This document shows positions 1-64,000 of a stretch of 64,000 nt of DNA, piece by piece; the first letter of the stretch is position 1, and each line of letters begins with the position of its first letter. A program made the translations under genes and the position numbers. Origin of the DNA: Rebecca billardiae RCC1528 (lineage: Eukaryota; Protista; Haptophyta); contig OZ251235.1 of the NCBI GenBank assembly GCA_965240325.2, forward strand, positions 496,001-560,000. Direction: 5' to 3'. The notes beneath the pieces were generated by a model. It searched no databases, had not been told where the DNA came from, and saw nothing but the letters and a program-made list of their open reading frames with translations.

Positions 1-460
1 GCCGCACGTGCTCCGCGCAGTCCGTGGCCCGGCGTGGGGCCCGTGGCCGCGGCAGTCCCGTGTCGGGACGGGCCACGATTCCGTTCATCAGCGGCATCTC
101 CCGAGTCGCTGATGGTGCTCAGGTGACTGTGACACATGTAGTATCAGAGACGGATATTGACCGGCCGTCTTATCAATGTCTCAAGGCGCCCGAGGCAGCA
201 GCGGGCAGGGCGCGCACTACTGTCAGCGGACCGGGCGGGACTGCCCGTCCGCCCGGGCCCGGCACCGTCGGCTGTCCGGCAGCACGCGCCACACGCCACA
301 CGGCCACACCGCACGCGGGTTGTAACGGGGTCGGAATGGCGGCGGGCAGAGCCTCGGTGCGTCTTGGAGCGGTCTCGATGACCGTCGCGTCAGTCCAGCT
401 GGCGCCATTTCGGCCGGCCGGTGGCCGCGCGCTCGCCCAAACCGCCGCCCGCCGGCTCGC

Positions 461-1911
461 TCAGACCTGCCGCGAGCACAGCCGGCGCACCTGCTCGCCG
501 TTCGAGGCTGTGATCAGGTGCACCTGCTCCAGCACCGCCTGTGCCGAGTGCGCGAGGGAGAGGTCCGGCATCGGGCGCCATGTGCCCGTGTGCATGTAGT
601 AGCTAAGCATCGCCTCGAGCTCGGCCGGCGAGTACGGCGGGACGGTGATTCGACGCACGCCCGGCGCCTCCTCGCCGTCCGCCTCCGCCCTCGCGCCCCA
701 CGTGCCGCGCAGCCGCTGCCGCTGCCGCTTCTTCAGCCGACGGCTCTTAACCTGCGGCTGGAAGGTGCACGTGGCGGACTCAGCGCTGAGGACTAGCCCG
801 CGCTTGAGCTGCGAGCCCACCTCCACGGGCGACGGGAGCAGCCGCGGCAGCAGGAAGCGCGAGGCATCGAGCGGCAGCACCGACTCCGGCTCCATAAACA
901 CCGTCTGCGGCGCGGCGCGCGCTCGGGCGCGTTGGGTTGGGTGGTGGCGGGGTTGCGGGCGGGCGGCGTCAGCAGCGCACGACGGGCGCCATCGCGCGGG
1001 CACGCGGCACGCACCCCGTGCTCGAAAGCGTTCGCGTCGTCCAGCACGATCGCCACCGGCCGCGCGTCCACCTCGCGCAGCTCGCGCAGCGCGAGCGTGA
1101 GCGCGTGCGGCGCGAGCGCCTCGTCGGTCGCGCCGAGCTGCGCGAGGTCGTTCAGATTCTCGAGCCGGACGCCGGACTCGTCGGCGAAGGCGGCGGTCTC
1201 GGCGCACTTGGCCGGGAGCTCGAGGAGCGCATCGTCGTGCGCGGCGAGTAGCCCGCGCATCACGCCCATCGTGCTGCCCGTCACGTCGCATAGCTCCGCT
1301 AGGTCGTCGCGGCCTGTGCTCGACATCTCGACGCGCGCGCCGCTCAGCTGTGCGATCGTCGGCGCAGAGTTGAGGTATACGTGCGCGGAGGGGATGGAGA
1401 GGACGAGCCAGCCGGAGGCGCGGCAGGCGTGCACGAGTGATGTGAGCAGCGCGGATTTCCCCACGCCCCGCGGCCCGTCGATCACCACCGCAGCCGTGCG
1501 CGCGAGTGCGTCCGCATCGTCGCGCATCGATTCGAGCAGCGCGCACGCGTCGAGCGTGCACTGGCGCACGAGCAGGGCAGCGAGGTTGGTGGCTCGGAAC
1601 TCGCGGTGCACGCCCACGTTAACGCCCTCAGGAAAGTGCTTCTCAAGCGTGGCGACGTCCAGCTCGTAGAATCTGTTCAGGTCCTCGGCCGAGAGGGCGC
1701 CCGGCTGATTCTGCGTGAACAGCCGCTCAGCCGGCACGCTCGCGGCCGGCTCCGGCTGGCGCTGGAGCAAGGGGACGTCTTCGTGCGGGTTCGACTTGAA
1801 GGCGTGCTCGACCGAGGAGCTCGTTGTCGAGAGTGCGCGCGCGAGGGCCGGCCACGACGCGAACGCCGCGCGGCCTCGCCGAGCGCACGATGACGCCACG
1901 TGAAGCGCCAT
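461..1911 (-). CDS. DAP3: Mitochondrial small-subunit ribosomal protein mS29/DAP3 (2 exons; intron 905-1014)
   Basis: Transit-peptide-like N-terminus (MALHVASSCARRGR), LLVRQ, P-loop DGPRGVGKS followed by LVHACRASGWLVLSIP, Walker-B IVLDD, C-terminal ITVPPYSPAELEAMLSYY. A GT-AG intron joins ORF 793..2094 to ORF 461..1561 in frame. Confidence 0.85.
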
Positions 1912-2038
1912 GCGTGGCCGTGCCATCGCCAAAGTCCGGGGCACGATGGCCGGTGACGATGACAGTGGCCGGGACGTCCAGTGGCATGCCTCTCGCGTGT
2001 TCCGCCTTGGGCCATTTTGGCGCGAGCGCACGCGCGGC

Positions 2039-3430
2039 ATGGACCATCGCACCGCGCTGCGTGTTGTCACGTGGAACGTGCAGGCCGAGCGCACCCGTCA
2101 GTGCACGGGCAGCGTGGACGATCTCGGCGAGAGCACCGTGCGCTGCATCATCCGCGCGCTCCTCGCGTTCCGGCCGCATCCAGACATTATCCTGCTGCAG
2201 GAGCTGCAGCGAAGGGCGGCGACGATCGGGCCAGCAGAGGCGGAACATCTGAGCGCGCGCGATCGGGGCGACCACGCCCTCCTCTTCAAGGCCGAGCTCG
2301 CAAAGGCCGGGTACGATGGCTTCATCGTCCCCGGTCGCGGAGCGCTCACGGTCGGCACGTTCTGGCTCAGGCAGCAGCTGGACGCGGAGAGGTGCGAGGC
2401 GGTCAGCATGGGCTTCACGCACAAGACATGCGCCCTGTGCACCTTCGTCCACCGGCCGTCCGCCCGGCACGTCCTCGCCTGCAACCTGCACCTGAGCGTG
2501 CCGTACCGCGCCGGAAGGCACGACCCGATGCAGCAGATGCGCGAGCTGATCGTCTGCCTCGACGCGGCGGAGGCGGCTGCGCGCGAGGCGGAGCGCGCGG
2601 CGGGCAGTGGGTTGCGCCCGGCTCTGGTCTGTGCGGGCGACCTGAACGCGCTCCCGGCCTCAGGCGTGTGCGACATCCTCCGTGGCCGCCGCCTGTCGAG
2701 TGCCTACGCGTCCGTGCTCGGCGCCGAGCCGAGCTACACGACCGTCAACGAGCCAGCCGGCTTTGTGGGTACGGTGGACTACGTGTGGTACTCGCACGAG
2801 CTGCAGCCCGCGGGCGTGCTCGACGTGCATGCGCCCCGGCCGAACGCGCTCCCCGACGCGCGCACGCCCAGCGACCACGTGCCGCTCCTCGTCGACTTCC
2901 TCCTCCCCGCGGTGCCGGCTGCAGCGCACGGCGCGGCGCCAGGCGCCGCAGCCGGCCCTCGGCGGCACATGCAGGGTGAGGGCCCACGCCCGAGTGCGCC
3001 ATCGGGGCAGGCGCGCTCCCAAGCGGATCTGGGCCTCGGAGCACGGCTCAAGTCGAAGCCGCGCTCGCCTCCAACGGGCCTCCGGACACGGCTCGCGCCC
3101 AGCGCGCCGTCCATCACCTCCAAGCGCAAGCGCGAGTCCGTGCCAACAGCCGAGCAGGCTGGCGGCGGTCGCAGCGGTCTTTCAGCCGCGCGGCAGCACG
3201 CAGCACTCGGCGTAAGCCCAAGCCCGAGCAGCTCGTCCTCCGATGCCTCTCTGGCGCAGCAGGGGTGCGCGGAGATTAACAAGCCTGCGCTCGACCTCAG
3301 CGTATCGATGGCGATGCGCGCGCAAGGCGGCCCCGCAGAGCGCGTGAGAGTTGCCAAGGCGAGGAGGAAGAAGAGGGCCCCTCGGTGCCAGGAGGACGAC
3401 CAGAGGAAGCGCGCCAAGCAACCACGATAA
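2039..3430 (+). CDS. Exonuclease/endonuclease/phosphatase (EEP) family protein, CCR4/nocturnin/Angel-like, with basic low-complexity tail
   Basis: Motifs VVTWNV, PDIILLQE, CNLHL, AGDLN, TVDYVWY, PSDHVPL. Start uncertain (ATGs at 1910, 1946, 2039). Confidence 0.85.
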   Translation: MDHRTALRVVTWNVQAERTRQCTGSVDDLGESTVRCIIRALLAFRPHPDIILLQELQRRAATIGPAEAEHLSARDRGDHALLFKAELAKAGYDGFIVPGRGALTVGTFWLRQQLDAERCEAVSMGFTHKTCALCTFVHRPSARHVLACNLHLSVPYRAGRHDPMQQMRELIVCLDAAEAAAREAERAAGSGLRPALVCAGDLNALPASGVCDILRGRRLSSAYASVLGAEPSYTTVNEPAGFVGTVDYVWYSHELQPAGVLDVHAPRPNALPDARTPSDHVPLLVDFLLPAVPAAAHGAAPGAAAGPRRHMQGEGPRPSAPSGQARSQADLGLGARLKSKPRSPPTGLRTRLAPSAPSITSKRKRESVPTAEQAGGGRSGLSAARQHAALGVSPSPSSSSSDASLAQQGCAEINKPALDLSVSMAMRAQGGPAERVRVAKARRKKRAPRCQEDDQRKRAKQPR

Positions 3431-3585
3431 TGCGCGTGTGCTGCTGCTGCGGTCGCGCTGCGGGACAGGCCGCGACGCCCGGCTGTCTCTGCTGCTGCAG
3501 TTGACTGACGACGACCTATTAATTTGACTGACACTACTAGTGAGCTAGCCAGCCAGAGAGACTGAGAGAGAGAGAGGCCAGGGAG

Positions 3586-3588
<3 letters not shown>

Positions 3589-3637
<49 letters not shown>
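3589..3637. repeat. (GA)n microsatellite
   Basis: Read directly; further GA runs between 3555 and 3725. Confidence 0.95.
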
Positions 3638-3640
<3 letters not shown>

Positions 3641-4200
3641 CCACTCTGTAGCCAGAGAGTGAGCCCCGGGCCCGGGGAGAGAGAGAGAGAGAGGCATCAC
3701 GGTCGGACGGTACGGGGAGAGAGACCGGGCTGGGCTGGCGCCGGATTTAATTGTATATATATTGCTGACGACGAATAATAATAAACGGCGCGCTCATCAT
3801 TGGACATATCATCATCAGCAGATTCAAGTAGTCGCATATCAGCAGTCGTCGTCACTTCACGGTCGTCAATATATATATATACGCATATCATCATCATCAA
3901 TACAATATGTAGTACAAAGACGAGTAGATGAATGAGCGCAAGAATCGATGAAGAGACTGCTCTGCTGCTGAGCCTGAGTGGCGGCCTGGCGGACTCTCCG
4001 TATACTGTAGTCGTGACGACTACTAAGTGCTACCCGGTAGATGAACGCGAGAATAACAGCTTACAGCCACAGTTGTATTGTAGTAGTCGTTCGATGATCG
4101 CGTCCTCGTCGCGCGTATATTCCAGGGTGCGTATTCGTCGATCGACAATTCGTCGACGTTATATCCGCGCGTATAGCTTATCGCCGTCGCGATCATTACG

Positions 4201-5352
4201 TCACCGCGACGACGACGACCCGACTGCGACGGCGAGCGCTGGATTCGGCTGCCAGAATTCAGCCAATTTTCTGGCCGGGCACCACGAGCCCACGCGCGCT
4301 TCCTCGCCCAGCACCCCACGTGTCGACTCGTTGTTCGGCAGCAGCTTGCTGTTGTGCCGGCGGGGGTTGGAATGCCAGCAGCCCTCCTCGCGCAAGCCCG
4401 CGCACGCAAGTGGTAGGTCGAGGCTGCTGAGTGGGCGTGTGGAGATGAGCATCTCGAGCAGGCATGAGCTGCTTCGGGCGAAGTGCTCGCGCAGGCTCTC
4501 GAAATTGGTCACGCGCAGGCGCAGCGCCTCAGCGCTCACCTTCGCGGTCGAGTGCCCTCCCAGCGCCCGGTGCACGCCGCCAGCAGCGTCGGAAGTGGCT
4601 CGCGCGGCACGCTCAGCGGGCAGCCCGGCCGCTAGCCCGAGCAATGAGCTGAGCGCGCCGTCAACGTCAAGCTGCATGTCCTCGTACTCGATGGTGATGA
4701 ACCTGCCGGAGTGCGTGAGCGGCACCACGCTCTCCATGAGCCCCACGGACTGCACCCGCGTCCAGTGCATATGCCTGGCCATCTTCTCGAGTGTGTGAGG
4801 CTCGACATGCCATGGCTGCGCGTGCTCGACGGAGAGCCGCGCCGAGAGCTGCGAGTAGGCCCATTTGACGAGGTTGCGCCGCGAGTGCAGGACGAATTGC
4901 ACGTGCGGCCGCACGCGCGCAAGCACGTGCAGCGTGTGCTGCTCGCCGGGCAGGGCATGGTTGGGCGACGCAGCCATCGAGGCGCCCACCACAGAGCACG
5001 GCTTGGCGCAGTGGCTCGCGCCGCTTGCCCGCGGGCAGCGGTTGCACCAGTTGGGGCGATGATCGCAGCACGGCGGCCGCAAGGGGTCAAAGTACTCGAG
5101 CAGGTAAGCCCGATCTGCACCTTGGAAGAGCTCGGCATACTTTGTCCGGTTCGTCCGCTTATTCTTCCGGCCTAGCGCCTTAGACACGGCCGGGCGTGCG
5201 CACAGGTTGATCTCGAAGACGAGCCGCCGGCCGGGTGTGGCGCACATCTGCGAGGACATCCAGAACGAGCCCATGTGGTAGCGTTTCACGATCATCAGCG
5301 AGTAGGTCATCAGCAGAGCTCCGCCCGACCCGTTGACCGCAGCGGGCGCCAT
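4201..5352 (-). CDS. Putative sulfotransferase (Stf0-like P-loop fold), intronless
   Basis: KRYHMGSFW as a degenerate 5'-PAPS loop, FVLHSRRNLVKWAYS as the 3'-PB motif, ITIEYEDM. Confidence 0.55.
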   Translation of the reverse strand: MAPAAVNGSGGALLMTYSLMIVKRYHMGSFWMSSQMCATPGRRLVFEINLCARPAVSKALGRKNKRTNRTKYAELFQGADRAYLLEYFDPLRPPCCDHRPNWCNRCPRASGASHCAKPCSVVGASMAASPNHALPGEQHTLHVLARVRPHVQFVLHSRRNLVKWAYSQLSARLSVEHAQPWHVEPHTLEKMARHMHWTRVQSVGLMESVVPLTHSGRFITIEYEDMQLDVDGALSSLLGLAAGLPAERAARATSDAAGGVHRALGGHSTAKVSAEALRLRVTNFESLREHFARSSSCLLEMLISTRPLSSLDLPLACAGLREEGCWHSNPRRHNSKLLPNNESTRGVLGEEARVGSWCPARKLAEFWQPNPALAVAVGSSSSR

Positions 5353-5364
5353 GCTGACTACTGT

Positions 5365-5441
5365 GGTGTCTTTGTGCAGTGTTGGTTGGATGGCGTTAAT
5401 CACGCCTTAACCAAGTGTGCACGTTAAATCATAGTAAACTG
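5365..5441 (-). mobile_element. Inverted partial copy of the left end of the adjacent CAGTTTACTA-family MITE
   Basis: 5365-5444 is the reverse complement of 5484-5559 apart from a 4-bp indel. Confidence 0.8.
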
Positions 5442-5486
5442 TACTGACAAGTGCTGACGACAGCCATCACTGTAATACCAGCGGTA

Positions 5487-5725
5487 CAGTTTACTATGAT
5501 TTAACGTGCACACTTGGTTAAGGCGTGATTAACGCCATCCAACACTGCACAAAGACACCGCCACAAAACAGACCGGCGCAGGCAGGTGAGGCCGGCGCGT
5601 TGCCGCACCTCATCGAGGCGGCCATTGCAGCAAGCGGCCGCCCCACACTACAATTTAATTAATAGTATCCGGCCAGCATCTCTCGCCTGCCTGAGCTGTG
5701 TGCTTCTCTTATTCTTAGTAAACTG
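5487..5725. mobile_element. Tc1/mariner-type MITE (TA|CAGTTTACTA...TAGTAAACTG|TA), 239 bp
   Basis: 10-bp perfect TIR extending into imperfect ~46-49 bp ends; TA at 5485-5486 and 5726-5727; the same ends recur at 43041, 58351, 58451 and 63351. Confidence 0.75.
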
Positions 5726-6046
5726 TAGTATTCAGCAGATAACTCAGTAGTACTTAGTCTTAGCTAGTACGTCACCATTGGCATTCATCATCATGAATAA
5801 GTTCTCAGCGGCGTAGTTGCAATTCTGCGAGGGCCAAGCTGTGAAGCCTACTGACTACATACCTCTCCGGCTGCTGAGTGCTGATGCATCATCCAGTCAA
5901 TCACGACTCATTGGCATCGTCCGCCGCAGCCGGCAGCGCGGCAGCACTGTTGCGGCGTCGTACATCTGCGCAATCGGCCGCGCACGCGGTCGCAAACGAA
6001 GTCACAGTGACAGGCGTCGCCTAAAGACCGCGGTGGCAGGGCTGAT

Positions 6047-8592
6047 TCACTCGTCGGTCACGCAGCCCTCCGACGCGGACTTGACGCGCTGGATGTACTT
6101 GAAGAGCGTGCCGCGCGTCGCCTTGAGCGGGGGCGCCGTCCACCGCTCCTTGCGCGCCGCCATCTCTGCGTCGCTGATGTGCACCGTCATCTTGCGCGTC
6201 GCAGCGTCGATCGAGATCTTGTCGCCGTCCTGCGACGCGTGCGCGCGCGCGCCACCGCGTCCGCGCGGGCAGGCGGGGTGCGAGCGGATGAGCTCGGGAG
6301 CGCACGCGCGCGTGCACACCGGGCGGCAGCGCTCGCGCGCACGCCGCGCCGCTCGGGCGGCGCGCGCGCACACCTGCACGAGCGCGATCGGCCCGCCGAC
6401 CTGCGCCTCGGGCGACACATGTCCGATGATGAAGCCGTGCGAGCCTCCGGAGAAGCGGCCGTCGGTGAGCAGCGCGACGTCCTTGCCGAGGCCGGCGCCC
6501 ATGATCACCGAGGTGGGCGAGAGCATCTCGGGCATGCCCGGGCCGCCCTTGGGCCCCTCGTACCGGATCACGATCACCGAGCCCTTGCCCACCTTGCCGT
6601 CCTCGACCGCCTGGGCGGGTGCAGGCGGTCAGGCGCGCGGCACGCGTCCGCACGCGCGCGCGAGAGCGAGGCGGCGAGGGGGCGGGCGTGGGTGGCTGTG
6701 CGCGCGCGCGGCGTGCGCGCGCGCAGCCCCGGGCGCGGCGGCGCGGCGGCGCACCTTGAGCATGTCCTCCTCGCAGTCGAAGCAGAGCGCGCTGCCCTCG
6801 AACGAGAGCCCCTCCTTGCCCGTGATCTTAGCGACCGAGCCCTCGGGCGCGAGGTTGCCGTACAGGATCTGCAGGTGGCCCGACGCCTTGATCGGCTTCG
6901 AGAGCGGCATGATCACGTCCTGCCCCTGCTCGAGGTCGGGCACGTTCGCCACGTTCTCCGCGAGCGTCTTCCCCGTCACCGTCATGCACGAGCCGTCGAG
7001 CAGCCCCTCCGCCAGCAGGTACTTGAGCACGGCGGGCGTGCCGCCCACACGGTGCACGTCCTCCATCACGTACTTGCCCGACGGCTTCAGGTCGGCGATG
7101 AAGGGGACCTTGTCCGAGATCTCCTGGAAGGTCTCGAGCGAGAGGTCGAGGCCGACTGCCTGCCGCGCCGCGCGCAGCGCCGAGCGAGCGGGAGGCGGGC
7201 GGGCGCATCCGCGCGACGCGACGAGCCGCGCGCGCTCTCAACCGCCGGCCTCCGCTGCGCGGCCCTAGGACGCCCGCGCGAGGGACGGCGCGCGTGCGGC
7301 CGACGAGCGCGCGCGTCGGGCGCGCGCGCGCGCAGGTGGCGGGCCGCGCGCGCGCACCCTTCCCATCGCGATGAGGTGCAGCACCGCGTTCGTCGAGCCG
7401 CCCAGCGCCATCACCGTCACGATGGCGTTCTTGAACGCGGAGAGGGACATGATGTCCGACGGCTTCAGGTCGTCGATCAGCAGCCGCTTCATCGCGGCGC
7501 CCGCGGCGACGCACTCGTGGAGCTTCTCCTCCGAGTTGGCCGGGTTGGACGAGGAGTACGGCAGGGACATGCCCATCGCCTCGATCGCCGTCGCCATCGT
7601 GTTCGCCGTGTACATGCCGCCGCACGCGCCCGCGCCCGGGCACGCATGCCGCACGATGTCCTTGCGCGTCGGCTCGTCGATCGAGCCCGAGAGGAACTCG
7701 CCGTACGACTGGAAGGCGGAGACGATGTCGAGGGTCTGCGTCTTGCCCGGCGCGCAGCCCGCGCGGATCGTGCCGCCGTACACCATCAGCGACGGCCTGT
7801 TGATCCGGCCCATGGCGATCAGGCACCCCTGCGCCGTGCCGCGCGGAGGGCGCGCGGGCGATCGCTCCGTGTGCACTGGTGAGGCGCGCGCGAACGTCGA
7901 GGCGGCGCGCGCTCCGGAGCCGAGCGCGCCGCGCACGACGGCCCGTCGTCGACCCACACCGCGCGCGCGCGCACCGGCATGTTCTTGTCGCAGCCTGCGA
8001 TGGAGACGCCACCGTCGTACCACTGCGCGCTCATCACGGTCTCGATCGAGTCGGCGATCAGATCGCGCGACTGGAGGGAGTAGGACATGCCGTCCGTACC
8101 CATCGAGATGCCGTCGGAGACGCCGATTGTGTTGAAACGGAAGCCCACGAGGCCCTCGCCCGTCACGCCCTCCTTCACCTTCGCCGCCAGGTCGAGCAGG
8201 TGCATGTTGCACGGCTGCGCACAACACGGCCCGCGTCGAAGCGCGCGCGCGGCGCGCGGGGGGAGCGGGTCACACGCGGCGCGCCCGTCGTCCCAGCCGT
8301 TGGCGCGAGCACACGCCATTCGCCAAAGCCAAGCGCTCGCGCTGACGACGCTTCGGGCGGCCAAGCCCGCGCGCGTCGGCTCGCACGCGCGTACGTTGCC
8401 CTCATACCACACGGACGCGATGCCGACCTGCGCCTTGGACATGTCCTCCTCCTTGAGGCCCGTGGCGTAGAGCATGGCCTGGGAGGCGCCCTGCGACTTG
8501 GGCTCCGTGATCCGCTTGCTCACGCGGTTCGGAGCCGCATTCGACGAGAGCAGGCGCCGAAGCGCAGGCCGTGCGTAGCGTGCGCCCATCAT
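6047..8592 (-). CDS. ilvD: Dihydroxy-acid dehydratase (6 exons; introns 8215-8394, 7829-7974, 7160-7357, 6611-6754, 6230-6373)
   Basis: [94 protein letters not shown]. All five introns are GT-AG and restore the frame; organellar-type presequence. Confidence 0.97.
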
Positions 8593-8721
8593 CCGGCCGA
8601 TCGACGCGCCACGCGGCCGCGAGCCCAGCCGTGTGCTTTCAAGCGTGATCTCGAACGCGACGAAAATGATTGGCCTGGCCGCTGAGATTGAGATTTGTCA
8701 GATTTCGTCGGCGGGGCAAGC

Positions 8722-9957
8722 ATGGCCGCCCCCATGTATTCCGTCGTCCTTCTCGTCGTCGCTGCGGTGGCGGGTGCCGACGTCGCTCCAGGGCTCGCAG
8801 CGGACGCCCACGGCATGCCCGCGACAGTGAGCGACGTTGGCGTCCCCCCGCGCCGCTTCCGTGTGTCCCTCGACCTCCCGCCCATCGATCGCTGGACGCA
8901 CATCGCCGCGGCCTACCGCCAGCCGTATGAGGCGGCCGTGAAGGCTTTGACGCGGCGGTGGCAGGTCCACCTCGCGATCGATGTCGTCGAGCACGCCTTG
9001 CGCAGCGAGGGCCTCGTGGCGCGCCTCTACCCGGGCGAGCTTCTCGGCGAGCTGCGCTCGATCGCGCGTGGACTCAACATCTCGACCTCGCGAGTGGCGG
9101 CCAACAGCTTGCTGTACGACCTCACCGCGGCGCAAAAGTCGCCGCACGCGGCGTGCACGAGCATCGTCGCGGCGACGCATGATGGCCGTGTGATCCATGG
9201 CCGCAACCTCGACTACCACCAGGCGGACACGCTCAAGCCGCTCGCGATCCTCGTCGACTTTGTCCGCGCGGGCGAGCCGGAGTGGTCGGCGACCGTGTTC
9301 GCGGGCATGCCCACCTTCAACACGGCCCAGAAGCGCGGCGGCTGCGCGAGGCGCACGCCCTTCTCGCTCTCGCAGGACGAGCGTGACGAGGGCAGTCTGA
9401 TGGCCAACTGGCTCGCGCTCGCCACCGGCTCGGCCCCCTCGACCTTCGCCTCCTTCCGCCGCGTGGTCGAGGACGCGTGCTCCTTCGACGAGGCGGTGGG
9501 CATGCTCGAGGCCGTACCGCTGCCGGCCTCTTCGTACTTCGTCGCGGCCGGCTCGCGCCCGCTCGAGGGCGCCGTGATCACGCGCGCGCGCGACCGACCG
9601 GTCGACGTGTGGCGGCTCGGTGGCGGCTCGGCGCTCAGCGGCTGGTACCTCCTCGAGACGAACTACGACCACTGGGCGCCTGCCCCCGATTCCGACCGTC
9701 GGCGCGCGGTGGGCGAGCGCGCAATGACACGCTTCACCCCCGCAAATTTCAGCGCCGACGGCATGCTTGAGGTGCTCAGCACGTGGCGTGCCGACACTGC
9801 GCGTGGCGAACGCGGGATCTACAACAACAAGACGGTCTTCTCGCAGGTGATGCTGCAGCCACCGCCGCCAGCCCACGGCATGCTCACCGTCGTCGTGCGT
9901 GGCCCGTGGCCGCATCATCGCCATCATCCCATCACTTCGTCCGTGACTTCCCAGTAG
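8722..9957 (+). CDS. Acid ceramidase / N-acylethanolamine acid amidase (Ntn hydrolase)
   Basis: Signal peptide, LDLPPIDRW, autocleavage site ACTSIVA, HGRNLDY, EGAVITR, LLETNYDHW. Confidence 0.92.
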   Translation: MAAPMYSVVLLVVAAVAGADVAPGLAADAHGMPATVSDVGVPPRRFRVSLDLPPIDRWTHIAAAYRQPYEAAVKALTRRWQVHLAIDVVEHALRSEGLVARLYPGELLGELRSIARGLNISTSRVAANSLLYDLTAAQKSPHAACTSIVAATHDGRVIHGRNLDYHQADTLKPLAILVDFVRAGEPEWSATVFAGMPTFNTAQKRGGCARRTPFSLSQDERDEGSLMANWLALATGSAPSTFASFRRVVEDACSFDEAVGMLEAVPLPASSYFVAAGSRPLEGAVITRARDRPVDVWRLGGGSALSGWYLLETNYDHWAPAPDSDRRRAVGERAMTRFTPANFSADGMLEVLSTWRADTARGERGIYNNKTVFSQVMLQPPPPAHGMLTVVVRGPWPHHRHHPITSSVTSQ

Positions 9958-10226
9958 TAGGGCGGACGAACGTCTGTACAAACTCCACGACGAGCAGCGC
10001 GGTGACGCCCGTGAGCGCTCGCTTGTTGAACGGCACCATCGCGCTGATGGATTGACTCATTGCATGACACTAACTGACTGCTACCCCCATATACCCCCAT
10101 ATATATATATAGCTAGTAGTATAATTATCAGAAATAAATCCGGATGCATTGGCCGTGGAACCGTCCGGATTACTGGATTCATCGTCAAATCGTCAATAAT
10201 GCACCTGGCGGTAATACTCACCGCCT

Positions 10227-11058
10227 TCTAATGGCCCTGTAACGGCCGGCGGGTCGCTCTGCGACACCGCCAACAGAAAGGACAGTGGGACTGGGACACA
10301 GGGGACTTTGGTCCCGCGCCCCTCTCGCGGGCTCTGGCGCGCGAACGCTTTGCCACTACTGGCCCCCCGAGCCGGAGAGCGGCGCTCCGTGCACCAACAA
10401 AGGCATCCCCAGCCGCATGTTGCCACTCGACACCTCGTCTCGCCTCGCGCGGAGCCAACTTGTGGTGTGCGGGAGCCACCCGTAGCACACTGGGCCGTGT
10501 AGCGACGCGCGTGGCGGGTCAACAGTGCATCGCGAAGGCGTCGCACGCGCAATCCGTTGAGTACATACTCATGTCTGTCCCATGGCACGTCGTGCGCCGC
10601 CGTGTGCGCCGATGCACTCCCGACTCGCGACGCGCCGCGTGCAGCACAGCCTGTGCTTCGGGTAGCTCCCGCACACCACAAGTTGGCGCCGCGCGAAGCG
10701 AGACGAGGTGTCGACAGGCGGTGCATGACGTGCCATGGGACAGACATGAGTATGTACTCAACATTGCGCGTGCGACACCCTCGCGATGCACTGTTGACCC
10801 AGTGTGCTACGGGTGGCTCCCGCACACCACAAGTTGGCTCCGCGCGAGGCGAGACGAGGTGTCGAGTGGCAACATGCGGCTGGGGATGTCTTTGTTGGTG
10901 CACGGAGCGCCTATCTCCGGCTCGGCGGCCAGTAGTGACAAAGCGTTCGCGCGCCAGAGCCCGCGAGAGGGGCGCGACCAAAGTCCCCTGTGTCCCACTG
11001 TCCTTTCCGCCGCACCCCTCGCCCAGCGAGGGGTGCTCGACCGTTACGGGAGATTAGA
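10227..11058. mobile_element. Foldback / long-TIR non-autonomous element, ~830 bp near-palindrome
   Basis: 10276-10591 is largely the reverse complement of 10727-11007; weaker outer TIR TCTAAT..GTAACGG / CCGTTAC..ATTAGA; no credible coding frame. Confidence 0.75.
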
Positions 11059-11096
11059 TGCACCTGGGTAATACTGCAGCATGGCGCAAGCACAGC

Positions 11097-12734
11097 ATGG
11101 CGGCGGCCGAAAGAGCTTCGCGCCCTCCCGGGCAAACCATCGTCATCACACTGCTCGCGGCCGCGCTCGCGCGGCGCGCCGGAGTGCGGGCGAGCGCGTC
11201 CATGCCGGCGCCGTCTTCGCCATGGGCGCAGCACGCCAGCCGCCGCCCCGTGCCGCGTGCGATGGCGGAGGCGAAGCAAGCAGACGACGCGTGCAACGCC
11301 TTCTGGGCGCGGAACGCCATGGCGTGCGGGCTGCTGCTGCTGCGCCACGTGCCCAAGACCGCGGGCTCGCTCATCCGCAGCCGCTTTGGAGCCCAGACCG
11401 CAAAAGACCGCTGCGGCTGGGGCACGCCGCTGCAAAAGAAACCGGGGGCTGGACTGAAGCACCTGCTCGAAGGGTTGGGGCTGCAGGCACGGTCTGCCAA
11501 CATCACACGCGATCTGTACTGGCTGCTCGGGCCGGGCGTGACGGCGACGGCGGGACTGGACGCGTACCCGCTCGTGTACTTTGAGCAGCACATCCCCATG
11601 TGGGAGGGCTTCCAGGCGTACGAGGCGGCGCTCCCGGCGCTCTCCGCGTGGTGGCCGCGCTGCCGAGTCGCCACCATCACAGTGGTGCGCGAGCCGTACA
11701 AGTGGTCCGTTGCCGTCTGGACCTTCTTCGCCGGCCGCATGCAGGAGCGCTCGTGGCTGCACGGGCGGCTACCCTGCATCGAGGCCATGCGCGCCAACCA
11801 TCGCTTCGGGGTTGGAGCCAGCGGAAATCACTGCATCCTGCAGGTTGACTGGATCTTCCCCCATCTGAGGGTGGCCTCAGGGCAGCGCGCGCTCACCGCT
11901 GCGGACGTGCGCCCGGGCCTCGACGCGCGCCGCTCGCACGTGTACGTGGGCGTTCTCGAGCGGCTCGAGGAGTCGACGGCCACGCTCTCGTCGGCGCTCG
12001 GCATCCCACTCCACCTTCTTGCGGGCTCGATCAAGCCGCCTGAGAGGGCCCGGCTCAAGATGTCCGGCGAGCGGCGGCAGCGGCTGCTGATGTCCGCTGC
12101 CGCGCGCGCGGTCCTGGTCAAGCGGCACGCATCTGAGATGGCCGCGGCCAACGACTCCTCCGCGGTGTGGGCGCGCATACACGCCACCCTCGCGGACGAC
12201 TACGTCCTGTACGCCGAGGCGAACCGCGCGCTCACCGAGCTCACCGCCGCGCAGGCGAGGCGGAACCCGTGCTTCGCGCCGGCAGGGGTTGACGTGGCTG
12301 CGTACTCCGAGCGTCTACGACAGCCGTGGGCATCCCAGACTCAGGGCCCGCCGTGGCCCATGCAGGGCGTGGTGAAGCACCTCACACGGGAAGGGGAGGC
12401 GTACTGCGCTCAGACGAAGGACGCTCGCCAGCGTGCTCCCTGCGAGCGCGTGGGGTCGGTGGCAACACTGGGCGGCACGAGCGCCGCCTCCAGCCCGCAG
12501 CAGGCAGTGGCGCGTGCGGCCGCCCAGCTGAGTGCGCAGCACCCCGAGCTGCAGCTGGGCGCGAGCCCCGACCTGATCTCGCAAAAGGCGGCGCGCTTCC
12601 TGCAGCTGCTGCTGCCGGAGGAGGCGGACCCGCGGTACGGCTCGCAGCAGCGGCTGGCCGCAAGCGCGTCGCCGTCGACAAGCAGCGCTAGCAGCAGCAG
12701 CAGCAGCTTCTTCCGAAGGTGTCGGCGTGTCTGA
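11097..12734 (+). CDS. Sulfotransferase-family protein (Golgi-type, Sulfotransfer_2/Gal3ST-like), intronless
   Basis: HVPKTAGS (5'-PSB), TVVREP (3'-PB), YVGVLERLEES, DYVLY; hydrophobic N-terminal stretch. Alternative start at 11058. Confidence 0.75.
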   Translation: MAAAERASRPPGQTIVITLLAAALARRAGVRASASMPAPSSPWAQHASRRPVPRAMAEAKQADDACNAFWARNAMACGLLLLRHVPKTAGSLIRSRFGAQTAKDRCGWGTPLQKKPGAGLKHLLEGLGLQARSANITRDLYWLLGPGVTATAGLDAYPLVYFEQHIPMWEGFQAYEAALPALSAWWPRCRVATITVVREPYKWSVAVWTFFAGRMQERSWLHGRLPCIEAMRANHRFGVGASGNHCILQVDWIFPHLRVASGQRALTAADVRPGLDARRSHVYVGVLERLEESTATLSSALGIPLHLLAGSIKPPERARLKMSGERRQRLLMSAAARAVLVKRHASEMAAANDSSAVWARIHATLADDYVLYAEANRALTELTAAQARRNPCFAPAGVDVAAYSERLRQPWASQTQGPPWPMQGVVKHLTREGEAYCAQTKDARQRAPCERVGSVATLGGTSAASSPQQAVARAAAQLSAQHPELQLGASPDLISQKAARFLQLLLPEEADPRYGSQQRLAASASPSTSSASSSSSSFFRRCRRV

Positions 12735-12991
12735 CACTGCCGGCGACTGTGACTGACACTGTGACTGCGCCGGCACTACTCAGGACTGATGTCTCACAGC
12801 CCGGCCGTGTGTCACAGCCACGGCAGGCATCGGCATCGCAGTCAATGCCGAGCGCGTCTGCGGCGCAGGCCAGTCTGGCACTCAGGCACTCTTGATGCAT
12901 GCCGGTGCCGGCTGCGCGGAGACACCGTGCCTGACTGGTGTCGTCTGCAGTTCGCGGAGTGGCCGCGGTAACTCGTCTGTCCGTATCGTCG

Positions 12992-12993
<2 letters not shown>

Positions 12994-13086
<93 letters not shown>
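12994..13086. repeat. (CA)n(TA)n compound microsatellite
   Basis: Read directly. Confidence 0.95.
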
Positions 13087-13089
<3 letters not shown>

Positions 13090-13280
13090 TTATTCAGCAT
13101 TCGCGTGATCGGCGTCGTCCGATTCCGAGCACTACTCGACTGCTGCTGACGATGACCATCATATATATATATAATATATATCAGCATGAAGCCTCCGCGA
13201 TGAGAGCAATAAGCATCATCAGTCACATGGCAACATCCAAGGTTGACGTGACGTCATCGAACGTATGATCATCGACATCA

Positions 13281-14228
13281 TCAGTCATCGATGTCACTAT
13301 CGTCGTCGTCGTCGGGACGAGCGCCGTGCGCAGCCCCCGTCACTGCGCTCGATCTGATCGACTGTCCCTTGGTGCGGTGGACCGTCGTCTCGTCCGAGTC
13401 GAGGAATCCCTTGTCCGAGAGCTCGTGCGCGACGCCCTGTCGCAGCGAGCGGGTGGCATGCGGGGCCGTTCAGTTCAGTCGCCTACGCGAGGCATTTACG
13501 CGCACGGCGCATACATCTGATGGCGCGCAGGCACACACCTCGACGGTGAAGGAGCGGTCCACGGGGATGTGCTCGACCACCTTGCCGCCGCGCACGAGGA
13601 AGAGCACCGGGAGCTTCTCCACCTCGACGTGCGTGGAGAGCAGGGGCGCCTTCTCAGTCGTGATGAAGCACAGCTTGGTCTCGAGATGCACCGGGGCGAT
13701 GCAGCCGAGGTTTGCATGCACGATGGAGGTGTCCAGCTGAGCGTTCGCGTCGACGAGCGCGCAGATGACCCGATCGTGCTTCGCCACCTCTTCGAAGAAC
13801 TCCCTGTCCCCGTGCAGCTCTGTGTACTCGCCATGGCCGAGACGCTTCCACTCCTGCTCCTGGGCCGCGCGCGCCTTCATCTGAGTGAGGCGGAGAGCCC
13901 GGAGCGCCTCCAGCTCGTCGTCCGCGACCTCGTCGACGTGTTTTGTCTCGGCTTCGCCGACCTCACCGATCGCAAACCCAACCCCGCCGCGGCTGTCGAC
14001 CTCGTACCATAGCCGCTTGTCCTGCTTTGCGCCGCGGAGGTCGTCCATTGTCATCGGCTTGTCGCCGTTGCGCTGTGCGGCCGCAGCGTTCTGGGTGCGC
14101 TCGATCATCCCCATGAGTGCGGGGTTGTCCTCCGCGTGGAACTCGTCGTCCTTGCCGCCCTCGCCACGGCGAGCCGCATTGTACCCGTCCTCGCGCGTGT
14201 CCGCGCGAGAGGCGAACTGTGACGACAT
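13281..14228 (-). CDS. TXNDC9: Phosducin-like / thioredoxin domain-containing protein 9 homolog (intron 13437-13538)
   Basis: DDELEALRALRLTQMK, GHGEYTEL, EFFEEV, HLETK, EKAPLL, LPVL, acidic C-terminus after the GT-AG intron. Confidence 0.8.
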
Positions 14229-14584
14229 CCCGGCAAGATGGCCACGCGGAAGATGGGGGGCGACCACGCGCGCTTGTGAGAAAGACTCACTGAAAGAGAG
14301 AAAGAACCCAGTGGCACAGCGCTCAGCCGCTCACGAACGGAAGCAAACAAACTTGCTGTTGCGAATGTTTGCGCAGCAGGTTTCGTCGGCTCTGTTCGTA
14401 CTGCAACAGGCGGTTGTGGCCGTGTGGCAGTCATGCTGCGAGTCACCAGCAGCCAGTGATGTGACGGCCAGCTCAGGCCCATCCGCAGCCGGCTGCAGTC
14501 AGCTTCCGATCACCGCCAAGGGCACCCGGAGCTGCAACCACAGCTGCATTGCCCAAGATGACAGTCACTGGCGACCTGCAGCTG

Positions 14585-15007
14585 CTACCGCCGACTGTCG
14601 GCAATCGCTCGGATCACTTGCGCCGTGCCCCAGCAAGATGCCCCAATCAGCATGCCAAAGCCTGCTGCCTGCACGCCGCGCGCGGCTTGTTGCATCGCAT
14701 CAGAGCTTGCGGCCGCTTGACCGGCCTCACGTCCTGCCTCGCGGATGCCCGTACGCACCGCCTCGTTGAATGGGTCGGTGAGGTGATCCTTGATGTCAGG
14801 CATCAGCGTCGGTGCCGAAATATTTGGCCTGGACGGCACCATGCTCTCGAGGACGGAGAGGTCGAGCACGGGCGCCTGCTGCCCAGTGTTGTGGAAGCGC
14901 TCGCGCAGGCTCGACAAAAAATCGGATGGGTCCTTCTCCCCATCCGTCGACGTCTTCGAGGCCGCCATCGTGGCGCGCACCCGCGTCGGCCAAAAGCAAG
15001 ACAGCAT
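14585..15007 (-). CDS. Hypothetical protein (possibly the first exon of a longer gene)
   Basis: 140-aa ORF with protein-like composition, divergent from the 15180 gene; no family recognised. Confidence 0.3.
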   Translation of the reverse strand: MLSCFWPTRVRATMAASKTSTDGEKDPSDFLSSLRERFHNTGQQAPVLDLSVLESMVPSRPNISAPTLMPDIKDHLTDPFNEAVRTGIREAGREAGQAAASSDAMQQAARGVQAAGFGMLIGASCWGTAQVIRAIADSRR

Positions 15008-15179
15008 ACGGTAGATAGAGTTCGTCAGTATTCAGAATGGGTAAAGGTCACCGTGTAACAGAATCACAGCATCGCCCCGGACGCGAGCTTTTGGCTGCCC
15101 ACCTTGTCGCCCATCTCTCCTCCGCTGCGCGCGAGTGGGCGCGCTCCTGCGGAGGATTGAAGCTTCGAGGGCCTCCTCC

Positions 15180-16534
15180 ATGAGCACAGTCTCGCAAGAC
15201 GATGCGCATGCGCTGCGGCGCAAGGTTGAGGACCTCAGCCGCCAGCACGAACAGATCGTCTCTGGGCTCACCGGCGAGGTCGACCGGCTGCATAATGTGT
15301 GCCACGGGCTCATGCTCCAGCTCGTGATGAATGGGCTCTCGCCGAGCGTGCCGTCCGGTGCGCGCGCCGAGCGACTCAAACAGCTCGCCTCCCCGAGCCG
15401 CACCCTTCTCGCCGCGCCTGACGCCCCCCATGAGCGCACTGACGACCGCTCTACCACCACCCCCTCGCGCAGGCCCTGATGACGCGCAGCGCATGTATGA
15501 GGGCGTGCTCGAGGCAGTGCGCGCCGGGGACTTGCAGCTGCCGGCACGCTTGCCCGTGCCCTCCGACCCTGCGCCTGAACAGCCGCGCGAGCCGGCTGAG
15601 CAGGCACGCGCAGCTGCAGACCAGGTGCGCTGTTGCGCTGCGCCGCCCTCCGGGGGATGGGTGCAACGGCGCGCAGACGCGCAGTCACGCACTGGCGGAT
15701 GCGCGGGCGTGAGCGCGTACTCCGCGCGGCTCACACGCGTCCTCGCCGCGTGATCTCGGCACACGCGCCCCTGCCACTCGCGTCCCCCGACGCGCAGCCC
15801 GTCGGCGCCGCCGTCGAGCCTGCGCCACCAGCCCGAGCATCTGAGCCGGCCCACGGGCGCCCGCGGGTGGGATCAGGAGATTACGCGGAGTCCAAGGCGC
15901 TGGCGCCGCCGCCGGAGCCTTCGCCGTACTACCACGTGCCCTCGCCGTCGCCTGGGCGGTCGCCGGAGCGGACACAGCCGCAGTCACCTTCACGACCGCT
16001 CAACCCCGCGCACTCGCTCCCGCCGATCGCGCGAGAGAGCCCGGCTCCAGACCTGGCCGTGCTCGGCTCGCCCACGCGCTCGCGGTCCGACGCGGCCGCG
16101 GCCGGCTCGGCCGATCCATTAGGGCTGATGGGCGCCTCGGCGGCGACGGAGCAATCGGACGATCTCGGCTCGCCCTCGGCGGTGGGCGTGACGGGGGGTG
16201 CGCCCATCGCCGGCCCCTCTGGGATGCCGCGCGTGCTGCGCAAGGGCGGCGCCGTCGGCAGCGGTGGGATGCGCAGGCCGCGCACGCTGGCGCCGCTGCA
16301 CACGACCGAGCGGAGCGCTATGGGCGGTGCGCGCTGCTGCTCGCCATGCGGCGCGCGCGTGGCGTCCGCGCGCGGCAGCCCCGGCGAGCACCGAGTGACC
16401 ACCACCCCGCGCGTGCACACTCTGCCCGCCTCTCCCACTGTCGCGCAGGGTTTGGTGTGCGCACCAATCGGCCGAAGCCAAAGGCGGCAGCGACGGAGCG
16501 GGAGCAGCCCGCGTGGCCGGCCATCGACCACTAA
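15180..16534 (+). CDS. Protein with CCDC92/CCDC74-like N-terminal coiled coil and Pro/Ser-rich tail (introns 15358-15472, 15625-15797, 16327-16448)
   Basis: RQHEQIVSGLTGEVDRLHNVCHGLMLQLVM resembles the CCDC92/74 N-terminal domain; three GTGCG...CAG introns link four ORF-track fragments in frame. Confidence 0.55.
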
Positions 16535-17236
16535 CGTCAGGCGTGCTCGGCGGACGACACTGGACATGCTCGACGTGCCCGGAGTGGCGGCCGTGTTGGC
16601 CGTCAGCCCGGCGGCGCCCCGCGAGCGGCGAATGCCCTGCGTTTCAAGTACGAAGTTACGACTCTCGGGCTGCTTTCGGTCTGAGTCGGCCTGATCAGTG
16701 CGTCGTACCGCTCCTACCCGCTATAGCTAGTACTGTCTCTATATAGCTAGTACTAGCTGTCTTCCCGCAGTATGAGTAGACATTATCATTATAAAATAGT
16801 TATTTAATTATATATATATATTATACTCGTATTAGTAGTACTATTAACTAATTAAAATAATTAATATCAGAAGTCACGCGCTTAGTGATGTGGCTCTGAG
16901 TCTTAGACTCTCTGCCCGCGATAGTAATTAAATATTAATTGTTCGGCAGGCTGCGAGCCTGCGACAGCACGGCTCCGGCCGGTAACCGGTATAAAGATTT
17001 TTATTAAATAATATATATACAAGTAACTATAGAAGGCTTCGCTCGCGACCGTCACGGCGCTCAACGGAGATACCCGCCTACTAACGACTAAGATACTGCG
17101 TATCTGAATATTTATACGGGCCTATCTCGTCAATGCTGCTGATGGATGCGCGGTGGACTAGTTGAACGTCAGTTTACTCAATACTCTACCGTAGGCAGTA
17201 GTTACTACTCATTGTATACGTTAGCTACACGCCGTA

Positions 17237-19152
17237 TTACTGCTCCGCGGCTGTGTGCGCTAGTCCGTGAGCCGCCTGCTGGATGACAGAATGCACCGCC
17301 GACCAGTCACCTTCGAAGCACAAGCTTCCGTCGGCGCCGTCATCCATGTCTTGCGTGATCAGGCTGCGAGCCTGTGCGCCGTCATCGAGTTCTCCGCCGA
17401 CTCGGCCGTCGAGCGGTGTGATGGTGCACTCACGCTCGTACGGCTCGCGCCACTGAAGGCGTAGGTTGGCAAAAATATCCCGCTCTGTCGTGCACGGGAT
17501 GCTTGCTGCGGCGATGGTGTTGGTGATCTTCGCGCCGCGATTTCCGTGCTCGTACCACGCGGGCTGCAACCCGTGCTCGCTCAGCGACCAATTGTGCCGC
17601 TTGGCGTGGTGCCGCATCGCGATGTTGAAGTGCTCAGATCCGGTGAAGTGGAGTAGCGCGAACGGCAGCTGCGCTCGCGCGCAAATCTTGATGTCGATTC
17701 GGCGGTGCAGTGCCGCCGGCTCGGGCAGCCGGCACACGCCCATGAAGGACTGGTGCTCGTCGGTGCTACTCACCTCGTCGTCCTGTACGCGACTGCTGCC
17801 CACGCTCGCGCCCGCCCTGCGCCGTGCACCGCCCCCCGGCTGGGCGAGTACGTCCGTCACGAAGCCGCTGGTTGCGAGCCGTTCCACCAGCTCACCGAGA
17901 GTACCCTCGCGAGATGTGGCCTCCTCAAGCGCGATCAGGATGTCCACGTCGTGACTCGACTTCTTGCCTCGCCGGTAAGAGCCGACTGGCTCGCAGAAGT
18001 GGACCTGGGCGCTGCCCACGATGCCCTCCAGCTCGTCGCGCACAAGCGCGGCGCACTTCGTAATCTCCGCGCGCGGCACCGGCCGCGCAAAGTCGTGGAC
18101 GTGGTGCAGGCCGATCTTCTGCACGTCCGAGAGCTTATAATCCGCCGCGCGCAGGTCTTCGTACGTGCGCAGGCCGCAGTCGTACCACTCCTTTGCCTGC
18201 CGAAGCCCCACGCCTGTGAGCGAAGCGCACGCGGCGACGGCGGTGGCTGGTAAGCGTGGGCACGAGCAGTGGGCCAGCCTGTGAGGGTACTCCCTCTGCC
18301 TCTGGCAGTCGCGCGCGCGCACGCACCGTGGATGCGCAGGAACGAGACGGAGGTAACCGTGCGCTCGTCATTGAGCAGGCTGTTGAGCCGGCTCAGCCCA
18401 GCTCGCGCCGTGAGCCCTGCCGCCTTTGCATTCAGCATCTCCTCGATCGACTCACGGCACTGCTTGCCCAGCCCGAGCTCCTGCCGTCCGCTCTCGCGGT
18501 CTGCGAGTAGCAGCGCGTCGAAATCGCCCATCGACTCGATTGGCTGTCCGCACGAACGTAGGAAGCTCGCCGCGCGAGAGTAGGTCTTCTTGCGGTGTTC
18601 GTCGCCGGCATGTCCGCGCGCTGCGTACATCGCGCCGAGCAGCGCGAGCGGCTGGGCCAACTCGTCGTTTGGCAGAGCGGTCGCGGGCAGGCCAGTCAAA
18701 TCAGAGCTCATGTCTGGGATGGTTTGCTCAGCCCGATTAGCCTCGAGCTTTGGCCGCTTTGGGGCGGGCGGCGTGCTGTCGTCTCCGAGGCGGGCCAGCA
18801 GGCATCTCTCAAAACGCGCACCATCATGGCAGCACTTGTTGATGTCGGAGGTCCAGTCCGAATGGACGATGGGCGCGCGCGTGACACACGCGCACGCCAG
18901 CCCCGACGCCTTCAAGAGCGCATGGCAGCGCGCAAGGGCGTTTCCCTCTCCCATCCGGTGTGAGCAGAGGACGATGTGCGTGACGACAGGGGCTGGCGAC
19001 GTGTCGACGACGCTGCCGCCGTTGCAGTAGACGATCGGGCGCATGCCGAACTTCTCGATTTGCTTGCACATGATCGGAACGCGCAAGCCGCGCGCGTCTG
19101 CGCCCTCGGCGAGAACCAGGACGCACGCGGCGTCCGCGCCTGCTGTCGTCAT
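17237..19152 (-). CDS. Family X DNA polymerase (lambda-like) with N-terminal BRCT-like domain (intron 18214-18326)
   Basis: IHGVG HhH, GSYRRGKKSSHDVDIL, HRRIDIK, FALLHFTGSEHFN, LSEHGL, ERDIF..L.W..P.ER; N-terminal VTHIV...IVHSDW. Confidence 0.93.
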
Positions 19153-19390
19153 GGCGATGCAGTTCTCGCTTCCTCTCAAGCGTGCGGCGGCGGCGGGTTG
19201 CAGCCGTGACCGACAGTTGCCGCACCGTGACGACCGTTGGCCAAATTATTAGTGGAGACAGTCCGGCTTATTGGTCCGGAATTCCTGGTCTCGTGGGTCG
19301 TGACCGGAAGGAAAATGCTGTTCATCACGCGCGACAAGGCAGACGACGGTGCGCCGGTCTGTGGCCGAGTGGGAGTACTGGCGTGCCGGA

Positions 19391-19952
19391 GCGTTGCGCC
19401 AGCTGGACAAACGCGAGGACGCTAGCTTTCGTAGATCACGAAGCTACGGAGGGCCTCTGACGAGAGTCGCCTTCGGATCGGGGCCCTCTCCCGCTGTGCC
19501 GCATCGGCGCACGCTCGGCGGGCTACGTTTGCGCACGCCGTGCAGCTCGCGGCGCGTGCGCGTCGGCTAGCTGGCACACTGCTCCTGACGCACAAGTCGA
19601 ATGACCGCAGCTGGGATGCCCTTTCGCGCGGCAAGGACGCGTGCGAGGCCGGTCGCTGCGGCCGAGCGGCGTGACCGTGCCGCCTGCACGCTGGGCGCCC
19701 ATGCACGTGGCTTCGCCGCGCGCGCTGAGGCTGGCGAGCGTCGCGACCGAGTTCCACGACGCGTGCGACGCGCCATCTGCCCGCTTCCGTGCCTCCGACG
19801 CACGTTTTATGCGGGCAACGGCCATCGCCCGCCCATGCGGCGGCGAAGCCGCCATCCGCCGCGCTTTGCCGTTGGACAGAGCGCAGAACATTTCGTTTTG
19901 AAAAGCGCAGATCTGAAAAGACCGGAAGGCGTTTGTCCAGCTGGCGCAACGC
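19391..19952. mobile_element. Putative MITE bounded by a 24-bp perfect inverted repeat
   Basis: GCGTTGCGCCAGCTGGACAAACGC at 19391-19414 and its reverse complement at 19929-19952. No clear TSD, so the true ends may lie further out. Confidence 0.5.
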
Positions 19953-19989
19953 CCCTGTCGCGTCTGAAGTCATGGATTCAAATAACCTA

Positions 19990-20583
19990 CAGGTGGATAC
20001 GGGCTAACTGGACACAGGGGCTATCTGGACACTCAGCGGGCGGCGGGCCTCGTGGCGAGGGCTCGTGGGCGAACGAGCACGAGCGCCCACTGGCGGGTCG
20101 CCACGACGGCGCACGATGTTCGCTGAACTCACCTGGTCGTGAGACGTCGTCTGCGCACGCGTCAGGTCGCGCTTCTCGCCGCCTTCGCCTTGTTTCGTGA
20201 GTCCCGCGCACAAGGGCGAACGCCAGCGTTTCAAGCCGCAAGGCGCGTGCGCGGACTCAGGAAGGGCGGACTCCGAGGCAAGGCGCGGTTGCGCTGGCGT
20301 GGGTAGGTCCCAGAGCAACCGTCCGAGCCGCTGCACACGCTTTTCCTCCGCGCGCGCGTCTCTGAGCTCGATTCCCATGCCTCAGCCAGTGCCAGGGGCT
20401 AATTGGACAGTGCCATTGCGGCCGCCACGCGCGGAGACGGGCCCGCAGCGCAGAAAGCGCGCTGTGGCGGAACTCCAGGGACCCCCTGAAGTCCGTCCCT
20501 GGCGCCCCTTCGACCCCAATGCTCCCAGGGAGGCCTCCGCGTGAGTTGGGTCGGCCACTGTCCAGATCACCCGTATCCACCTG
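19990..20583. mobile_element. Tc1/mariner/pogo-type MITE, 594 bp
   Basis: TA|CAGGTGGATACGGG ... CCCGTATCCACCTG|TA; subterminal GGGCTAnnTGGACA repeats near 20001, 20018 and 20396. Confidence 0.85.
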
Positions 20584-20635
20584 TAAACCAGTTTCCAGGT
20601 CTCTCTTCGGAGAGCGTGCCCCTGAACGGGATGGT

Positions 20636-20758
20636 GCGGCAACCTGGCCGACCTGCCACCGTGAGCCTTAGCTACGCACGTATTAAAACAAATAAACTGT
20701 ACATACATTTTATATGTGTTTTAATACGTGCGTAAGGCTCACGGTGGCAGGTTGCCGC
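20636..20758. repeat. Hairpin / inverted repeat with ~45-bp arms
   Basis: ACCTGCCACCGTGAGCCTTA(gcta)CGCACGTATTAAAACA pairs with TGTTTTAATACGTGCGTAAGGCTCACGGTGGCAGGT. Confidence 0.85.
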
Positions 20759-20812
20759 GCCATATCCTTCCAAGTCGCGGTCCGGATGTACCGATGTTAC
20801 GTACGCGCGATA

Positions 20813-21401
<589 letters not shown>

Positions 21402-21402
<1 letters not shown>

Positions 21403-23357
21403 TGTCGACAAACGGCTCGGATGCGAAGTACGACGGCGATATCACCTACCTCCAGGTCGTTGCTGGGAAGCCCGAGGAGATCCGCTTCCTGCGCGAGAAA
21501 GCGCGCGCCGCCCGGCTCGAACAGGCGCGCATCGCGAAGAAGCTGGCGGAGGCGGAGTATGAGCAGGCGAAGAAGGAGGCGGAGAAGGAGGCTTGCGAGA
21601 ACTCGCAGGAGAACAACGGCATGCCGCCGTCTGACAAGGACGCGCAGGTCCAGAACAAGCCGAAGTGCCGCAACCGCTTCCAGCGCATGATCGCCAACGA
21701 GGAGCACCAGCAGACCGAGGAGCAGATCGAGGAGCAGCCCAAGGGCAAGGCGACCATCAGGCAGGGCGACAAGGTGGTCCCGCGTTTCAAGAAGCTCAAG
21801 GAGCAGCCGACCTCCGGGTCGGAGGCCGTCCACGGCCAGTCCGGTCCCGCGCACGGTCGCGGCCGCGGGCCGCGCCGCGGACGCAAGCCAAAGGTTGCGC
21901 ACGCACAGGATTCGTCCGGTGTGGTGCCGCCCGAGGCGAGGCAGCAGCCGCGCGAGCAATCGCGCGGCGGCTCGCACAAGTCCGGCCACGCGCATGGTCG
22001 CGGCGGACAAGGCGGCCACGAGCCGCGGGTTGTGCACGCACCGGATGGTTCCGGCGCGGTGCCGCCCAAACACGCGCAGCGGCCGCGCGAGCAATCGCGC
22101 GGCGGCTCGCGCGAGGCCGACCCTCGGTCGGGCCAGACGCTTCAGACCGATGACCATCGGTCGAAGCAGCTAGATCAGACTAGCTCGCGCGACAAGCGCT
22201 CTCGCCCCGATCGGAGCCCCGATCGTGAGGCTGGGCAGTCGCCCAATAAGCGCCCATGTGGCAATAACTCAGCTGCGGCTGATCCGCGGGCGGCGGACGG
22301 TGATCCTTCACCGTCCCTGCCGAGCGATGTCGATGACTCACCTCTCCGCACGCTCGAAGAGCAATGTGCGAAAGGAGACTCGCCCCCTGCCAAAGCCGAT
22401 CCTCCGGCGGCACCGGCCAAACAGGCGACCGTGATCGATCACCCGATCCGCGCCTACGATGGCGCCGGTCCATCAGGTGTCGGGGTGGCCGAGCCTGGCT
22501 CGGCGCTCGGGCAGTACTTAGGGCAGTTCTCCAACGGAGCCATCGACCCGCTCATCCGCTACCTGCAGACGCAGATGCGTGTTGGACCGCGTACCCCGCA
22601 CACGCTTGAGGCGTTCAACCGCATCTGCAAGATCCTCAGCCTGGTCGACGACGGGCCTGACAGCCCGCTCTCGCGGCTGGATTTTTACGATCTGCAGCGG
22701 ATAATTGCGGACAACCTCGGACCCTCGTTCTCGAACGAGTTCAGGTCGTACCACGAGGAGATGACGAGCTTCGTCACGGCCGCTGCCAAGGAAGCAGTGG
22801 AGGGCCTCCTCGTGCAGGCCTTCAAGTTGGCCGCGCCATATGCACTCAAACGGGTGCGTGGCGGCTGGGGCGCGAGCGCTGACGCGCCGCCGTGCTGCGT
22901 GCTGAAAGCACTGCTGACAATCGCCCCCGGCCCATTCTGCGTGCCCTGCAGGCCCAGCAATGGGATTGAGACGCTCAAGCCCATCTTGGTGCTTGAAGTC
23001 CTCTTCCCTGACCCGCCAGTATGGCTCGAGCCGCACAACTGGCACAACGTCGAGCGGGCCTGGGAGCCGCATATTGACCTGGCCAGGCCGGCCACATGGC
23101 CTTTCAGTATGCATCGCTACTGTGCCAACCGGCCGTACCTAGAGTCGAGTAATTACGCAGGGGTCTTCGTGACCTGGTCGCGTCAGCTGACTCTCTTGTT
23201 GCAGAAATGCGACCCGACTGTCGTCGCCGGACTTGGCTATGACAAGTCAGGCGCGCAGATCATGCTACATGAGATCTGCACGATCGATGTGCATCCCAAC
23301 ATGCCGCCTGGCGCCGATTTTTCGAACGGTGCCCTCGAGAACCCGTATGTCGGCTAG
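21402..23357 (+). CDS. Element-1 accessory ORF A (coiled coil, internal QPREQSRGGS repeat, globular C-terminal half)
   Basis: 651-codon ORF whose ATG uses the last base of the LTR; protein-like composition; ends at a single TAG in frame with ORF B. Confidence 0.65.
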
Positions 23358-24344
23358 GATGACATCGATGGGCTGTACGATGACAACGACATCGACAGCA
23401 GCTGCCGCGAGTGCTGCAACAACCCGTGTTGCAGCGCGCGCAGCGTGCGCTACCGATGCTCGCTCTGCGGCATCGCGATGGTGTGCTCATTGAAGTGCGC
23501 CGACGAGTACCAGATGGCACACTTGGGTGAGTGCTGCCAGATCCGGTGCCTCGTCAAGTACCAGCAGCATTACGCTGCGGGGGCCAAGCATTCAGGACAC
23601 TGGTCCGACGGCTACCCGAAAGATCTTGTTGAGCTCGACCCTGCGTCGACTCGCGAGGTATCAGCCTTCGCTTACCTCTACCACGAGGCTTCGTACTACC
23701 AGCACATCGCAATGCTGGATCGTACCGTCACCGAAGAGTATCGCTGGAAAGACAAGCTCCTCGCGCAGTATGACGTGCAGTATCACTGCAACGACGTCAC
23801 ACTGCCTGAGCACGTTCCTCGCGAGCTCGCTTCCATCGACAGTCTCTCACGGGAGCTCAGCTCTGATGGCTGGAGCCCTGGGGACAGCGATGATGACGAT
23901 GACGATGACGATGACGATGACAAGCCTGCGAAGCCCGACCATCACCCACAGTCGGATGACTCAGGGGCTGATGGCGGCTCAGAACTCAGCAGCTGCAGCA
24001 GCAGCACGCCCGCGGGCGCGAGCCCGCGCGCGGACCCTGAGCAAGCCTCCGCGACGGAGGCGCACCATTCCGAGGCGGATCACGTGCATGATACTACGCC
24101 TCGTGAGTCAAGCGGTGCACCGGAGACACCGTTCTCCTCCTACGATGCCTCGTGCGACTGGATCGTGGTCGGCACCGAGAGCGATTTCGCCGCATCCGCG
24201 ACGTCCGCCATCGTGCCCGAACGCGCTTTTGCGCTTCACGAGGTCACGACCAAATCATCGGCAAATTCGAAACTCACCCAGAGTTCGATCCAACCAGGGA
24301 GTCACGTGTACATGGCGACGCTCGCATGGACGACCTCGACGTGA
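23358..24344 (+). CDS. Element-1 accessory ORF B with MYND-type zinc finger and acidic tract (in-frame continuation of ORF A)
   Basis: CNNPCC-x7-RCSLC-x5-CSLKC-x7-HLGEC matches MYND ligand spacing; poly-Asp tract; same frame as ORF A. Confidence 0.6.
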   Translation, partial: DDIDGLYDDNDIDSSCRECCNNPCCSARSVRYRCSLCGIAMVCSLKCADEYQMAHLGECCQIRCLVKYQQHYAAGAKHSGHWSDGYPKDLVELDPASTREVSAFAYLYHEASYYQHIAMLDRTVTEEYRWKDKLLAQYDVQYHCNDVTLPEHVPRELASIDSLSRELSSDGWSPGDSDDDDDDDDDDDKPAKPDHHPQSDDSGADGGSELSSCSSSTPAGASPRADPEQASATEAHHSEADHVHDTTPRESSGAPETPFSSYDASCDWIVVGTESDFAASATSAIVPERAFALHEVTTKSSANSKLTQSSIQPGSHVYMATLAWTTST

Positions 24345-25111
24345 CTGCGCTGCTGCCCGAGGGGCTGTCGGATCGTTGGGTGCGCCTCTACGTCCGCCTT
24401 TGGCGTGACGCAGCAAGGCTCACCGCCGCCGACGGCCTCCCGCGCGCGGTGCACATCTCCCTCCTGCCAGATGGGAGTGTCCGTCTGACGGTGTCTGTGC
24501 GTCCGCCTGATGCACAAGGGCCTGATGCTTCTCCACAGGGAACCCCCGCTGGTGGCAGCCAGCGGCGCGAGGGAGGTGGTGGCGCGCCTTCTAAAGCTCC
24601 CCTGCATCCCGCCCCGCGCCGAGCGCGCAAGTCGGCTCCGCCGGCGCGCGCGCTCGCCGCGCAGGGCTCGGGTACTGGAGTGCAGGCTGCAAACGGCGAG
24701 CAGCAGCACTCTCAGAAGCGGAAGAAGAAGCCTCGGCGCGGGAAGCGCGGGCCTCGGCGTGACGCGCAAGGCAGGCGGATTCGATCTCCATCGAGCCGCC
24801 GCACCTCGTCGCGGCGCGCCGTCGAGAAACGCCAGGAGCGCAAGGCGGCGCGGCTGGCGGCCTCTCTGCCCGCAGCACCTGCGCCTGCTCCAGCTGCTGT
24901 CCCCCACGCGGACCGAGACTCGTCCATGGACGACGACTCGGACGACGAGGATGCGCAGCAGTCGGGGGCAAAGCGTACCCTGCACGCCGCAGCAGCGCCA
25001 GCCGCCGCCAGCAAGCCAGCTGAGCAGAGCGGCAAGCGCGCACGCGGCCGCGCAGGGCACACGGGGACGACTACATCACCGCCGGATCACCCGCCAGGGC
25101 CCAGCGGCTGA
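24326..25111 (+). CDS. Element-1 accessory ORF C, basic protein with NLS-like tract
   Basis: MDDLDVTALL...; KRKKKPRRGKRGPRR; overlaps the end of ORF B. Confidence 0.4.
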   Translation: MDDLDVTALLPEGLSDRWVRLYVRLWRDAARLTAADGLPRAVHISLLPDGSVRLTVSVRPPDAQGPDASPQGTPAGGSQRREGGGGAPSKAPLHPAPRRARKSAPPARALAAQGSGTGVQAANGEQQHSQKRKKKPRRGKRGPRRDAQGRRIRSPSSRRTSSRRAVEKRQERKAARLAASLPAAPAPAPAAVPHADRDSSMDDDSDDEDAQQSGAKRTLHAAAAPAAASKPAEQSGKRARGRAGHTGTTTSPPDHPPGPSG

Positions 25112-25350
25112 GACGGCCGTCTGACATCCGGACCTGCACCCCCGCCCTCGCTCGGGGCACAGCAGGTCCATGCGAGCCGCGCAGCGCAGGTGGATCGCGC
25201 TCCAGCAGCTCAAGGCCGCGCTCAAGCCATTCGATCGCGGTTCAGGCTATGCTCTGCCACCAGCGCCGACTTCGTGTCGACGATCGGGCACTGCCGACGA
25301 CGAATCAGGAGACCTGCGCCGTCCTACCTGTGTCGTTAAATCATAGAATG

Positions 25351-26092
25351 GGTCCAGACCTCAGGATTATCCTTAACCTGCACGCCAGTCCTTGGGCGGC
25401 CCACTGGCGTGCAGGTTAAGGGTTTCGTCAGGTTGGCGCGCGCTGGGGCGGACGCTCCCGCCGCCACCTCGCTCTCGCCTTCCGCCGCCAGGGCGAGGCC
25501 GCGCGAAGTCCAGTAGATCTTCCGATGGGACGCAGCGGGGCGGTAGCGAAGCGGTGAACTACTGTCGCTTGCGCGTGGCGCAGCGCTTCGCGCCCTCGCA
25601 CCTCGACGGTCAGCTGCAGGCCCGCGCGAGCGCGAGCCGGTGTGCCGCCGCCACATTCAGCCAGAGACATGCCGCGCCTTGCCTGCCGAGGCAGCGAAGA
25701 GGCACGCACGTGAAGCCGCTGGGCGCCATGGCGCGCGCCCATGACCGTACTGTCACATGGCTCACGCCGTCCTGGGATGCGCGCCTCGGGTTGCGCTCAG
25801 CGCGCGCATACTTTGCGGGGACGACAGCACGGCTGAAGCCGAGAGGCGGCGCACACGCCCGTGCGGGCTCAAGGCGCCGAGAAGATGGTCAGACGCGAGT
25901 TGCCCGGCGCAGGGCGGCGCAGAAAGGCCCTATGCCTCTGCCCGACCGCGTGCGCCATCGCCGCGTGCACGTCTACGACCGCGGCGGCGCGGCAGCGGGC
26001 GGCGCCTCGCGGCGGATGGCTGTGGCGGGCGCACGCGGCGGGTTTTGAATTTTTCTCATTTTCCGAGTTTCCCAAATCCTGAGGTCTGGACC
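25351..26092. mobile_element. MITE-like insertion nested in element 1 upstream of gag, 742 bp
   Basis: 18-bp perfect TIR GGTCCAGACCTCAGGATT (25351-25368 / 26075-26092); internal 19-bp hairpin 25371-25421; no obvious TSD. Confidence 0.75.
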
Positions 26093-29000
26093 GGTTGGAA
26101 GTCGAAGCGGGCTGTCCACTCTGTAATTCGAGACTCACTCGCGGAAATGCGAGCGCTCTACAAGGGACGCCCGACCGACTTATCTACCACGATAGTCACC
26201 CTTGCATCTGACAAAGGATCAGGCTTCAAGCTCGTCCAAGAATCCAATTGGGTTCGCTCGAGTGAAAAAATTGAGCCCTACAAATCCTTGCCGGACGCGG
26301 ACAGGGGGGTGACCCTCTCGTCTGTCTACAGCCGCTCGGCTGAAGTGCTTTTTTTAAAGCGCATTACAGACGCTATGAACCCGCAACTCTTTGCGTACCT
26401 TGAATCCAAGCAGCAGATCAATGACCCGACCAAAGGGTACCTCGATCTCGAATCGCTGCTGGAGGTCTTTGAAGAGGAACTACGCATCACTACGATGTCG
26501 GAGCTGAGGGCAGAGTACCTCAAGCTGTATCCTCGAGACAAGTCGCCGCCTAACAACGCGGCTGACATTATCAGGCAATCCGTTGAGCGAGTGCGCTCGT
26601 CGCGCTTCCGCAGTCTCGACGATGCCACTTTACTCGTGTTCAAGCTGTATGACAGCATGCACGCATCGCCTGAAATTTATGAGACTGTGATCTCATACTT
26701 TGGCGCCATTTCGCCAGCTGAGTGTGTGAAGAACACTAGCCAGCTTATGGCGCAGATGGAAGACGCCTGGCAGCGCCACTTGGCCGCCAAGGCGCAAATC
26801 CACAACAACAATAAAAACAAAAATGATGCCAAGCGCGGCGCGCGCCAGCCTCAGCATCATCAGCAGCAGCTGATGCGCGGGGAACCCTCCAAAGCTCAAC
26901 ATGAGCGCGCCGCCGCCATGCAGGCTGGGCAGCAACAGCACCCGCCTCACCCTCCCAAGCCGAAGTGCAATCACTGCGGCAAGCCAGGCCACACCGTTGA
27001 TAGGTGCTGGCAGTTGCACCCGGAGCTTAAGGCTAAGGGGGGTGCGCGCGGTGGTGCGCGCGCCGGCAACGGTGGAGGAAACAAGAACAAAAATACGCCC
27101 CAGAAGGGCACGCAGAGGAGTCACTTTATTGACATCCCTGCTGCTGACGACAACGGACGCACGGCCAAGATGGCGCGGGTGGAGCAGCGCCGAGATGTAT
27201 CGGTCGCTCCCACAACGTTCCGCGCGTACTTGGACTCGGGCGCCAGTCAGTCGTTTCTGGATGACTCGCTCGCGCATTTGTTGACTGACCGGCAGCCGGT
27301 CGACTTCGAAGTCAACAGCGCGAAGCAAGGCGCGAGGCTCCGCGCCACGTGTCGCGGTGTCCTTCACGTCGTGATCACCGACGCTCGCCAGCAAGAGTTC
27401 CGAGTTAGGCTCACTGGTGCTGTCGCGGTGCAGAGTCTTCAGACTACACTGCTTTCCGTGCAGTCGTTCGCGCGCGCGGGCTGCACCGCCGTGTTCGGTA
27501 AGCAGCCGTATCTCCAGCTTGGAGATCGGCGCGCGTATCTACGAGATGACTACAGTCTTGAACTCGCGCCAATCGTGCCTTCGTGTGCTCGCGCACTCGA
27601 CGCACGTGGCAACGAGACTGGGTCGGGCGGCGCGAGTGCGCCGCCGCCCGGGAATGCTGGCGCGCCTGAGCCTCAGCGCGCGCGCGACAAGCATTCTGCA
27701 AGGCTGTGGCGGCTCCGTTTTGGCTCCGCCGACCAGGATGCCGTCTCGGCTACTTGCAAGCTCGTCGAAGGCGCGGATACGGCCAAGGCCGACCGCGTGC
27801 TTCAGGGCGATGTTGCCAAGTTGAAGGCTAAGCCTTTTCCCGGCACCCGCGAGCGCGCAACCGCGCCGCTGCAAAGTCATCCACGTTGATGTCGTTGGGC
27901 CGATCAACGGGCTGCCTAGCGGAGTACCGCGATGGGGCATCATATTTGTGGATGATTACTCTGGTTACATGCGCTTTTATGCCATGAAAGCCAAGTCGGA
28001 AGCCCCCGAGAAGCTCCGCTTCATGATCGATGAGCTCGGCGCCAGCACGCTGGGCGCTACAATGCGCGGCACCGGCATTGCCGGCGGCAGCATTCACATC
28101 GATGGAGGCAAAGAGCTCAACTCAGCGTTGTGGCAAGAGGTGCTACGGCAGCACGACATGCTGTGTAATAACACCTCTCCGCCCCACACGCCGCAGCACA
28201 ACGGTGTAGCCGAGCGCGCACTTGGTGTCGTTATGACCGATGCGCGCGCTATGCTGCTGCAGTCCGGAATGGCGTATCGCTGGTGGTACTGGGCAGCCAA
28301 GTGCTCCACACTCCAGCGCAATCTTCTCACTCGCGCCGGTGACACTCAGTCCCCGCACGAGAAGATGTTTGGTACGTCACCGGCCAAGTACATATCCAAA
28401 CTCCGGATCTGGGGTTCCCCGTGTGTATTTCTCACGCAGGGCCTTAAGCTGAACAAGCTTTCACCCCGCGCGAAGCAGGGATATCTGCTCGGCTACGGAT
28501 TTGACTGCTACGTAGACACGACGCAGAGCGTGCGTCGCAGCATGGGCTACATAGTCCTAGCTGAAGACAACGCCAGCGTCATCTCCACGAGGCACGTCAA
28601 ATTCAACGAGCAGCACCTGTTCGATTATGATCCAGAGTCGCTTCCGCCGCTCAACGCTCCTGCTGGCACGTTGACCTGGGGGGGCGGTCCCAAGGATAAG
28701 GCTTCCAAGCCACCTCCTCAACCTGCTCTCGAGGACATAGACGACTCGTCAGATGACGAGCGTGATCCGCCAGAGCGTCAGTCGCAAGACACCGACCAAG
28801 CCGTTTCGCCGTTTGACGGCAGTCATGTGCGCGGCACGTCTGAGACTGATCGCGATGGAGAAGAGGCAGATGATGAGGAGGATGAGACATTGGAGGAAAC
28901 CGAGTTGGACAGGCCAACGTCCCTCGGAGGCGCAGTGCGCCGCTCCAATCGACTGCTGGAACGCGCTTTGAGCGTCGAACAGCATGCGAACCTCGTAAGA

Positions 29001-30644
29001 CTCGCTGCGAATATTCCGGTACCCAATTCCGTCAAGGAAGCTTTGGAGTCCGAGTACGCAGATGAGTGGGCCAAAGCTATTATGGCCGAATATCAAGCTC
29101 ACGAGAATCTCAAAACCTTTAAGCCGGTCTTGGTACCGAAGAATACGAAGGTTATTCCGTCGAAGCTGGTCTTCAAGGTAAAGGCCAAGCCTGACGGCAC
29201 TGTCGAGAAATTCAAAGCGCGCTTGGTCGTGCAAGGTTTCCGACAGATCAAGGGCTTGAATTACGATGAAGTCTTCTCTCCTACCATTAGGTACGAGGAA
29301 GTCAGGCTGCTGCTCGCGATCGCCACCTATTACAGGAGCCCTCAGCGTCCTTGGTTGGCACACGGAGCAGATGCAGCCACAGCATTCCTCAATGCTGACG
29401 CTGAGAGTACAAACATGTACATCAGCTTGCCGCCGCTGTATCATCACAATCTGTCACCAGGTGAAAATGAGATTGCAGCTGGCAGAGCAATTAAGAATTT
29501 GAACGGCTTCAAACAAGGGAGTCGTATGTGGTACTTGCACAACCACAAAATTCTGCTCAAGATTCGTTTCGAGCGCCTGGCACAATCTTGGTGCATTTAC
29601 ATCAGGCGTGAGAAAGACGTAACCGATATCATCGGTGTTTACGTCGACGATATTATCGTCATGAGCAACTCGGCAGACAAGAATCGCCCCAAGGGGATCA
29701 TCGCCGAGCTAGGCAAATTTTACGAAGTCAAGGACCTCGGTCCGCTGGACAGCTTTGTTGGATTGAGTATCCGACAGGAGCGCGATTGTACGCTCATTCA
29801 CATGAGCAAGTACATCAGCGAGTTGCTTGAGAAGCACTCCGTGTCCAATTTGAGCGGATCCGAGACTCCGATGCGAGTGAGCAACAGCCAGCCAGAGCCT
29901 GAGGGCGAGGCGCTGAGCGACCGAGATGCATCGAAATTTCGTGCTCTCGTCGGCGCGCTGCTGTTTGTCATGAACGCGTGTCGTCCTGACATCAGCTACG
30001 CGGTGAACATGCTCGCACGGAAGATGGCAAAGCCTGACTCCACCGATATGGTGGCAGCCAAACGCGTGTTGCGGTATCTCGCTGGTACTCGCACCGTGGG
30101 ACTGAAATATATCAGCAAGGCAGCGGCTTCACAGCGCGATCCTGCGCAGCCGAGATACATTCACAACGAAATGTTTGTGGACTCGGATTGGGCCAATGAT
30201 GCCGAACGGCGACGCTCCACCGGAGGATACGTTTATTTCTTCGCCGGTGCTCCAGTCACCTGGCGCTCGTTCAAGCAGTCTATCGCTGCTCTATCCTCGT
30301 GTGAAGCGGAGTACATCACTCTTTCTGAGGGAGCCAAGGAGGCAGTATATCTCAGAGATGTACTTACCGATCTACTTGGTCAGACATGCCCAAATCACGT
30401 GGTCATCCACGAAGATAATAAGGGGGCGAAAGATCTGTCCAAGAATGCCGTTCACCATCGCCGCTCCAAGCACATAGACGTGCGCCATCATTTTATCCGC
30501 GATTGCGTGGAATTGGGCGCAGTCGTTGTGGAGAAAGTCCACACTGCTGAGAATATTGCTGATATATTCACCAAGGCGTTACCAAAGGCGGACTTCTTGA
30601 AGTTCCTACATCGGATGCTTCATGCTTTTGTCCTGGACAAATAA
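26093..30644 (+). CDS. Copia gag-pol polyprotein of element 1, interrupted by a 1-nt frameshift near 27873
   Basis: Zn knuckle CNHCGKPGHTVDRC, protease YLDSGAS, integrase (V)DDYS / IDGGKE / HNGVAER, RT FKARLVVQGF and YVDD, RNase H FVDSDWA / SSCEAEY / EDNKG / ADIFTK. Removing one A from CAAAGT restores PLQVIHVDVVGP. Confidence 0.93.
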
Positions 30645-30675
30645 GTCACAGGGTAAGCTTCCGATTGTGGGGGGG

Positions 30676-31141
30676 TGTCCGAGGTTATCCGAGTTGTTCG
30701 GGGTTTTCCACGCTGAGAGCCACTGGGAAAAGAGACCCACACTGGGATTTCCGGATAAACAAACCCTCCTTGAGTTCCAATCTACAGCCTGAACAGTTGA
30801 CGAGCATCCTAGAGATGTCTCGTCAATTTCTACACGACTAGTGATGTCCGTCCGCTTCTTCCAGTTTTCCTATCCAAGATGCACGCGTACTATCAAAGTT
30901 AATTTGTCAACGACTAAGTGCTGAACCGATTTCATCAACTTTCTTATTTGTTGTTCACCTCCGGACTTCAGGGATCGGAAATTGATGTGAGGGATGTGAC
31001 GTGTCTGGAAGGCGATTCGCCTCACCGCTGCGTGTCTCTGTCGGCCATTGCCCAGTGCAGACACACTCAGGGACTCACGTTCCGCATCGCCTCAGGAGCT
31101 CACGCACCACACGCATCCAAAGCGCTTACACGCCGCTATCA
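30676..31141 (+). repeat. 3' LTR of copia element 1
   Basis: Direct repeat of 20937-21402. Confidence 0.97.
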
Positions 31142-31692
31142 ATATATATTAAACTAGCGCTATATACCGCCTATAGCAGCAGCTACAAGTTATTCATCCA
31201 TCACGTCATGGCTCTAGCCTGTAACTATGTCACTGTCAGCTCGGAGCGGCGGAGCGCGTTCGGCGTTACAGTAGTCCGTTAGTGTTGTATTAATCCCGAA
31301 TTTCCTCCGTGCACGATTTCTTTTCCTTTCCAGGCGCTTGGATCCAACCGCCAGGAGAGGTCGAGTCCCAGGTACTACTCGCTGTCGTACCTGCCCTCCC
31401 TGAACCGGCGCGAGCGCGCTCGGCCCCTAATCCTATTGCTTTCGCCGCTGCCCGCAGGCGAACGCAAGCCGCCGGTTACGTATATACGTTTTCCCCCGGC
31501 GCTATTGGTCTAACGACCGGCCAATCAGTTTACTGGTGGCCGCCGTTTGCCCTTGACATTGACTTGTGACCCGTGTGGGACGACTCCCGCACCGCCCGCT
31601 CGTCCGCACGGACGGCGCTGCTGACGACGTCCGCAGGGACACTGTGATAAGCCCCTGCGTGACCGGGGAACTGGTAAGGCGGAATAAACATC

Positions 31693-33809
31693 ATGAGCTC
31701 AATCGTGCGTAACCACGGACCGCCGGGCATGGCCCACCCAACCGGTCGCAGCGCCGCGGGCGCCGCGGACAGCGGATCCGCGCGGGCGACGACGTCCGCG
31801 CGCGAGCTCGGCCTCGAGCAGCTGGGCGACAGCGCGAAGACCAACCAGATGCTCACTGGCGTGACGAACGAGTTTGCCAAGTTCGCAAGCTCCAACTCCA
31901 GCGTGAGCACCGACCTCTTCACCAGAACGGGCGGCAGCCTGAACCTGATGCCGGAGAGCACGTTCGTGACGCTTGCGCGGCAGCTGCCCTCGCTCGTCCC
32001 GATCACGAGCAAGATCAAGGAGAAGAACGAGCAAATCGCCACGGTGGACGCGGCGACGCGCTCCAAGGAGAAGGTGCTCCTCGTCCGCGCGAAGGTCGCG
32101 CAGCGAGAGCTCGACGGCAAGAACGAGCCGATGACACCGGTACCACTCGCGGCCGCGCCGGCGTTCCCGCCCGCGGCAGCGCCCTCTGACGCGTCTGCGG
32201 ACGGCGACGACGCGAGCAGCGGGCCGGCGAGCGGTCTCCCGAGCGTTGAGGCGACGGTGAAGTTCGATGGCATGTCCGTCACGGCGGAGGAGCTGCACGA
32301 GCTCGTCGAGGCCAAGCTCGCGGAGATCACGGCCGAGAGGGACATCACCATCGGTAAGATTGCCATACTCGGAGAGGGCTTTGCTGGCGTCTCCGCGCTC
32401 GACAGCCCGAACCTGATCTACCAGAAGGTGTATGAGAACTCCGCGGCCGTGCTGCTGAAGCTGTTGAAGTCGACGCTGAACGCGGAAGCGCAGCAGTACG
32501 TGGACGCGTGCTCGCGGCGCAAGGGCATGGGCCCCTACCCGAAGGCTGCCGAGCAGCTGCAGGCGTGGTGGATTGAGCTGCGTGAGCTGCGCGACGAGGT
32601 GAGCGTCGACCACCTGATGGACATCATGGCCCCGTACCTGAACACGGGGGAGAGCGAGCACAAGACATTCTCGGACCTGCCGTCGTACCTGGCGTACTCG
32701 AAGGAGCGGCAGCTCGTATTCGAGCGCCTGCGGGCGCCGGCCGAGGCGCTCGAGCTGGCCCGCGTGCTGCAGCCGCTGCGCAGCATGAAGGGCGACCTCT
32801 CGCTCAAGTTGAAGCTCGACAAGTTCCTCAAGATGCCGTACGCGGAGGTGACGAACGCGACGCTCGTCATGATGAACTCCGACCTCGCGAGCCACCCGCC
32901 GCGCGGTGTGATCACCGTGGGCAACGTGAAGGAGCGCCCGCCCCCGCGCCAGCCGCCGAAGCAGCCGGCGCACGAGGTGTCCGGCGCGACGACGCCGCAC
33001 GTCCCGCCAAAGCTGAAGTGCGACTTGTGTAAGGGGAACCACTACTACGGCAAGATGTGCTCGCAGTTCAAGCCGGACGGCCCGGTGCCGCCAGCGGTGG
33101 TCGCTGCGCGCGAGGAGCGCGCTGCTGCGCGCGCGCGTGCGAGGCAGGAGCAACCGGGCGCGGGTGCGCGCCGCGCCGCGGACCGCGGGGCCATCATCGT
33201 GCCCGCGGGTGTCCCCGGCCGGAGCATCGCACCGGGCGTCCGCGCGGTCCAGGCGATCGAGAACATTGACGAGGTGGAGCCTCACGACGAGGTGATCGGC
33301 GGGCGCGTCGCCGCCGCGGTCGTCGAGGACAAGGGGGGCGCCGAGCCGCCCAACCGAGCGAACGGGCGCATTGACTCCGCTGCCGACCGGTCAGTCGGCG
33401 GGATGTGGATGGTCGACGCCGGTCTTGTGGAGAACTTGACGGCGCAGAACGGCGCGCTCATCGGCTTTGATGGCGGGGCCGCGGCCTCGTCGCTCAAGGG
33501 CGAGATCACCGCGCGCATGCTGAGCGTGGACGGCTCCGACTCGCAGCTGATCAAGTGCGAGATCTGGATTGCCGAGGGCGTGGAGACCATCCTGCTGTCC
33601 GCGGACGCGCTCGCGAGCGTCGGCGCGACGACCACCATCTCCAAGTGGCGGCAGTCGTCGTGCGACTTCACGGACGTCGGAGGCGGCTACATCAAGATCG
33701 GCTCGGACGCGCGCGTCATCCTCGAGCTCCAGCCCGTCGAGGAGGCGGCCGCCGCCGCGGCGGGGCGCGTCGAGCCGGAGGCCGAACGCGCGCCCGCGCC
33801 CGCGCCCGT

Positions 33810-33847
<38 letters not shown>

Positions 33848-33873
33848 TCGGGCGCGCGCCGGGAAACGAGTAG
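31693..33873 (+). CDS. Element-2 Gag-protease ORF
   Basis: Zn knuckle CDLCKGNHYYGKMC, aspartic protease IDSAA, ILLS, (AP)n linker before the stop. Confidence 0.85.
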
Positions 33874-33928
33874 GGCCCGAGCGCGCGGCGGCTGAGCGAG
33901 CTGCTGCCGGGCGTGCGCGCACGCCCGG
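33861..33928 (+). promoter_or_regulatory. Candidate programmed -1 ribosomal frameshift signal
   Basis: G GGA AAC (33861-33867) in the correct X XXY YYZ phase, 7-nt spacer, then a GC-rich stem-loop at 33875-33912. Confidence 0.75.
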
Positions 33929-36900
33929 TGACAAGGAGCTCGGCCTGTGGGCCGCCCGCTTGGGCACGACGAACAAGACTTTGCTGACTCGCACTTGGCG
34001 CGCCACCGCTGGCATGCCGGAGGCGACGATGGCGCGCGCGCCGCTGGACACGCTGTCCGGCGCGCACATGAAACGACGGCCCTTTAACCGGCCCATGCCC
34101 CGCGCGACGCACCCGCGCGAGGTGACGCACATGGACGTGGTGTCCGTGTCGAAGATTGACTTGCCGATCGGCGAGGCCGGGATCCCGGTCGGCATGAAGT
34201 ACGCGCTGGTGTGTGTAGATGACTACTCGCGCCGGATGAGCGTCTACTTCTGCAAGTTGAAGTCGCAGATACCTGACCTGATCGCGATGTATTTTCGCGA
34301 GATGGGAGCGCACGAGCTGTACGGCTCGCACATCGAGCTTGGACCTGGGTTCAAGCGATTCCACATCCACACCGACGGCGGCACCGAGCTGAACTCGGAG
34401 CGCGTGTCCGAGCTGCTGCTGCAGCTTGGCCTCGCCGCCAACGTGACGAGCGCGCCCGACACTCCCTCCTCGAATGGGGTGGCGGAGCACGCGATCCAGA
34501 CTCTGGTGCGCGACACGATTGCGCGCCTTGCGATGACGGGCATGCCTGCCCAGCATTGGCACTATGCGATGCGCCACGCGTGCGCGAGCAGAAACCGCTT
34601 GGCGTCCAGGCGAATCATGCGCGACGGCGCGCTGATGTTCGTGACGCCCTACGAGCTTTTTTTTGGCAAGCCGCCGGACATGCGTCACGTGATCGTGTTC
34701 GGCGCCCCGTGCCGTGTGGTCCTGCAGGGACTCGAGAAGCAGCGGCGGGGCAAGCTGGGCATGCCGACGGTGCGTGGCCGCGTCCTCGGTCACGGCATCG
34801 ACGGCTCCCAGATCGACAAGACGTTCCGGCTGCTGCTGGGGTACGTCGTGCTGCTCGATGACGGGCGGGTGATTCACTCCAAGCACGTGTACATTGATGA
34901 GCGGTCGCTGGTCGAGGGGGGGCACACTCCGTTCGCGACCAGCTATGACGGTGCCGAGCCCGAGGGAGACGCCGCTGACGGCGAGCTCACCGGCGAGGGC
35001 GACGAGCATTTTGAGATTGAGGACGGTGCTGCCGATGACGGCGGCGCTGCTGCTCATGACGACGGGGGCGCGGCGAGCGAAGCTGCGCAACCGAGCGCCG
35101 ACGACGATGACGCCGGAGGCGATGACGACGCACGAGCTGGTGAGTCCGCGGCGCCCGAGCTGCCGCGCGACTACGACCCGATGCGACGAGACCGAGCGAG
35201 GCGGAGCAGACCCGCCGCGCAGACGGTGCAGGCTGTGACCGAGGCAGCGTTCCAGGCCGCGGGCGAGGAACCTACCGAGGAGAACAGCTTCGAGGCATTC
35301 GCTGCGACGACAATCGCGCGGATGAATGGTGTGCCGATCACCATCCCCACGACGTGGGACGAGGCGATGAAGTCGCCCGAGGCCAAGCTCTGGATGCAGG
35401 CCTGCCACGACCACCTCGACGCGCACGGCGTGAGACACACGTTCTTCGAGGTGATTGTGCCGGACAACACGCGGACGATTCCTGTCAAGTGGGTGTTCGA
35501 CGTGAAGACGCTTCCCGATGGCGAAGTGATCAAGTTCAAGGCGCGGCTGGTAACCCAGGGGTTCCGCCAGCGCGAGGGCATCGACTTCAATGAGGTGTTC
35601 GCCCCGACGATACGACCAGAACAGCTGCGGCTGATGCTCGCGATCGCGCTCAAGGCCAAAGGCGTCTCGATGACGGACGCGGCGAGCGCCAAGATCGTGG
35701 AGATGCGACCCGCCGACGTGCGGCACGCATACCTGAACAGCGACCTGCCGGAGGGCGAGGAGGTGATGACACCGCTCCCGCCTGGCTACACCCCGAAGAG
35801 CTCGACGCCGCTCGGCTCGAAGGTGGTCGCGAAGTTTGTGAAGGCGCTCCCTGGCATGCGCCAGGCTGGGCGCGTGTGGTACCTACACTTGCGTAAGTGT
35901 TTGCTCGAACATGGGTTCGAGCCGTGCCCGAGCGCGCCGTGCATCTACTCGAAGGCAGTCGATGGCGGCTACGTGTTCGTCGGACACTTTGTCGACGACC
36001 TGCTGATGATGAACATCTCGAAGGACAAGTCCGCGTTGGACGCGCTGATGACGGCGTTGTTGACGCACTACGAGATGCAGGGCGCGGACTGCTTGAGCAA
36101 GTTCCTTGGCGCCGAATTTGAGACCACGGTGGACGGACTTTTTACCCACCTGAACCAGTACATCGGTGATGTGTGCGAGCGCTTCCACCTGAGTGGAGAG
36201 CGCCACCCACCGACCCCCGAGTGCAGCGAGACGCGCGAGATCCCCCGCCCGCTGCAAGCCCTCCTGCTGCGCGCTGACCGCCAGCACTACCAGGAGATGA
36301 CCGGTGCCCTCATGTACTGCATGACGACGTGTCGCCCCGATATCGCACACGCCGTGAACATGCTGGCACGCCGGATGTCCAATCCCCGGCTCTACGACTT
36401 GACCGCCGCGAAGCGCACGCTCCGATACTTGCTCGGCACGCGTCGGCGCGGCATCCTGTTCCGGCACGCGACGCACGCACAACACCCTGATTTGGTGGCG
36501 TACGCGGACTCGGACTGGGCGAACGATCGTGAAGATCGACGTTCTACGACGGGATACCTTGTTATGTACAACGGGGTCCCGATCTCGTGGCACAGCGGAC
36601 TGCAGAGCGTGGTCGCGTTGTCTACGTGCGAGGCGGAGTACATCGCGCTGAGCGAGTGCTGCCGCGAGGTGATCTACCTGCGCGACCTGGTCACGTTTTT
36701 GAACGAGCCAGTCGTGGAGCCCACGACGGTGATCTACGAGGATAACCAGGGCACGATCGATTTGACGAACAACCCGGTGCACCACAAGCGCACCAAGCAC
36801 ATTGACGTGAAGTACCATTTCACGCGGCGCGCGCAAGCCGACGGCGCCGTGCTGATCCAGAAGGTGCCGACCGACGACAACCGGTCCGACATCATGACCA

Positions 36901-36983
36901 AGGCTACCGCGACGAGTACTTTTCTCAAGCACGTCGTGGCGATACTTCATGCTGTTCCACCACCTCCGCCGCCTTCGGCATGA
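33861..36983 (+). CDS. Element-2 integrase-RT-RNase H ORF (-1 frame relative to gag-PR)
   Basis: THMDV, VDDYSR, HTDGGTE, SNGVAE, FKARLVTQGF, FVDD, YADSDWA, STCEAEY, EDNQG, SDIMTK. Confidence 0.95.
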   Translation, partial: GKRVGPERAAAERAAAGRARTPGDKELGLWAARLGTTNKTLLTRTWRATAGMPEATMARAPLDTLSGAHMKRRPFNRPMPRATHPREVTHMDVVSVSKIDLPIGEAGIPVGMKYALVCVDDYSRRMSVYFCKLKSQIPDLIAMYFREMGAHELYGSHIELGPGFKRFHIHTDGGTELNSERVSELLLQLGLAANVTSAPDTPSSNGVAEHAIQTLVRDTIARLAMTGMPAQHWHYAMRHACASRNRLASRRIMRDGALMFVTPYELFFGKPPDMRHVIVFGAPCRVVLQGLEKQRRGKLGMPTVRGRVLGHGIDGSQIDKTFRLLLGYVVLLDDGRVIHSKHVYIDERSLVEGGHTPFATSYDGAEPEGDAADGELTGEGDEHFEIEDGAADDGGAAAHDDGGAASEAAQPSADDDDAGGDDDARAGESAAPELPRDYDPMRRDRARRSRPAAQTVQAVTEAAFQAAGEEPTEENSFEAFAATTIARMNGVPITIPTTWDEAMKSPEAKLWMQACHDHLDAHGVRHTFFEVIVPDNTRTIPVKWVFDVKTLPDGEVIKFKARLVTQGFRQREGIDFNEVFAPTIRPEQLRLMLAIALKAKGVSMTDAASAKIVEMRPADVRHAYLNSDLPEGEEVMTPLPPGYTPKSSTPLGSKVVAKFVKALPGMRQAGRVWYLHLRKCLLEHGFEPCPSAPCIYSKAVDGGYVFVGHFVDDLLMMNISKDKSALDALMTALLTHYEMQGADCLSKFLGAEFETTVDGLFTHLNQYIGDVCERFHLSGERHPPTPECSETREIPRPLQALLLRADRQHYQEMTGALMYCMTTCRPDIAHAVNMLARRMSNPRLYDLTAAKRTLRYLLGTRRRGILFRHATHAQHPDLVAYADSDWANDREDRRSTTGYLVMYNGVPISWHSGLQSVVALSTCEAEYIALSECCREVIYLRDLVTFLNEPVVEPTTVIYEDNQGTIDLTNNPVHHKRTKHIDVKYHFTRRAQADGAVLIQKVPTDDNRSDIMTKATATSTFLKHVVAILHAVPPPPPPSA

Positions 36984-37451
36984 TGTCGAGGGGGGGTGTT
37001 GTATTAATCCCGAATTTCCTCCGTGCACGATTTCTTTTCCTTTCCAGGCGCTTGGATCCAACCGCCAGGAGAGGTCGAGTCCCAGGTACTACTCGCTGTC
37101 GTACCTGCCCTCCCTGAACCGGCGCGAGCGCGCTCGGCCCCTAATCCTATTGCTTTCGCCGCTGCCCGCAGGCGAACGCAAGCCGCCGGTTACGTATATA
37201 CGTTTTCCCCCGGCGCTATTGGTCTAACGACCGGCCAATCAGTTTACTGGTGGCCGCCGTTTGCCCTTGACATTGACTTGTGACCCGTGTGGGACGACTC
37301 CCGCACCGCCCGCTCGTCCGCACGGACGGCGCTGCTGACGACGTCCGCAGGGACACTGTGATAAGCCCCTGCGTGACCGGGGAACTGGTAAGGCGGAATA
37401 AACATCAGTTAGCGCGTCGTCGCGCCCGTCAGTCATCATCACGAGTAGTTA

Positions 37452-37805
37452 TGGCCCGCGGTGCAGGGCGGAGCGCGCAGCGTGGAGCCCGCACCAGCGG
37501 GCCCGAACCACGTTTCAAAAAGATCTTTGATCAAAGAAAAAAGGGACGGGCCGGGCCGGACGATTTTCAGGGCTGGAGGAGACCGAGTTTCGAATTTTGA
37601 GACTCCCTTACAGGTGCATCCTCGTCGAAAAAGGTCGCGCCCGGCTCTTTTGTATTCAGAGGAATCAACGAAACCCGCGCCCAAGTGTGCCAGGCAGGGT
37701 AATTGTGGGTAGACTCTCGTTCATGTGTGACCATAGTAAAATAAATATGGCCTCGCCGGCCGCCGCCGCAACGACTCTCATCGTATTTATCTTCACCGCG
37801 GGCCA
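37452..37805. mobile_element. Putative MITE flanked by TA
   Basis: TTATGGCCCGCGGTG (37449-37463) and its reverse complement CACCGCGGGCCATAA (37794-37808). Confidence 0.55.
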
Positions 37806-37905
37806 TAATGTATCGTACCCGCGTATGCCGAAAGCTGGGATTGCAGAGGAAGCGGGTCGCGTGTGACCGGACTCTTTACCACTCGTTACCTGATCGTCGC
37901 CATCT

Positions 37906-38015
37906 GACAAATGGTATTCATCAAGGAGCCATCAGGAGAACGAATCCACCGCTTCGTGACGACAAATGGTATTCATCAATGAGCCATCAGGAGAATGAAT
38001 CCACCGCGTCGTAAC
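37906..38015. repeat. ~55-bp tandem duplication
   Basis: GACAAATGGTATTCATCAAnGAGCCATCAGGAGAAyGAATCCACCGC occurs twice. Confidence 0.85.
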
Positions 38016-38147
38016 CTACTGATCAGAGAGCTACCCGGCACGCAAGGCACTAGTTCTTGATCAGAGAGCTACAACAGGCACGTGCCGAGGTGAAAGAGGT
38101 CGTCAACTGCGGAGCCTGTCCAAGGGAGTGCCTTGCGACGCACATCG

Positions 38148-38534
38148 ATGGGCGACACAGACCAGGACTGCGCTCTCCGCGTGTTGAACATGCTGCGCGA
38201 CTCAGGGGCAGTGACGACGAAAGGGGGCAATAACACGCTCTCGAGCATTGCTGCTGCCATCTCAGTCGTGAGGCGCAAGCATGACGTGGGCTCTGCGGCG
38301 GTGAAGTACTGCGTGCCGCGCCGATCGATCTACAACATCCTTGGCAAGGTCCGCACCGTGCTGGAGGACGATGGCTCACTCGGCAGGGGGAGCGCGGCGC
38401 GGCTGATCACCGACTTCACCACGCGCCCCGCAGGCCAGCCCCCTCCCTCCTCCTCACCCGGCCCAGCAGCCGGCAGCCGCTTCGAGGCCCTTGCCCGGCA
38501 AGCTCGGGGGCAGCGGCGCATGATGCCGGACTGA
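38148..38534 (+). CDS. Small HTH_psq-like protein, probably a pogo/Fot1 transposase remnant
   Basis: AAAISVVRRKHDVGSAAVKYCVPRRSIYNIL fits the pipsqueak HTH pattern; no DDE domain follows. Confidence 0.5.
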   Translation: MGDTDQDCALRVLNMLRDSGAVTTKGGNNTLSSIAAAISVVRRKHDVGSAAVKYCVPRRSIYNILGKVRTVLEDDGSLGRGSAARLITDFTTRPAGQPPPSSSPGPAAGSRFEALARQARGQRRMMPD

Positions 38535-39388
38535 TCGATCTCTGAGTCTCCGACTTCACCACACGCCCCCCTTGCCATGCCTCTCCGCCAGGGTCTCCCA
38601 GAACTCTTCTTCAGAGCAGGCGCAAGTCGAACTGGCCGCGGCCCCGGCGCCGTCGGCTCCCCGTGGCTGTCAGCTCCGCGTGGCCTGGGCGCCTGGCGTG
38701 CCCAGAGCTGGCCGTGCCTCTGCGACGCGTGCCGAGCCTGACCGAGGTGTGTCACCCCGTGCACGCGCGGCGCGCGCAAGCACCGGTGCTGCATGGCTGC
38801 TCGCACCGTGCTCCCTGGCTCGGTCAGTCAGCTCAGGCCGCGTGTCGCCTGGTGTGCACGTAGAGTCGCGCTCATGCGTCGCTCACGCCTCGCGCCCGCC
38901 TGTCGGCCGTCGCGCAGGCGCGCAGGTCGAACCCTACTGACCTGCAGATCATCTACTCCTGCGCTGCTGGCGTCGCGGCGACGACGGTCAGCGGCAGGCC
39001 CGAACGAACGGTCGAATGCGCGGTCCCGCACCGTCGGCTCCCTGGCTGTCAGTCAGCTCCGCCGGTGGCCTGGCGTGCAAGAGTCGCGCTCGTGCGTCGA
39101 TCACGCCGAGTCGCATCCGCCTGTCGGCCGTCGCGCACGCGCAGGGGGTCAGGTAAGGGCCGTCTGTGATGAGGGCAGCTCGGCCGACGACCGACATCCA
39201 CACTCGGCGCACGCCAGCCGCCGACGCGCCCGCGCCCGGCCGGCCGGCCGGGCCGGCGGCGGCGCGGCGCTGGGCGGCGCGCCGCTGGATGGAGTCTAGT
39301 TACGTACGGGACGACTGCGACGGAGGGTGCACCGCCACCGCGGGCCCCGAACTACGTTCGTTCTACGGAAAAGGACCGCGGAACGCGG

Positions 39389-39390
<2 letters not shown>

Positions 39391-39458
<68 letters not shown>
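39391..39458. repeat. (TA)n microsatellite
   Basis: Read directly. Confidence 0.97.
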
Positions 39459-39462
<4 letters not shown>

Positions 39463-39647
39463 CATTATTTATACACTGGGCAGTGGGCTGTAAATTGTGA
39501 TGACGTGGATGGAGATTCGGAGTGACGGCTCTGCCGATACACCGCATCCACTACTACTAGTACTAGCTACAGCACTACAATGATACCAGTACTGGGTATA
39601 GCGGACAGAGGTATCAGACCTGTAGAGTACGTAGCAGCTAGTCGCAT

Positions 39648-41898
39648 TCAGAATTCACCCCCGTCGAGCGCAAGCTCGAGCGAGCTGTCAGCAAACGGCT
39701 CCACGAGGCCGTCGTTGATTGCCGACTGCTGGTCGACGCCCTTATCGCTCGCGCGGCTCATGCGCTCGATCCTCTCGAGCCCCGCCTGCGCCGACTTGAG
39801 CGTGTCGCTGATGCTGAGCGCGTGGTGGTAGTGCGAGAGCGCCTGCGTGAAGTTGTGGCTCAGCGCGTGCAGGTCGCCCAGCTTCGAGTGGATGGCCTGC
39901 GCCGAGGGGGTGGGGCGTGCGGCCGCGCGGCGCGTGGCGCGGCGCGCGCGCACGAGGGGTAGTGCGCGGCTTTCGGTCAGAACGCCCGCGTGCCGCCGGC
40001 CGGGCAGGCGGAAGTGCCGCCGAACACGCGCGCCCGGGCGGCGCGCTCGCGCGGGGGCGCGGGCGGCCCCTGTTGGCGTGCGCGCGCCGTACCGCTGGCT
40101 CGTGGTGCGTCTGCAGCAGCGGCTCGAGGCAGCTGATCGCGTTTGTGAACTTGCGCTCGCTCGTGTGCACGCGCACCATCGCCAGCACCGTCTCGTAGCA
40201 CGTCGGGTCGAGCTGGTGCGCCTTGGCCAGCGCCTGCGCGCCGCGCGGTGCCGCGTGTCGGGTGAGCCGGGGTGTGCGCGCGGTCCGCGGACTGTCCTGG
40301 TGCGTTCAGGCGCCCATACACCCGCCTGCTCGGCTCGAAGCCGTGCGGGCTCGGGGCGGGCTCGCGGCGGGCTCGCCCCCCCCCCCCCGCGCGCGCGCAC
40401 GCGCCATCCCGAGGCGCCCCTCGCGCCCGCACGCACCCGCTTGCTCCGCTCGAAGCCGTCCGGACTGGCGGCGTGCACCAGCCCGACCAGCGTGTGCGCG
40501 CGCGCGGAGGTGGGCATCAGGTTGACGGCCTCCTTGGCGGCCGCGAGGGCCTCGCGCAGCTGCTCGGCGCCGATCAGCGCCTCGACGATGCCGCGGTACG
40601 CGCCCTGGTCCGCGCGGATCTGTATCGCTCGCCTGAACGCCGCCACCGCCGCGTCGGGCCGTCTGAGCTCGATGTGGAGCCAGCCCTGGGCGATGTGCGC
40701 GCGCGCGTGCCGCGTGTCGAGCGCGGCCGCGCGCTCGGCGCACTCCAGGGCGCGCATGCGCTGGTTGCGCTCAGCCCTGCGTGCGCCGAGGCGGGAGGGA
40801 GGGGCCGATGGCAGCGTCGTGAGCGCTGGGCGCGCCCCGCCCACGCGCCGCGCCGCGCCGCGCCTCCGACCCGCCCTCCCCGCGCCGCGTGCGCACGCGT
40901 GCACACGCGCGGGGCGCGCGCCGCAGCGCAGCGCGCGCCGCAGCGCACCAGTAGTGGGACACACACAGCCACGGCTCAGGCCGAGAGCGATCGGTGGCGA
41001 GCGCCTCGTGGCAGAGGCGGTTGAGCTCGGTGGTGCGCCCGCGCTCGCGGAGGCAGAGCGCGTACGCGTCGGCGAGCTCGAGGCACGCCGGGTCCGCCGT
41101 GCGCGCGCGGTGGAACGAGCTGATCGCCTCGTCCTTGCGGCGCAAGTTGACCGCCGCCATCGCGTGCTGCGTGTGCACGTGGCACGACTTGTCAAACAGC
41201 GTGCCGAGCGAGGTGAACGCGGCGTACGCGGCGTGCGCGTCGTGCGCGGCGGCGGCGGCGTGCGCGGTGACGAGCTGGCGGATCCACACCTCGGCCTGCA
41301 GAGCCGGCTGCAGCGCCAAGATCTCGCGCGCGCTCACGCCGAGCCGCGCGAGCGCTATCGCCGCCTCCAGCGCCATCGGACACGCGCGGAGCACCTCGCG
41401 GAAGCACGCGATTGCGGGCTTGTGCTGCCCGGCGCGCGAGTAGAGCTGTGCGAGGAGCAGGTTGGCGCTCGTCGCGCGCGAGCGCGCGTGTATACTCTCG
41501 AGCACCGACGTCGCTTGGCGCGTCTCCGAGAGCGCCACGTAGCAGCGCGCGAGGCGCACCTTGATCTCGCACTCGCCGGGGGGGCGGAACGTCTGCGGCG
41601 GCAGGGCGGCTTGGCCGGCTGCGGCGGGGCTGCGGCGGGGTCTGCCAGGACCGCCTGCAACGCCGCCCCCCGGCGTGCCGGGCAGGGCCTCGCCGAACCG
41701 ATTGCTCTGCAGCGCGTCACGGTAGAGCACGAGCGCGCGGCGGTGCTCGCCGAGCGCAACAAGCGCGTCCGCGCTCATGACGAGCATGTCCGTCGAGCCG
41801 CCGTCCGTCGACGAGCGATACAGGTCGCCAAGCAGCGCGACGGACGAGTACATCCCCTGCTCGAGGAGCAGCCGCATCGCCGAGGGAATGTCGGCCAT
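39648..41898 (-). CDS. APC7: Anaphase-promoting complex subunit 7 (TPR; introns 40777-40948, 40234-40436, 39897-40092)
   Basis: EIKVRLARCY, VLESIHARSR, LLAQLY, FREVLRACPMALEAA, RPEPW and multiple TPRs; three frame-restoring GT-AG introns. Confidence 0.85.
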
Positions 41899-42108
41899 CG
41901 CGTCGAGAGCCGATGACGCTGACCGGCCGGCGGCGGCCGCAAAGAATGATGGCGGCCTGTTCGAGCGGACCAAACAGACCGGGAACAGAAGCCGGTCATC
42001 AAGCAGCAGCGCAGCGGAATTTATGGACGAGACGGAAATGATGACGGAATGGTCGCAAGCACCAAACTTGTGCTTTCACCGCGCACGTCTCGAGCACCGG
42101 GCATCAGG

Positions 42109-42567
42109 ATGGCGACTCGCGCTCGCCGCTGCAGCAGTGGATTGATCGCGCCTGTGCGCCGTTGGCTATCGTCCGGTGCGCGCGGTGGGGACGGCGGGGA
42201 CCCATCGCCGCCCGACTTTGCGGCGCTCATGAACGAGCTCAGCGCAAAGTCCGCCGCCGCTGTGCAGCCGAAGCCGGAGCTGCCCACCTCGACACGGAGG
42301 CCTGCGTCGGAGCCGACCGCGCAAGGACGGCTGACCGAGATGCAGCTGCAGCAGCTCCTCGTAGTGCACCGCGACACGCGTGGAGATCAAACGGCAGTGG
42401 CCGAGCTCGCAGCCTCTTTCGGCGCTAGTGCTGACGACGAGTCTCTCATGCACGCCCTCAGTCATCTCGACGCACCAGTGATTGGCGTTGACTTGGCGGG
42501 CAACAAGGTGGGGGTGCGCGCAGCCGAGTCCCTGGACGAGTTCGGGCTCCCGCGGCCTGCCGAATGA
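42109..42567 (+). CDS. Small putative mitochondrial protein (weak resemblance to the NDUFAF4 C-terminus)
   Basis: Presequence-like MATRARR...RRWLSS; GRLTEMQLQQLL...ELAASFG. Confidence 0.4.
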   Translation: MATRARRCSSGLIAPVRRWLSSGARGGDGGDPSPPDFAALMNELSAKSAAAVQPKPELPTSTRRPASEPTAQGRLTEMQLQQLLVVHRDTRGDQTAVAELAASFGASADDESLMHALSHLDAPVIGVDLAGNKVGVRAAESLDEFGLPRPAE

Positions 42568-43040
42568 GTGGCTCTGCAAATCATGCGCGTGCCCAGGCTC
42601 TGTCCCCTACAGTCGGCGTGCGATGCCGTCACCACAATCCCCGGTGCCCTGCTCGGCCTCGGCTTCGGGCCTCGGGGGCTCTGGCAGACCCTGGCAGGAA
42701 CCCCACTGGGGCGGGCGGTCGCCCGAGCGTGCGTAGCTGACCGTGGGCGCAGCAGTGGCTGCCAGTTGGTGAATCGGACCCTTTCGCAGGGTGCGGCCTG
42801 ACGACTTGCCGGGCTCGTGCTTACGTCGTCCGTCAAATGAGTCGTCACAGCACCATTGATGATGATACTACTCAGTGATAGTAACCTGTTCGGGCTGGCG
42901 CTGACCTTGCGGACTCTGGCTCTGCGTCTGACTTCGGACGATGCCCTGGACAAACCGCCATGACATGATGCGTCTCTTTGACTGAACATTATAATGAACG
43001 TGTCACGCCTAGATAGCTAGTCACTAAGCTTAGCTACTGT

Positions 43041-43084
43041 AATCACGCCTTAACCAAGTGTGCACGTTAAAACATAGTAAACTG
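43041..43084 (-). mobile_element. Solo left end of the CAGTTTACTA MITE family
   Basis: AATCACGCCTTAACCAAGTGTGCACGTTAAAACATAGTAAACTG has one mismatch to 5398-5441. Confidence 0.8.
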
Positions 43085-43343
43085 TAGTCCCGATCACGGT
43101 CGGGCGACTACCAGGATGCATGCAGCCCGACTCTACAGCATCTATAGAGTATAGTACTGCGGGCGTCTGCGGCTTGATGCGCCGACATTTACCCGCGGCG
43201 CTGCCGTCTCCAAGACCAAGCCGACTGGCTCGGTCTCGGACCGCGGTCCGTGATCAGACTCAGAGGCGGCTCACAATATATTTTTTATAAGCAGTCGTCA
43301 TCAGAGTCATCAGTATAGCTCATCCTAGCTTATTAATAGAGTA

Positions 43344-43344
<1 letters not shown>

Positions 43345-43407
<63 letters not shown>
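43345..43407. repeat. (TG)n microsatellite
   Basis: Read directly. Confidence 0.97.
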
Positions 43408-43409
<2 letters not shown>

Positions 43410-44811
43410 ATATATTAATATGTGTCCTTGACCTTGCGTAAGTAACCAATGCCTGGATGCGGCAGGCGCATACTTATATGATGCAGACACTCCTTGTTGG
43501 GATTTTCTCGTCGTCGTAGAACATGTTGCAGCCCACAGCAGGCTGCCGTGGGGCACAGCAGGCAGCGAGCAGAAGCAGGCGAGTGCGCGAGATGGATATC
43601 GCGCCACGCCGTAAGATCTCCGTAAGCCATAAGAGCGCAAAAGGCGGAGATAGGGGAGGCGGGACGAGCGCGTTGGCACGAAAGCGGCTGCGAAACAGGC
43701 GGCACACGGCTGAAAGCAGCGCAGCTGAAAATCGAGCTCGGCTGGCTCGCCAAGCAGCCGGTGCGGCTGAAAAGCCGAGATCGAATCTGACGAGGCGGTA
43801 GCTTCGGCGAGCCTCTTTGGCGAGCGGATACTGCAGCTTCGTCGCCTGGCTGCAGCAGATGAGTAGACGAAAGCCAATCGATGAGCTGGAATATTGCTGG
43901 ACGACGACCGCCGAGTTTGTAGTCATTGATGAATCAAAGCTGATGCTTGTATGATGCTTGATGGCGGAGATGGTGAGCGCTCGTGGTGACTGCTCCGTTG
44001 TCAGCATGATGGCGGCCGGATTATTTGTATCCGCCATGATGCTGTATGCGCGAACAGGTATAGCGCTTCACCAGCAGTGGGCCAGCTCGGCTGGAGGCGT
44101 AGGGTACCGAGGCAAGCGGCTGCAGCAAGCGCGTTCGAGGGTGCGTTATTGACCTCGATGAGAGCCAACTGGTTCGCCCTGTACCGGTACGACGCTAGCG
44201 GGCAAAGTCGATCGGCGGCGGGTGGTATGGCCACGTACTTCTCGCCAGCGGACACAATCGATTATTGTGCCAATAACACCACATATATATACGACGACTT
44301 CATAGGTTTGGTCGCGCCCAGTGACAGTCCGAAGGCGAAGACTGTCACTTGACTCAGCTACTAAATTACTACTAACTATACTGTCTACTGTCTGTCAGTC
44401 AGTCTAGTGAGACTGACTACTGAGCCTCAGTGGTCTGCGCAGTGCGCTGTCCGACGATGCGACCGATATATGATGCCGGCAGCCGACTGACGCGGCTGCG
44501 ACTCCGACGGCACTCGTCTTGAATAAGTCTGCTCACTACAAGCGCAGTTTCCGACTCTGCGACTAGTCTAATACTAACAATATATACGGTCCGCCCGCGG
44601 CACGGCGGCAATATAATAATGACTCATTCGCCGGCGACGGCCGGTCTGACTCGCCACTCGGTACTCCGTAGTTGACTCTGATACGGCGTACTATAGCATT
44701 ATTAGCTACTGATGCTGCTTATTTTATTTATACAACGACGCTACTTATAGCCTGACCCTATCTGCGAGGATGCGGCGCGGATCGTCTGCTTGCCATGATC
44801 ATCAGTATCAA

Positions 44812-47058
44812 TCACGAGTCGAGGGCGTCCACCTCGTCGAGGATCTCGCGCACGCGCGCGCGGATGAAGCCCGCCTCCGGCTCGAGGCCCCGCCGGTGCG
44901 GGTCGCCCGCTCGGTGGCCGGCCGCGCTGCGGATCGGCGCGAGGGTCGCGCGCGTGCCGAGCATCGCCGCCTCCTCGCGCGCGCCGCCGAGCGTGAAGTA
45001 CTTGTCGGTGTCGCACGGCATGAGCAGCACTCGCGCGCGCACGGCGCCGAGCGCGGCGCGCAGGTCGCCCTCCGCGTTGCGCGACACGTCGGCGCTCAGC
45101 CACGTGCCGAGCTGCGCGAGCATGTCGTCCGCGTCCGAGCGCAGGAAGCCGTGCACGTACGAGCTGCGGCCGAAGCTCTCCGCGTCCACGTGCCCGCCGT
45201 CCGTCGGTCCGTACGCGTCTGCGCGCTCGAAGTGGCCCTCCTCGTACCACGGCTCGCCCACGCCCCAGCCGGCGTAGATGCGGGCGAACGCGCGGAGGCC
45301 TGCGGCGGGCATCGCGGTGAAGCGGCCGAGCGCCTCGTCCCACGCCGGGTCGGCCTTGAGCGCGGCGACGAGCGAGTGGATGAACGTCGCGTTCAGCGCG
45401 GAGCAGCGCGCGCCGCCGCACACGACCGCGACCGCGCGGCACGCGTGTGGGTAGCGGACTGCCCACTCGAACGCCTGGAGGCCACCCATGGAGTAACCGT
45501 AGACGAGCCGGAGCTGGCGCGCGCCCGCGCCGCCGCCCACGCGCACGCCGAGCTGCTCCAGCACGGCCGCCTGCGCGCGCACGTTGTCGCCCACCGTCGG
45601 CGGGCCGCCCGGGCCCGAGAAGACGCGCCAGAGGGCCTCGCGGCTGCCAGCGCTCGCGCACGCCGCCGTGGACGGCGAGAGCGACACGCCGTTTCCGAGA
45701 AGGTTCACGGCGACGACGCAGTGCCGGTCGGTGTCGAGCGTGGCGCCCGGGCCGATCTGGTGCTCGAGCTCGGCGTGCACCGCGTCGAAGCTCGTCGGGT
45801 GCAGGATCACGCCGCGGCCGCTCGCCTCCGACGGCGGCGCGCCGTACAGCCGATACGCGACAAACGACCCTTCCGGGAAATGACCGCCGCGCTCTCGCGC
45901 CATGCCCGAGAGGTCGAGCGTGCGCAGCGCGGGGTCGGCGCGCGCGCGGAGCGCGGCGACGCCACCGCGCACCTCGGCGCGCGGGAGCGCGAGCGCCGCG
46001 AGCGCCGAGGGCGAGGCCTCGCCCTCCGCGGCACCACCGCCGCCGCCGCCGCGCGCCGCCGCCTCGGCCGCGCTCGCCTCCGCCGCCCAGCTGCGCGGCG
46101 CCCACAACAGCCGCTCTCGCGCCTTGCGGCTGCAGAGCACAGACGCGTTGCCGTCGAGGGGCGAGCGCTCCTCGAGCGCGGCGAGGCCGAGCGTGTCTCG
46201 CAGCAGATCGCGCGTCTCCACGCCGAAGCGCGTCTCCGGCGCCGCGAGCAGGTACGCCTCGTGCGCGCCCGGCGCCGCCGCCTCGGCGCGCCCGACCGCG
46301 GCGACGTGCGCGGCCACGACGTCGTCCTCGTGGGCGTACGCCCAGAAGACGAGGGGCAAGGGGCGCTCGGCGGTGGGCGGCGCCCAGGGCAGCTCGGCCC
46401 ACTTCTCCGCCTTGATCACGTTCGTGAAGCGCAGGCTGACGAACGACGTCGCCGTCGCCGTGCGCGCCGCCGCCTCGAGCACGAGCTCGCACGCCGCCTT
46501 GGACAGCCCGTAGCTCTCCAGAGGGGACGGCGGGTGCGCCTCGTCGAGCGGCAGGTAGCGCGGGCGGAGGGCCTGCTCGCCCGCGCCCGCGTGGGACCAG
46601 CCCATCGCGAACGCCGAGCTCGAGAAGACCACGCGCTGCGCGCCCGCCCACACGGCCGCGTCGACGACGGCGGCGGTCGAGCCCACGTTGTCGCGCAGCA
46701 GCGCAGGCGGCGACGCGTCCTCAAGGCCGATGACGTCGGCGGCGCGCGCGCCGGCGCCCGTGGCGGCGACGGCGGGGGGCGGCGTTGCCGAGGGCCCGGG
46801 CCAGGCCGCGCAGTGCACCACGGCGTGCACGCCGCCAGCACCGCCCATCGCTGCGCGCAGCGCGTCATGATCCTTGCCCGCGCCATCGGCGGCGGCCGCG
46901 AGGTCGCACGTGACAAACTCGTCCCACGAGGCGGGACCCGCGGGCTCGGGGGCACGGTCGACTCCGACGATAGCGTACTGACCGGTGGCGCGAAGCGCCG
47001 CGGCCACCTTGCCGCCCAGCCGCCCGGCGGCGCCAGTGACGACGACGCGGTGCCGCAT
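44812..47058 (-). CDS. Fusion protein: extended SDR (NAD-dependent epimerase/dehydrogenase) + MetX-like alpha/beta hydrolase, intronless, 748 aa
   Basis: SDR: VTGAAGRLG, VVHCAA, VVFSSS, YGLSK, SLRF. Ala/Gly linker. Hydrolase: LDTDRHCVVAVNLLGNG, GYSMGG (Ser), DTDKYF (Asp), AGHRAG (His). Confidence 0.88.
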   Translation of the reverse strand: MRHRVVVTGAAGRLGGKVAAALRATGQYAIVGVDRAPEPAGPASWDEFVTCDLAAAADGAGKDHDALRAAMGGAGGVHAVVHCAAWPGPSATPPPAVAATGAGARAADVIGLEDASPPALLRDNVGSTAAVVDAAVWAGAQRVVFSSSAFAMGWSHAGAGEQALRPRYLPLDEAHPPSPLESYGLSKAACELVLEAAARTATATSFVSLRFTNVIKAEKWAELPWAPPTAERPLPLVFWAYAHEDDVVAAHVAAVGRAEAAAPGAHEAYLLAAPETRFGVETRDLLRDTLGLAALEERSPLDGNASVLCSRKARERLLWAPRSWAAEASAAEAAARGGGGGGAAEGEASPSALAALALPRAEVRGGVAALRARADPALRTLDLSGMARERGGHFPEGSFVAYRLYGAPPSEASGRGVILHPTSFDAVHAELEHQIGPGATLDTDRHCVVAVNLLGNGVSLSPSTAACASAGSREALWRVFSGPGGPPTVGDNVRAQAAVLEQLGVRVGGGAGARQLRLVYGYSMGGLQAFEWAVRYPHACRAVAVVCGGARCSALNATFIHSLVAALKADPAWDEALGRFTAMPAAGLRAFARIYAGWGVGEPWYEEGHFERADAYGPTDGGHVDAESFGRSSYVHGFLRSDADDMLAQLGTWLSADVSRNAEGDLRAALGAVRARVLLMPCDTDKYFTLGGAREEAAMLGTRATLAPIRSAAGHRAGDPHRRGLEPEAGFIRARVREILDEVDALDS

Positions 47059-47377
47059 CGGCGTGTCCCCGTGTCGTACGTATCGGTGGGGCGTGAACAC
47101 GCGAGCAGTCCGCCTTTGATGCTTTTCCAGCTTGCAAGTCTGAATCGTTTCGGCTCTCAGACTGCCGATTCGGCCGCAGCACTCTGCACTCCAGCAAAAG
47201 CAACTGGAAAAGATTACTTGTTCAGGGTCTTCGCCTTTCGCCGGTCGAGCCTCATTCGCCGCGGGCGGTGATGAATGCCTACAACATGAGTACCGAGTAC
47301 GAACCGATACCGGGTACGGCTTGTACTGGTAGCTGTAGCCGCTTGTCGAGTCGCTCTCGCTCGCCAGCGCGGTCCAG

Positions 47378-48388
47378 ATGCTCCAGGTCGGACGACGTGC
47401 GCTCGCGGTCGGGTGGGCGACGCCTGCGCGCGCCCTGTCGTCGGCGGCGACTCTGCGCAGCCCGTCGCCCGCCTCCTTCGCCGCGCCCCCGCCCCTCCGC
47501 GCGGATCTGCCGCCCGTCGATGCGGAGCGGATCGTGACGCCGGACGTGGCGCAGGCGTTTGCCGCGGACGGCGCCGTCGTGCTGCGCGGCGCGTTTGCCC
47601 AGGGCGGGTGGGTGGAGGCGCTGCGCGCGGCGGCCGAGGACAACATGGCGAATCCAGGGCCGCTGTGCGACGAGCACGCGCAGGCGCAGGGCGCGCCGGG
47701 CCGCTTCCATGACGACCAGTTTCTGTGGCTGAGGCATGACACTTTTCGGCAGTTTGTCACCGCCTCGGGCGCTGCGGCGGTGGCCGCGCGCGCGATGGGC
47801 TCGACGACGGCGCACATCTTCTACGACCAACTTCTCGCGAAAGAGCCGGGCACGATCACGCCCACGCCGTGGCACAACGACACCTCCTACTGGCACCTCT
47901 CGGGCAAGCAGATCTGCTCGATCTGGGTCGCCCTCGACGAGGTGGACGCCGAGGCGGGCGTCGCGTACGTCGCCGGCTCGCACACGTGGGGCCTGCGCCA
48001 CCGCGTGACGAACTTCTCGGGGGACGCGCACTCCGACCGTAACGTCTACGAGGGCGTCGACGGCGCCGACCCTTTCGACCAGCTGCCGGACATCGACGCG
48101 GGCGTCGCGGACGGCTCGCTCCGGCTGCTCAGCTGGGACATGGCGCCTGGTGACGCGCTGCTCTTCGACTCGGCCGCCGTGCACGGCGCGCCTGGCCCGC
48201 GGGCGGGTCTCACCCGCCGCCGCCGCGGGTACGCGACGCGCTGGTGCGGTGACGACGTCCGCTTCGACAGCCGGCCGGGGACGATGGACCAGGGCTGGCG
48301 CGCTGCCGGCTACGACTGCGGCCTGTCGCACGGCGAGCCGATCGCGTCCGGCTTGCACCCAGACGTCCTGGCGATGCGCCGGGCGTGA
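47378..48388 (+). CDS. PhyH-family Fe(II)/2-oxoglutarate dioxygenase with presequence-like N-terminus, intronless
   Basis: DGAVVLRG, KEPG, TPWHND (HxD), SIWVALD, GSH, PGDAL, VHGA, RRRG. Confidence 0.92.
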   Translation: MLQVGRRALAVGWATPARALSSAATLRSPSPASFAAPPPLRADLPPVDAERIVTPDVAQAFAADGAVVLRGAFAQGGWVEALRAAAEDNMANPGPLCDEHAQAQGAPGRFHDDQFLWLRHDTFRQFVTASGAAAVAARAMGSTTAHIFYDQLLAKEPGTITPTPWHNDTSYWHLSGKQICSIWVALDEVDAEAGVAYVAGSHTWGLRHRVTNFSGDAHSDRNVYEGVDGADPFDQLPDIDAGVADGSLRLLSWDMAPGDALLFDSAAVHGAPGPRAGLTRRRRGYATRWCGDDVRFDSRPGTMDQGWRAAGYDCGLSHGEPIASGLHPDVLAMRRA

Positions 48389-48841
48389 GCCGCCAATGTT
48401 GCGCTTGGCGCCGGTGGACGGTGGTACGCCCGGCGGTACGCCGCGCACGCAGCCGGCCGCCAGGCGAGTCGTCGGGCGGTGCCATCGCGCGGAGCACAGC
48501 AACCGAGTTCATGGCCGTCGCCTGGCGAGGGCTGCTAACGGTGTGCCGTGGGCTGCGGTACGACGACCGATGCATGTGCCCGAATGCCACCGCGGTGACC
48601 ACTCACCAGTCACCACGGCTGAGTGGCAGAAAACTACTGAGAAAAAGTGTGTGAGCTGTGGAGTTGATCAAGAGTGCAGGTGTCTGTCTGATGAGTCTGA
48701 GATCCTCGCCTGACCTGATCTGTAGATCATTCGAACGTTCTGAGCCTGAAGATTCCAGCATGATGAATAGTTGCATCACACTTGCGGAAGCGGAAGGCTG
48801 CCCCATCGGGGCGCGAAAAGACGAGGTGAGATCTGGGCGTG

Positions 48842-50182
48842 ATGCCGCCCGCGAACGCGAAGGAGAATGGCCTGCAGCTGGCGAAGATCGCCAGTGAGCA
48901 GGGGATCCAAGCATTCCTGGTGTCTTACCTCGACCTCTTCGGCGTGCAGCGCGCCAAGCTCGTGCCGGCGTCCGCGATCGCGAGCGTCGCCAAAAGCGGC
49001 GCGGGGTTTGCCGGCTTTGCCGCGTACTTTGACTCGACGCCCGCGCACGCCGACCTGCTCGCCTTCCCAGACCCCACCTCTCTGATTCGCCTCCCGTGGA
49101 AGCCCGAGGTGGGCTGGCTCGCCTCCGACCTCTGGATCGACGACAAGCCGTACGCGCAATGCCCGCGACGCGCGCTGCGGCTGCAGCTCGAGGCGGCGCG
49201 CGCGGCCGGCTTCTCGTCGTTCAAGACGGGCGTGGAGGTGGAGTTCATGCTGATCGAGCCCTCGGGCGCGATCGACGCGCGCGACGACGCCAAGAAGCCG
49301 TGCTACGAGATCGGCGCCCTCATGCGCCGGTACGACGTGCTCAAGCAGCTGCTGGACTACTGCGAGCAGCTCGGCTGGGGGCCGTACCAGTGCGACCACG
49401 AGGACGCGAACGGTCAGTTCGAGCTCAACTTCGATTACGCCGACGCGCTCGTGACCGCCGACCGCATCGCGTTCCACAAGCTGATGGTGCGCTCCGTCGC
49501 CGAGCAGCACGGCCTGCGCGCGACCTTCATGCCTAAGCCGTTCGCGGACAAGACTGGCAACGGCGCGCACGTGCACTTCACGCTGCACGCGAGCGCGGGC
49601 GACAAGGAGCGCAACGTGTTCGCCGCGCGGGAGGGCGAGGAGGGCGACGAGTACGGGCTCTCGACCACGGCGCGCCACTTCCTCGGCGGCGTGCTCGAGC
49701 ACGTCACCGGCCTTTCCGCCATCGCCAACCCGACCGTCAACTCGTACAAGCGCCTGGGCGCGGCCGCGCCAGACTCGGGTGCGACCTGGGCACCGACCGT
49801 GGCCTCGCACGGCGGCAACGACCGGACACACGTGATCCGGGTGCCCGACGCGCCGCGGTACGAGCTGCGCCTTGCCGACATGGCGTCGCACCCGTACCTG
49901 CTGCCCGCCGCCCTGCTCGCCGCGGGGCTCGACGGCCTGGCGCGCAAGCTCGAGCCGCCGCCGCGCGCCAAGGTGGCCGCGTGGGCGCTGGACCCGGCCG
50001 AGGCGAAGGCGCTGCCGTCCAACCTGCTCGACGCGTTGCGCGCGTTCGAGGCGGACGAGGTGCTGCGGCAGAAGGTGGGCGTGGAGATGTGCGCCGCGCT
50101 GCACAAGCTGCGCATGAAGCAGTGGCGCGAGTACACGATGCACCTCACGGCCTGGGAGCTGGAGACCGGCCTCGACATCTAA
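48842..50182 (+). CDS. gmaS: GlnT/GmaS-type glutamate-amine ligase (gamma-glutamylmethylamide synthetase-like), intronless
   Basis: DLFGVQRAKLVPA, GAGFAGFA, LPWKPEVGWLASD, GVEVEF, DHEDANGQFE, FMPKPF, GNGAHVH, NSYKR, NDRTH, YELR and the WE...LD* C-terminus are characteristic of proteobacterial glnT/gmaS. Substrate is inferred. Confidence 0.85.
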   Translation: MPPANAKENGLQLAKIASEQGIQAFLVSYLDLFGVQRAKLVPASAIASVAKSGAGFAGFAAYFDSTPAHADLLAFPDPTSLIRLPWKPEVGWLASDLWIDDKPYAQCPRRALRLQLEAARAAGFSSFKTGVEVEFMLIEPSGAIDARDDAKKPCYEIGALMRRYDVLKQLLDYCEQLGWGPYQCDHEDANGQFELNFDYADALVTADRIAFHKLMVRSVAEQHGLRATFMPKPFADKTGNGAHVHFTLHASAGDKERNVFAAREGEEGDEYGLSTTARHFLGGVLEHVTGLSAIANPTVNSYKRLGAAAPDSGATWAPTVASHGGNDRTHVIRVPDAPRYELRLADMASHPYLLPAALLAAGLDGLARKLEPPPRAKVAAWALDPAEAKALPSNLLDALRAFEADEVLRQKVGVEMCAALHKLRMKQWREYTMHLTAWELETGLDI

Positions 50183-50848
50183 GCGCCCGGCCAGCTCGGC
50201 GCTCCTCGAGTGCACTGCGCGTGCGCGTGCGCACCGAGCCGCTCTGCCCGGCACTGCCTGAACAGTCGGCCCGCACAGCGCCGTCGTGCATGCCTGCCGC
50301 CTGGCTGCGCACGGACGCGGCGTGTCCGGGTGCGCCCCGCTGGCCGCGGCTCGTCCCCGCTCTCTCCCCGTCTCACGCGGATTCCCGCCGATCGTCAGAG
50401 CGGCGGCCTTGCTGAGTCGAGTGCGTCTCACGACTACGAGTCGACGATGCGGTCCTCGGGACTCGACGGGAGGCTGCGGAGCCCGCTTCACCATGCATAA
50501 ATGACGGTGGCGACTGTTACATATACCTGACAGTGACATCAGATTCCAGCAATGGTTCTGGAAGGCTCTCAGGCTGTGAGTAGCAATAATCGGTGTAGGG
50601 TTGACCGTGAGCCCGGTGGTTCTCGTAGCCCGTGTCCGAGTGACGCGCGTGACAACCCACGACGGCACGAGGCACGATTCGCGAGGCGGGTTGGTTTGCC
50701 CGTTGCAACGCGAGCAGCCTTCTGGCGGAATTTCTGAAATTCGTTCCAGTTTTCCTGATCGCCGCATTTTTTCGCGCGCGTCATCGACGAACTGGACGAC
50801 GCGCGGTGGCGGCGGCGAGCGAGCGCCCACGCTCGTCCACTGCTCACG

Positions 50849-52585
50849 ATGCAGCGACCTCATCCGCTCGCGTCGCACGAGCAGGGTGACCATCCGCTCG
50901 CTCCCTCGACCATCGCCACGAGCCTCCCGCCAGCAGCTTCAGCAGGTGGGCCGCCCACGCCGTCGTGTGGCGGCCCGGCGCAGCAGCCGGCAGCGGGTGG
51001 CACCGCGCTTGCAGCGACCACTGCTGTCGAGCAGTTCCTCGGGCGCTCGTTCCAGTGGCGCAAGCCGACGGAGCAGACGGTCAGCGCGGACATGAAAGGA
51101 CTGGATACGCTCGCTACCTCCGGGGCGTGGCACGCCACCATCAAGCTGGCCGACCGCCTCGTCGGCAGTGCGCAGCCTCACCACCGGCTCCTCATCCGGC
51201 TGTACAAGATGGTGGCGCTGCTCAAGGTGCGCCAGTTCCGCGTGGCGGTGGAGGAGATGGCCTCGATGGGCGATGCCGAGGCGGAGGAGTACCAGTTCGA
51301 GCGGCATGCCGAGCTCTACCCCGACCGAACCGGTGCGCCGCGCCACACGTGCACGCGCCGGCCGCGATGCCCGCGCGCGCCTGGGTGGGATCGCTGGCAG
51401 CAGCCGCATGCACGGGTGCTGGCAGTGGCGGCGGTGCTTCAGCCATCCGACTGGACTGGCGGGCACCCGCGCAGCCGCCCAAGCACCCCTGGCGCGCGGC
51501 CGTTGCCTCAGCCCGCGAGCCGGCGCGCATCCGCCCGCAGCAGCCGGTGAGGTGTGTCGCCCGCGCGTCGCATCATCCACCTCATGGCAGCACACGCCTG
51601 CGCCGCCCCTCCGCGTGCACCCCCTGTCCATCAGGCTCGATGGTGCCCTTTGCGCTGCACATCCTACGGGCGCAGCTGCCGTACTACATGGGCGACACGG
51701 CCACGGCGCTGGACGCCCTCCTCGCCCTGGTGGCGCGGTGCGACTCTGCACGGCAGCTGCGAGAGGGCTCTCGCGCGCACGCGGCCGCCTCGGCAGGGCT
51801 CGGTGGGGCTGAGGAGGAGGGGCCCACGGAGACGGGCTTCGACCATCCGCACAACGAGCGCGCGGCGAAGCTGGCCCTAGCGAACCTCCACATCGTGCGC
51901 GGCGACGTCGAGCTGGCGATCGCGCTGCTGAGCGAGCTTGCTGCCAGGCGCGCAGACGACCTCGCACTCATGTCCATGCTTGGACGCTTGCACCTGCAGG
52001 TGGGCGCGCGCAGCTGAGCGCCGTGCCCGCGCGCGGTGCGCGTGCGCACGGCCGCCGTCCGGCGGACGCGCTCCGCGCCGCCCGCCTTCTCGCGCCGCGC
52101 GCCCCTCAGCGCCCCCCGCCCCCGCCCCCGCCCGGCCCGGCCCGCAGCTGGGAGACGTGTCCTCGGCTGAAGACGTGTTCGACCGGCTCGAGTGCGCCGT
52201 GCCCGACTGCGACGCGAGCGGCGAGGTGCGCACCAACCGCGGCTTCTTTGCGATGGCGCAGGGGAACTACGCGCTCGCGCGCGACGAGTTCGACGCCGCG
52301 CTCGCCTCGGGCGCCCCCGGTGTCGTCGCCGCGAACAACCGCGCAGTGTGCTCGCTGTACCTCTGCCAGCTGACCGACGCGGTCGCGTCCCTCGAGGAGT
52401 TCCTCCGGACAGACCCGGTGGCGCACCTGCAGCCGACGCTCGTGTCCAACCTCTTCGCGCTGTACGAGCTGCAGAGCGACCACGCTGCGGTGCACAGGCG
52501 CGCGATCGAGCAGCTCGCCGCGCTTGTCGCGCCGGATGACTTCGACCTGCGATCGTATTCAGCCGGCGGCGGCAGCGTCTCGTGA
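50849..52585 (+). CDS. TRAPPC12: Trafficking protein particle complex subunit 12 (introns 51333-51634, 52000-52147)
   Basis: ELYPDRT|GSMVPFALHILRAQLPYYMG signature, C-terminal TPRs, NNRAVCSLY, NL..LYEL. Confidence 0.9.
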
Positions 52586-52897
52586 CGCGCCTCAGACTCA
52601 GTCTCAGAGTCAGGCCTTCACTCACTCAGACCCAGTACTACGTCTGTACCCCGGTCAGTACTCGATCTCGTGCGACAGCCGACAGTGCAGTACTCACTAC
52701 TCAGTAGTCGATCGTAGGACTTTGATGACGACATACAATGATCGACAATCGACTTTCCGCGGACCGACGGGCCGCGCGGATGGCCGGATGGGCTCGCCGG
52801 CTCGCGTCGGCGTCGCGGCCCGGCGTCGTCGTCATCAATTTTATTGATATGATGAGTAGCAGCATCATCACATGCAATGACAATCCTGTCGGTATAG

Positions 52898-54973
52898 TTA
52901 CACGCCCAGGCCCAGGGAGCCTGGCAGTGCTGACAGCGCCTGACTCGTCGAGGAGACGCTGCTCGACGACACAATCCCCTCGGATCCCCAATCGTGGCCG
53001 ATCTCGAGCGGGTTCAGGAGGGCGCCGCCTGTGTCGAACGGCACGCCGGCGGGGTGCAACTTGGGCTCGCGCCAGCGCTGCCCGAGCGCTTCGGCCCAGC
53101 CGAGGCCACCGGCGCACGTGTAGTGGTCCATGCCCGGCGAGCGAGCGCCCGGGCGGTCCTTGAGCTGCTGGTGCGCGCCGGACTGCACGAGCATCGTGTA
53201 CAGCATGGGGTCGCGCTCGAGGACGGACGCGCGCTGGTGCTGAAAGCGCAGCAGCCTGGCGTTCGACCGGGAAGGACGGTAGCCCGTGCACGCCCACGCC
53301 ACCGCGTCGTCGACCCAGCGCCTGCTGCGGCCTCCCAGCGCGATGCTCCGTGCCGCGTTCAGCTCGAACAGCAGCACATCGCACGCGCTCAGCGAGGGCA
53401 CGGGCTCGCTCGCCGCGACTGCGGCGGTCGGCATGCCGGAGCGCCAACGGCCGTCAGCATCCTTCCACAGGGCGAAGGCGAAGGGCGCGCGCTTGGACTC
53501 GGCGCGGAAGCTCAGCCGCACGCAGAGGCCACCGGCAGAATCGCCGCCGCTCACAACCGTGGCCTTGAAGCCCGCGCGGCGGCACAGCTCGGCTGCAAGC
53601 GGCACGACCGCCGGCTGCGCCACCCTCGGGTGCGTGTCGAGCAGTCGGCCGAGCGGCCCTCGGGCCTCGGTGCGCGCGCTGCCGCCGAGTGTGCCCGTGC
53701 GCCCGGAGGTGAGCGCGTTCGGCTCGGTGAGCAGCTTGTCGATCACGATGCACGGCAGCGCGCGCAGGGCCTCCTCCTCGCCGCCCCAGCTCTCAGCGCT
53801 CTGGCGGATCTCGTTGAACTCCGCGCCCACCGTGGCGGCGAGCCGGTCCATCTCCGCCAGCAGTGCGGCGGGCTCGGCGAACGGGTCGTCCCAGGTGCCG
53901 AGCACAAGCGCGCCGCACTCCACTGGGCAGTCCCGGCCGTTCGCGCAGAGCGCGGCAAGGCCCAGCCCCTCGAGACGGCACCAGTCGCGCCGCCGGACAT
54001 CGCGCGTCACGCACAGCGCAAATGCGCGTGCCAGCTTGTACCTCCGGCTCGGCGCTCGCATCTGCGAAGGCCCGCCGGCGGGGCCCGCCCACGACGGCGG
54101 CTCGACGAGCAGCGGCTCGCGCGTGCGCTCGCCCGCCAGCCCGCGCAGCGCCTCCCACACCTGCTCGCCTGCCGCGCGCACGAGCCTCGGCCCGAGCGCG
54201 CCCACTGCGGCGCTGAGGTCGTCCGGCTCGAACAGCGGCGGGGCTTCGCCGGCGGTGGTGAGCGGCGCGTCGGCGGACGCGGGGGGCATGGGCTCGTCGA
54301 AGAGCTCGGCGTACGCCCGCCGAACCTCGCGCACGGCGAGCGCGTCGAGCACGTGCCGCCGCGCAAACTCCGCCTTCCAGACCAGAGCGCGCCCGCCCTG
54401 CGCGACCACGCCTGCGACGCGCCGGTGCCGCAGGTTGGCCGGCCGAACGCGCACGCCGCGCAGGCGCGCGACGCGTGCGGCCGCCCCGAGGTCCTCGTTG
54501 GAGCCGTCCGACCACGGCTTCTCCGGGAGAAGGCACACCTCGAGCCACGCGCGAGACTCATCGCCGAGAACGGACTGCGGGCTGAGCACGAGCGCGTGAC
54601 GGCCCTCAAACTGCGGCTTGTTGGCGAGGCCGTGGATCGTCACGAGGGCGCCTGGTGGGAGTTCATCGGCGGACTCCGGCGTGGATGCGAGCATGTCGCC
54701 CACGGGGCACAGCGCCGCAAACGCTCGGTAGCGTGGCCACTGGGCGGCGAGCTGATGCCGAGGGCGCGGGAGCTGCCATGTGCGCGCGCACAGAGCTGCC
54801 CACAAGTGCTCGTCGCAGGCGAGCTCGCGCAGCCGGCGGCACGCGCAGCACACGCGACACAGCGCCAGCGGATCTAATTTGCGCAGCCACTGCAGCGTGA
54901 TGTCATCGGACAATTCGATGAGAGACATCGGTGTCGGGCAGGCGGCCCGGTCATCCCCCAAGGGAGCCACCAT
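52898..54973 (-). CDS. F-box protein, possibly FBXO21-like
   Basis: LIELSDDITLQWLRKLDPLALCRVCCACRRLRELACDEHLW F-box; VECGALVLG..DP...LLAEMDRLA segment resembles FBXO21/SirB1. Start uncertain (54928-55015). Confidence 0.7.
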   Translation of the reverse strand: MVAPLGDDRAACPTPMSLIELSDDITLQWLRKLDPLALCRVCCACRRLRELACDEHLWAALCARTWQLPRPRHQLAAQWPRYRAFAALCPVGDMLASTPESADELPPGALVTIHGLANKPQFEGRHALVLSPQSVLGDESRAWLEVCLLPEKPWSDGSNEDLGAAARVARLRGVRVRPANLRHRRVAGVVAQGGRALVWKAEFARRHVLDALAVREVRRAYAELFDEPMPPASADAPLTTAGEAPPLFEPDDLSAAVGALGPRLVRAAGEQVWEALRGLAGERTREPLLVEPPSWAGPAGGPSQMRAPSRRYKLARAFALCVTRDVRRRDWCRLEGLGLAALCANGRDCPVECGALVLGTWDDPFAEPAALLAEMDRLAATVGAEFNEIRQSAESWGGEEEALRALPCIVIDKLLTEPNALTSGRTGTLGGSARTEARGPLGRLLDTHPRVAQPAVVPLAAELCRRAGFKATVVSGGDSAGGLCVRLSFRAESKRAPFAFALWKDADGRWRSGMPTAAVAASEPVPSLSACDVLLFELNAARSIALGGRSRRWVDDAVAWACTGYRPSRSNARLLRFQHQRASVLERDPMLYTMLVQSGAHQQLKDRPGARSPGMDHYTCAGGLGWAEALGQRWREPKLHPAGVPFDTGGALLNPLEIGHDWGSEGIVSSSSVSSTSQALSALPGSLGLGV

Positions 54974-55054
54974 GGACACCGGACTTCCGGCAGCAGCACC
55001 CGGACATCGGCACATCGTACTCGCGAGCGGAACCGCAGTGGCGCGCGCGCAGCG

Positions 55055-55669
55055 ATGTTCACGCCCTTGTGCACGGTCCTGCTCGCGTCGACGTCGCCAC
55101 GATCGGCCCTTCAGCTGACCCGGCGTAGCAGCGTGCTGGGTGCCGTGGCAGCTGGCACCTCGCTCGTGCGCACGCGGCCAGCCGTGGCCGATGGCGCCAC
55201 CAGCATGTTCAAGGACGATTTTACTGGCGTGCAGTTTGCGTACCCGTCGGACTGGCTGTTCGAGCAGAAGAAAATGGATTTCAGCGTTGTCCCCATCCCG
55301 ATCGTCGCTAGCAAGGAACGGCCGTCTACGAACGCGTTCCTCTCCATCACGCCCATCAGGGGTGACTTTGGCTCGCTCGGCTCGTTTGGCAACCCTGGCG
55401 ACGTGCTTGTCACGCTGGTCCCGCCACCAGGCACACCGGGCGTGAAGTCGGAAGTCTTGAGCTCAGTGAGCACGGGATCGACCTATGAGTTCGACTACAT
55501 CCTACGCTTCGATACCGGCGTGTCGCGCCACCTGCGCACGGCCGTCGGCCTGACCCATGCCTCCAATGGCTCGGATTTCCTCATCACACTTACCTGTCAG
55601 GCGCTCGAGGCGGATTACTCATCGAGCAGCGCGCAGCTCGAAAGTATCCTCAAGTCGCTGAAGCTGTGA
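55055..55669 (+). CDS. PsbP-like thylakoid lumen protein
   Basis: Signal-like start, Tat motif TRR + hydrophobic stretch + AVA cleavage site, FAYPSDW, SLGSFGNP, YEFDY. Confidence 0.8.
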   Translation: MFTPLCTVLLASTSPRSALQLTRRSSVLGAVAAGTSLVRTRPAVADGATSMFKDDFTGVQFAYPSDWLFEQKKMDFSVVPIPIVASKERPSTNAFLSITPIRGDFGSLGSFGNPGDVLVTLVPPPGTPGVKSEVLSSVSTGSTYEFDYILRFDTGVSRHLRTAVGLTHASNGSDFLITLTCQALEADYSSSSAQLESILKSLKL

Positions 55670-56105
55670 GACGCATGCTCATGAGCATGCGACGCCGCGT
55701 ATACGACTGACGGCTCCGTGCATGCGGCTGATGTGGTTCACTTCTCATCACGCCCGCAATGGGCCCATGCGGCAGCGCAGGCGGTTCCGACTTGGCGGAT
55801 CGCGGCTCAGCCTTTAGGATGATTCCCTGACTGCTGATGGCCTGATGTTGTTGGCACCACTAGGACTGCTCAGAGGCAGTGCAGTAGCGGCCAGTCCGGA
55901 TCCGCCGATGCCATACGGTATATATGTATATATATCAAGAGAGAGAGTATATTGAGTTTGCGAACTGGCAGCAGTAGCTTGAAACTACACTGCGATTTGA
56001 ACAGCAGGCGCAACACTGTCACTCGCCAGTGCGCTTCATCAATGCCTCAAGACTCAAAGAGTAGTGATTCGGTTCGTGCCCACGCTCGCAGCGCGGCTCG
56101 GCAGC

Positions 56106-56996
56106 TCATGCGCTCGGCAGGACCGTGCTGTGCCGACGCTGATGCGGCCACCCCGAGATGTACCGGAGCATCCGCCACGGGTTATGCCGTGCGAGCTGGT
56201 AGTGGCTCATCAGCCTCTGCCGTAGATGCCTGCCCCTCCGCAACGCGCCCGCTTCGGCGCCGCGCGCGACCCGCCGCGACGCTGCTGCCCGCCCCTGGCC
56301 GTGCTGCTGCGCCGCTTGCCGCTGCAGGAGGAGGCCCAACCGCAACCACGGCTCCGAGACGACCGTGATCCCGCGAGCCGCCGCCTTGCGCACGAGCTGC
56401 GTCTTGAAGCGTACCGCACGGTCAGTCGCGACGACATAGCGCACGCGCTTGTTCACCGTCGGCGACACGTCGCAGCCGTGGCTGCGGATCAGCTCGATCA
56501 GAGCATCGCGGCTCGGAGAGAAGTTGCCGGTCAGCGCGACGCGTGTCGAAGGGGCGATCGGCGTGGGTTCTGGGTCGTCAATCTCGCGCTTGTAGACTGG
56601 CGGCGGCTTACCCGCGCGCAGCCGCTCCAGTAAAGTCATGGGCTTTGCGCTTGGCTCGGTGCCACCTCCAATGGCGGCCTGAGCATCCGCATTCGATGGC
56701 TCGCGCTGGCCCTTTTCCTCCTCGTCGTCTCCGCTCACGCTCGCGTGCGCGGCGTCCTCTTGGCGGCGCTTGCTGATCATCGCCGCGAGCTCCTCCTTGG
56801 ATGGCCGCCGCTCCAGAAACTTGCGCAGGGCATCCTCCTTGTTCGACACGATCTTGCCGCCCGGCCATGCGATTCGGCGTCGCGGTTCGATCGGAGGGAC
56901 GTCGGGCGACGTGCTGAAGCGCTCGCGCCGAGCGTCCAGCTTCGCCTTTTGCTCCTCGAGGAAGCGCGCATCAACACGAATCGGGGGCGGCGGCAT
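56106..56996 (-). CDS. BRCT-domain protein with RPEL-like motif
   Basis: LRKFLERRPSKEEL (RPEL-like); VALTGNF..SRDALIELIRSHG...V.K.VRYVVA...KA...GITVVSEPWL (BRCT). 3' end uncertain. Confidence 0.65.
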   Translation of the reverse strand: MPPPPIRVDARFLEEQKAKLDARRERFSTSPDVPPIEPRRRIAWPGGKIVSNKEDALRKFLERRPSKEELAAMISKRRQEDAAHASVSGDDEEEKGQREPSNADAQAAIGGGTEPSAKPMTLLERLRAGKPPPVYKREIDDPEPTPIAPSTRVALTGNFSPSRDALIELIRSHGCDVSPTVNKRVRYVVATDRAVRFKTQLVRKAAARGITVVSEPWLRLGLLLQRQAAQQHGQGRAAASRRVARGAEAGALRRGRHLRQRLMSHYQLARHNPWRMLRYISGWPHQRRHSTVLPSA

Positions 56997-57150
56997 GCGG
57001 TAGGCTATGCGGCACGGCGCCGACGGCGGAGTCACGCCCGTGAGGCGACGGAGCGCGCGACTGCCCGCGTCGTCGTCGCAGTGGATGCCGGTCTGCACTC
57101 TGCCCTCTGCCGGATCCTCACGACAATGGCGGCCGGCCAAAGACAGAGCC

Positions 57151-58125
57151 ATGGAGGCCATCACATTGCTGGCTGTCGTTCTGGTTTCCGTTGTCGCCGT
57201 CGCGCGTCGGCGGCTTCTCGGCTGGTGGGTGGACCCGCACGTGGAGCTCAGGCGCGACATGCGTGGCCGCACGGTGGTGGTCACCGGCGGCACGTGTGAC
57301 AGCTTGGGCGCGCACGTTGCCGCGCTGCTGGCGGGCTTGGGCGCACGGGTGATCGTGACCACGCGCACCAAGGCGAAAGGCCTGGACGCGTGCGAACGAG
57401 TCGCCGATGCCGCAGCATCAGGTGGCTCGTGCGAGTTCGTCCTCATGGACCTGCTCTCGGACGCATCCGTCCGCCGGGCAGCCGCGGAGATTGCCGCCCG
57501 TCTGAGAGGTGCGCCGCTCGATGTGCTGGTCCTGAACGCCGGCACGCTCTTCGGCACGCCGGCCGACATCTTCCAGGCCAACTATCTCGGCCACTTCCGC
57601 CTCGTCGAGCTCCTACGCCCGCACCTCCTTGGCGCGGCGCGGACGCACGGCGATGTGCGCGTGATTGCTCTCTCGTCCGACACGCACGTGCATGCAGCAA
57701 TCGACCACGACAGCCCGTTCGAGCCGCGCACGGGCGGCCCTTACATGCAGAGCAAGCTCGCGGCCATCATGCACATGCGCGAGCTCCAACGGCGCATGTG
57801 CATCGAGGCGGGTGGCCACGTCGAGCCCCACGCGATCAAGTGCGTGAGCGTGCACCCAGGCTTCACAGCGACAGGCATCTTGCAGCTGACATGGTGGATG
57901 CGGCCGCTGCGGCCCCTGCTCTTCTGCCTGAGCAGATCTGTGCGCTCGGGTGCGCGTGGCGTTGCGCTCCTCGCGTGCGCCAGCGATATCACTGGCGGCT
58001 CGTTCTATGCTAACTTTGCGCGTTGCGCCTCGCGGGGCCTCGGCGGCTGCTCGAACGATCCGAGGGAGTGCTCGCGGCTGTGGCTGCTGAGCGAGCGCTG
58101 CCTTGAGGAAAGCAGACACCCGTAG
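57151..58125 (+). CDS. Short-chain dehydrogenase/reductase (RDH12/WWOX-like)
   Basis: N-terminal TM helix, VVVTGG...LG, LVLNAG, NYLGHF, YMQSK, VHPG. Confidence 0.9.
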   Translation: MEAITLLAVVLVSVVAVARRRLLGWWVDPHVELRRDMRGRTVVVTGGTCDSLGAHVAALLAGLGARVIVTTRTKAKGLDACERVADAAASGGSCEFVLMDLLSDASVRRAAAEIAARLRGAPLDVLVLNAGTLFGTPADIFQANYLGHFRLVELLRPHLLGAARTHGDVRVIALSSDTHVHAAIDHDSPFEPRTGGPYMQSKLAAIMHMRELQRRMCIEAGGHVEPHAIKCVSVHPGFTATGILQLTWWMRPLRPLLFCLSRSVRSGARGVALLACASDITGGSFYANFARCASRGLGGCSNDPRECSRLWLLSERCLEESRHP

Positions 58126-58326
58126 CGATAAGCGAGTCGCTGATGCGATGGCTACGCACATGGTGGCCAAAGCTATGCCACATGAGGCGATCGCCTGCAC
58201 GCGAATATTGCGAGCAGGCGCACGGACCTGCACCAGCTAGTCTCTCCGTCGCAATAAAGTGCGGCAGGACTCTCCGACTCTAGCCCCAGGGCCAGGCAGC
58301 CCAGGCTGACCCTCGGTCCTAGGTTT

Positions 58327-58696
58327 ACTGTACTGTACTACTGTACTGTGCCTGCCTGAGCTGTGTGCGTCTCTTATTCTTATTAGTAAACTGTACTGTA
58401 CTGTACTGTACTGTACTCGGTACCGTGTAGTTACTGTACTGTATTAATACAATCTCGCCTGCTGCCTGAGCTGTGTGCGTCTCTTATTCTTAGTAAACTG
58501 TACTGTATACTGTACTGTACTGTACTGTACTGTACTGTACTGTACTGTACTGTACTGTACTGTACTGTACTGTACTGTACTGTACTGTACTGTACTGTAC
58601 TGTACTGTACTGTACTGTACTGTACTGTACTGTATTCTGTACTGTACTGTACTGTTGTACTGTAGAGGCCCCTACCGTATCCCCAGACTGTACTGT
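58327..58696. repeat. (CTGTA)n pentanucleotide array with two embedded MITE right ends (58351-58393, 58451-58500)
   Basis: CCTGAGCTGTGTGCGTCTCTTATTCT..TAGTAAACTG is directly followed by TACTG repeats. Confidence 0.9.
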
Positions 58697-58827
58697 CAGC
58701 ACTGTATGGGGGTTACTGGGCAAATGCTGTGGTGCAATCGCAAGCCGCCCTGCTTCGAGACGCGCGTCGTCGGGGTGCCGACGAGCCGCTGCGTTGCCAA
58801 CGGCAAGAGCGCCGCCGCTGCGCCCAA

Positions 58828-61445
58828 ATGCGCGTCTACGTGCACTACGAAGAGCGCGAGCCGCTGCACACGCTCGCGCTGCGATGGGACGAGGCCCACG
58901 AGGGCACGCTCGACCACGCCCTCGAGCTCTTCGTCGCCGAGTACAACGCCAAGCACCCGGAGCACGCTCTGGCGCGCGACGACCTCGGCGTGTACGACGC
59001 GGGCGGCCTCGCGCTGCCGGGCGCGCATCGGCTGATGGCGCGCGTGCGCGACGCGGCCGACCTGTTCGTGAAGGCGCGTGACGACAGCACCGAGCCCGTG
59101 CAGCCGCGGGTGGGCGCCTCCGACGGCGCGCTCGTGTCGCACGCGCCCGCGCCGAGCGCGTCGGCCGTCTCGGCGGCGTCAGCATCCGCCTCGAGCGGCG
59201 CGACGTCGGCGACGGCTGCGGAGGGCAGCGCAGAGCCGGCGAGCTCGCGCACGGCGAGCACCGTCGCTGCGCCGCCCGGCCCGTCCGCCGCCGCCGCCAC
59301 CGCCGCCCCGCCGCCCGCGGACGACGGGCGCGCGCGGCAGCTGAAGGCGCACGCGCTCGAGGGCGAGCGCGCGTTCAAGGGCAAGCAGTACCGCGCGGCG
59401 AGGGAGGCGTTCCTGAAGGTGGTGGAGCACAACCCGCGGCACCGCGCGGCGCTGTCGCGCCTCGCCGAGATCGAGACGTACTGCGAGCGCCACGCCTCCG
59501 CCGTCGCGCTCCTCGAGACCGCGTGCGACGCGGCGCGCTCGGCGGCCGCGAGCTCGTCGACCACCCCGCTGCTGCTCTCGAGGCTCGGCGACGCGCACCT
59601 GGGCCTCGGGCACGCGGCGGAGGCGGTGCGCGCGTACCGCGAGGCGCTCGAGCTGTGCCCCGAGGGCGAGGGCGGCGCGCCCGGCGCCACGCGCCGCGAG
59701 CGCCTCATGGTCAAGCTCGGCCGCGCGCTGTACGCCTCGGGCGAGCGCAAGGGCGGCGCAGACGTGTTCATGGGCGTGCTGCAGCGCACGGACAACGAGC
59801 TGCCCGAGGCGCTGCAGGAGTACGCCGCGGTGGCGCTGGACTGCGGGCAGCTCGAGGACTCGCTCAAGGTGTACCTCCGCCTCGTCGCGAAGCGCTCGAG
59901 CGACAAGGACGTCCGCGCCGGCCTCGGCAGGGCGCTCGCCGCCGACACGACCGGATCGGAGCTGCTCGCGCAGCTGCCGCCCACGGCCGCGTCCGCGCCC
60001 GCGTACGCCTTCCTGGCGACGGTCGCCAAGGACAACTCGCACCTCGCCGCGGCGGAGCGGCTGTACCGCGTCGCGACGCAGCACGCGCCGAGCAGCGCGT
60101 CGTACGCGCTCAACCTGATGCACGTGCTCGAGCTCGAGCTCGAGTACGACAAGGCGCTCGACGTGCTCGCCGCCTTTCTGCGCGCGCAGGACGCGGCGCG
60201 CGCCGTGGGCGGCGACGGGCTCACGTGCGGCGCGGCGCTGCGCGCGCTCGAGGGCTCGGGCGCGCTGCGCGCGGCGCCCGAGCTCGAGGGCGCGGCGGGC
60301 GCGGCGGATGACGACGGCCTGCCGCCGCCGCCGCCGCTGCTCGAGCGCGCCGGCGAGGACTTGCCCAAGAGCGGGCCGCTCTCGGCGGAGGGCGCGGCGG
60401 GCGAGGCGGCGGTTGCGGCGCGGCTCGGCGGCGCCGAGGCGCTCGGCGGGCTCGGCGGCGGCGCGCCCGACGAGGCGAGCACCGGCGCGTCGGGGTACTC
60501 GGCGGCCGAGCTCGACCTGCTCGGGCTGCTGCTCACGGCGGTGAAGATCTGCTACGTGCAGGGCAAGCTCCGCGCGCTGCCCGCGCTGGTCAACCTGATC
60601 GAGCCTGCGCGCGCAGGGCGGCAGCTGCACACGAGCTTTGTGCGCAACGAGCATGCGTACTACTGCTGCGTCGCGCAGCTGCTGCCGCACCACGGCTGGC
60701 CGGCGCTGCGGCTGCCGGCGCACGAGCGCGTGGTGCACGTGCTGGGCGACTCGCACTGCCTCTCGCACGGCTGGCAGCGCGTCACGCTCGGCGGGCGGGG
60801 CGCGCTGCTGCGCCCCGTGCTCGTGACGGGCCTCAAGGCGTGGCACCTGCGGCCGCAGAGCACCTTCTTCCCGAAGGCCAACTTTGAGAACGCGGCCGCC
60901 ACGCTGCCCAAGGGCGCGACCGCCGTCGTGCTCTTCGGCGAGATCGACTGCCGCGAGTCGCTGCTGCTGTGCGTCGAGCGTGCGCGGTACGAATCGATCG
61001 AGGAGGGCGCGCGCGTCGTCATCGACATCTACGTGAACGCGCTGCTCGAGCTCGCGCGCTCGCGCTCGCTCGCGCGCGTCTGCGTGCACCCCGTGCCTCC
61101 CGTGCTCAACGAGACGCGCGCGGTGGTCTGCCTCTTCAACGGGCTGCTGCGCAAGAGGGTGCGCGCGCGCGCGGGGTGGTTGCGCGCGTGCGAGCTGTGC
61201 TCGGCACCACACCTCGCCTCTGATCCGCGCGCCCCACCACCCTCGCACGCCAGGTCGTCGGTGCAGGCGCGCCGCTCGTCTGGCTTGAAGGGCTCGACGA
61301 CGCGATGCTGGGCCATTCGGCGGGAAGCGACGAGCCCGCGCTCGCCGCAGACCTCGCGCTCGACGGCACGCACATGCACCCGCGCTGCGCCCAGCTGCTT
61401 GCGGAGGCAATGGAGCGCTGTGGGGTAGCAGCGGAGCAGGCGTGA
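58828..61445 (+). CDS. TPR-repeat protein with C-terminal SGNH-hydrolase-like domain (intron 61159-61253)
   Basis: Multiple TPRs; VLGDSH (block I), FGEIDCR, and DGTHMHP (DxxH) in the last exon. Confidence 0.75.
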
Positions 61446-61763
61446 CGGTGCCGCGCCCACGCGGGCGACGCGCCATCGTGCAAGCCAGATTCCTTTTTAA
61501 CCATTGGCGCCGCCGCCCCGGGCGGCCGGGCCCGTCCGCCGCCTGCGCTTATTGCTTACTTACTACTCAGGGTATCATAGTAATTGCTCGAACATGACCG
61601 GGTCCTCCCTTGACCGGGTAGAATCTTTTGCCGTAGCAAGCCCCGAACAGGCACCCTCGAGGAATCTAACTCATTTGCGGACGCGCGTGGAGGAGTGGTG
61701 CGGCGCCCCTTCGAGCCAACTGTCTCCTTGCTGTCCCCCACTACATCGGCGCCCACACATCGG

Positions 61764-62960
61764 ATGGCGGCGATCGGCATGCTCGGCGCTCGGACGCCGC
61801 ACGCGCTACCCTCAGCCGTCCACGACATGCCGTTGCCCCCTCGCGCCGCGGTTGGCGGCGCCGCCTCGCCCGCCGTGCACGCGGCGCTCGGCCGCTATAA
61901 CGTCAAGGGTGAGGATGCGCACCTGCTGAGCGAATCGGTCGAGCTCGAGCCCGGCCGCGTCGTGCACGTGTACGGCGTGTTCGACGGGCACGGCGGCCCG
62001 CGTGCCGCGAACTTCGCCGCTGCGCACGCCGTCAAGCGCCTCGTCGACGGTTACCAGGCGGCGAGCAAGGGCTGGGGCGCCAGCTCGCACGAGGCTCGGC
62101 TCGAGAGCGCGTGCCGCAGCGCGTTCGTCGGCCTCGACCAGGCGTTCATCGCGTCGAGCCCGGGCGCGCACGACGGCACCACCGCAACCGTCGCCATCGT
62201 GGACGCCGAGCGCATCACCGTCGCCAGCGTCGGCGACTCCACTGCGCGGCTGCTCGTGCGCAGCGCGGACGGGTCGGTGAGCGCCTTCCAGGCCTCGGCC
62301 GACCACCGCGTGGATCGGCGAGATGCGGCGGAGGAGGCGCGGGTCCTCGCGGCCGGCGCGCAGATCGGGCGCGTGAAGGGCCGCGACGGCAAGCCGGTCG
62401 GCCCGGAGCGCCTCTACCCCGGCGCGCTGGCCGTCTCGCGCTCGATCGGCGACGCGGACGCGGGCCAGGCCGCCATCGCCACCCCGGAGGTGCACACGCA
62501 CTCGTTCCCTGCGCACGGCGGCGTGCTGCTGCTCGCGACGGACGGGGTGTGGGACTTTGCGAAGGAGGCCACCGTCGACCAGCTGTGCGGGGTCGCGCTC
62601 TCGCGCTCGCTCAGCCCGAAGTGGCTCGCGCACTCGCTGATGGAGAAGGCGAGGCCTGCGAACGCCGGCGAGGACGACGCGACACTGATCGCCGTCCTCC
62701 TCGGCGTGCCGAGCGCGGCGCAGGACGGGAGCGCCGGCTCCGCCAAGTCGGCGAGGGAGAGCGTCGGCGCGCGCATCAAGTCGCTCTTCGGCCGGACGCG
62801 CTCGCACGAGACGCGCTCTGTGCCCGACAGCCCTCGCGCTGCCGATGCCTCGGGCCGCCATGTTCGCCAGTCGGACCCGCCCACCTCCCCGAGCACCGGT
62901 GGCAGCAGCCACGGTCGGCGCAGGGCGCTCCGGCTCTCGCTCGGCGGTGGGCAGAGGTGA
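61764..62960 (+). CDS. Protein phosphatase 2C (PPM family)
   Basis: KGED, GVFDGHGG, DGTTA, SVGDS, DHR, LAVSRSIGD, ATDGVWD, EDDAT. Confidence 0.95.
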   Translation: MAAIGMLGARTPHALPSAVHDMPLPPRAAVGGAASPAVHAALGRYNVKGEDAHLLSESVELEPGRVVHVYGVFDGHGGPRAANFAAAHAVKRLVDGYQAASKGWGASSHEARLESACRSAFVGLDQAFIASSPGAHDGTTATVAIVDAERITVASVGDSTARLLVRSADGSVSAFQASADHRVDRRDAAEEARVLAAGAQIGRVKGRDGKPVGPERLYPGALAVSRSIGDADAGQAAIATPEVHTHSFPAHGGVLLLATDGVWDFAKEATVDQLCGVALSRSLSPKWLAHSLMEKARPANAGEDDATLIAVLLGVPSAAQDGSAGSAKSARESVGARIKSLFGRTRSHETRSVPDSPRAADASGRHVRQSDPPTSPSTGGSSHGRRRALRLSLGGGQR

Positions 62961-63350
62961 TCAGCCCGCCGGCGCGTGTGCGACGTCGCGAGCCGTCACG
63001 TGGGCTGCTGCATCAGCTAGCGGCTCAGGGCGGTCTCGTGCTTCGGCACGAACGATCGATCGGCGCCGTTGGTCACTGGCTTCATCCGCAACTCTAGCAG
63101 TTCTCGTCGGACAGCGCGTTAGCCGTAATCAGCCGCATGTGACTCGGACAGCCAAGCCCCCCCACCGGCAGCCTGGCCTCTGAGGCTCTGACTGCCCAGG
63201 CCGTGGACAAGGCTTTGTACACTACGACTTAGTACACTGTAGTGTAACTGCTAAGTAAAGACCGAGTTGAGACTGTAATAAGTATATATATGGCGCATGA
63301 CTTTGTTGCATATTAGCCCATCGAGTACTATGGTGCCAACGTACATGATA

Positions 63351-63403
63351 CAGTTTACTAAGAGTAAGAATAAGAGACGCACACAGCTCAGGCAGGCGAG
63401 ATT
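63351..63403 (-). mobile_element. Right end of the CAGTTTACTA MITE family
   Basis: TA|CAGTTTACTAAGAGTAAGAATAAGAGACGCACACAGCTCAGGCAGGCGAGATT is the reverse complement of the 5681-5725 / 58451-58500 motif with a short duplication. Confidence 0.8.
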
Positions 63404-64000
63404 GACGCCCGCCAACTGTCACCGCCCATGAAGCCGTCGCCGATGGTAGCGCCGCCGGAAAATTCGTTCAGCCGTCCGCCTGGCGCCTGCGAGTGCGAGG
63501 CTGAGCGAGGCGACTGCGGATGAGGGCTGCGGCCGCCTCGCGGCGCGCCAGCGCCCGTCGTCCTCGCCCCACCGTCGTCCACAAAACGTCGTCGTCCGAT
63601 GACTGCATGACCGGTCATCGACAATGTTGCTTGATGAGCACAGATGAAGATGATGACATGGTCCAATAACAGTCATCATCATCTTATTCGTCATCAACTT
63701 CAACACTACTGATGACAATGCTTGAGTTTTATTTCGCGCTGATGGCTTTTTTCGTAAATTGGCGGTGTCATTGATGACGACAAGTCGACAATGGCGGCGG
63801 CGCGGCGCGTATTTCCGCTCGCGCGCCGGACCCCGGCCGACGAGCACGGGCGGCAGCGGGGGACGACGAGTGCAAGCGGCTCGTGTTGGCGCGGGCGGCC
63901 GGGCGTGCGCACTGGAGGTGGCGTGCGCTGGAGCGAGCGCGATGAAGGACCCGTCCGCCCACCCAGATGTGACGGCCATCAAGCAGGAGGCTGGCGACGC

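What the first reader, a model, noticed from the sequence alone, without database searches (positions are those of the whole stretch)
44812..50182. Candidate eukaryotic methylamine-utilisation gene cluster: GmaS + PhyH dioxygenase + SDR/hydrolase fusion
Seen: three adjacent intronless enzyme genes (four catalytic domains, catalytic motifs intact) lie between intron-bearing housekeeping genes (APC7, TRAPPC12); the fusion and PhyH are divergent across a 319-bp gap. Known: GlnT/GmaS ligates methylamine to glutamate to give N5-methylglutamine, and bacteria process this onward with MgsABC/MgdABCD, none of which is in this window. Fe/2OG dioxygenases commonly hydroxylate N-methyl groups. Inference: the cluster could be an alternative route. 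GmaS traps methylamine, PhyH hydroxylates the N-methyl group, the SDR oxidises it to N-formyl, and the Ser-Asp-His hydrolase releases glutamine plus formate. Alternatively it makes or recycles a theanine-like gamma-glutamylamide. I am not aware of such a cluster being described in algae.
Basis: partly seen in the sequence, partly recalled or inferred. Interest (0 to 1): 0.9.

Follow-up and report, generated by a model that had tools for sequence, protein, structure and literature searches.

The report
Algal methylamine-type nitrogen-scavenging gene cluster
Three neighbouring genes in this alga (a bacterial-type methylamine-trapping ligase, an iron/2-oxoglutarate oxygenase and a dehydrogenase-esterase fusion) also sit together in several unrelated marine algae. 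In Pelagomonas they are switched on in nitrate-poor ocean water, which points to an undescribed way for phytoplankton to take nitrogen from methylamine-like compounds.

Summary
- an extended-SDR + MetX-like hydrolase fusion, 44812-47058 (-)
- a PhyH-family Fe/2OG dioxygenase, 47378-48388 (+)
- a type III GS, 48842-50182 (+)

The fusion and PhyH are divergent across 319 bp.

**What each gene is.** The ligase is a GmaS by every sequence test available. It scores above the TIGR03105 cut-off, gives 516 bits to the validated Rhodovulum GmaS, and keeps all methylamine-pocket and catalytic residues. The dioxygenase's nearest solved relative is MysH, an oxidative N-dealkylase. The hydrolase domain is closest to the acetyl esterase MekB, not to true MetX.

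**Conservation.** GS, PhyH and SDR genes are clustered, in different orders, in six distinct algal lineages: this pavlovophyte-like alga, three pelagophyte-type lineages and two unplaced ones (one shows only fusion + GS before the contig ends). A seventh keeps the divergent PhyH/fusion pair without GS. None of 80 bacterial PhyH loci has such a cluster.

**Expression.** Published Tara data show the Pelagomonas copies (Pca_1p27820 and Pca_1p27830) co-upregulated in low-nitrate water.

**Reading.** This is most likely a nitrogen-scavenging route for methylamine or other short alkylamines: γ-glutamylation, then oxidative removal of the alkyl group to give glutamine. The chemistry after GmaS is inferred, not shown. 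I found no description of this cluster in the searched literature.

**Earlier notes.** The scan had already noted the ligase and the fusion on this same stretch (s1-350705, s1-350848), and a second GmaS-like locus on another piece of this genome (s1-353099, s1-353195).

The parts
44812..47058 (-). Intronless gene for a 748-aa fusion protein: N-terminal NAD-type extended SDR plus C-terminal MetX-like Ser-Asp-His alpha/beta hydrolase.
   Evidence: ORF and start codon. Pfam PF01370 + PF00561. 23 homologous proteins at 37-64% identity, including Prymnesium parvum. AlphaFold model with mean pLDDT 85.
46024..47058 (-). SDR domain (about aa 1-345). It has GAAGRLG, invariant Ser146-148 and Tyr183/Lys187, and Asp34 at the end of beta-2, which suggests NAD rather than NADP.
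   Evidence: Alignments A2 and A3. Domain model with pLDDT 90. Best PDB matches are only GalE-like, TM about 0.6.
44815..45933 (-). Hydrolase domain (about aa 376-748). Catalytic residues are Ser523 in GYSMGG, Asp685 and His715. It is nearest to MekB-type acetyl esterases.
   Evidence: NF005757 at 246 bits; true MetX models score only 97-100 bits against cut-offs of 331-500. PDB 5e4y at 124 bits. Foldseek to 5e4y MekB: TMt 0.90, rmsd 2.1.
47059..47377 (.). 319-bp divergent intergenic region between the fusion and PhyH. It is presumed to be a shared bidirectional promoter.
   Evidence: Sequence. The same divergent PhyH/fusion pairing is seen in L109/L110, with a gap of about 100-150 bp. The promoter function is inferred.
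47378..48388 (+). Intronless PhyH-family Fe(II)/2-oxoglutarate dioxygenase, 336 aa. It has an Arg/Ala/Ser-rich N-terminal extension of about 45 residues, possibly a mitochondrial presequence.
   Evidence: PF05721 at 91 bits. Best PDB match is MysH at 113 bits. Belongs to a eukaryotic clade and groups with Pavlovales sp. CCMP2436. Targeting is inferred; the Pelagomonas model was predicted mitochondrial by the paper's authors.
48842..50182 (+). Intronless GmaS-type (GlnT / 'type III') glutamate-amine ligase, 446 aa from the ATG (the ORF list starts at a GTG at 48839).
   Evidence: TIGR03105 at 538 bits, above its cut-off. 516 bits to RhGmaS 7cql and 295 bits to 9qur 'glutamate--methylamine ligase', against 205 bits or less to ordinary GS. 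All GmaS signature residues are conserved.

Best explanation
This is a conserved algal gene cluster for taking nitrogen from methylamine, or from other short primary alkylamines, without the bacterial N-methylglutamate pathway.

Step 1 (well supported by sequence). The GmaS-type ligase uses ATP to attach the amine to the gamma-carboxyl of glutamate. The product is gamma-glutamylmethylamide (N5-methylglutamine).

Step 2 (inferred). The MysH-like Fe(II)/2-oxoglutarate dioxygenase hydroxylates the carbon next to the amide nitrogen, giving N5-hydroxymethylglutamine, a carbinolamide.

Step 3 (inferred, weakest). The NAD-dependent SDR domain oxidises this to an N5-formyl imide (N5-acyl for longer amines). 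The attached MekB-like Ser-Asp-His esterase domain then cleaves off formate (or acetate) and leaves glutamine.

The amine nitrogen thus ends up directly as the amide nitrogen of glutamine, ready for GOGAT. The cluster is switched on when nitrate is scarce.
For: Functional linkage of the genes:
- GS + PhyH + SDR(-hydrolase) genes are neighbours in six distinct algal lineages, in different orders and orientations. These are the window; L002-4 (probably Pelagomonas; also has an adjacent Amt transporter); L011, Pelagophyceae sp. CCMP2097; L093/94/96/102 with L007; L095, fusion + GS before the contig ends; and L111-113, with a stand-alone SDR.
- A seventh lineage, L109/110, keeps the divergent PhyH/fusion pair but has no GS on the contig.
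- In P. calceolata the adjacent models Pca_1p27820 (type III GS + PhyH) and Pca_1p27830 (epimerase + MetX-like) are both up in low-nitrate Tara samples: log2FC 1.44, padj 5.8e-9, and log2FC 1.29, padj 2.0e-6 (PMC12054182 Table S2).

GmaS identity:
- TIGR03105 scores above its cut-off.
- 516 bits to the biochemically validated RhGmaS.
- K30', A48' (replacing the GS Asp50'), Y147, Q175, D177, E179, E186, N188, W300 (replacing the Glu-flap Glu), R312 and R317 are conserved in the window protein. They are also conserved in every other cluster-linked algal GS compared (L002, L007, L011, L111), except that K30' falls in a part missing from the L111 gene model. A non-GmaS GS-like outgroup differs at Q175, D177 and N188.

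Dioxygenase:
- Nearest solved relative is MysH (E 1e-31). MysH is proposed to alpha-hydroxylate the carbon next to N, with spontaneous C-N cleavage afterwards (PMC10666671).

Esterase and SDR:
- Closest in sequence and fold to the acetyl esterases MekB and 5d6o: TMt 0.88-0.92, rmsd 2.1-2.4. Acyltransferases fit worse (TMt 0.68-0.87, mostly rmsd 3-6).
- The catalytic triad is invariant in 20 homologues.
- Asp34 at the end of beta-2 is nearly invariant, which fits an NAD+-dependent dehydrogenase (the rule is established knowledge).
Against: - No biochemical or expression data exist for this organism. No RNA run was listed, and the laid reads were uninformative.
- The SDR domain is an extended GalE-like SDR, a family that usually acts on nucleotide sugars. 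It has no close characterised relative.
- One lineage (L111-113) has the cluster without a hydrolase domain, so that step may be dispensable or carried out elsewhere.
- Carbinolamides formed by MysH-like enzymes may simply fall apart, which would leave no role for the SDR in the route as drawn.
- PhyH has a likely organelle presequence, whereas the fusion and this GS start directly at their conserved cores, so the enzymes may not share a compartment.
- RhGmaS also accepts ethylamine, propylamine and hydroxylamine, so the amine is not pinned down.
- In several algae (Prymnesium, Chrysophaeum, Pavlovales sp. CCMP2436) and in the land plant Selaginella the homologues are dispersed.
- PMC7574528 states that microalgae usually cannot metabolise methylamines.
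Confidence: 0.45

Rival explanations
1. Same entry step, different division of labour. GmaS makes gamma-glutamylmethylamide. The MysH-like dioxygenase alone demethylates it: hydroxylation, then spontaneous loss of formaldehyde, giving glutamine. The SDR-esterase fusion does not touch the glutamyl compound. Instead it disposes of the aldehyde by oxidising a formaldehyde adduct and hydrolysing the resulting formyl (thio)ester. This would be analogous to glutathione-dependent formaldehyde dehydrogenase plus S-formylglutathione hydrolase.
For: - MysH chemistry ends in spontaneous C-N cleavage.
- The hydrolase domain is a small-acyl esterase type.
- A dehydrogenase followed by a serine esterase is the established logic of formaldehyde detoxification (textbook knowledge).
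- The cluster can exist without the hydrolase domain.
- The PhyH/fusion divergent pair is the most tightly linked unit.
Against: - The SDR is not related to class III alcohol dehydrogenases, and the esterase is not esterase D.
- No thiol-adduct-forming enzyme is in the cluster.
- N-hydroxymethyl amides are comparatively stable (chemical knowledge), so an enzyme acting on them is plausible.
Confidence: 0.2
2. The cluster handles another amine or makes a gamma-glutamyl amide metabolite. The ligase glutamylates ethylamine, ethanolamine, a polyamine or another small amine. PhyH, the SDR and the hydrolase then tailor or recycle the product. This would resemble the Puu, Ipu or theanine-type routes.
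For: - RhGmaS has broad amine specificity.
- Gamma-glutamylation followed by oxidation and hydrolysis is an established pattern (PuuABCD, IpuC-I; textbook knowledge).
- The closest esterases act on acetyl esters, which would fit an N-ethyl substrate giving an N-acetyl intermediate.
- An unchecked note reports a second GmaS-like locus flanked by transporters elsewhere in this genome.
Against: - Every residue of the RhGmaS methylamine pocket is conserved in the algal enzymes, and RhGmaS has its lowest Km for methylamine.
- Induction under low nitrate fits scavenging better than synthesis of an N-containing metabolite.
Confidence: 0.2
3. The cluster tailors mycosporine-like amino acids or other secondary metabolites. 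The dioxygenase would be a true MysH-type enzyme and the other genes would modify a sunscreen or osmolyte.
For: - MysH is the best solved match for the dioxygenase.
- In Prymnesium the fusion lies next to an ATP-grasp gene, the enzyme class of MysC/MysD.
Against: - Identity to MysH is only about one third.
- No DDGS/EEVS, O-methyltransferase or MysC/D genes lie next to the cluster in any locus.
- This PhyH subfamily is very widespread in bacteria (at least 596 loci) with variable neighbours.
- The ligase is a GmaS, not an ATP-grasp enzyme.
- Low-nitrate induction is unexpected for N-rich sunscreens.
Confidence: 0.05
4. The genes have unrelated functions and are adjacent by chance or by inheritance of an ancestral block.
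For: - The homologues are dispersed in Prymnesium, Chrysophaeum, Pavlovales sp. CCMP2436 and Selaginella.
- Three of the clustered lineages are pelagophyte-type and so are not fully independent.
Against: - Order and orientation differ in nearly every lineage while adjacency is kept. That argues for selection rather than inertia.
- The flanking genes differ between lineages.
- The Pelagomonas copies are co-upregulated in situ.
Confidence: 0.05

Closest known systems
Bacterial GmaS / N-methylglutamate pathway (gmaS-mgsABC-mgdABCD), e.g. Rhodovulum sp. 12E13 GmaS (PDB 7cql; PMC7948447)
   Same: The first enzyme is the same. The window ligase is about 55-60% identical to bacterial type III GS/GmaS proteins, gives 516 bits to RhGmaS, and keeps all catalytic and methylamine-pocket residues. 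The likely overall purpose, taking N from methylamine, is also the same.
   Different: - The host is eukaryotic and the genes are nuclear.
- No N-methylglutamate synthase or dehydrogenase families appear among the Pfam hits of the genes next to the cluster in the five other algal loci examined.
- The conserved partners are instead a PhyH dioxygenase and an SDR-esterase fusion.
- The proposed product is glutamine, not N-methylglutamate or methylene-THF.
MysH (Nostoc linckia Fe/2OG dioxygenase of palythine biosynthesis; PDB 9c9n, 9pze)
   Same: - It belongs to the same PhyH subfamily, sharing WHNDxxYW, GSHxWG and RRxxxTxWxGDDV motifs.
- MysH is proposed to hydroxylate the carbon alpha to a nitrogen, which is followed by C-N cleavage. 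That is the chemistry needed to dealkylate a gamma-glutamyl-alkylamide.
   Different: - Identity is only about one third.
- No MAA genes lie nearby.
- The algal protein belongs to a eukaryote-wide clade that includes streptophytes, Bigelowiella, haptophytes and pelagophytes.
- Its substrate is unknown.
MekB (Pseudomonas veronii acetyl esterase, PDB 5e4y/5efz) and the C. glutamicum acetylester hydrolase (5d6o): MetX-like esterases
   Same: Best sequence match (124 bits) and best structural match (TMt 0.90, rmsd 2.1) for the C-terminal domain. The Ser-Asp-His triad is shared. These enzymes hydrolyse small acyl esters rather than transferring acyl groups.
   Different: - In the algae the domain is fused to an extended SDR.
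- Identity is 26-28%.
- The proposed substrate is an N-acyl imide rather than an O-ester. This is untested.
Gamma-glutamylation-dependent amine catabolism (PuuABCD for putrescine; IpuC-I for isopropylamine)
   Same: The pathway logic is the same: a GS-like ligase masks the amine as a gamma-glutamyl amide, an oxidase, hydroxylase or dehydrogenase modifies the alkyl part, and a hydrolase finishes the route.
   Different: - The enzyme families for every downstream step are different.
- Those pathways regenerate glutamate, whereas the route proposed here would keep the nitrogen as glutamine.
Cephalosporin C late steps (2OG-dependent hydroxylase followed by the MetX-like acetyltransferase CefG, PDB 2vat)
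   Same: This is a precedent for a 2OG oxygenase product being handled by a MetX-fold enzyme. CefG is a significant structural match.
   Different: CefG transfers an acetyl group to a hydroxyl. The algal domain is closer to the esterase branch, and nothing here indicates beta-lactam chemistry.

Membership tests
GmaS (gamma-glutamylmethylamide synthetase; TIGR03105 'type III' GlnT family) | Scores above the curated family model cut-off | tested here: met
   TIGR03105 at 538.4 bits against a cut-off of 469.6. GlnA type I scores 246 bits against a cut-off of 429.
GmaS | Closer to validated GmaS enzymes than to ammonium-using GS | tested here: met
   516 bits to 7cql (RhGmaS) and 295 bits to 9qur, against 205 bits or less to any GS structure.
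GmaS | Catalytic Asp177, Glu186 and Arg312 and the methylamine pocket (Tyr147, Gln175, Glu179, Asn188, Lys30') are present. The GS ammonium-binding Asp50' is replaced by Ala, and the Glu-flap Glu by Trp. | tested here: met
   All are conserved in the window protein and in the other cluster-linked algal GSs compared, apart from K30' falling in a part missing from the L111 gene model. Only Trp189 is changed, to Phe, in the window protein.
GmaS | Kinetic preference for methylamine over ammonium | not testable with these tools
   This needs a recombinant enzyme assay.
Bacterial N-methylglutamate pathway operon | gmaS accompanied by mgsABC (GATase_2/GXGXG/Glu_synthase-like) and mgdABCD (sarcosine-oxidase-like) genes | tested here: not met
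   No such Pfam families are listed for the genes called next to the cluster in L002, L007, L011, L109 and L111. The ORFs of the window that I scanned gave only TPR, F-box-like, BRCT and endonuclease/exonuclease/phosphatase hits. The window was not scanned exhaustively and the rest of the genome was not searched.
PhyH-family Fe(II)/2OG dioxygenase | PF05721 above its cut-off, with the HxD...H iron triad and a 2OG-binding Arg | tested here: met
   91 bits against a cut-off of 22. H, D, H and the RRR/R columns are invariant in 19 homologues.
MysH (MAA-to-palythine oxygenase) | Orthology, and a genomic context of MAA genes (mysA-D) | tested here: not met
   It is the best PDB hit, but identity is only about a third. 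No mys genes lie in any algal locus. This is a working analogy, not membership.
MetX homoserine O-acetyltransferase | Scores above the equivalog cut-offs | tested here: not met
   TIGR01392 at 96.7 bits against 500, and NF001209 at 99.6 bits against 331. KEGG-style 'homoserine O-acetyltransferase' labels on the homologues are over-annotations.
MetX-like acetyl esterases (MekB type; NF005757/PRK07581 relatives) | Ser-Asp-His triad, and best sequence and fold match to the esterase branch | tested here: met
   The triad is invariant. 5e4y gives 124 bits and TMt 0.90. NF005757 scores 246 bits, below its subfamily cut-off of 332, so this is a relative and not a member of that NCBIfam subfamily.
Extended SDR (NAD-dependent epimerase/dehydratase family) | Rossmann GxxGxxG, catalytic Ser and YxxxK | tested here: met
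   PF01370 at 56 bits. GAAGRLG, and Ser146-148 and Tyr183/Lys187 are invariant. The substrate class is not determinable, since only GalE-like matches at TM about 0.6 were found.

The most novel reading that the evidence does not exclude
Abundant marine phytoplankton (pelagophytes such as Pelagomonas calceolata, and pavlovophyte haptophytes) directly assimilate methylamine nitrogen through a previously unknown eukaryotic pathway. A GmaS of apparent bacterial ancestry is coupled to an Fe/2OG N-demethylase and an SDR-esterase fusion. Together they convert gamma-glutamylmethylamide into glutamine plus a C1 acid, bypassing N-methylglutamate entirely. The pathway is induced in nitrate-poor ocean water.
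Probability: 0.35. Interest if true: 0.9.

Novelty: new variant of a known kind. Interest (0 to 1): 0.8.

Why it matters
Methylamines are ubiquitous, climate-relevant nitrogen compounds in seawater. Their use has been assigned to bacteria: gmaS serves as a bacterial marker gene, and one study states that microalgae usually cannot metabolise them (PMC7948447, PMC7574528).

A conserved, nitrate-responsive GmaS cluster in cosmopolitan picoalgae would mean that eukaryotic phytoplankton compete directly for this nitrogen pool. gmaS-based surveys may then be picking up eukaryotic genes as well.

The downstream enzymes would represent new chemistry: oxidative dealkylation of a gamma-glutamyl amide that keeps the nitrogen as glutamine. 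That could be useful in biocatalysis, for example in theanine or N-alkylglutamine chemistry.

It is also a rare example of a metabolic gene cluster in algae. It combines a ligase of apparent bacterial origin with eukaryote-wide partners. Cultured strains and simple enzyme assays make it directly testable.

Tried and rejected
1. **Bacterial origin of the whole cluster.** I fetched 80 bacterial loci encoding PhyH relatives (35-45% identical). None has a GmaS, an SDR of this type or a MetX-like gene within 10 kb (one has only a distant 28%-identical GS-like gene). Their neighbours are variable: ABC transporter, GST, AMP-ligase, amidohydrolase and others. This gave no clue to the substrate.

2. 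**Expression in the window's own organism.** No RNA run was listed. The only runs holding the stretch gave four short, low-depth contigs, so there is no information.

3. **SDR substrate from structure.** The domain model is confident (pLDDT 90), but its PDB neighbours are generic GalE-type epimerases at TM about 0.6.

4. **ESM Atlas look-ups.** These returned only generic 'alpha/beta hydrolase + epimerase' and 'PhyH' clusters.

5. **GS phylogeny.**
   - With a distant outgroup, the window GS is sister to the sampled bacterial GmaS, and the pelagophyte-type GSs fall outside.
   - The outgroup branch is very long and the bacterial sample is biased towards the window's best hits.
   - Without the outgroup, a single algal clade is not rejected (p-AU 0.47).
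   - One versus several acquisitions therefore stays open.

6. **True MetX function.** Rejected on the model scores.

7. **MAA tailoring.** Considered unlikely; see the rival explanations.

8. **Clustering in other genomes.** The homologues are not clustered in the alga Prymnesium or the land plant Selaginella.

9. **Identity of the flanking genes (APC7, TRAPPC12).** Not pursued beyond the TPR hits.

Full report
**1. What is in the sequence**

Between 44.8 and 50.2 kb the window holds three uninterrupted genes.

- **Fusion gene, 44812-47058, minus strand, 748 aa.** The 1001-aa ORF in the mechanical list includes about 250 codons of high-GC read-through. The ATG at 47058 gives a protein that aligns end to end (98-99% coverage) with 15 of the 23 homologues found.
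- **PhyH gene, 47378-48388, plus strand, 336 aa.** It is divergent from the fusion gene across exactly 319 bp.
- **GS gene, 48842-50182, plus strand, 446 aa from the ATG.** It follows PhyH after 453 bp.

Pfam and NCBIfam give four domains: PF01370 (extended SDR) plus PF00561/MetX-like in the fusion, PF05721 for PhyH, and PF00120 with TIGR03105 at 538 bits (cut-off 469.6) for the ligase.

GC content (0.67-0.73) matches the surroundings. The neighbours are TPR-repeat genes, and the other Pfam hits in the window are typically eukaryotic domains (F-box-like, BRCT). Earlier unchecked notes report copia elements in the same window. I read this as nuclear DNA. I did not verify that the flanking genes are APC7 and TRAPPC12.

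**2. The ligase is a GmaS**

Its best solved relative is the biochemically characterised GmaS of Rhodovulum sp. 12E13 (7cql, 516 bits). Next is an entry named glutamate--methylamine ligase (9qur, 295 bits). Ordinary glutamine synthetases reach at most 205 bits.

The RhGmaS structure paper (PMC7948447) names these residues:
- catalytic residues Asp177, Glu186 and Arg312
- the methylamine pocket: Tyr147, Gln175, Asp177, Glu179, Glu186, Asn188 and Lys30'
- two hallmarks that separate GmaS from GS: Ala48' in place of the ammonium-binding Asp50', and Trp300 in place of the Glu-flap glutamate

All of these are conserved in the window protein. They are also conserved in every other cluster-linked algal GS that I extracted, except that Lys30' falls in a part missing from the L111 gene model. 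An unrelated GS-like protein differs at Gln175, Asp177 and Asn188.

Apart from one 84%-identical unnamed protein, the nearest relatives in the large protein collection are bacterial 'type III glutamate--ammonia ligases' at 55-59% identity.

RhGmaS has its lowest Km for methylamine but also accepts ethylamine, propylamine and hydroxylamine. The amine used by the algal enzyme is therefore probable, not proven.

**3. The partners**

*Dioxygenase.* Its best solved match is MysH (E 1e-31, about one-third identity, with shared motifs over the whole length). MysH is proposed to hydroxylate the carbon alpha to a nitrogen in mycosporine-like amino acids, after which the C-N bond breaks spontaneously (PMC10666671). 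That is oxidative N-dealkylation, the kind of reaction needed to remove the methyl group from gamma-glutamylmethylamide. I treat this as a working analogy and not as membership, because no MAA genes accompany the algal gene.

In a tree, the algal proteins belong to a eukaryotic clade. Streptophytes and Bigelowiella branch first, followed by a well-supported haptophyte + pelagophyte group. The window protein groups with Pavlovales sp. CCMP2436 (SH-aLRT 98), which suggests that the window comes from a pavlovophyte-like haptophyte.

*Hydrolase domain of the fusion.* It is not a true MetX: the equivalog models score 97-100 bits against cut-offs of 331-500. Its closest relatives in sequence (5e4y, 124 bits) and fold (TMt 0.90, rmsd 2.1) are the acetyl esterase MekB and a C. 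glutamicum acetylester hydrolase. Acyltransferases fit worse.

*SDR domain of the fusion.* It has the full catalytic set and a nearly invariant Asp at the end of beta-2, which is typical of NAD-dependent enzymes. Its structural neighbours are only generic GalE-type enzymes, so its substrate cannot be read from homology.

**4. The cluster is conserved, which is the key result**

Contigs carrying homologues show the same families side by side in several other algae, each with a different layout.

| Locus | Organism | Layout |
|---|---|---|
| window | pavlovophyte-like | fusion(-) PhyH(+) GS(+) |
| L002-L004 | compact picoeukaryote from Tara samples, probably P. calceolata | Amt(-) fusion(+) GS(-) PhyH(+) |
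| L011 | Pelagophyceae sp. CCMP2097 | fusion(-) GS(-) PhyH(+) |
| L093/94/96/102, L007 | pelagophyte-like | PhyH(+) fusion(+) unknown(-) GS(-) |
| L095 | unplaced | fusion(+) GS(-), then the contig ends |
| L109/L110 | close to the window's lineage | divergent PhyH/fusion pair; no GS on the contig |
| L111-L113 | another high-GC eukaryote | stand-alone SDR(+) PhyH(+) GS(-); no hydrolase domain |

The flanking genes differ between lineages. The homologues are dispersed in Prymnesium parvum (fusion and PhyH on different chromosomes), Chrysophaeum, Pavlovales sp. CCMP2436 and Selaginella.

Adjacency that persists through repeated rearrangement, in at least two algal phyla, indicates selection for linkage. 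None of 80 bacterial loci with PhyH relatives has a comparable neighbourhood. The cluster therefore looks like a eukaryotic assembly around a ligase of bacterial type.

Whether the algal GmaS genes go back to one transfer is open:
- With a very distant outgroup, the window GS is sister to the sampled bacterial sequences, and the pelagophyte-type ones lie outside.
- Without that outgroup, a single algal clade is not rejected (p-AU 0.47).

**5. Independent expression evidence from the literature**

Table S2 of the Pelagomonas calceolata nitrogen study (PMC12054182) compares 69 low-nitrate Tara samples (<2 uM) with 43 high-nitrate samples. Two adjacent gene models are both significantly up in low nitrate:
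- Pca_1p27820, annotated with 'Glutamine synthetase, type III' plus 'Phytanoyl-CoA dioxygenase': log2FC 1.44, padj 5.8e-9.
- Pca_1p27830, annotated as NAD-dependent epimerase plus MetX-like alpha/beta hydrolase: log2FC 1.29, padj 2.0e-6.

The main text does not single these genes out as a cluster (its passages on glutamine synthetase, phytanoyl-CoA and 'cluster'). This fits a nitrogen-scavenging role and shows co-regulation of all four domains in situ. I could get no expression data for the window's own organism.

**6. Most likely mechanism**

- **Step 1 (well supported).** GmaS ligates methylamine, or a close homologue such as ethylamine, to glutamate.
- **Step 2 (inferred from the MysH analogy).** The dioxygenase hydroxylates the N-alkyl carbon.
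- **Step 3 (inferred from domain types only).** The SDR oxidises the carbinolamide to an N-acyl imide, and the esterase domain releases formate or acetate, leaving glutamine.

The main rival keeps steps 1 and 2 but lets the carbinolamide collapse spontaneously, with the fusion handling the aldehyde. The lineage that lacks the hydrolase domain, and the probable presequence on PhyH but not on the fusion, caution against the linear scheme. Other amines, or a biosynthetic role, remain possible.

My estimates:
- About 0.9 that the genes are functionally linked.
- About 0.75 that the ligase is a methylamine- or short-alkylamine-glutamate ligase.
- About 0.45 for the overall scheme of gamma-glutamylation followed by oxidative dealkylation to glutamine.
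- About 0.25-0.3 for the specific roles assigned to the SDR and the esterase.

**7. Novelty**

Full-text searches found no paper describing a eukaryotic or algal gmaS, or this gene combination. One paper states that microalgae usually cannot metabolise methylamines (PMC7574528). The search covers only the held library.

The logic of gamma-glutamylation-dependent amine catabolism is known. The eukaryotic host, the partner enzymes and the proposed glutamine-retaining outcome are not. I therefore rate it a new variant of a known kind with high interest.

Earlier notes of this scan had flagged the ligase and the fusion separately on this same stretch, and a second GmaS-like locus elsewhere in the genome. 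I confirmed the first two and could not inspect the third.

Noticed in passing
L001:6887-15159 (Prymnesium parvum CM083859.1): In Prymnesium the fusion gene is not next to GS or PhyH. It is flanked by a divergent 613-aa ATP-grasp gene and an Asparaginase_2 gene, with a RidA gene about 8 kb away. An ATP-grasp ligase plus an amidase could be alternative partners for the same fusion enzyme.
   Followed up: no
L002:7519-9030: An Amt-family ammonium (and potentially methylammonium) transporter gene lies divergently next to the fusion gene in the probable Pelagomonas locus. This was seen in that lineage only.
   Followed up: partly
L111:8112-15044: Another high-GC eukaryote has the cluster with a stand-alone 322-aa SDR and no hydrolase domain. 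Its neighbours are an ADP-ribosylglycohydrolase and a sideroflexin (a mitochondrial carrier family linked to one-carbon metabolism).
   Followed up: partly
P0065 (469 aa); Pca_1p27820 in PMC12054182: Some gene models combine a GS domain with PhyH: Gln-synt_N + PhyH in P0065, and GS type III + PhyH in the Pelagomonas model. In L002 the two genes are divergent, so a merged model would be an artefact there. Whether real GS-PhyH fusions exist elsewhere is unresolved.
   Followed up: no
another piece of the same genome (notes s1-353099, s1-353195): Earlier first-stage notes report a second intronless GmaS-like gene flanked by transporters and a divergent glutamate-cysteine ligase. P0145, at 84% identity to the window GS, might be that paralogue or might come from a related species.
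   Followed up: no
PMC12054182 Table S2: The strongest low-nitrate-induced genes of P. calceolata include a formate/nitrite transporter and a formyltetrahydrofolate deformylase. This may connect to formate produced by the proposed route, or may be unrelated.
   Followed up: no
window:43320-43400: A (CA/TG)n microsatellite lies upstream of the cluster. It shows up as a His-Thr repeat in the mechanical ORF translation.
   Followed up: no
L007:3072-3896 / L093 between the fusion and GS: A 274-aa ORF with no Pfam match lies between the fusion and GS genes in one pelagophyte-like lineage. It may be a lineage-specific extra member or an unrelated insertion.
   Followed up: partly

Follow-up and report, generated by a model that had tools for sequence, protein, structure and literature searches.

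The window analysed here is a 64,000-nt stretch of the genome of Rebecca billardiae RCC1528 (GCA_965240325.2 OZ251235.1:496001-560000). It contains an intronless gene for a GmaS/GlnT-type gamma-glutamyl-amine ligase, next to which lie a dioxygenase gene and a gene encoding an SDR-hydrolase fusion protein. The locus comprises the following features, given in window coordinates:

27948 to 30644 and 33555 to 36983: copia-type ORFs with RVT_2
44812 to 47058, minus strand: SDR-hydrolase fusion gene, 748 aa; extended SDR of the epimerase family at the N-terminus, MetX/MekB-like alpha/beta hydrolase at the C-terminus
47059 to 47377, no strand: spacer of 319 bp between the divergent fusion and dioxygenase genes
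47378 to 48388, plus strand: gene for a 336-aa Fe(II)/2-oxoglutarate dioxygenase of the PhyH family, immediately upstream of the ligase gene and on the same strand
48389 to 48841, no strand: spacer of 453 bp between dioxygenase and ligase genes, of lower GC (0.62)
48842 to 50182, plus strand: GmaS/GlnT-type gamma-glutamyl-amine ligase gene, 446 aa plus stop, intronless, without presequence
52898 to 55015: F-box gene
56106 to 57581: BRCT gene
61695 to 62960: PP2C gene

The ligase ORF is intact from 48842 to 50182. The ORF listing offers an alternative GTG at 48839, with the ATG one codon on; since the N-terminus of a transcript-like relative (L001) opens with the identical MPPANA, the ATG at 48842 is assigned as the true start. 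Eukaryotic genes flank the ligase gene on both sides within one contig, which also carries TPR genes. The GC3 of the ORF (0.944) compares with 0.81–0.94 in the adjoining ORFs. The spacers at the locus are poorer in GC than the ORFs. Pairwise comparison with L001 gives a dN/dS of 0.17. A second estimate of 0.53, obtained against the intron-bearing relative L163 described below, was discarded as unreliable because the two genes, each with a GC3 near 0.95, converge at synonymous sites. A search of one sequencing run yielded only four matching contigs of 151–179 nt, all within 49177–50139 and thus inside the ORF. Taken together, an intact gene in the nuclear genome of this GC-rich alga is very likely, as is a ligase of cytosolic type, the latter being inferred from the lack of a presequence. 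The original prediction, made from the sequence alone, had described the gene as free of introns and of a targeting peptide and as similar to its neighbours in GC3, and all three statements hold.

The only Pfam domain of the protein is Gln-synt_C (aa 106–441, E 3e-81). The NCBIfam model TIGR03105 (GlnT/GmaS) scores 538.4 bits against a cutoff of 469.6, with protein residues 14–444 aligned to model positions 2–434 of 435. In contrast, the GlnA model TIGR00653 remains at 245.8 bits, below its cutoff of 429.15, and the GlnII and gamma-glutamylputrescine synthetase models reach 30.4 of 500 bits and 218 of 650 bits, respectively. The best solved structure is GmaS from Rhodovulum (RhGmaS, PDB 7cql; 516 bits, residues 12–445), and identity to alphaproteobacterial proteins is about 57%. 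Against bacterial homologues, the alignment is colinear across residues 11–445, preceded by about ten additional N-terminal residues that do not form a presequence. Colinearity from end to end had been predicted, and it holds apart from this short extension. Likewise, the predicted motifs RAKLVPA (aa 37–43), GAGFAGFA (53–60), and DHEDANGQFE (185–194) are all present, while the proposed C-terminal 'WE..LD*' is only approximate, the actual terminus being WELETGLDI followed by the stop codon. The comparison with GSI and GSII models, which had been suggested as a check, places the protein in TIGR03105, with GlnA and GlnII far below cutoff. The claim that it is unlike GSII or the ~700-aa GSIII, the GlnN type known from diatoms and haptophytes, is thus borne out, as the protein has 446 aa and a single Gln-synt_C domain.

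The active site was compared with RhGmaS by mapping the published residue numbering (PMC7948447) onto the ligase via the 7cql alignment. All three catalytic residues are kept, Asp177 as D185, Glu186 as E194, and Arg312 as R328 (RhGmaS and window numbering, respectively), and this trio is invariant in 161 of 161 aligned rows. The proposed methylamine pocket is conserved at seven out of seven positions: Tyr147 (Y155), Gln175 (Q183), Asp177 (D185), Glu179 (E187), Glu186 (E194), Asn188 (N196), and Lys30' (K39). Moreover, Arg317 is kept as R333. In place of two residues of glutamine synthetase (GS), the ammonium-binding Asp50' and the glutamate of the Glu-flap, the ligase has Ala57 and Trp316. Only two of the listed positions depart from RhGmaS, namely Trp189, which is replaced by Phe, and Ser239, which is replaced by Thr; the exchange of Trp189 for Phe is also found in bacterial rows whose genes adjoin mgsABC. 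The retained catalytic and pocket residues, the absence of Asp50' and of the Glu-flap glutamate, the small number of differences, and the dN/dS of 0.17 together give good support for an enzyme that ligates a small amine to glutamate, an inference without biochemical evidence so far. RhGmaS accepts ethylamine, hydroxylamine, and propylamine among other substrates and uses ammonium poorly, with a Km for ammonium far above that for methylamine (PMC7948447). As the Rhodovulum enzyme takes several small amines, the pocket does not fix the substrate. We infer that methylamine is the most likely one, with other small amines accepted in the family; in vitro data are lacking.

Relatives of the ligase were sought in a collection of 5.8 billion proteins. 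The top match (P0001) is 84% identical, and the remainder do not exceed 59% over the full length, apart from one truncated match at 64%; the named ones belong to Pseudomonadota. The P0001 contig (1770 nt) is transcript-like: 32 nt precede the ORF as a leader, and ~390 nt follow it as a trailer with an A-rich end. Two further transcript-like contigs, P0042 (L003) and P0121 (L162), contain one sequencing frameshift each. In P0062 (L163–L165, GC 73–75%), the ligase gene is split by a phase-1 insertion of 94 nt with GT...AG ends, which is identical in three assemblies and whose excision yields a gap-free alignment. Downstream of the P0062 ligase gene lies a Nodulin-like/NFD4 transporter gene. With a profile built from the eukaryote group, only group members stand out, at 888, 862, and 671 bits, compared with at most 633 bits for bacteria. 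A sixth eukaryote-type member, 52% identical to the window ligase, was reached via a neighbouring gene and resides on a 482-kb contig (L168) that is also present as a TARA scaffold. Word-based protein searches had not singled it out; at 52% it would lie hidden among bacterial matches at 54–59%. The eukaryote-type members therefore number at least six.

Maximum-likelihood trees (LG+C20+F+G4, ultrafast bootstrap and SH-aLRT) place these sequences within bacterial diversity. In the 78-row tree, calculated without L168, the five eukaryote-type rows are monophyletic (100/100) and are excluded from a bacterial crown of 56 rows (100/99), which comprises Alphaproteobacteria, Gammaproteobacteria, a planctomycete, Leptolyngbyaceae, and others. 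Upon addition of L168, all six eukaryote-type rows form one clade in the 74-row tree (94/60), which is again excluded from a mostly proteobacterial crown, here of 50 rows (100/99). Its sister is a picocyanobacterial clade of Vulcanococcus and L032, with weak support (91/52). Bacterial clades thus stand on either side of the eukaryote clade, and the enclosing nodes are supported by 100/99 and 100/100. Because the eukaryote clade nests in bacterial diversity, we conclude that the gene was acquired from bacteria, most simply by a single transfer; that this is a genuine GmaS-family gene of bacterial origin is, taken jointly, very likely. The original prediction of a bacterial-type gene transferred into a eukaryotic nuclear genome is accordingly upheld by the contig flanks and the trees. 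It had named nesting within a vertically inherited eukaryotic clade as a refutation. A small eukaryote-type clade does exist, and the transfer still stands because this clade is itself embedded among bacteria. Membership in a clade of six sequences also means that the gene occurs beyond this genome and that the transfer, which had been proposed to be old, predates R. billardiae. A proteobacterial source, as the predicted kinship might suggest, is not shown, given that the eukaryote clade falls outside the mostly proteobacterial crown; the donor remains unresolved.

The dioxygenase encoded upstream of the ligase matches Pfam PhyH (E 1.6e-25) and contains the HND iron motif, preceded by an N-terminal extension of about 50 aa rich in arginine and alanine. 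Its nearest solved structure is MysH (9c9n; 113 bits, E 1e-31), aligned in two stretches, of which residues 47–209 form the best. The divergently oriented fusion protein combines the Pfam domains Epimerase and Abhydrolase_1 and has NF005757 as its best NCBIfam match. Its motifs are intact, with TGAAGRLG for NAD binding, YGLSK as the YxxxK motif, and GYSMG as the serine elbow. The hydrolase half is 33–39% identical to hydrolases encoded beside bacterial GmaS-like genes (E down to 1e-59), and a scan with this half retrieves roughly twelve proteins with the same SDR-hydrolase fusion, 600–730 aa long, two of them named, from Rhizochromulina marina and Norrisiella sphaerica (both MMETSP cultures). 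The 319-bp spacer between the fusion and dioxygenase genes may represent a shared promoter region, a suggestion that rests solely on the divergent arrangement.

The association of these genes recurs beyond the window. Fusion orthologues are present in L166, L168, L171, and L173. The algal contig L168 holds an Amt gene, the fusion gene, the GS-like gene, and a PhyH gene, in this order, within 7.5 kb, surrounded by EB1/CH, FKBP, and ankyrin genes. In L166, which represents a third organism, a PhyH gene adjoins the fusion gene, so that two of the three genes are found together. L166 belongs to the run series that also yielded the intron-bearing ligase contigs (L163–L165) and matches them in GC. 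The orthologues in L168 and L166 are 64–70% (PhyH) and 47–60% (fusion) identical to those of the window. Beyond the three cluster genes, no L168 gene matches the window, and the gene orders differ. This persistence of three genes in changing surroundings is characteristic of a metabolic gene cluster. Ligase, dioxygenase, and fusion protein likely form a functional unit, an inference made without expression evidence for the strain. The cluster is not universal: the algal genome L176 has the fusion alone, with no GS-like or PhyH gene found within 8 kb.

Bacterial loci around GmaS-like genes fall largely into another pattern. One or more mgs or mgd genes flank the ligase gene in over 100 of the 165 loci, bacterial with few exceptions; most bacterial loci have mgsABC genes there, whether or not mgd genes accompany them. 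In a minority of bacterial loci, an NF005757 MetX/MekB-like hydrolase gene directly adjoins the ligase gene, as seen in L088, L104, L144, L018, L024, L032, L037, and the L048–L075 clade. In L088 (Alkalinema), L144 (Vulcanococcus), and L104 (Pirellulales), an oxygenase of the FA_desaturase family is additionally encoded upstream of the hydrolase; to our knowledge, no function has been assigned to this oxygenase-hydrolase-ligase operon. The context in the window resembles the hydrolase-type loci and not the mgs/mgd type. No mgsABC or mgdABCD genes of the N-methylglutamate pathway were seen among the ORFs of the 64-kb window, the rest of the genome not being covered. A PhyH homologue is absent from every bacterial locus fetched, and two further representatives of the bacterial hydrolases are not flanked by a GS-like gene. 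As the eukaryotic domains show no specific grouping with the GS-adjacent hydrolases of bacteria in a quick hydrolase tree, a co-transfer of ligase and hydrolase is not shown.

On balance, the locus is best explained by a bacterial-derived GmaS-type ligase operating within a three-gene unit for amine nitrogen, an interpretation that we favour by a modest margin. In the proposed mechanism, the ligase would use ATP to activate the gamma-carboxyl group of glutamate and condense it with a small primary amine, so that methylamine would yield gamma-glutamylmethylamide. Because N-methylglutamate genes are missing from the 64-kb window, dealkylation by the neighbouring dioxygenase is proposed as the subsequent step. 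The dioxygenase would hydroxylate the N-linked carbon of the gamma-glutamyl amide, and collapse of the resulting hemiaminal would give glutamine and formaldehyde (or another aldehyde), the amine nitrogen passing directly into the amide position of glutamine. MysH offers the precedent, as it has been proposed to alpha-hydroxylate an N-bound carbon, after which spontaneous hydrolysis frees the substituent as an aldehyde (PMC10666671). Oxidative N-dealkylation specifically rests on this analogy and, taken by itself, is less likely than not. The SDR-esterase fusion might handle the aldehyde or a derived thioester by oxidation and subsequent hydrolysis of the adduct, which is conjecture. A bolder reading remains possible, in which the unit constitutes an undescribed algal route from methylamine or small alkylamines to glutamine that bypasses free ammonia. 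On this reading, the ligase-hydrolase pair might stem from a bacterial operon serving as a parallel, likewise undescribed alternative to the N-methylglutamate pathway, and selection might have held the genes together in algal nuclei, with an Amt-type transporter alongside in L168.

The main rival, which is also possible, is a biosynthetic unit, in which the ligase makes a gamma-glutamyl amide (for instance an osmolyte, a tailored secondary metabolite, or a compound resembling theanine) that is then modified by the dioxygenase, the SDR, and an acyltransferase or esterase. In its favour, the MetX/MekB fold of the hydrolase half includes O-acyltransferases, MysH itself performs a tailoring step in a biosynthetic cluster, the bacterial partner oxygenase weakly matches GntB in NCBIfam, an amino-acid hydroxylase with a biosynthetic role, and the substrate range of the family is broad. 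However, the ammonium/methylammonium-type transporter gene adjoining the cluster in L168 suits uptake better, and the methylamine pocket is the same as in enzymes encoded beside mgsABC. Far less room is left for an ordinary ammonium-assimilating glutamine synthetase, as which rhizobial GlnT was first described under the name 'GSIII'. The NCBIfam label of TIGR03105 still reads 'type III glutamate-ammonia ligase', Rhizobium sequences belong to the same family, and RhGmaS is partly active with ammonium chloride. Yet Asp50' and the catalytic Glu-flap glutamate are substituted by Ala57 and Trp316, the Km of RhGmaS is far higher for ammonium than for methylamine, and the GlnA model scores far under its cutoff. 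This explanation is therefore very unlikely.

Concerning the origin of the gene, endosymbiotic transfer from the cyanobacterial plastid ancestor, instead of a later horizontal transfer, would agree with the sister position of the Vulcanococcus (Synechococcaceae) and L032 clade in the tree with L168, as this clade has the hydrolase gene beside the ligase gene and Leptolyngbyaceae also possess the operon. The support for the sister relation is modest, however, and without L168 the eukaryote clade joined the bacterial crown instead, again weakly (82/5). Moreover, the amino-acid composition of L144 and L032 is deviant and GC-rich genomes supply most of the eukaryote rows, so that compositional attraction is possible. 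The cyanobacterial rows fall in two separate places of the tree, the ligase has no transit peptide, and the gene occurs in few eukaryote-type sequences. Given the weak cyanobacterial sister and the deviant composition, a plastid origin is a minor rival and unlikely. Finally, bacterial contamination or a chimeric assembly join would account for an intronless, bacterial-like ORF. Against it stand the eukaryotic genes on both flanks, the GC3 equal to that of the neighbours, the recurrence of the three-gene cluster on an independent eukaryotic contig of 482 kb and on a TARA scaffold, the spliceosomal-type intron in one relative, and the transcript-like contig with an A-rich end of a close relative. 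In the absence of read coverage for the strain, this possibility is not ruled out but is regarded as extremely unlikely.

Under the preferred reading of a bacterial-derived ligase in an amine-nitrogen unit, the locus can be set against several known systems. The window ligase shares its length and colinear sequence with RhGmaS (7cql, PMC7948447), and both lack Asp50' and the Glu-flap glutamate of GS. It is, however, encoded in a eukaryotic nucleus and, unlike most bacterial loci, is accompanied by a dioxygenase and an SDR-hydrolase fusion, with no mgs or mgd partners within 64 kb. Its end-to-end match to TIGR03105, which exceeds the trusted cutoff, puts it in the same family as rhizobial GlnT, represented by the Rhizobium loci L095 and L116; in contrast to the eukaryote clade, the rhizobial genes lie within the proteobacterial crown, from which that clade is excluded (100/99). 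A counterpart in gene content is the operon of Alkalinema (L088), Vulcanococcus (L144), and Pirellulales (L104), which has an identical ligase pocket, a homologous hydrolase, and an oxygenase partner. There, however, the oxygenase is a membrane di-iron enzyme and not of PhyH type, and an SDR domain is missing. MysH differs from what is proposed for the window dioxygenase in that its substrate is a mycosporine-like amino acid (MAA); other MAA genes were not seen among the window ORFs scanned.

Bacterial routes of amine gamma-glutamylation include those for putrescine (PuuA), isopropylamine (IpuC), aniline, and 1-naphthylamine (NpaA1), in part general background and in part described in PMC11335346. 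The window unit would resemble them in logic only, by analogy, with a ligase that masks the amine, an oxygenase that attacks the alkyl part, and a hydrolase that finishes the sequence. Their ligases, in contrast, belong to other GS-like subfamilies, and the routes are bacterial. In yeast, methylamine is used by means of the amine oxidase AMO1, the formaldehyde dehydrogenase SFA1, and the S-formylglutathione hydrolase FGH1 (PMC5816127). The algal unit may parallel this route as a eukaryotic use of methylamine nitrogen with release of formaldehyde and with a dehydrogenase and an esterase-type hydrolase, which are fused in the window; this again is an analogy, no homology having been shown. The yeast route differs in that its first step is catalysed by a copper amine oxidase, with release of ammonia and without ATP-dependent glutamylation.

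Methylamines are abundant in marine dissolved organic nitrogen. Microalgae are reported to be usually unable to metabolise them and to rely on bacteria for the release of ammonium (PMC7574528), and gmaS serves as a marker of methylamine-using bacteria (PMC7948447). No description of a eukaryotic GmaS was found in the full-text literature searched, a search that did not extend to the cluster itself. While the ligase family is known and gains a new member here, the eukaryotic clade with partner genes outside the N-methylglutamate pathway amounts to a new variation on a known type. As a metabolic gene cluster of a eukaryote that has a counterpart operon in bacteria, the locus is a tractable case for study. 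If the eukaryotic GmaS-type clade is active, surveys based on gmaS might also catch eukaryotic reads, and some algae would tap methylamine nitrogen directly.

Two of the three dioxygenases compared, those of the window and of L166 (a eukaryotic contig with the dioxygenase and the SDR-hydrolase fusion gene), carry an Arg/Ala-rich N-terminal extension of about 50 aa, which resembles a mitochondrial presequence and is encoded at the following positions:

Window 47378-47540: dioxygenase N-terminal extension
L166 43-160: dioxygenase N-terminal extension

Unlike these, the dioxygenase of L168, a eukaryotic contig with all three cluster genes, lacks the extension, and it is the GS-like protein of this contig that bears one, of about 35 aa (L168 11560-11653). 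As inferred from these sequences, the cluster member that is targeted may vary by species.

Downstream of the ligase gene, TPR-containing ORF pieces run on in shifting frames (window 50849-52585, + strand), a pattern that would be expected of an intron-containing gene. The original prediction had named the flanking TPR genes APC7 and TRAPPC12; neither name is confirmed, because Pfam matches in these genes are to TPR repeats only. Retroelements in the window are confirmed by two ORFs, one of which also contains an integrase core:

Window 27948-30644, + strand: copia-type ORF with RVT_2
Window 33555-36983, + strand: copia-type ORF with RVT_2

In the GC-rich alga (L163), an HNH endonuclease gene separates the intron-bearing ligase gene from a Nodulin-like transporter gene:

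L163 1778-2410, - strand: HNH endonuclease gene, 210 aa

Four short contigs of one public run of 2024 match the ligase ORF with 0-5 differences, all within window 49177-50139, and no contigs from its flanks were found in the same run. These contigs could mean that this organism, or one very close to it, was sampled at low coverage, or they could derive from RNA.

The hydrolase domain is also found joined to a PP2C domain or a histidine phosphatase domain, in the database proteins P0293 (1082 aa) and P0326 (607 aa). Either merged gene models or additional fusions could account for these joins; the PP2C gene of the window (61695-62960) is not next to the cluster.

Among bacteria, a deep clade of GS-like ligases (n = 8 loci: L048, L049, L051, L069, L075, L076, L062, and L067) has an altered pocket, with Gln175 replaced by Ser, Asn188 by Asp, His237 by Asn, and Ala48' by Thr (RhGmaS numbering), and we infer that its amine substrate is probably different. 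At five of the eight loci, a divergently transcribed NF005757 (MetX/MekB-like) hydrolase gene adjoins the ligase gene. Moreover, two unrelated cyanobacteria and one planctomycete have in common a three-gene operon in which genes for an oxygenase of the FA_desaturase family and an NF005757 hydrolase accompany that for a GmaS-like ligase:

L088 (Alkalinema) 3790-7302: three-gene operon
L144 (Vulcanococcus) 4117-7320: three-gene operon
L104 (Pirellulales) 2979-7314: three-gene operon

Possibly, this bacterial operon serves as an alternative to the N-methylglutamate pathway.
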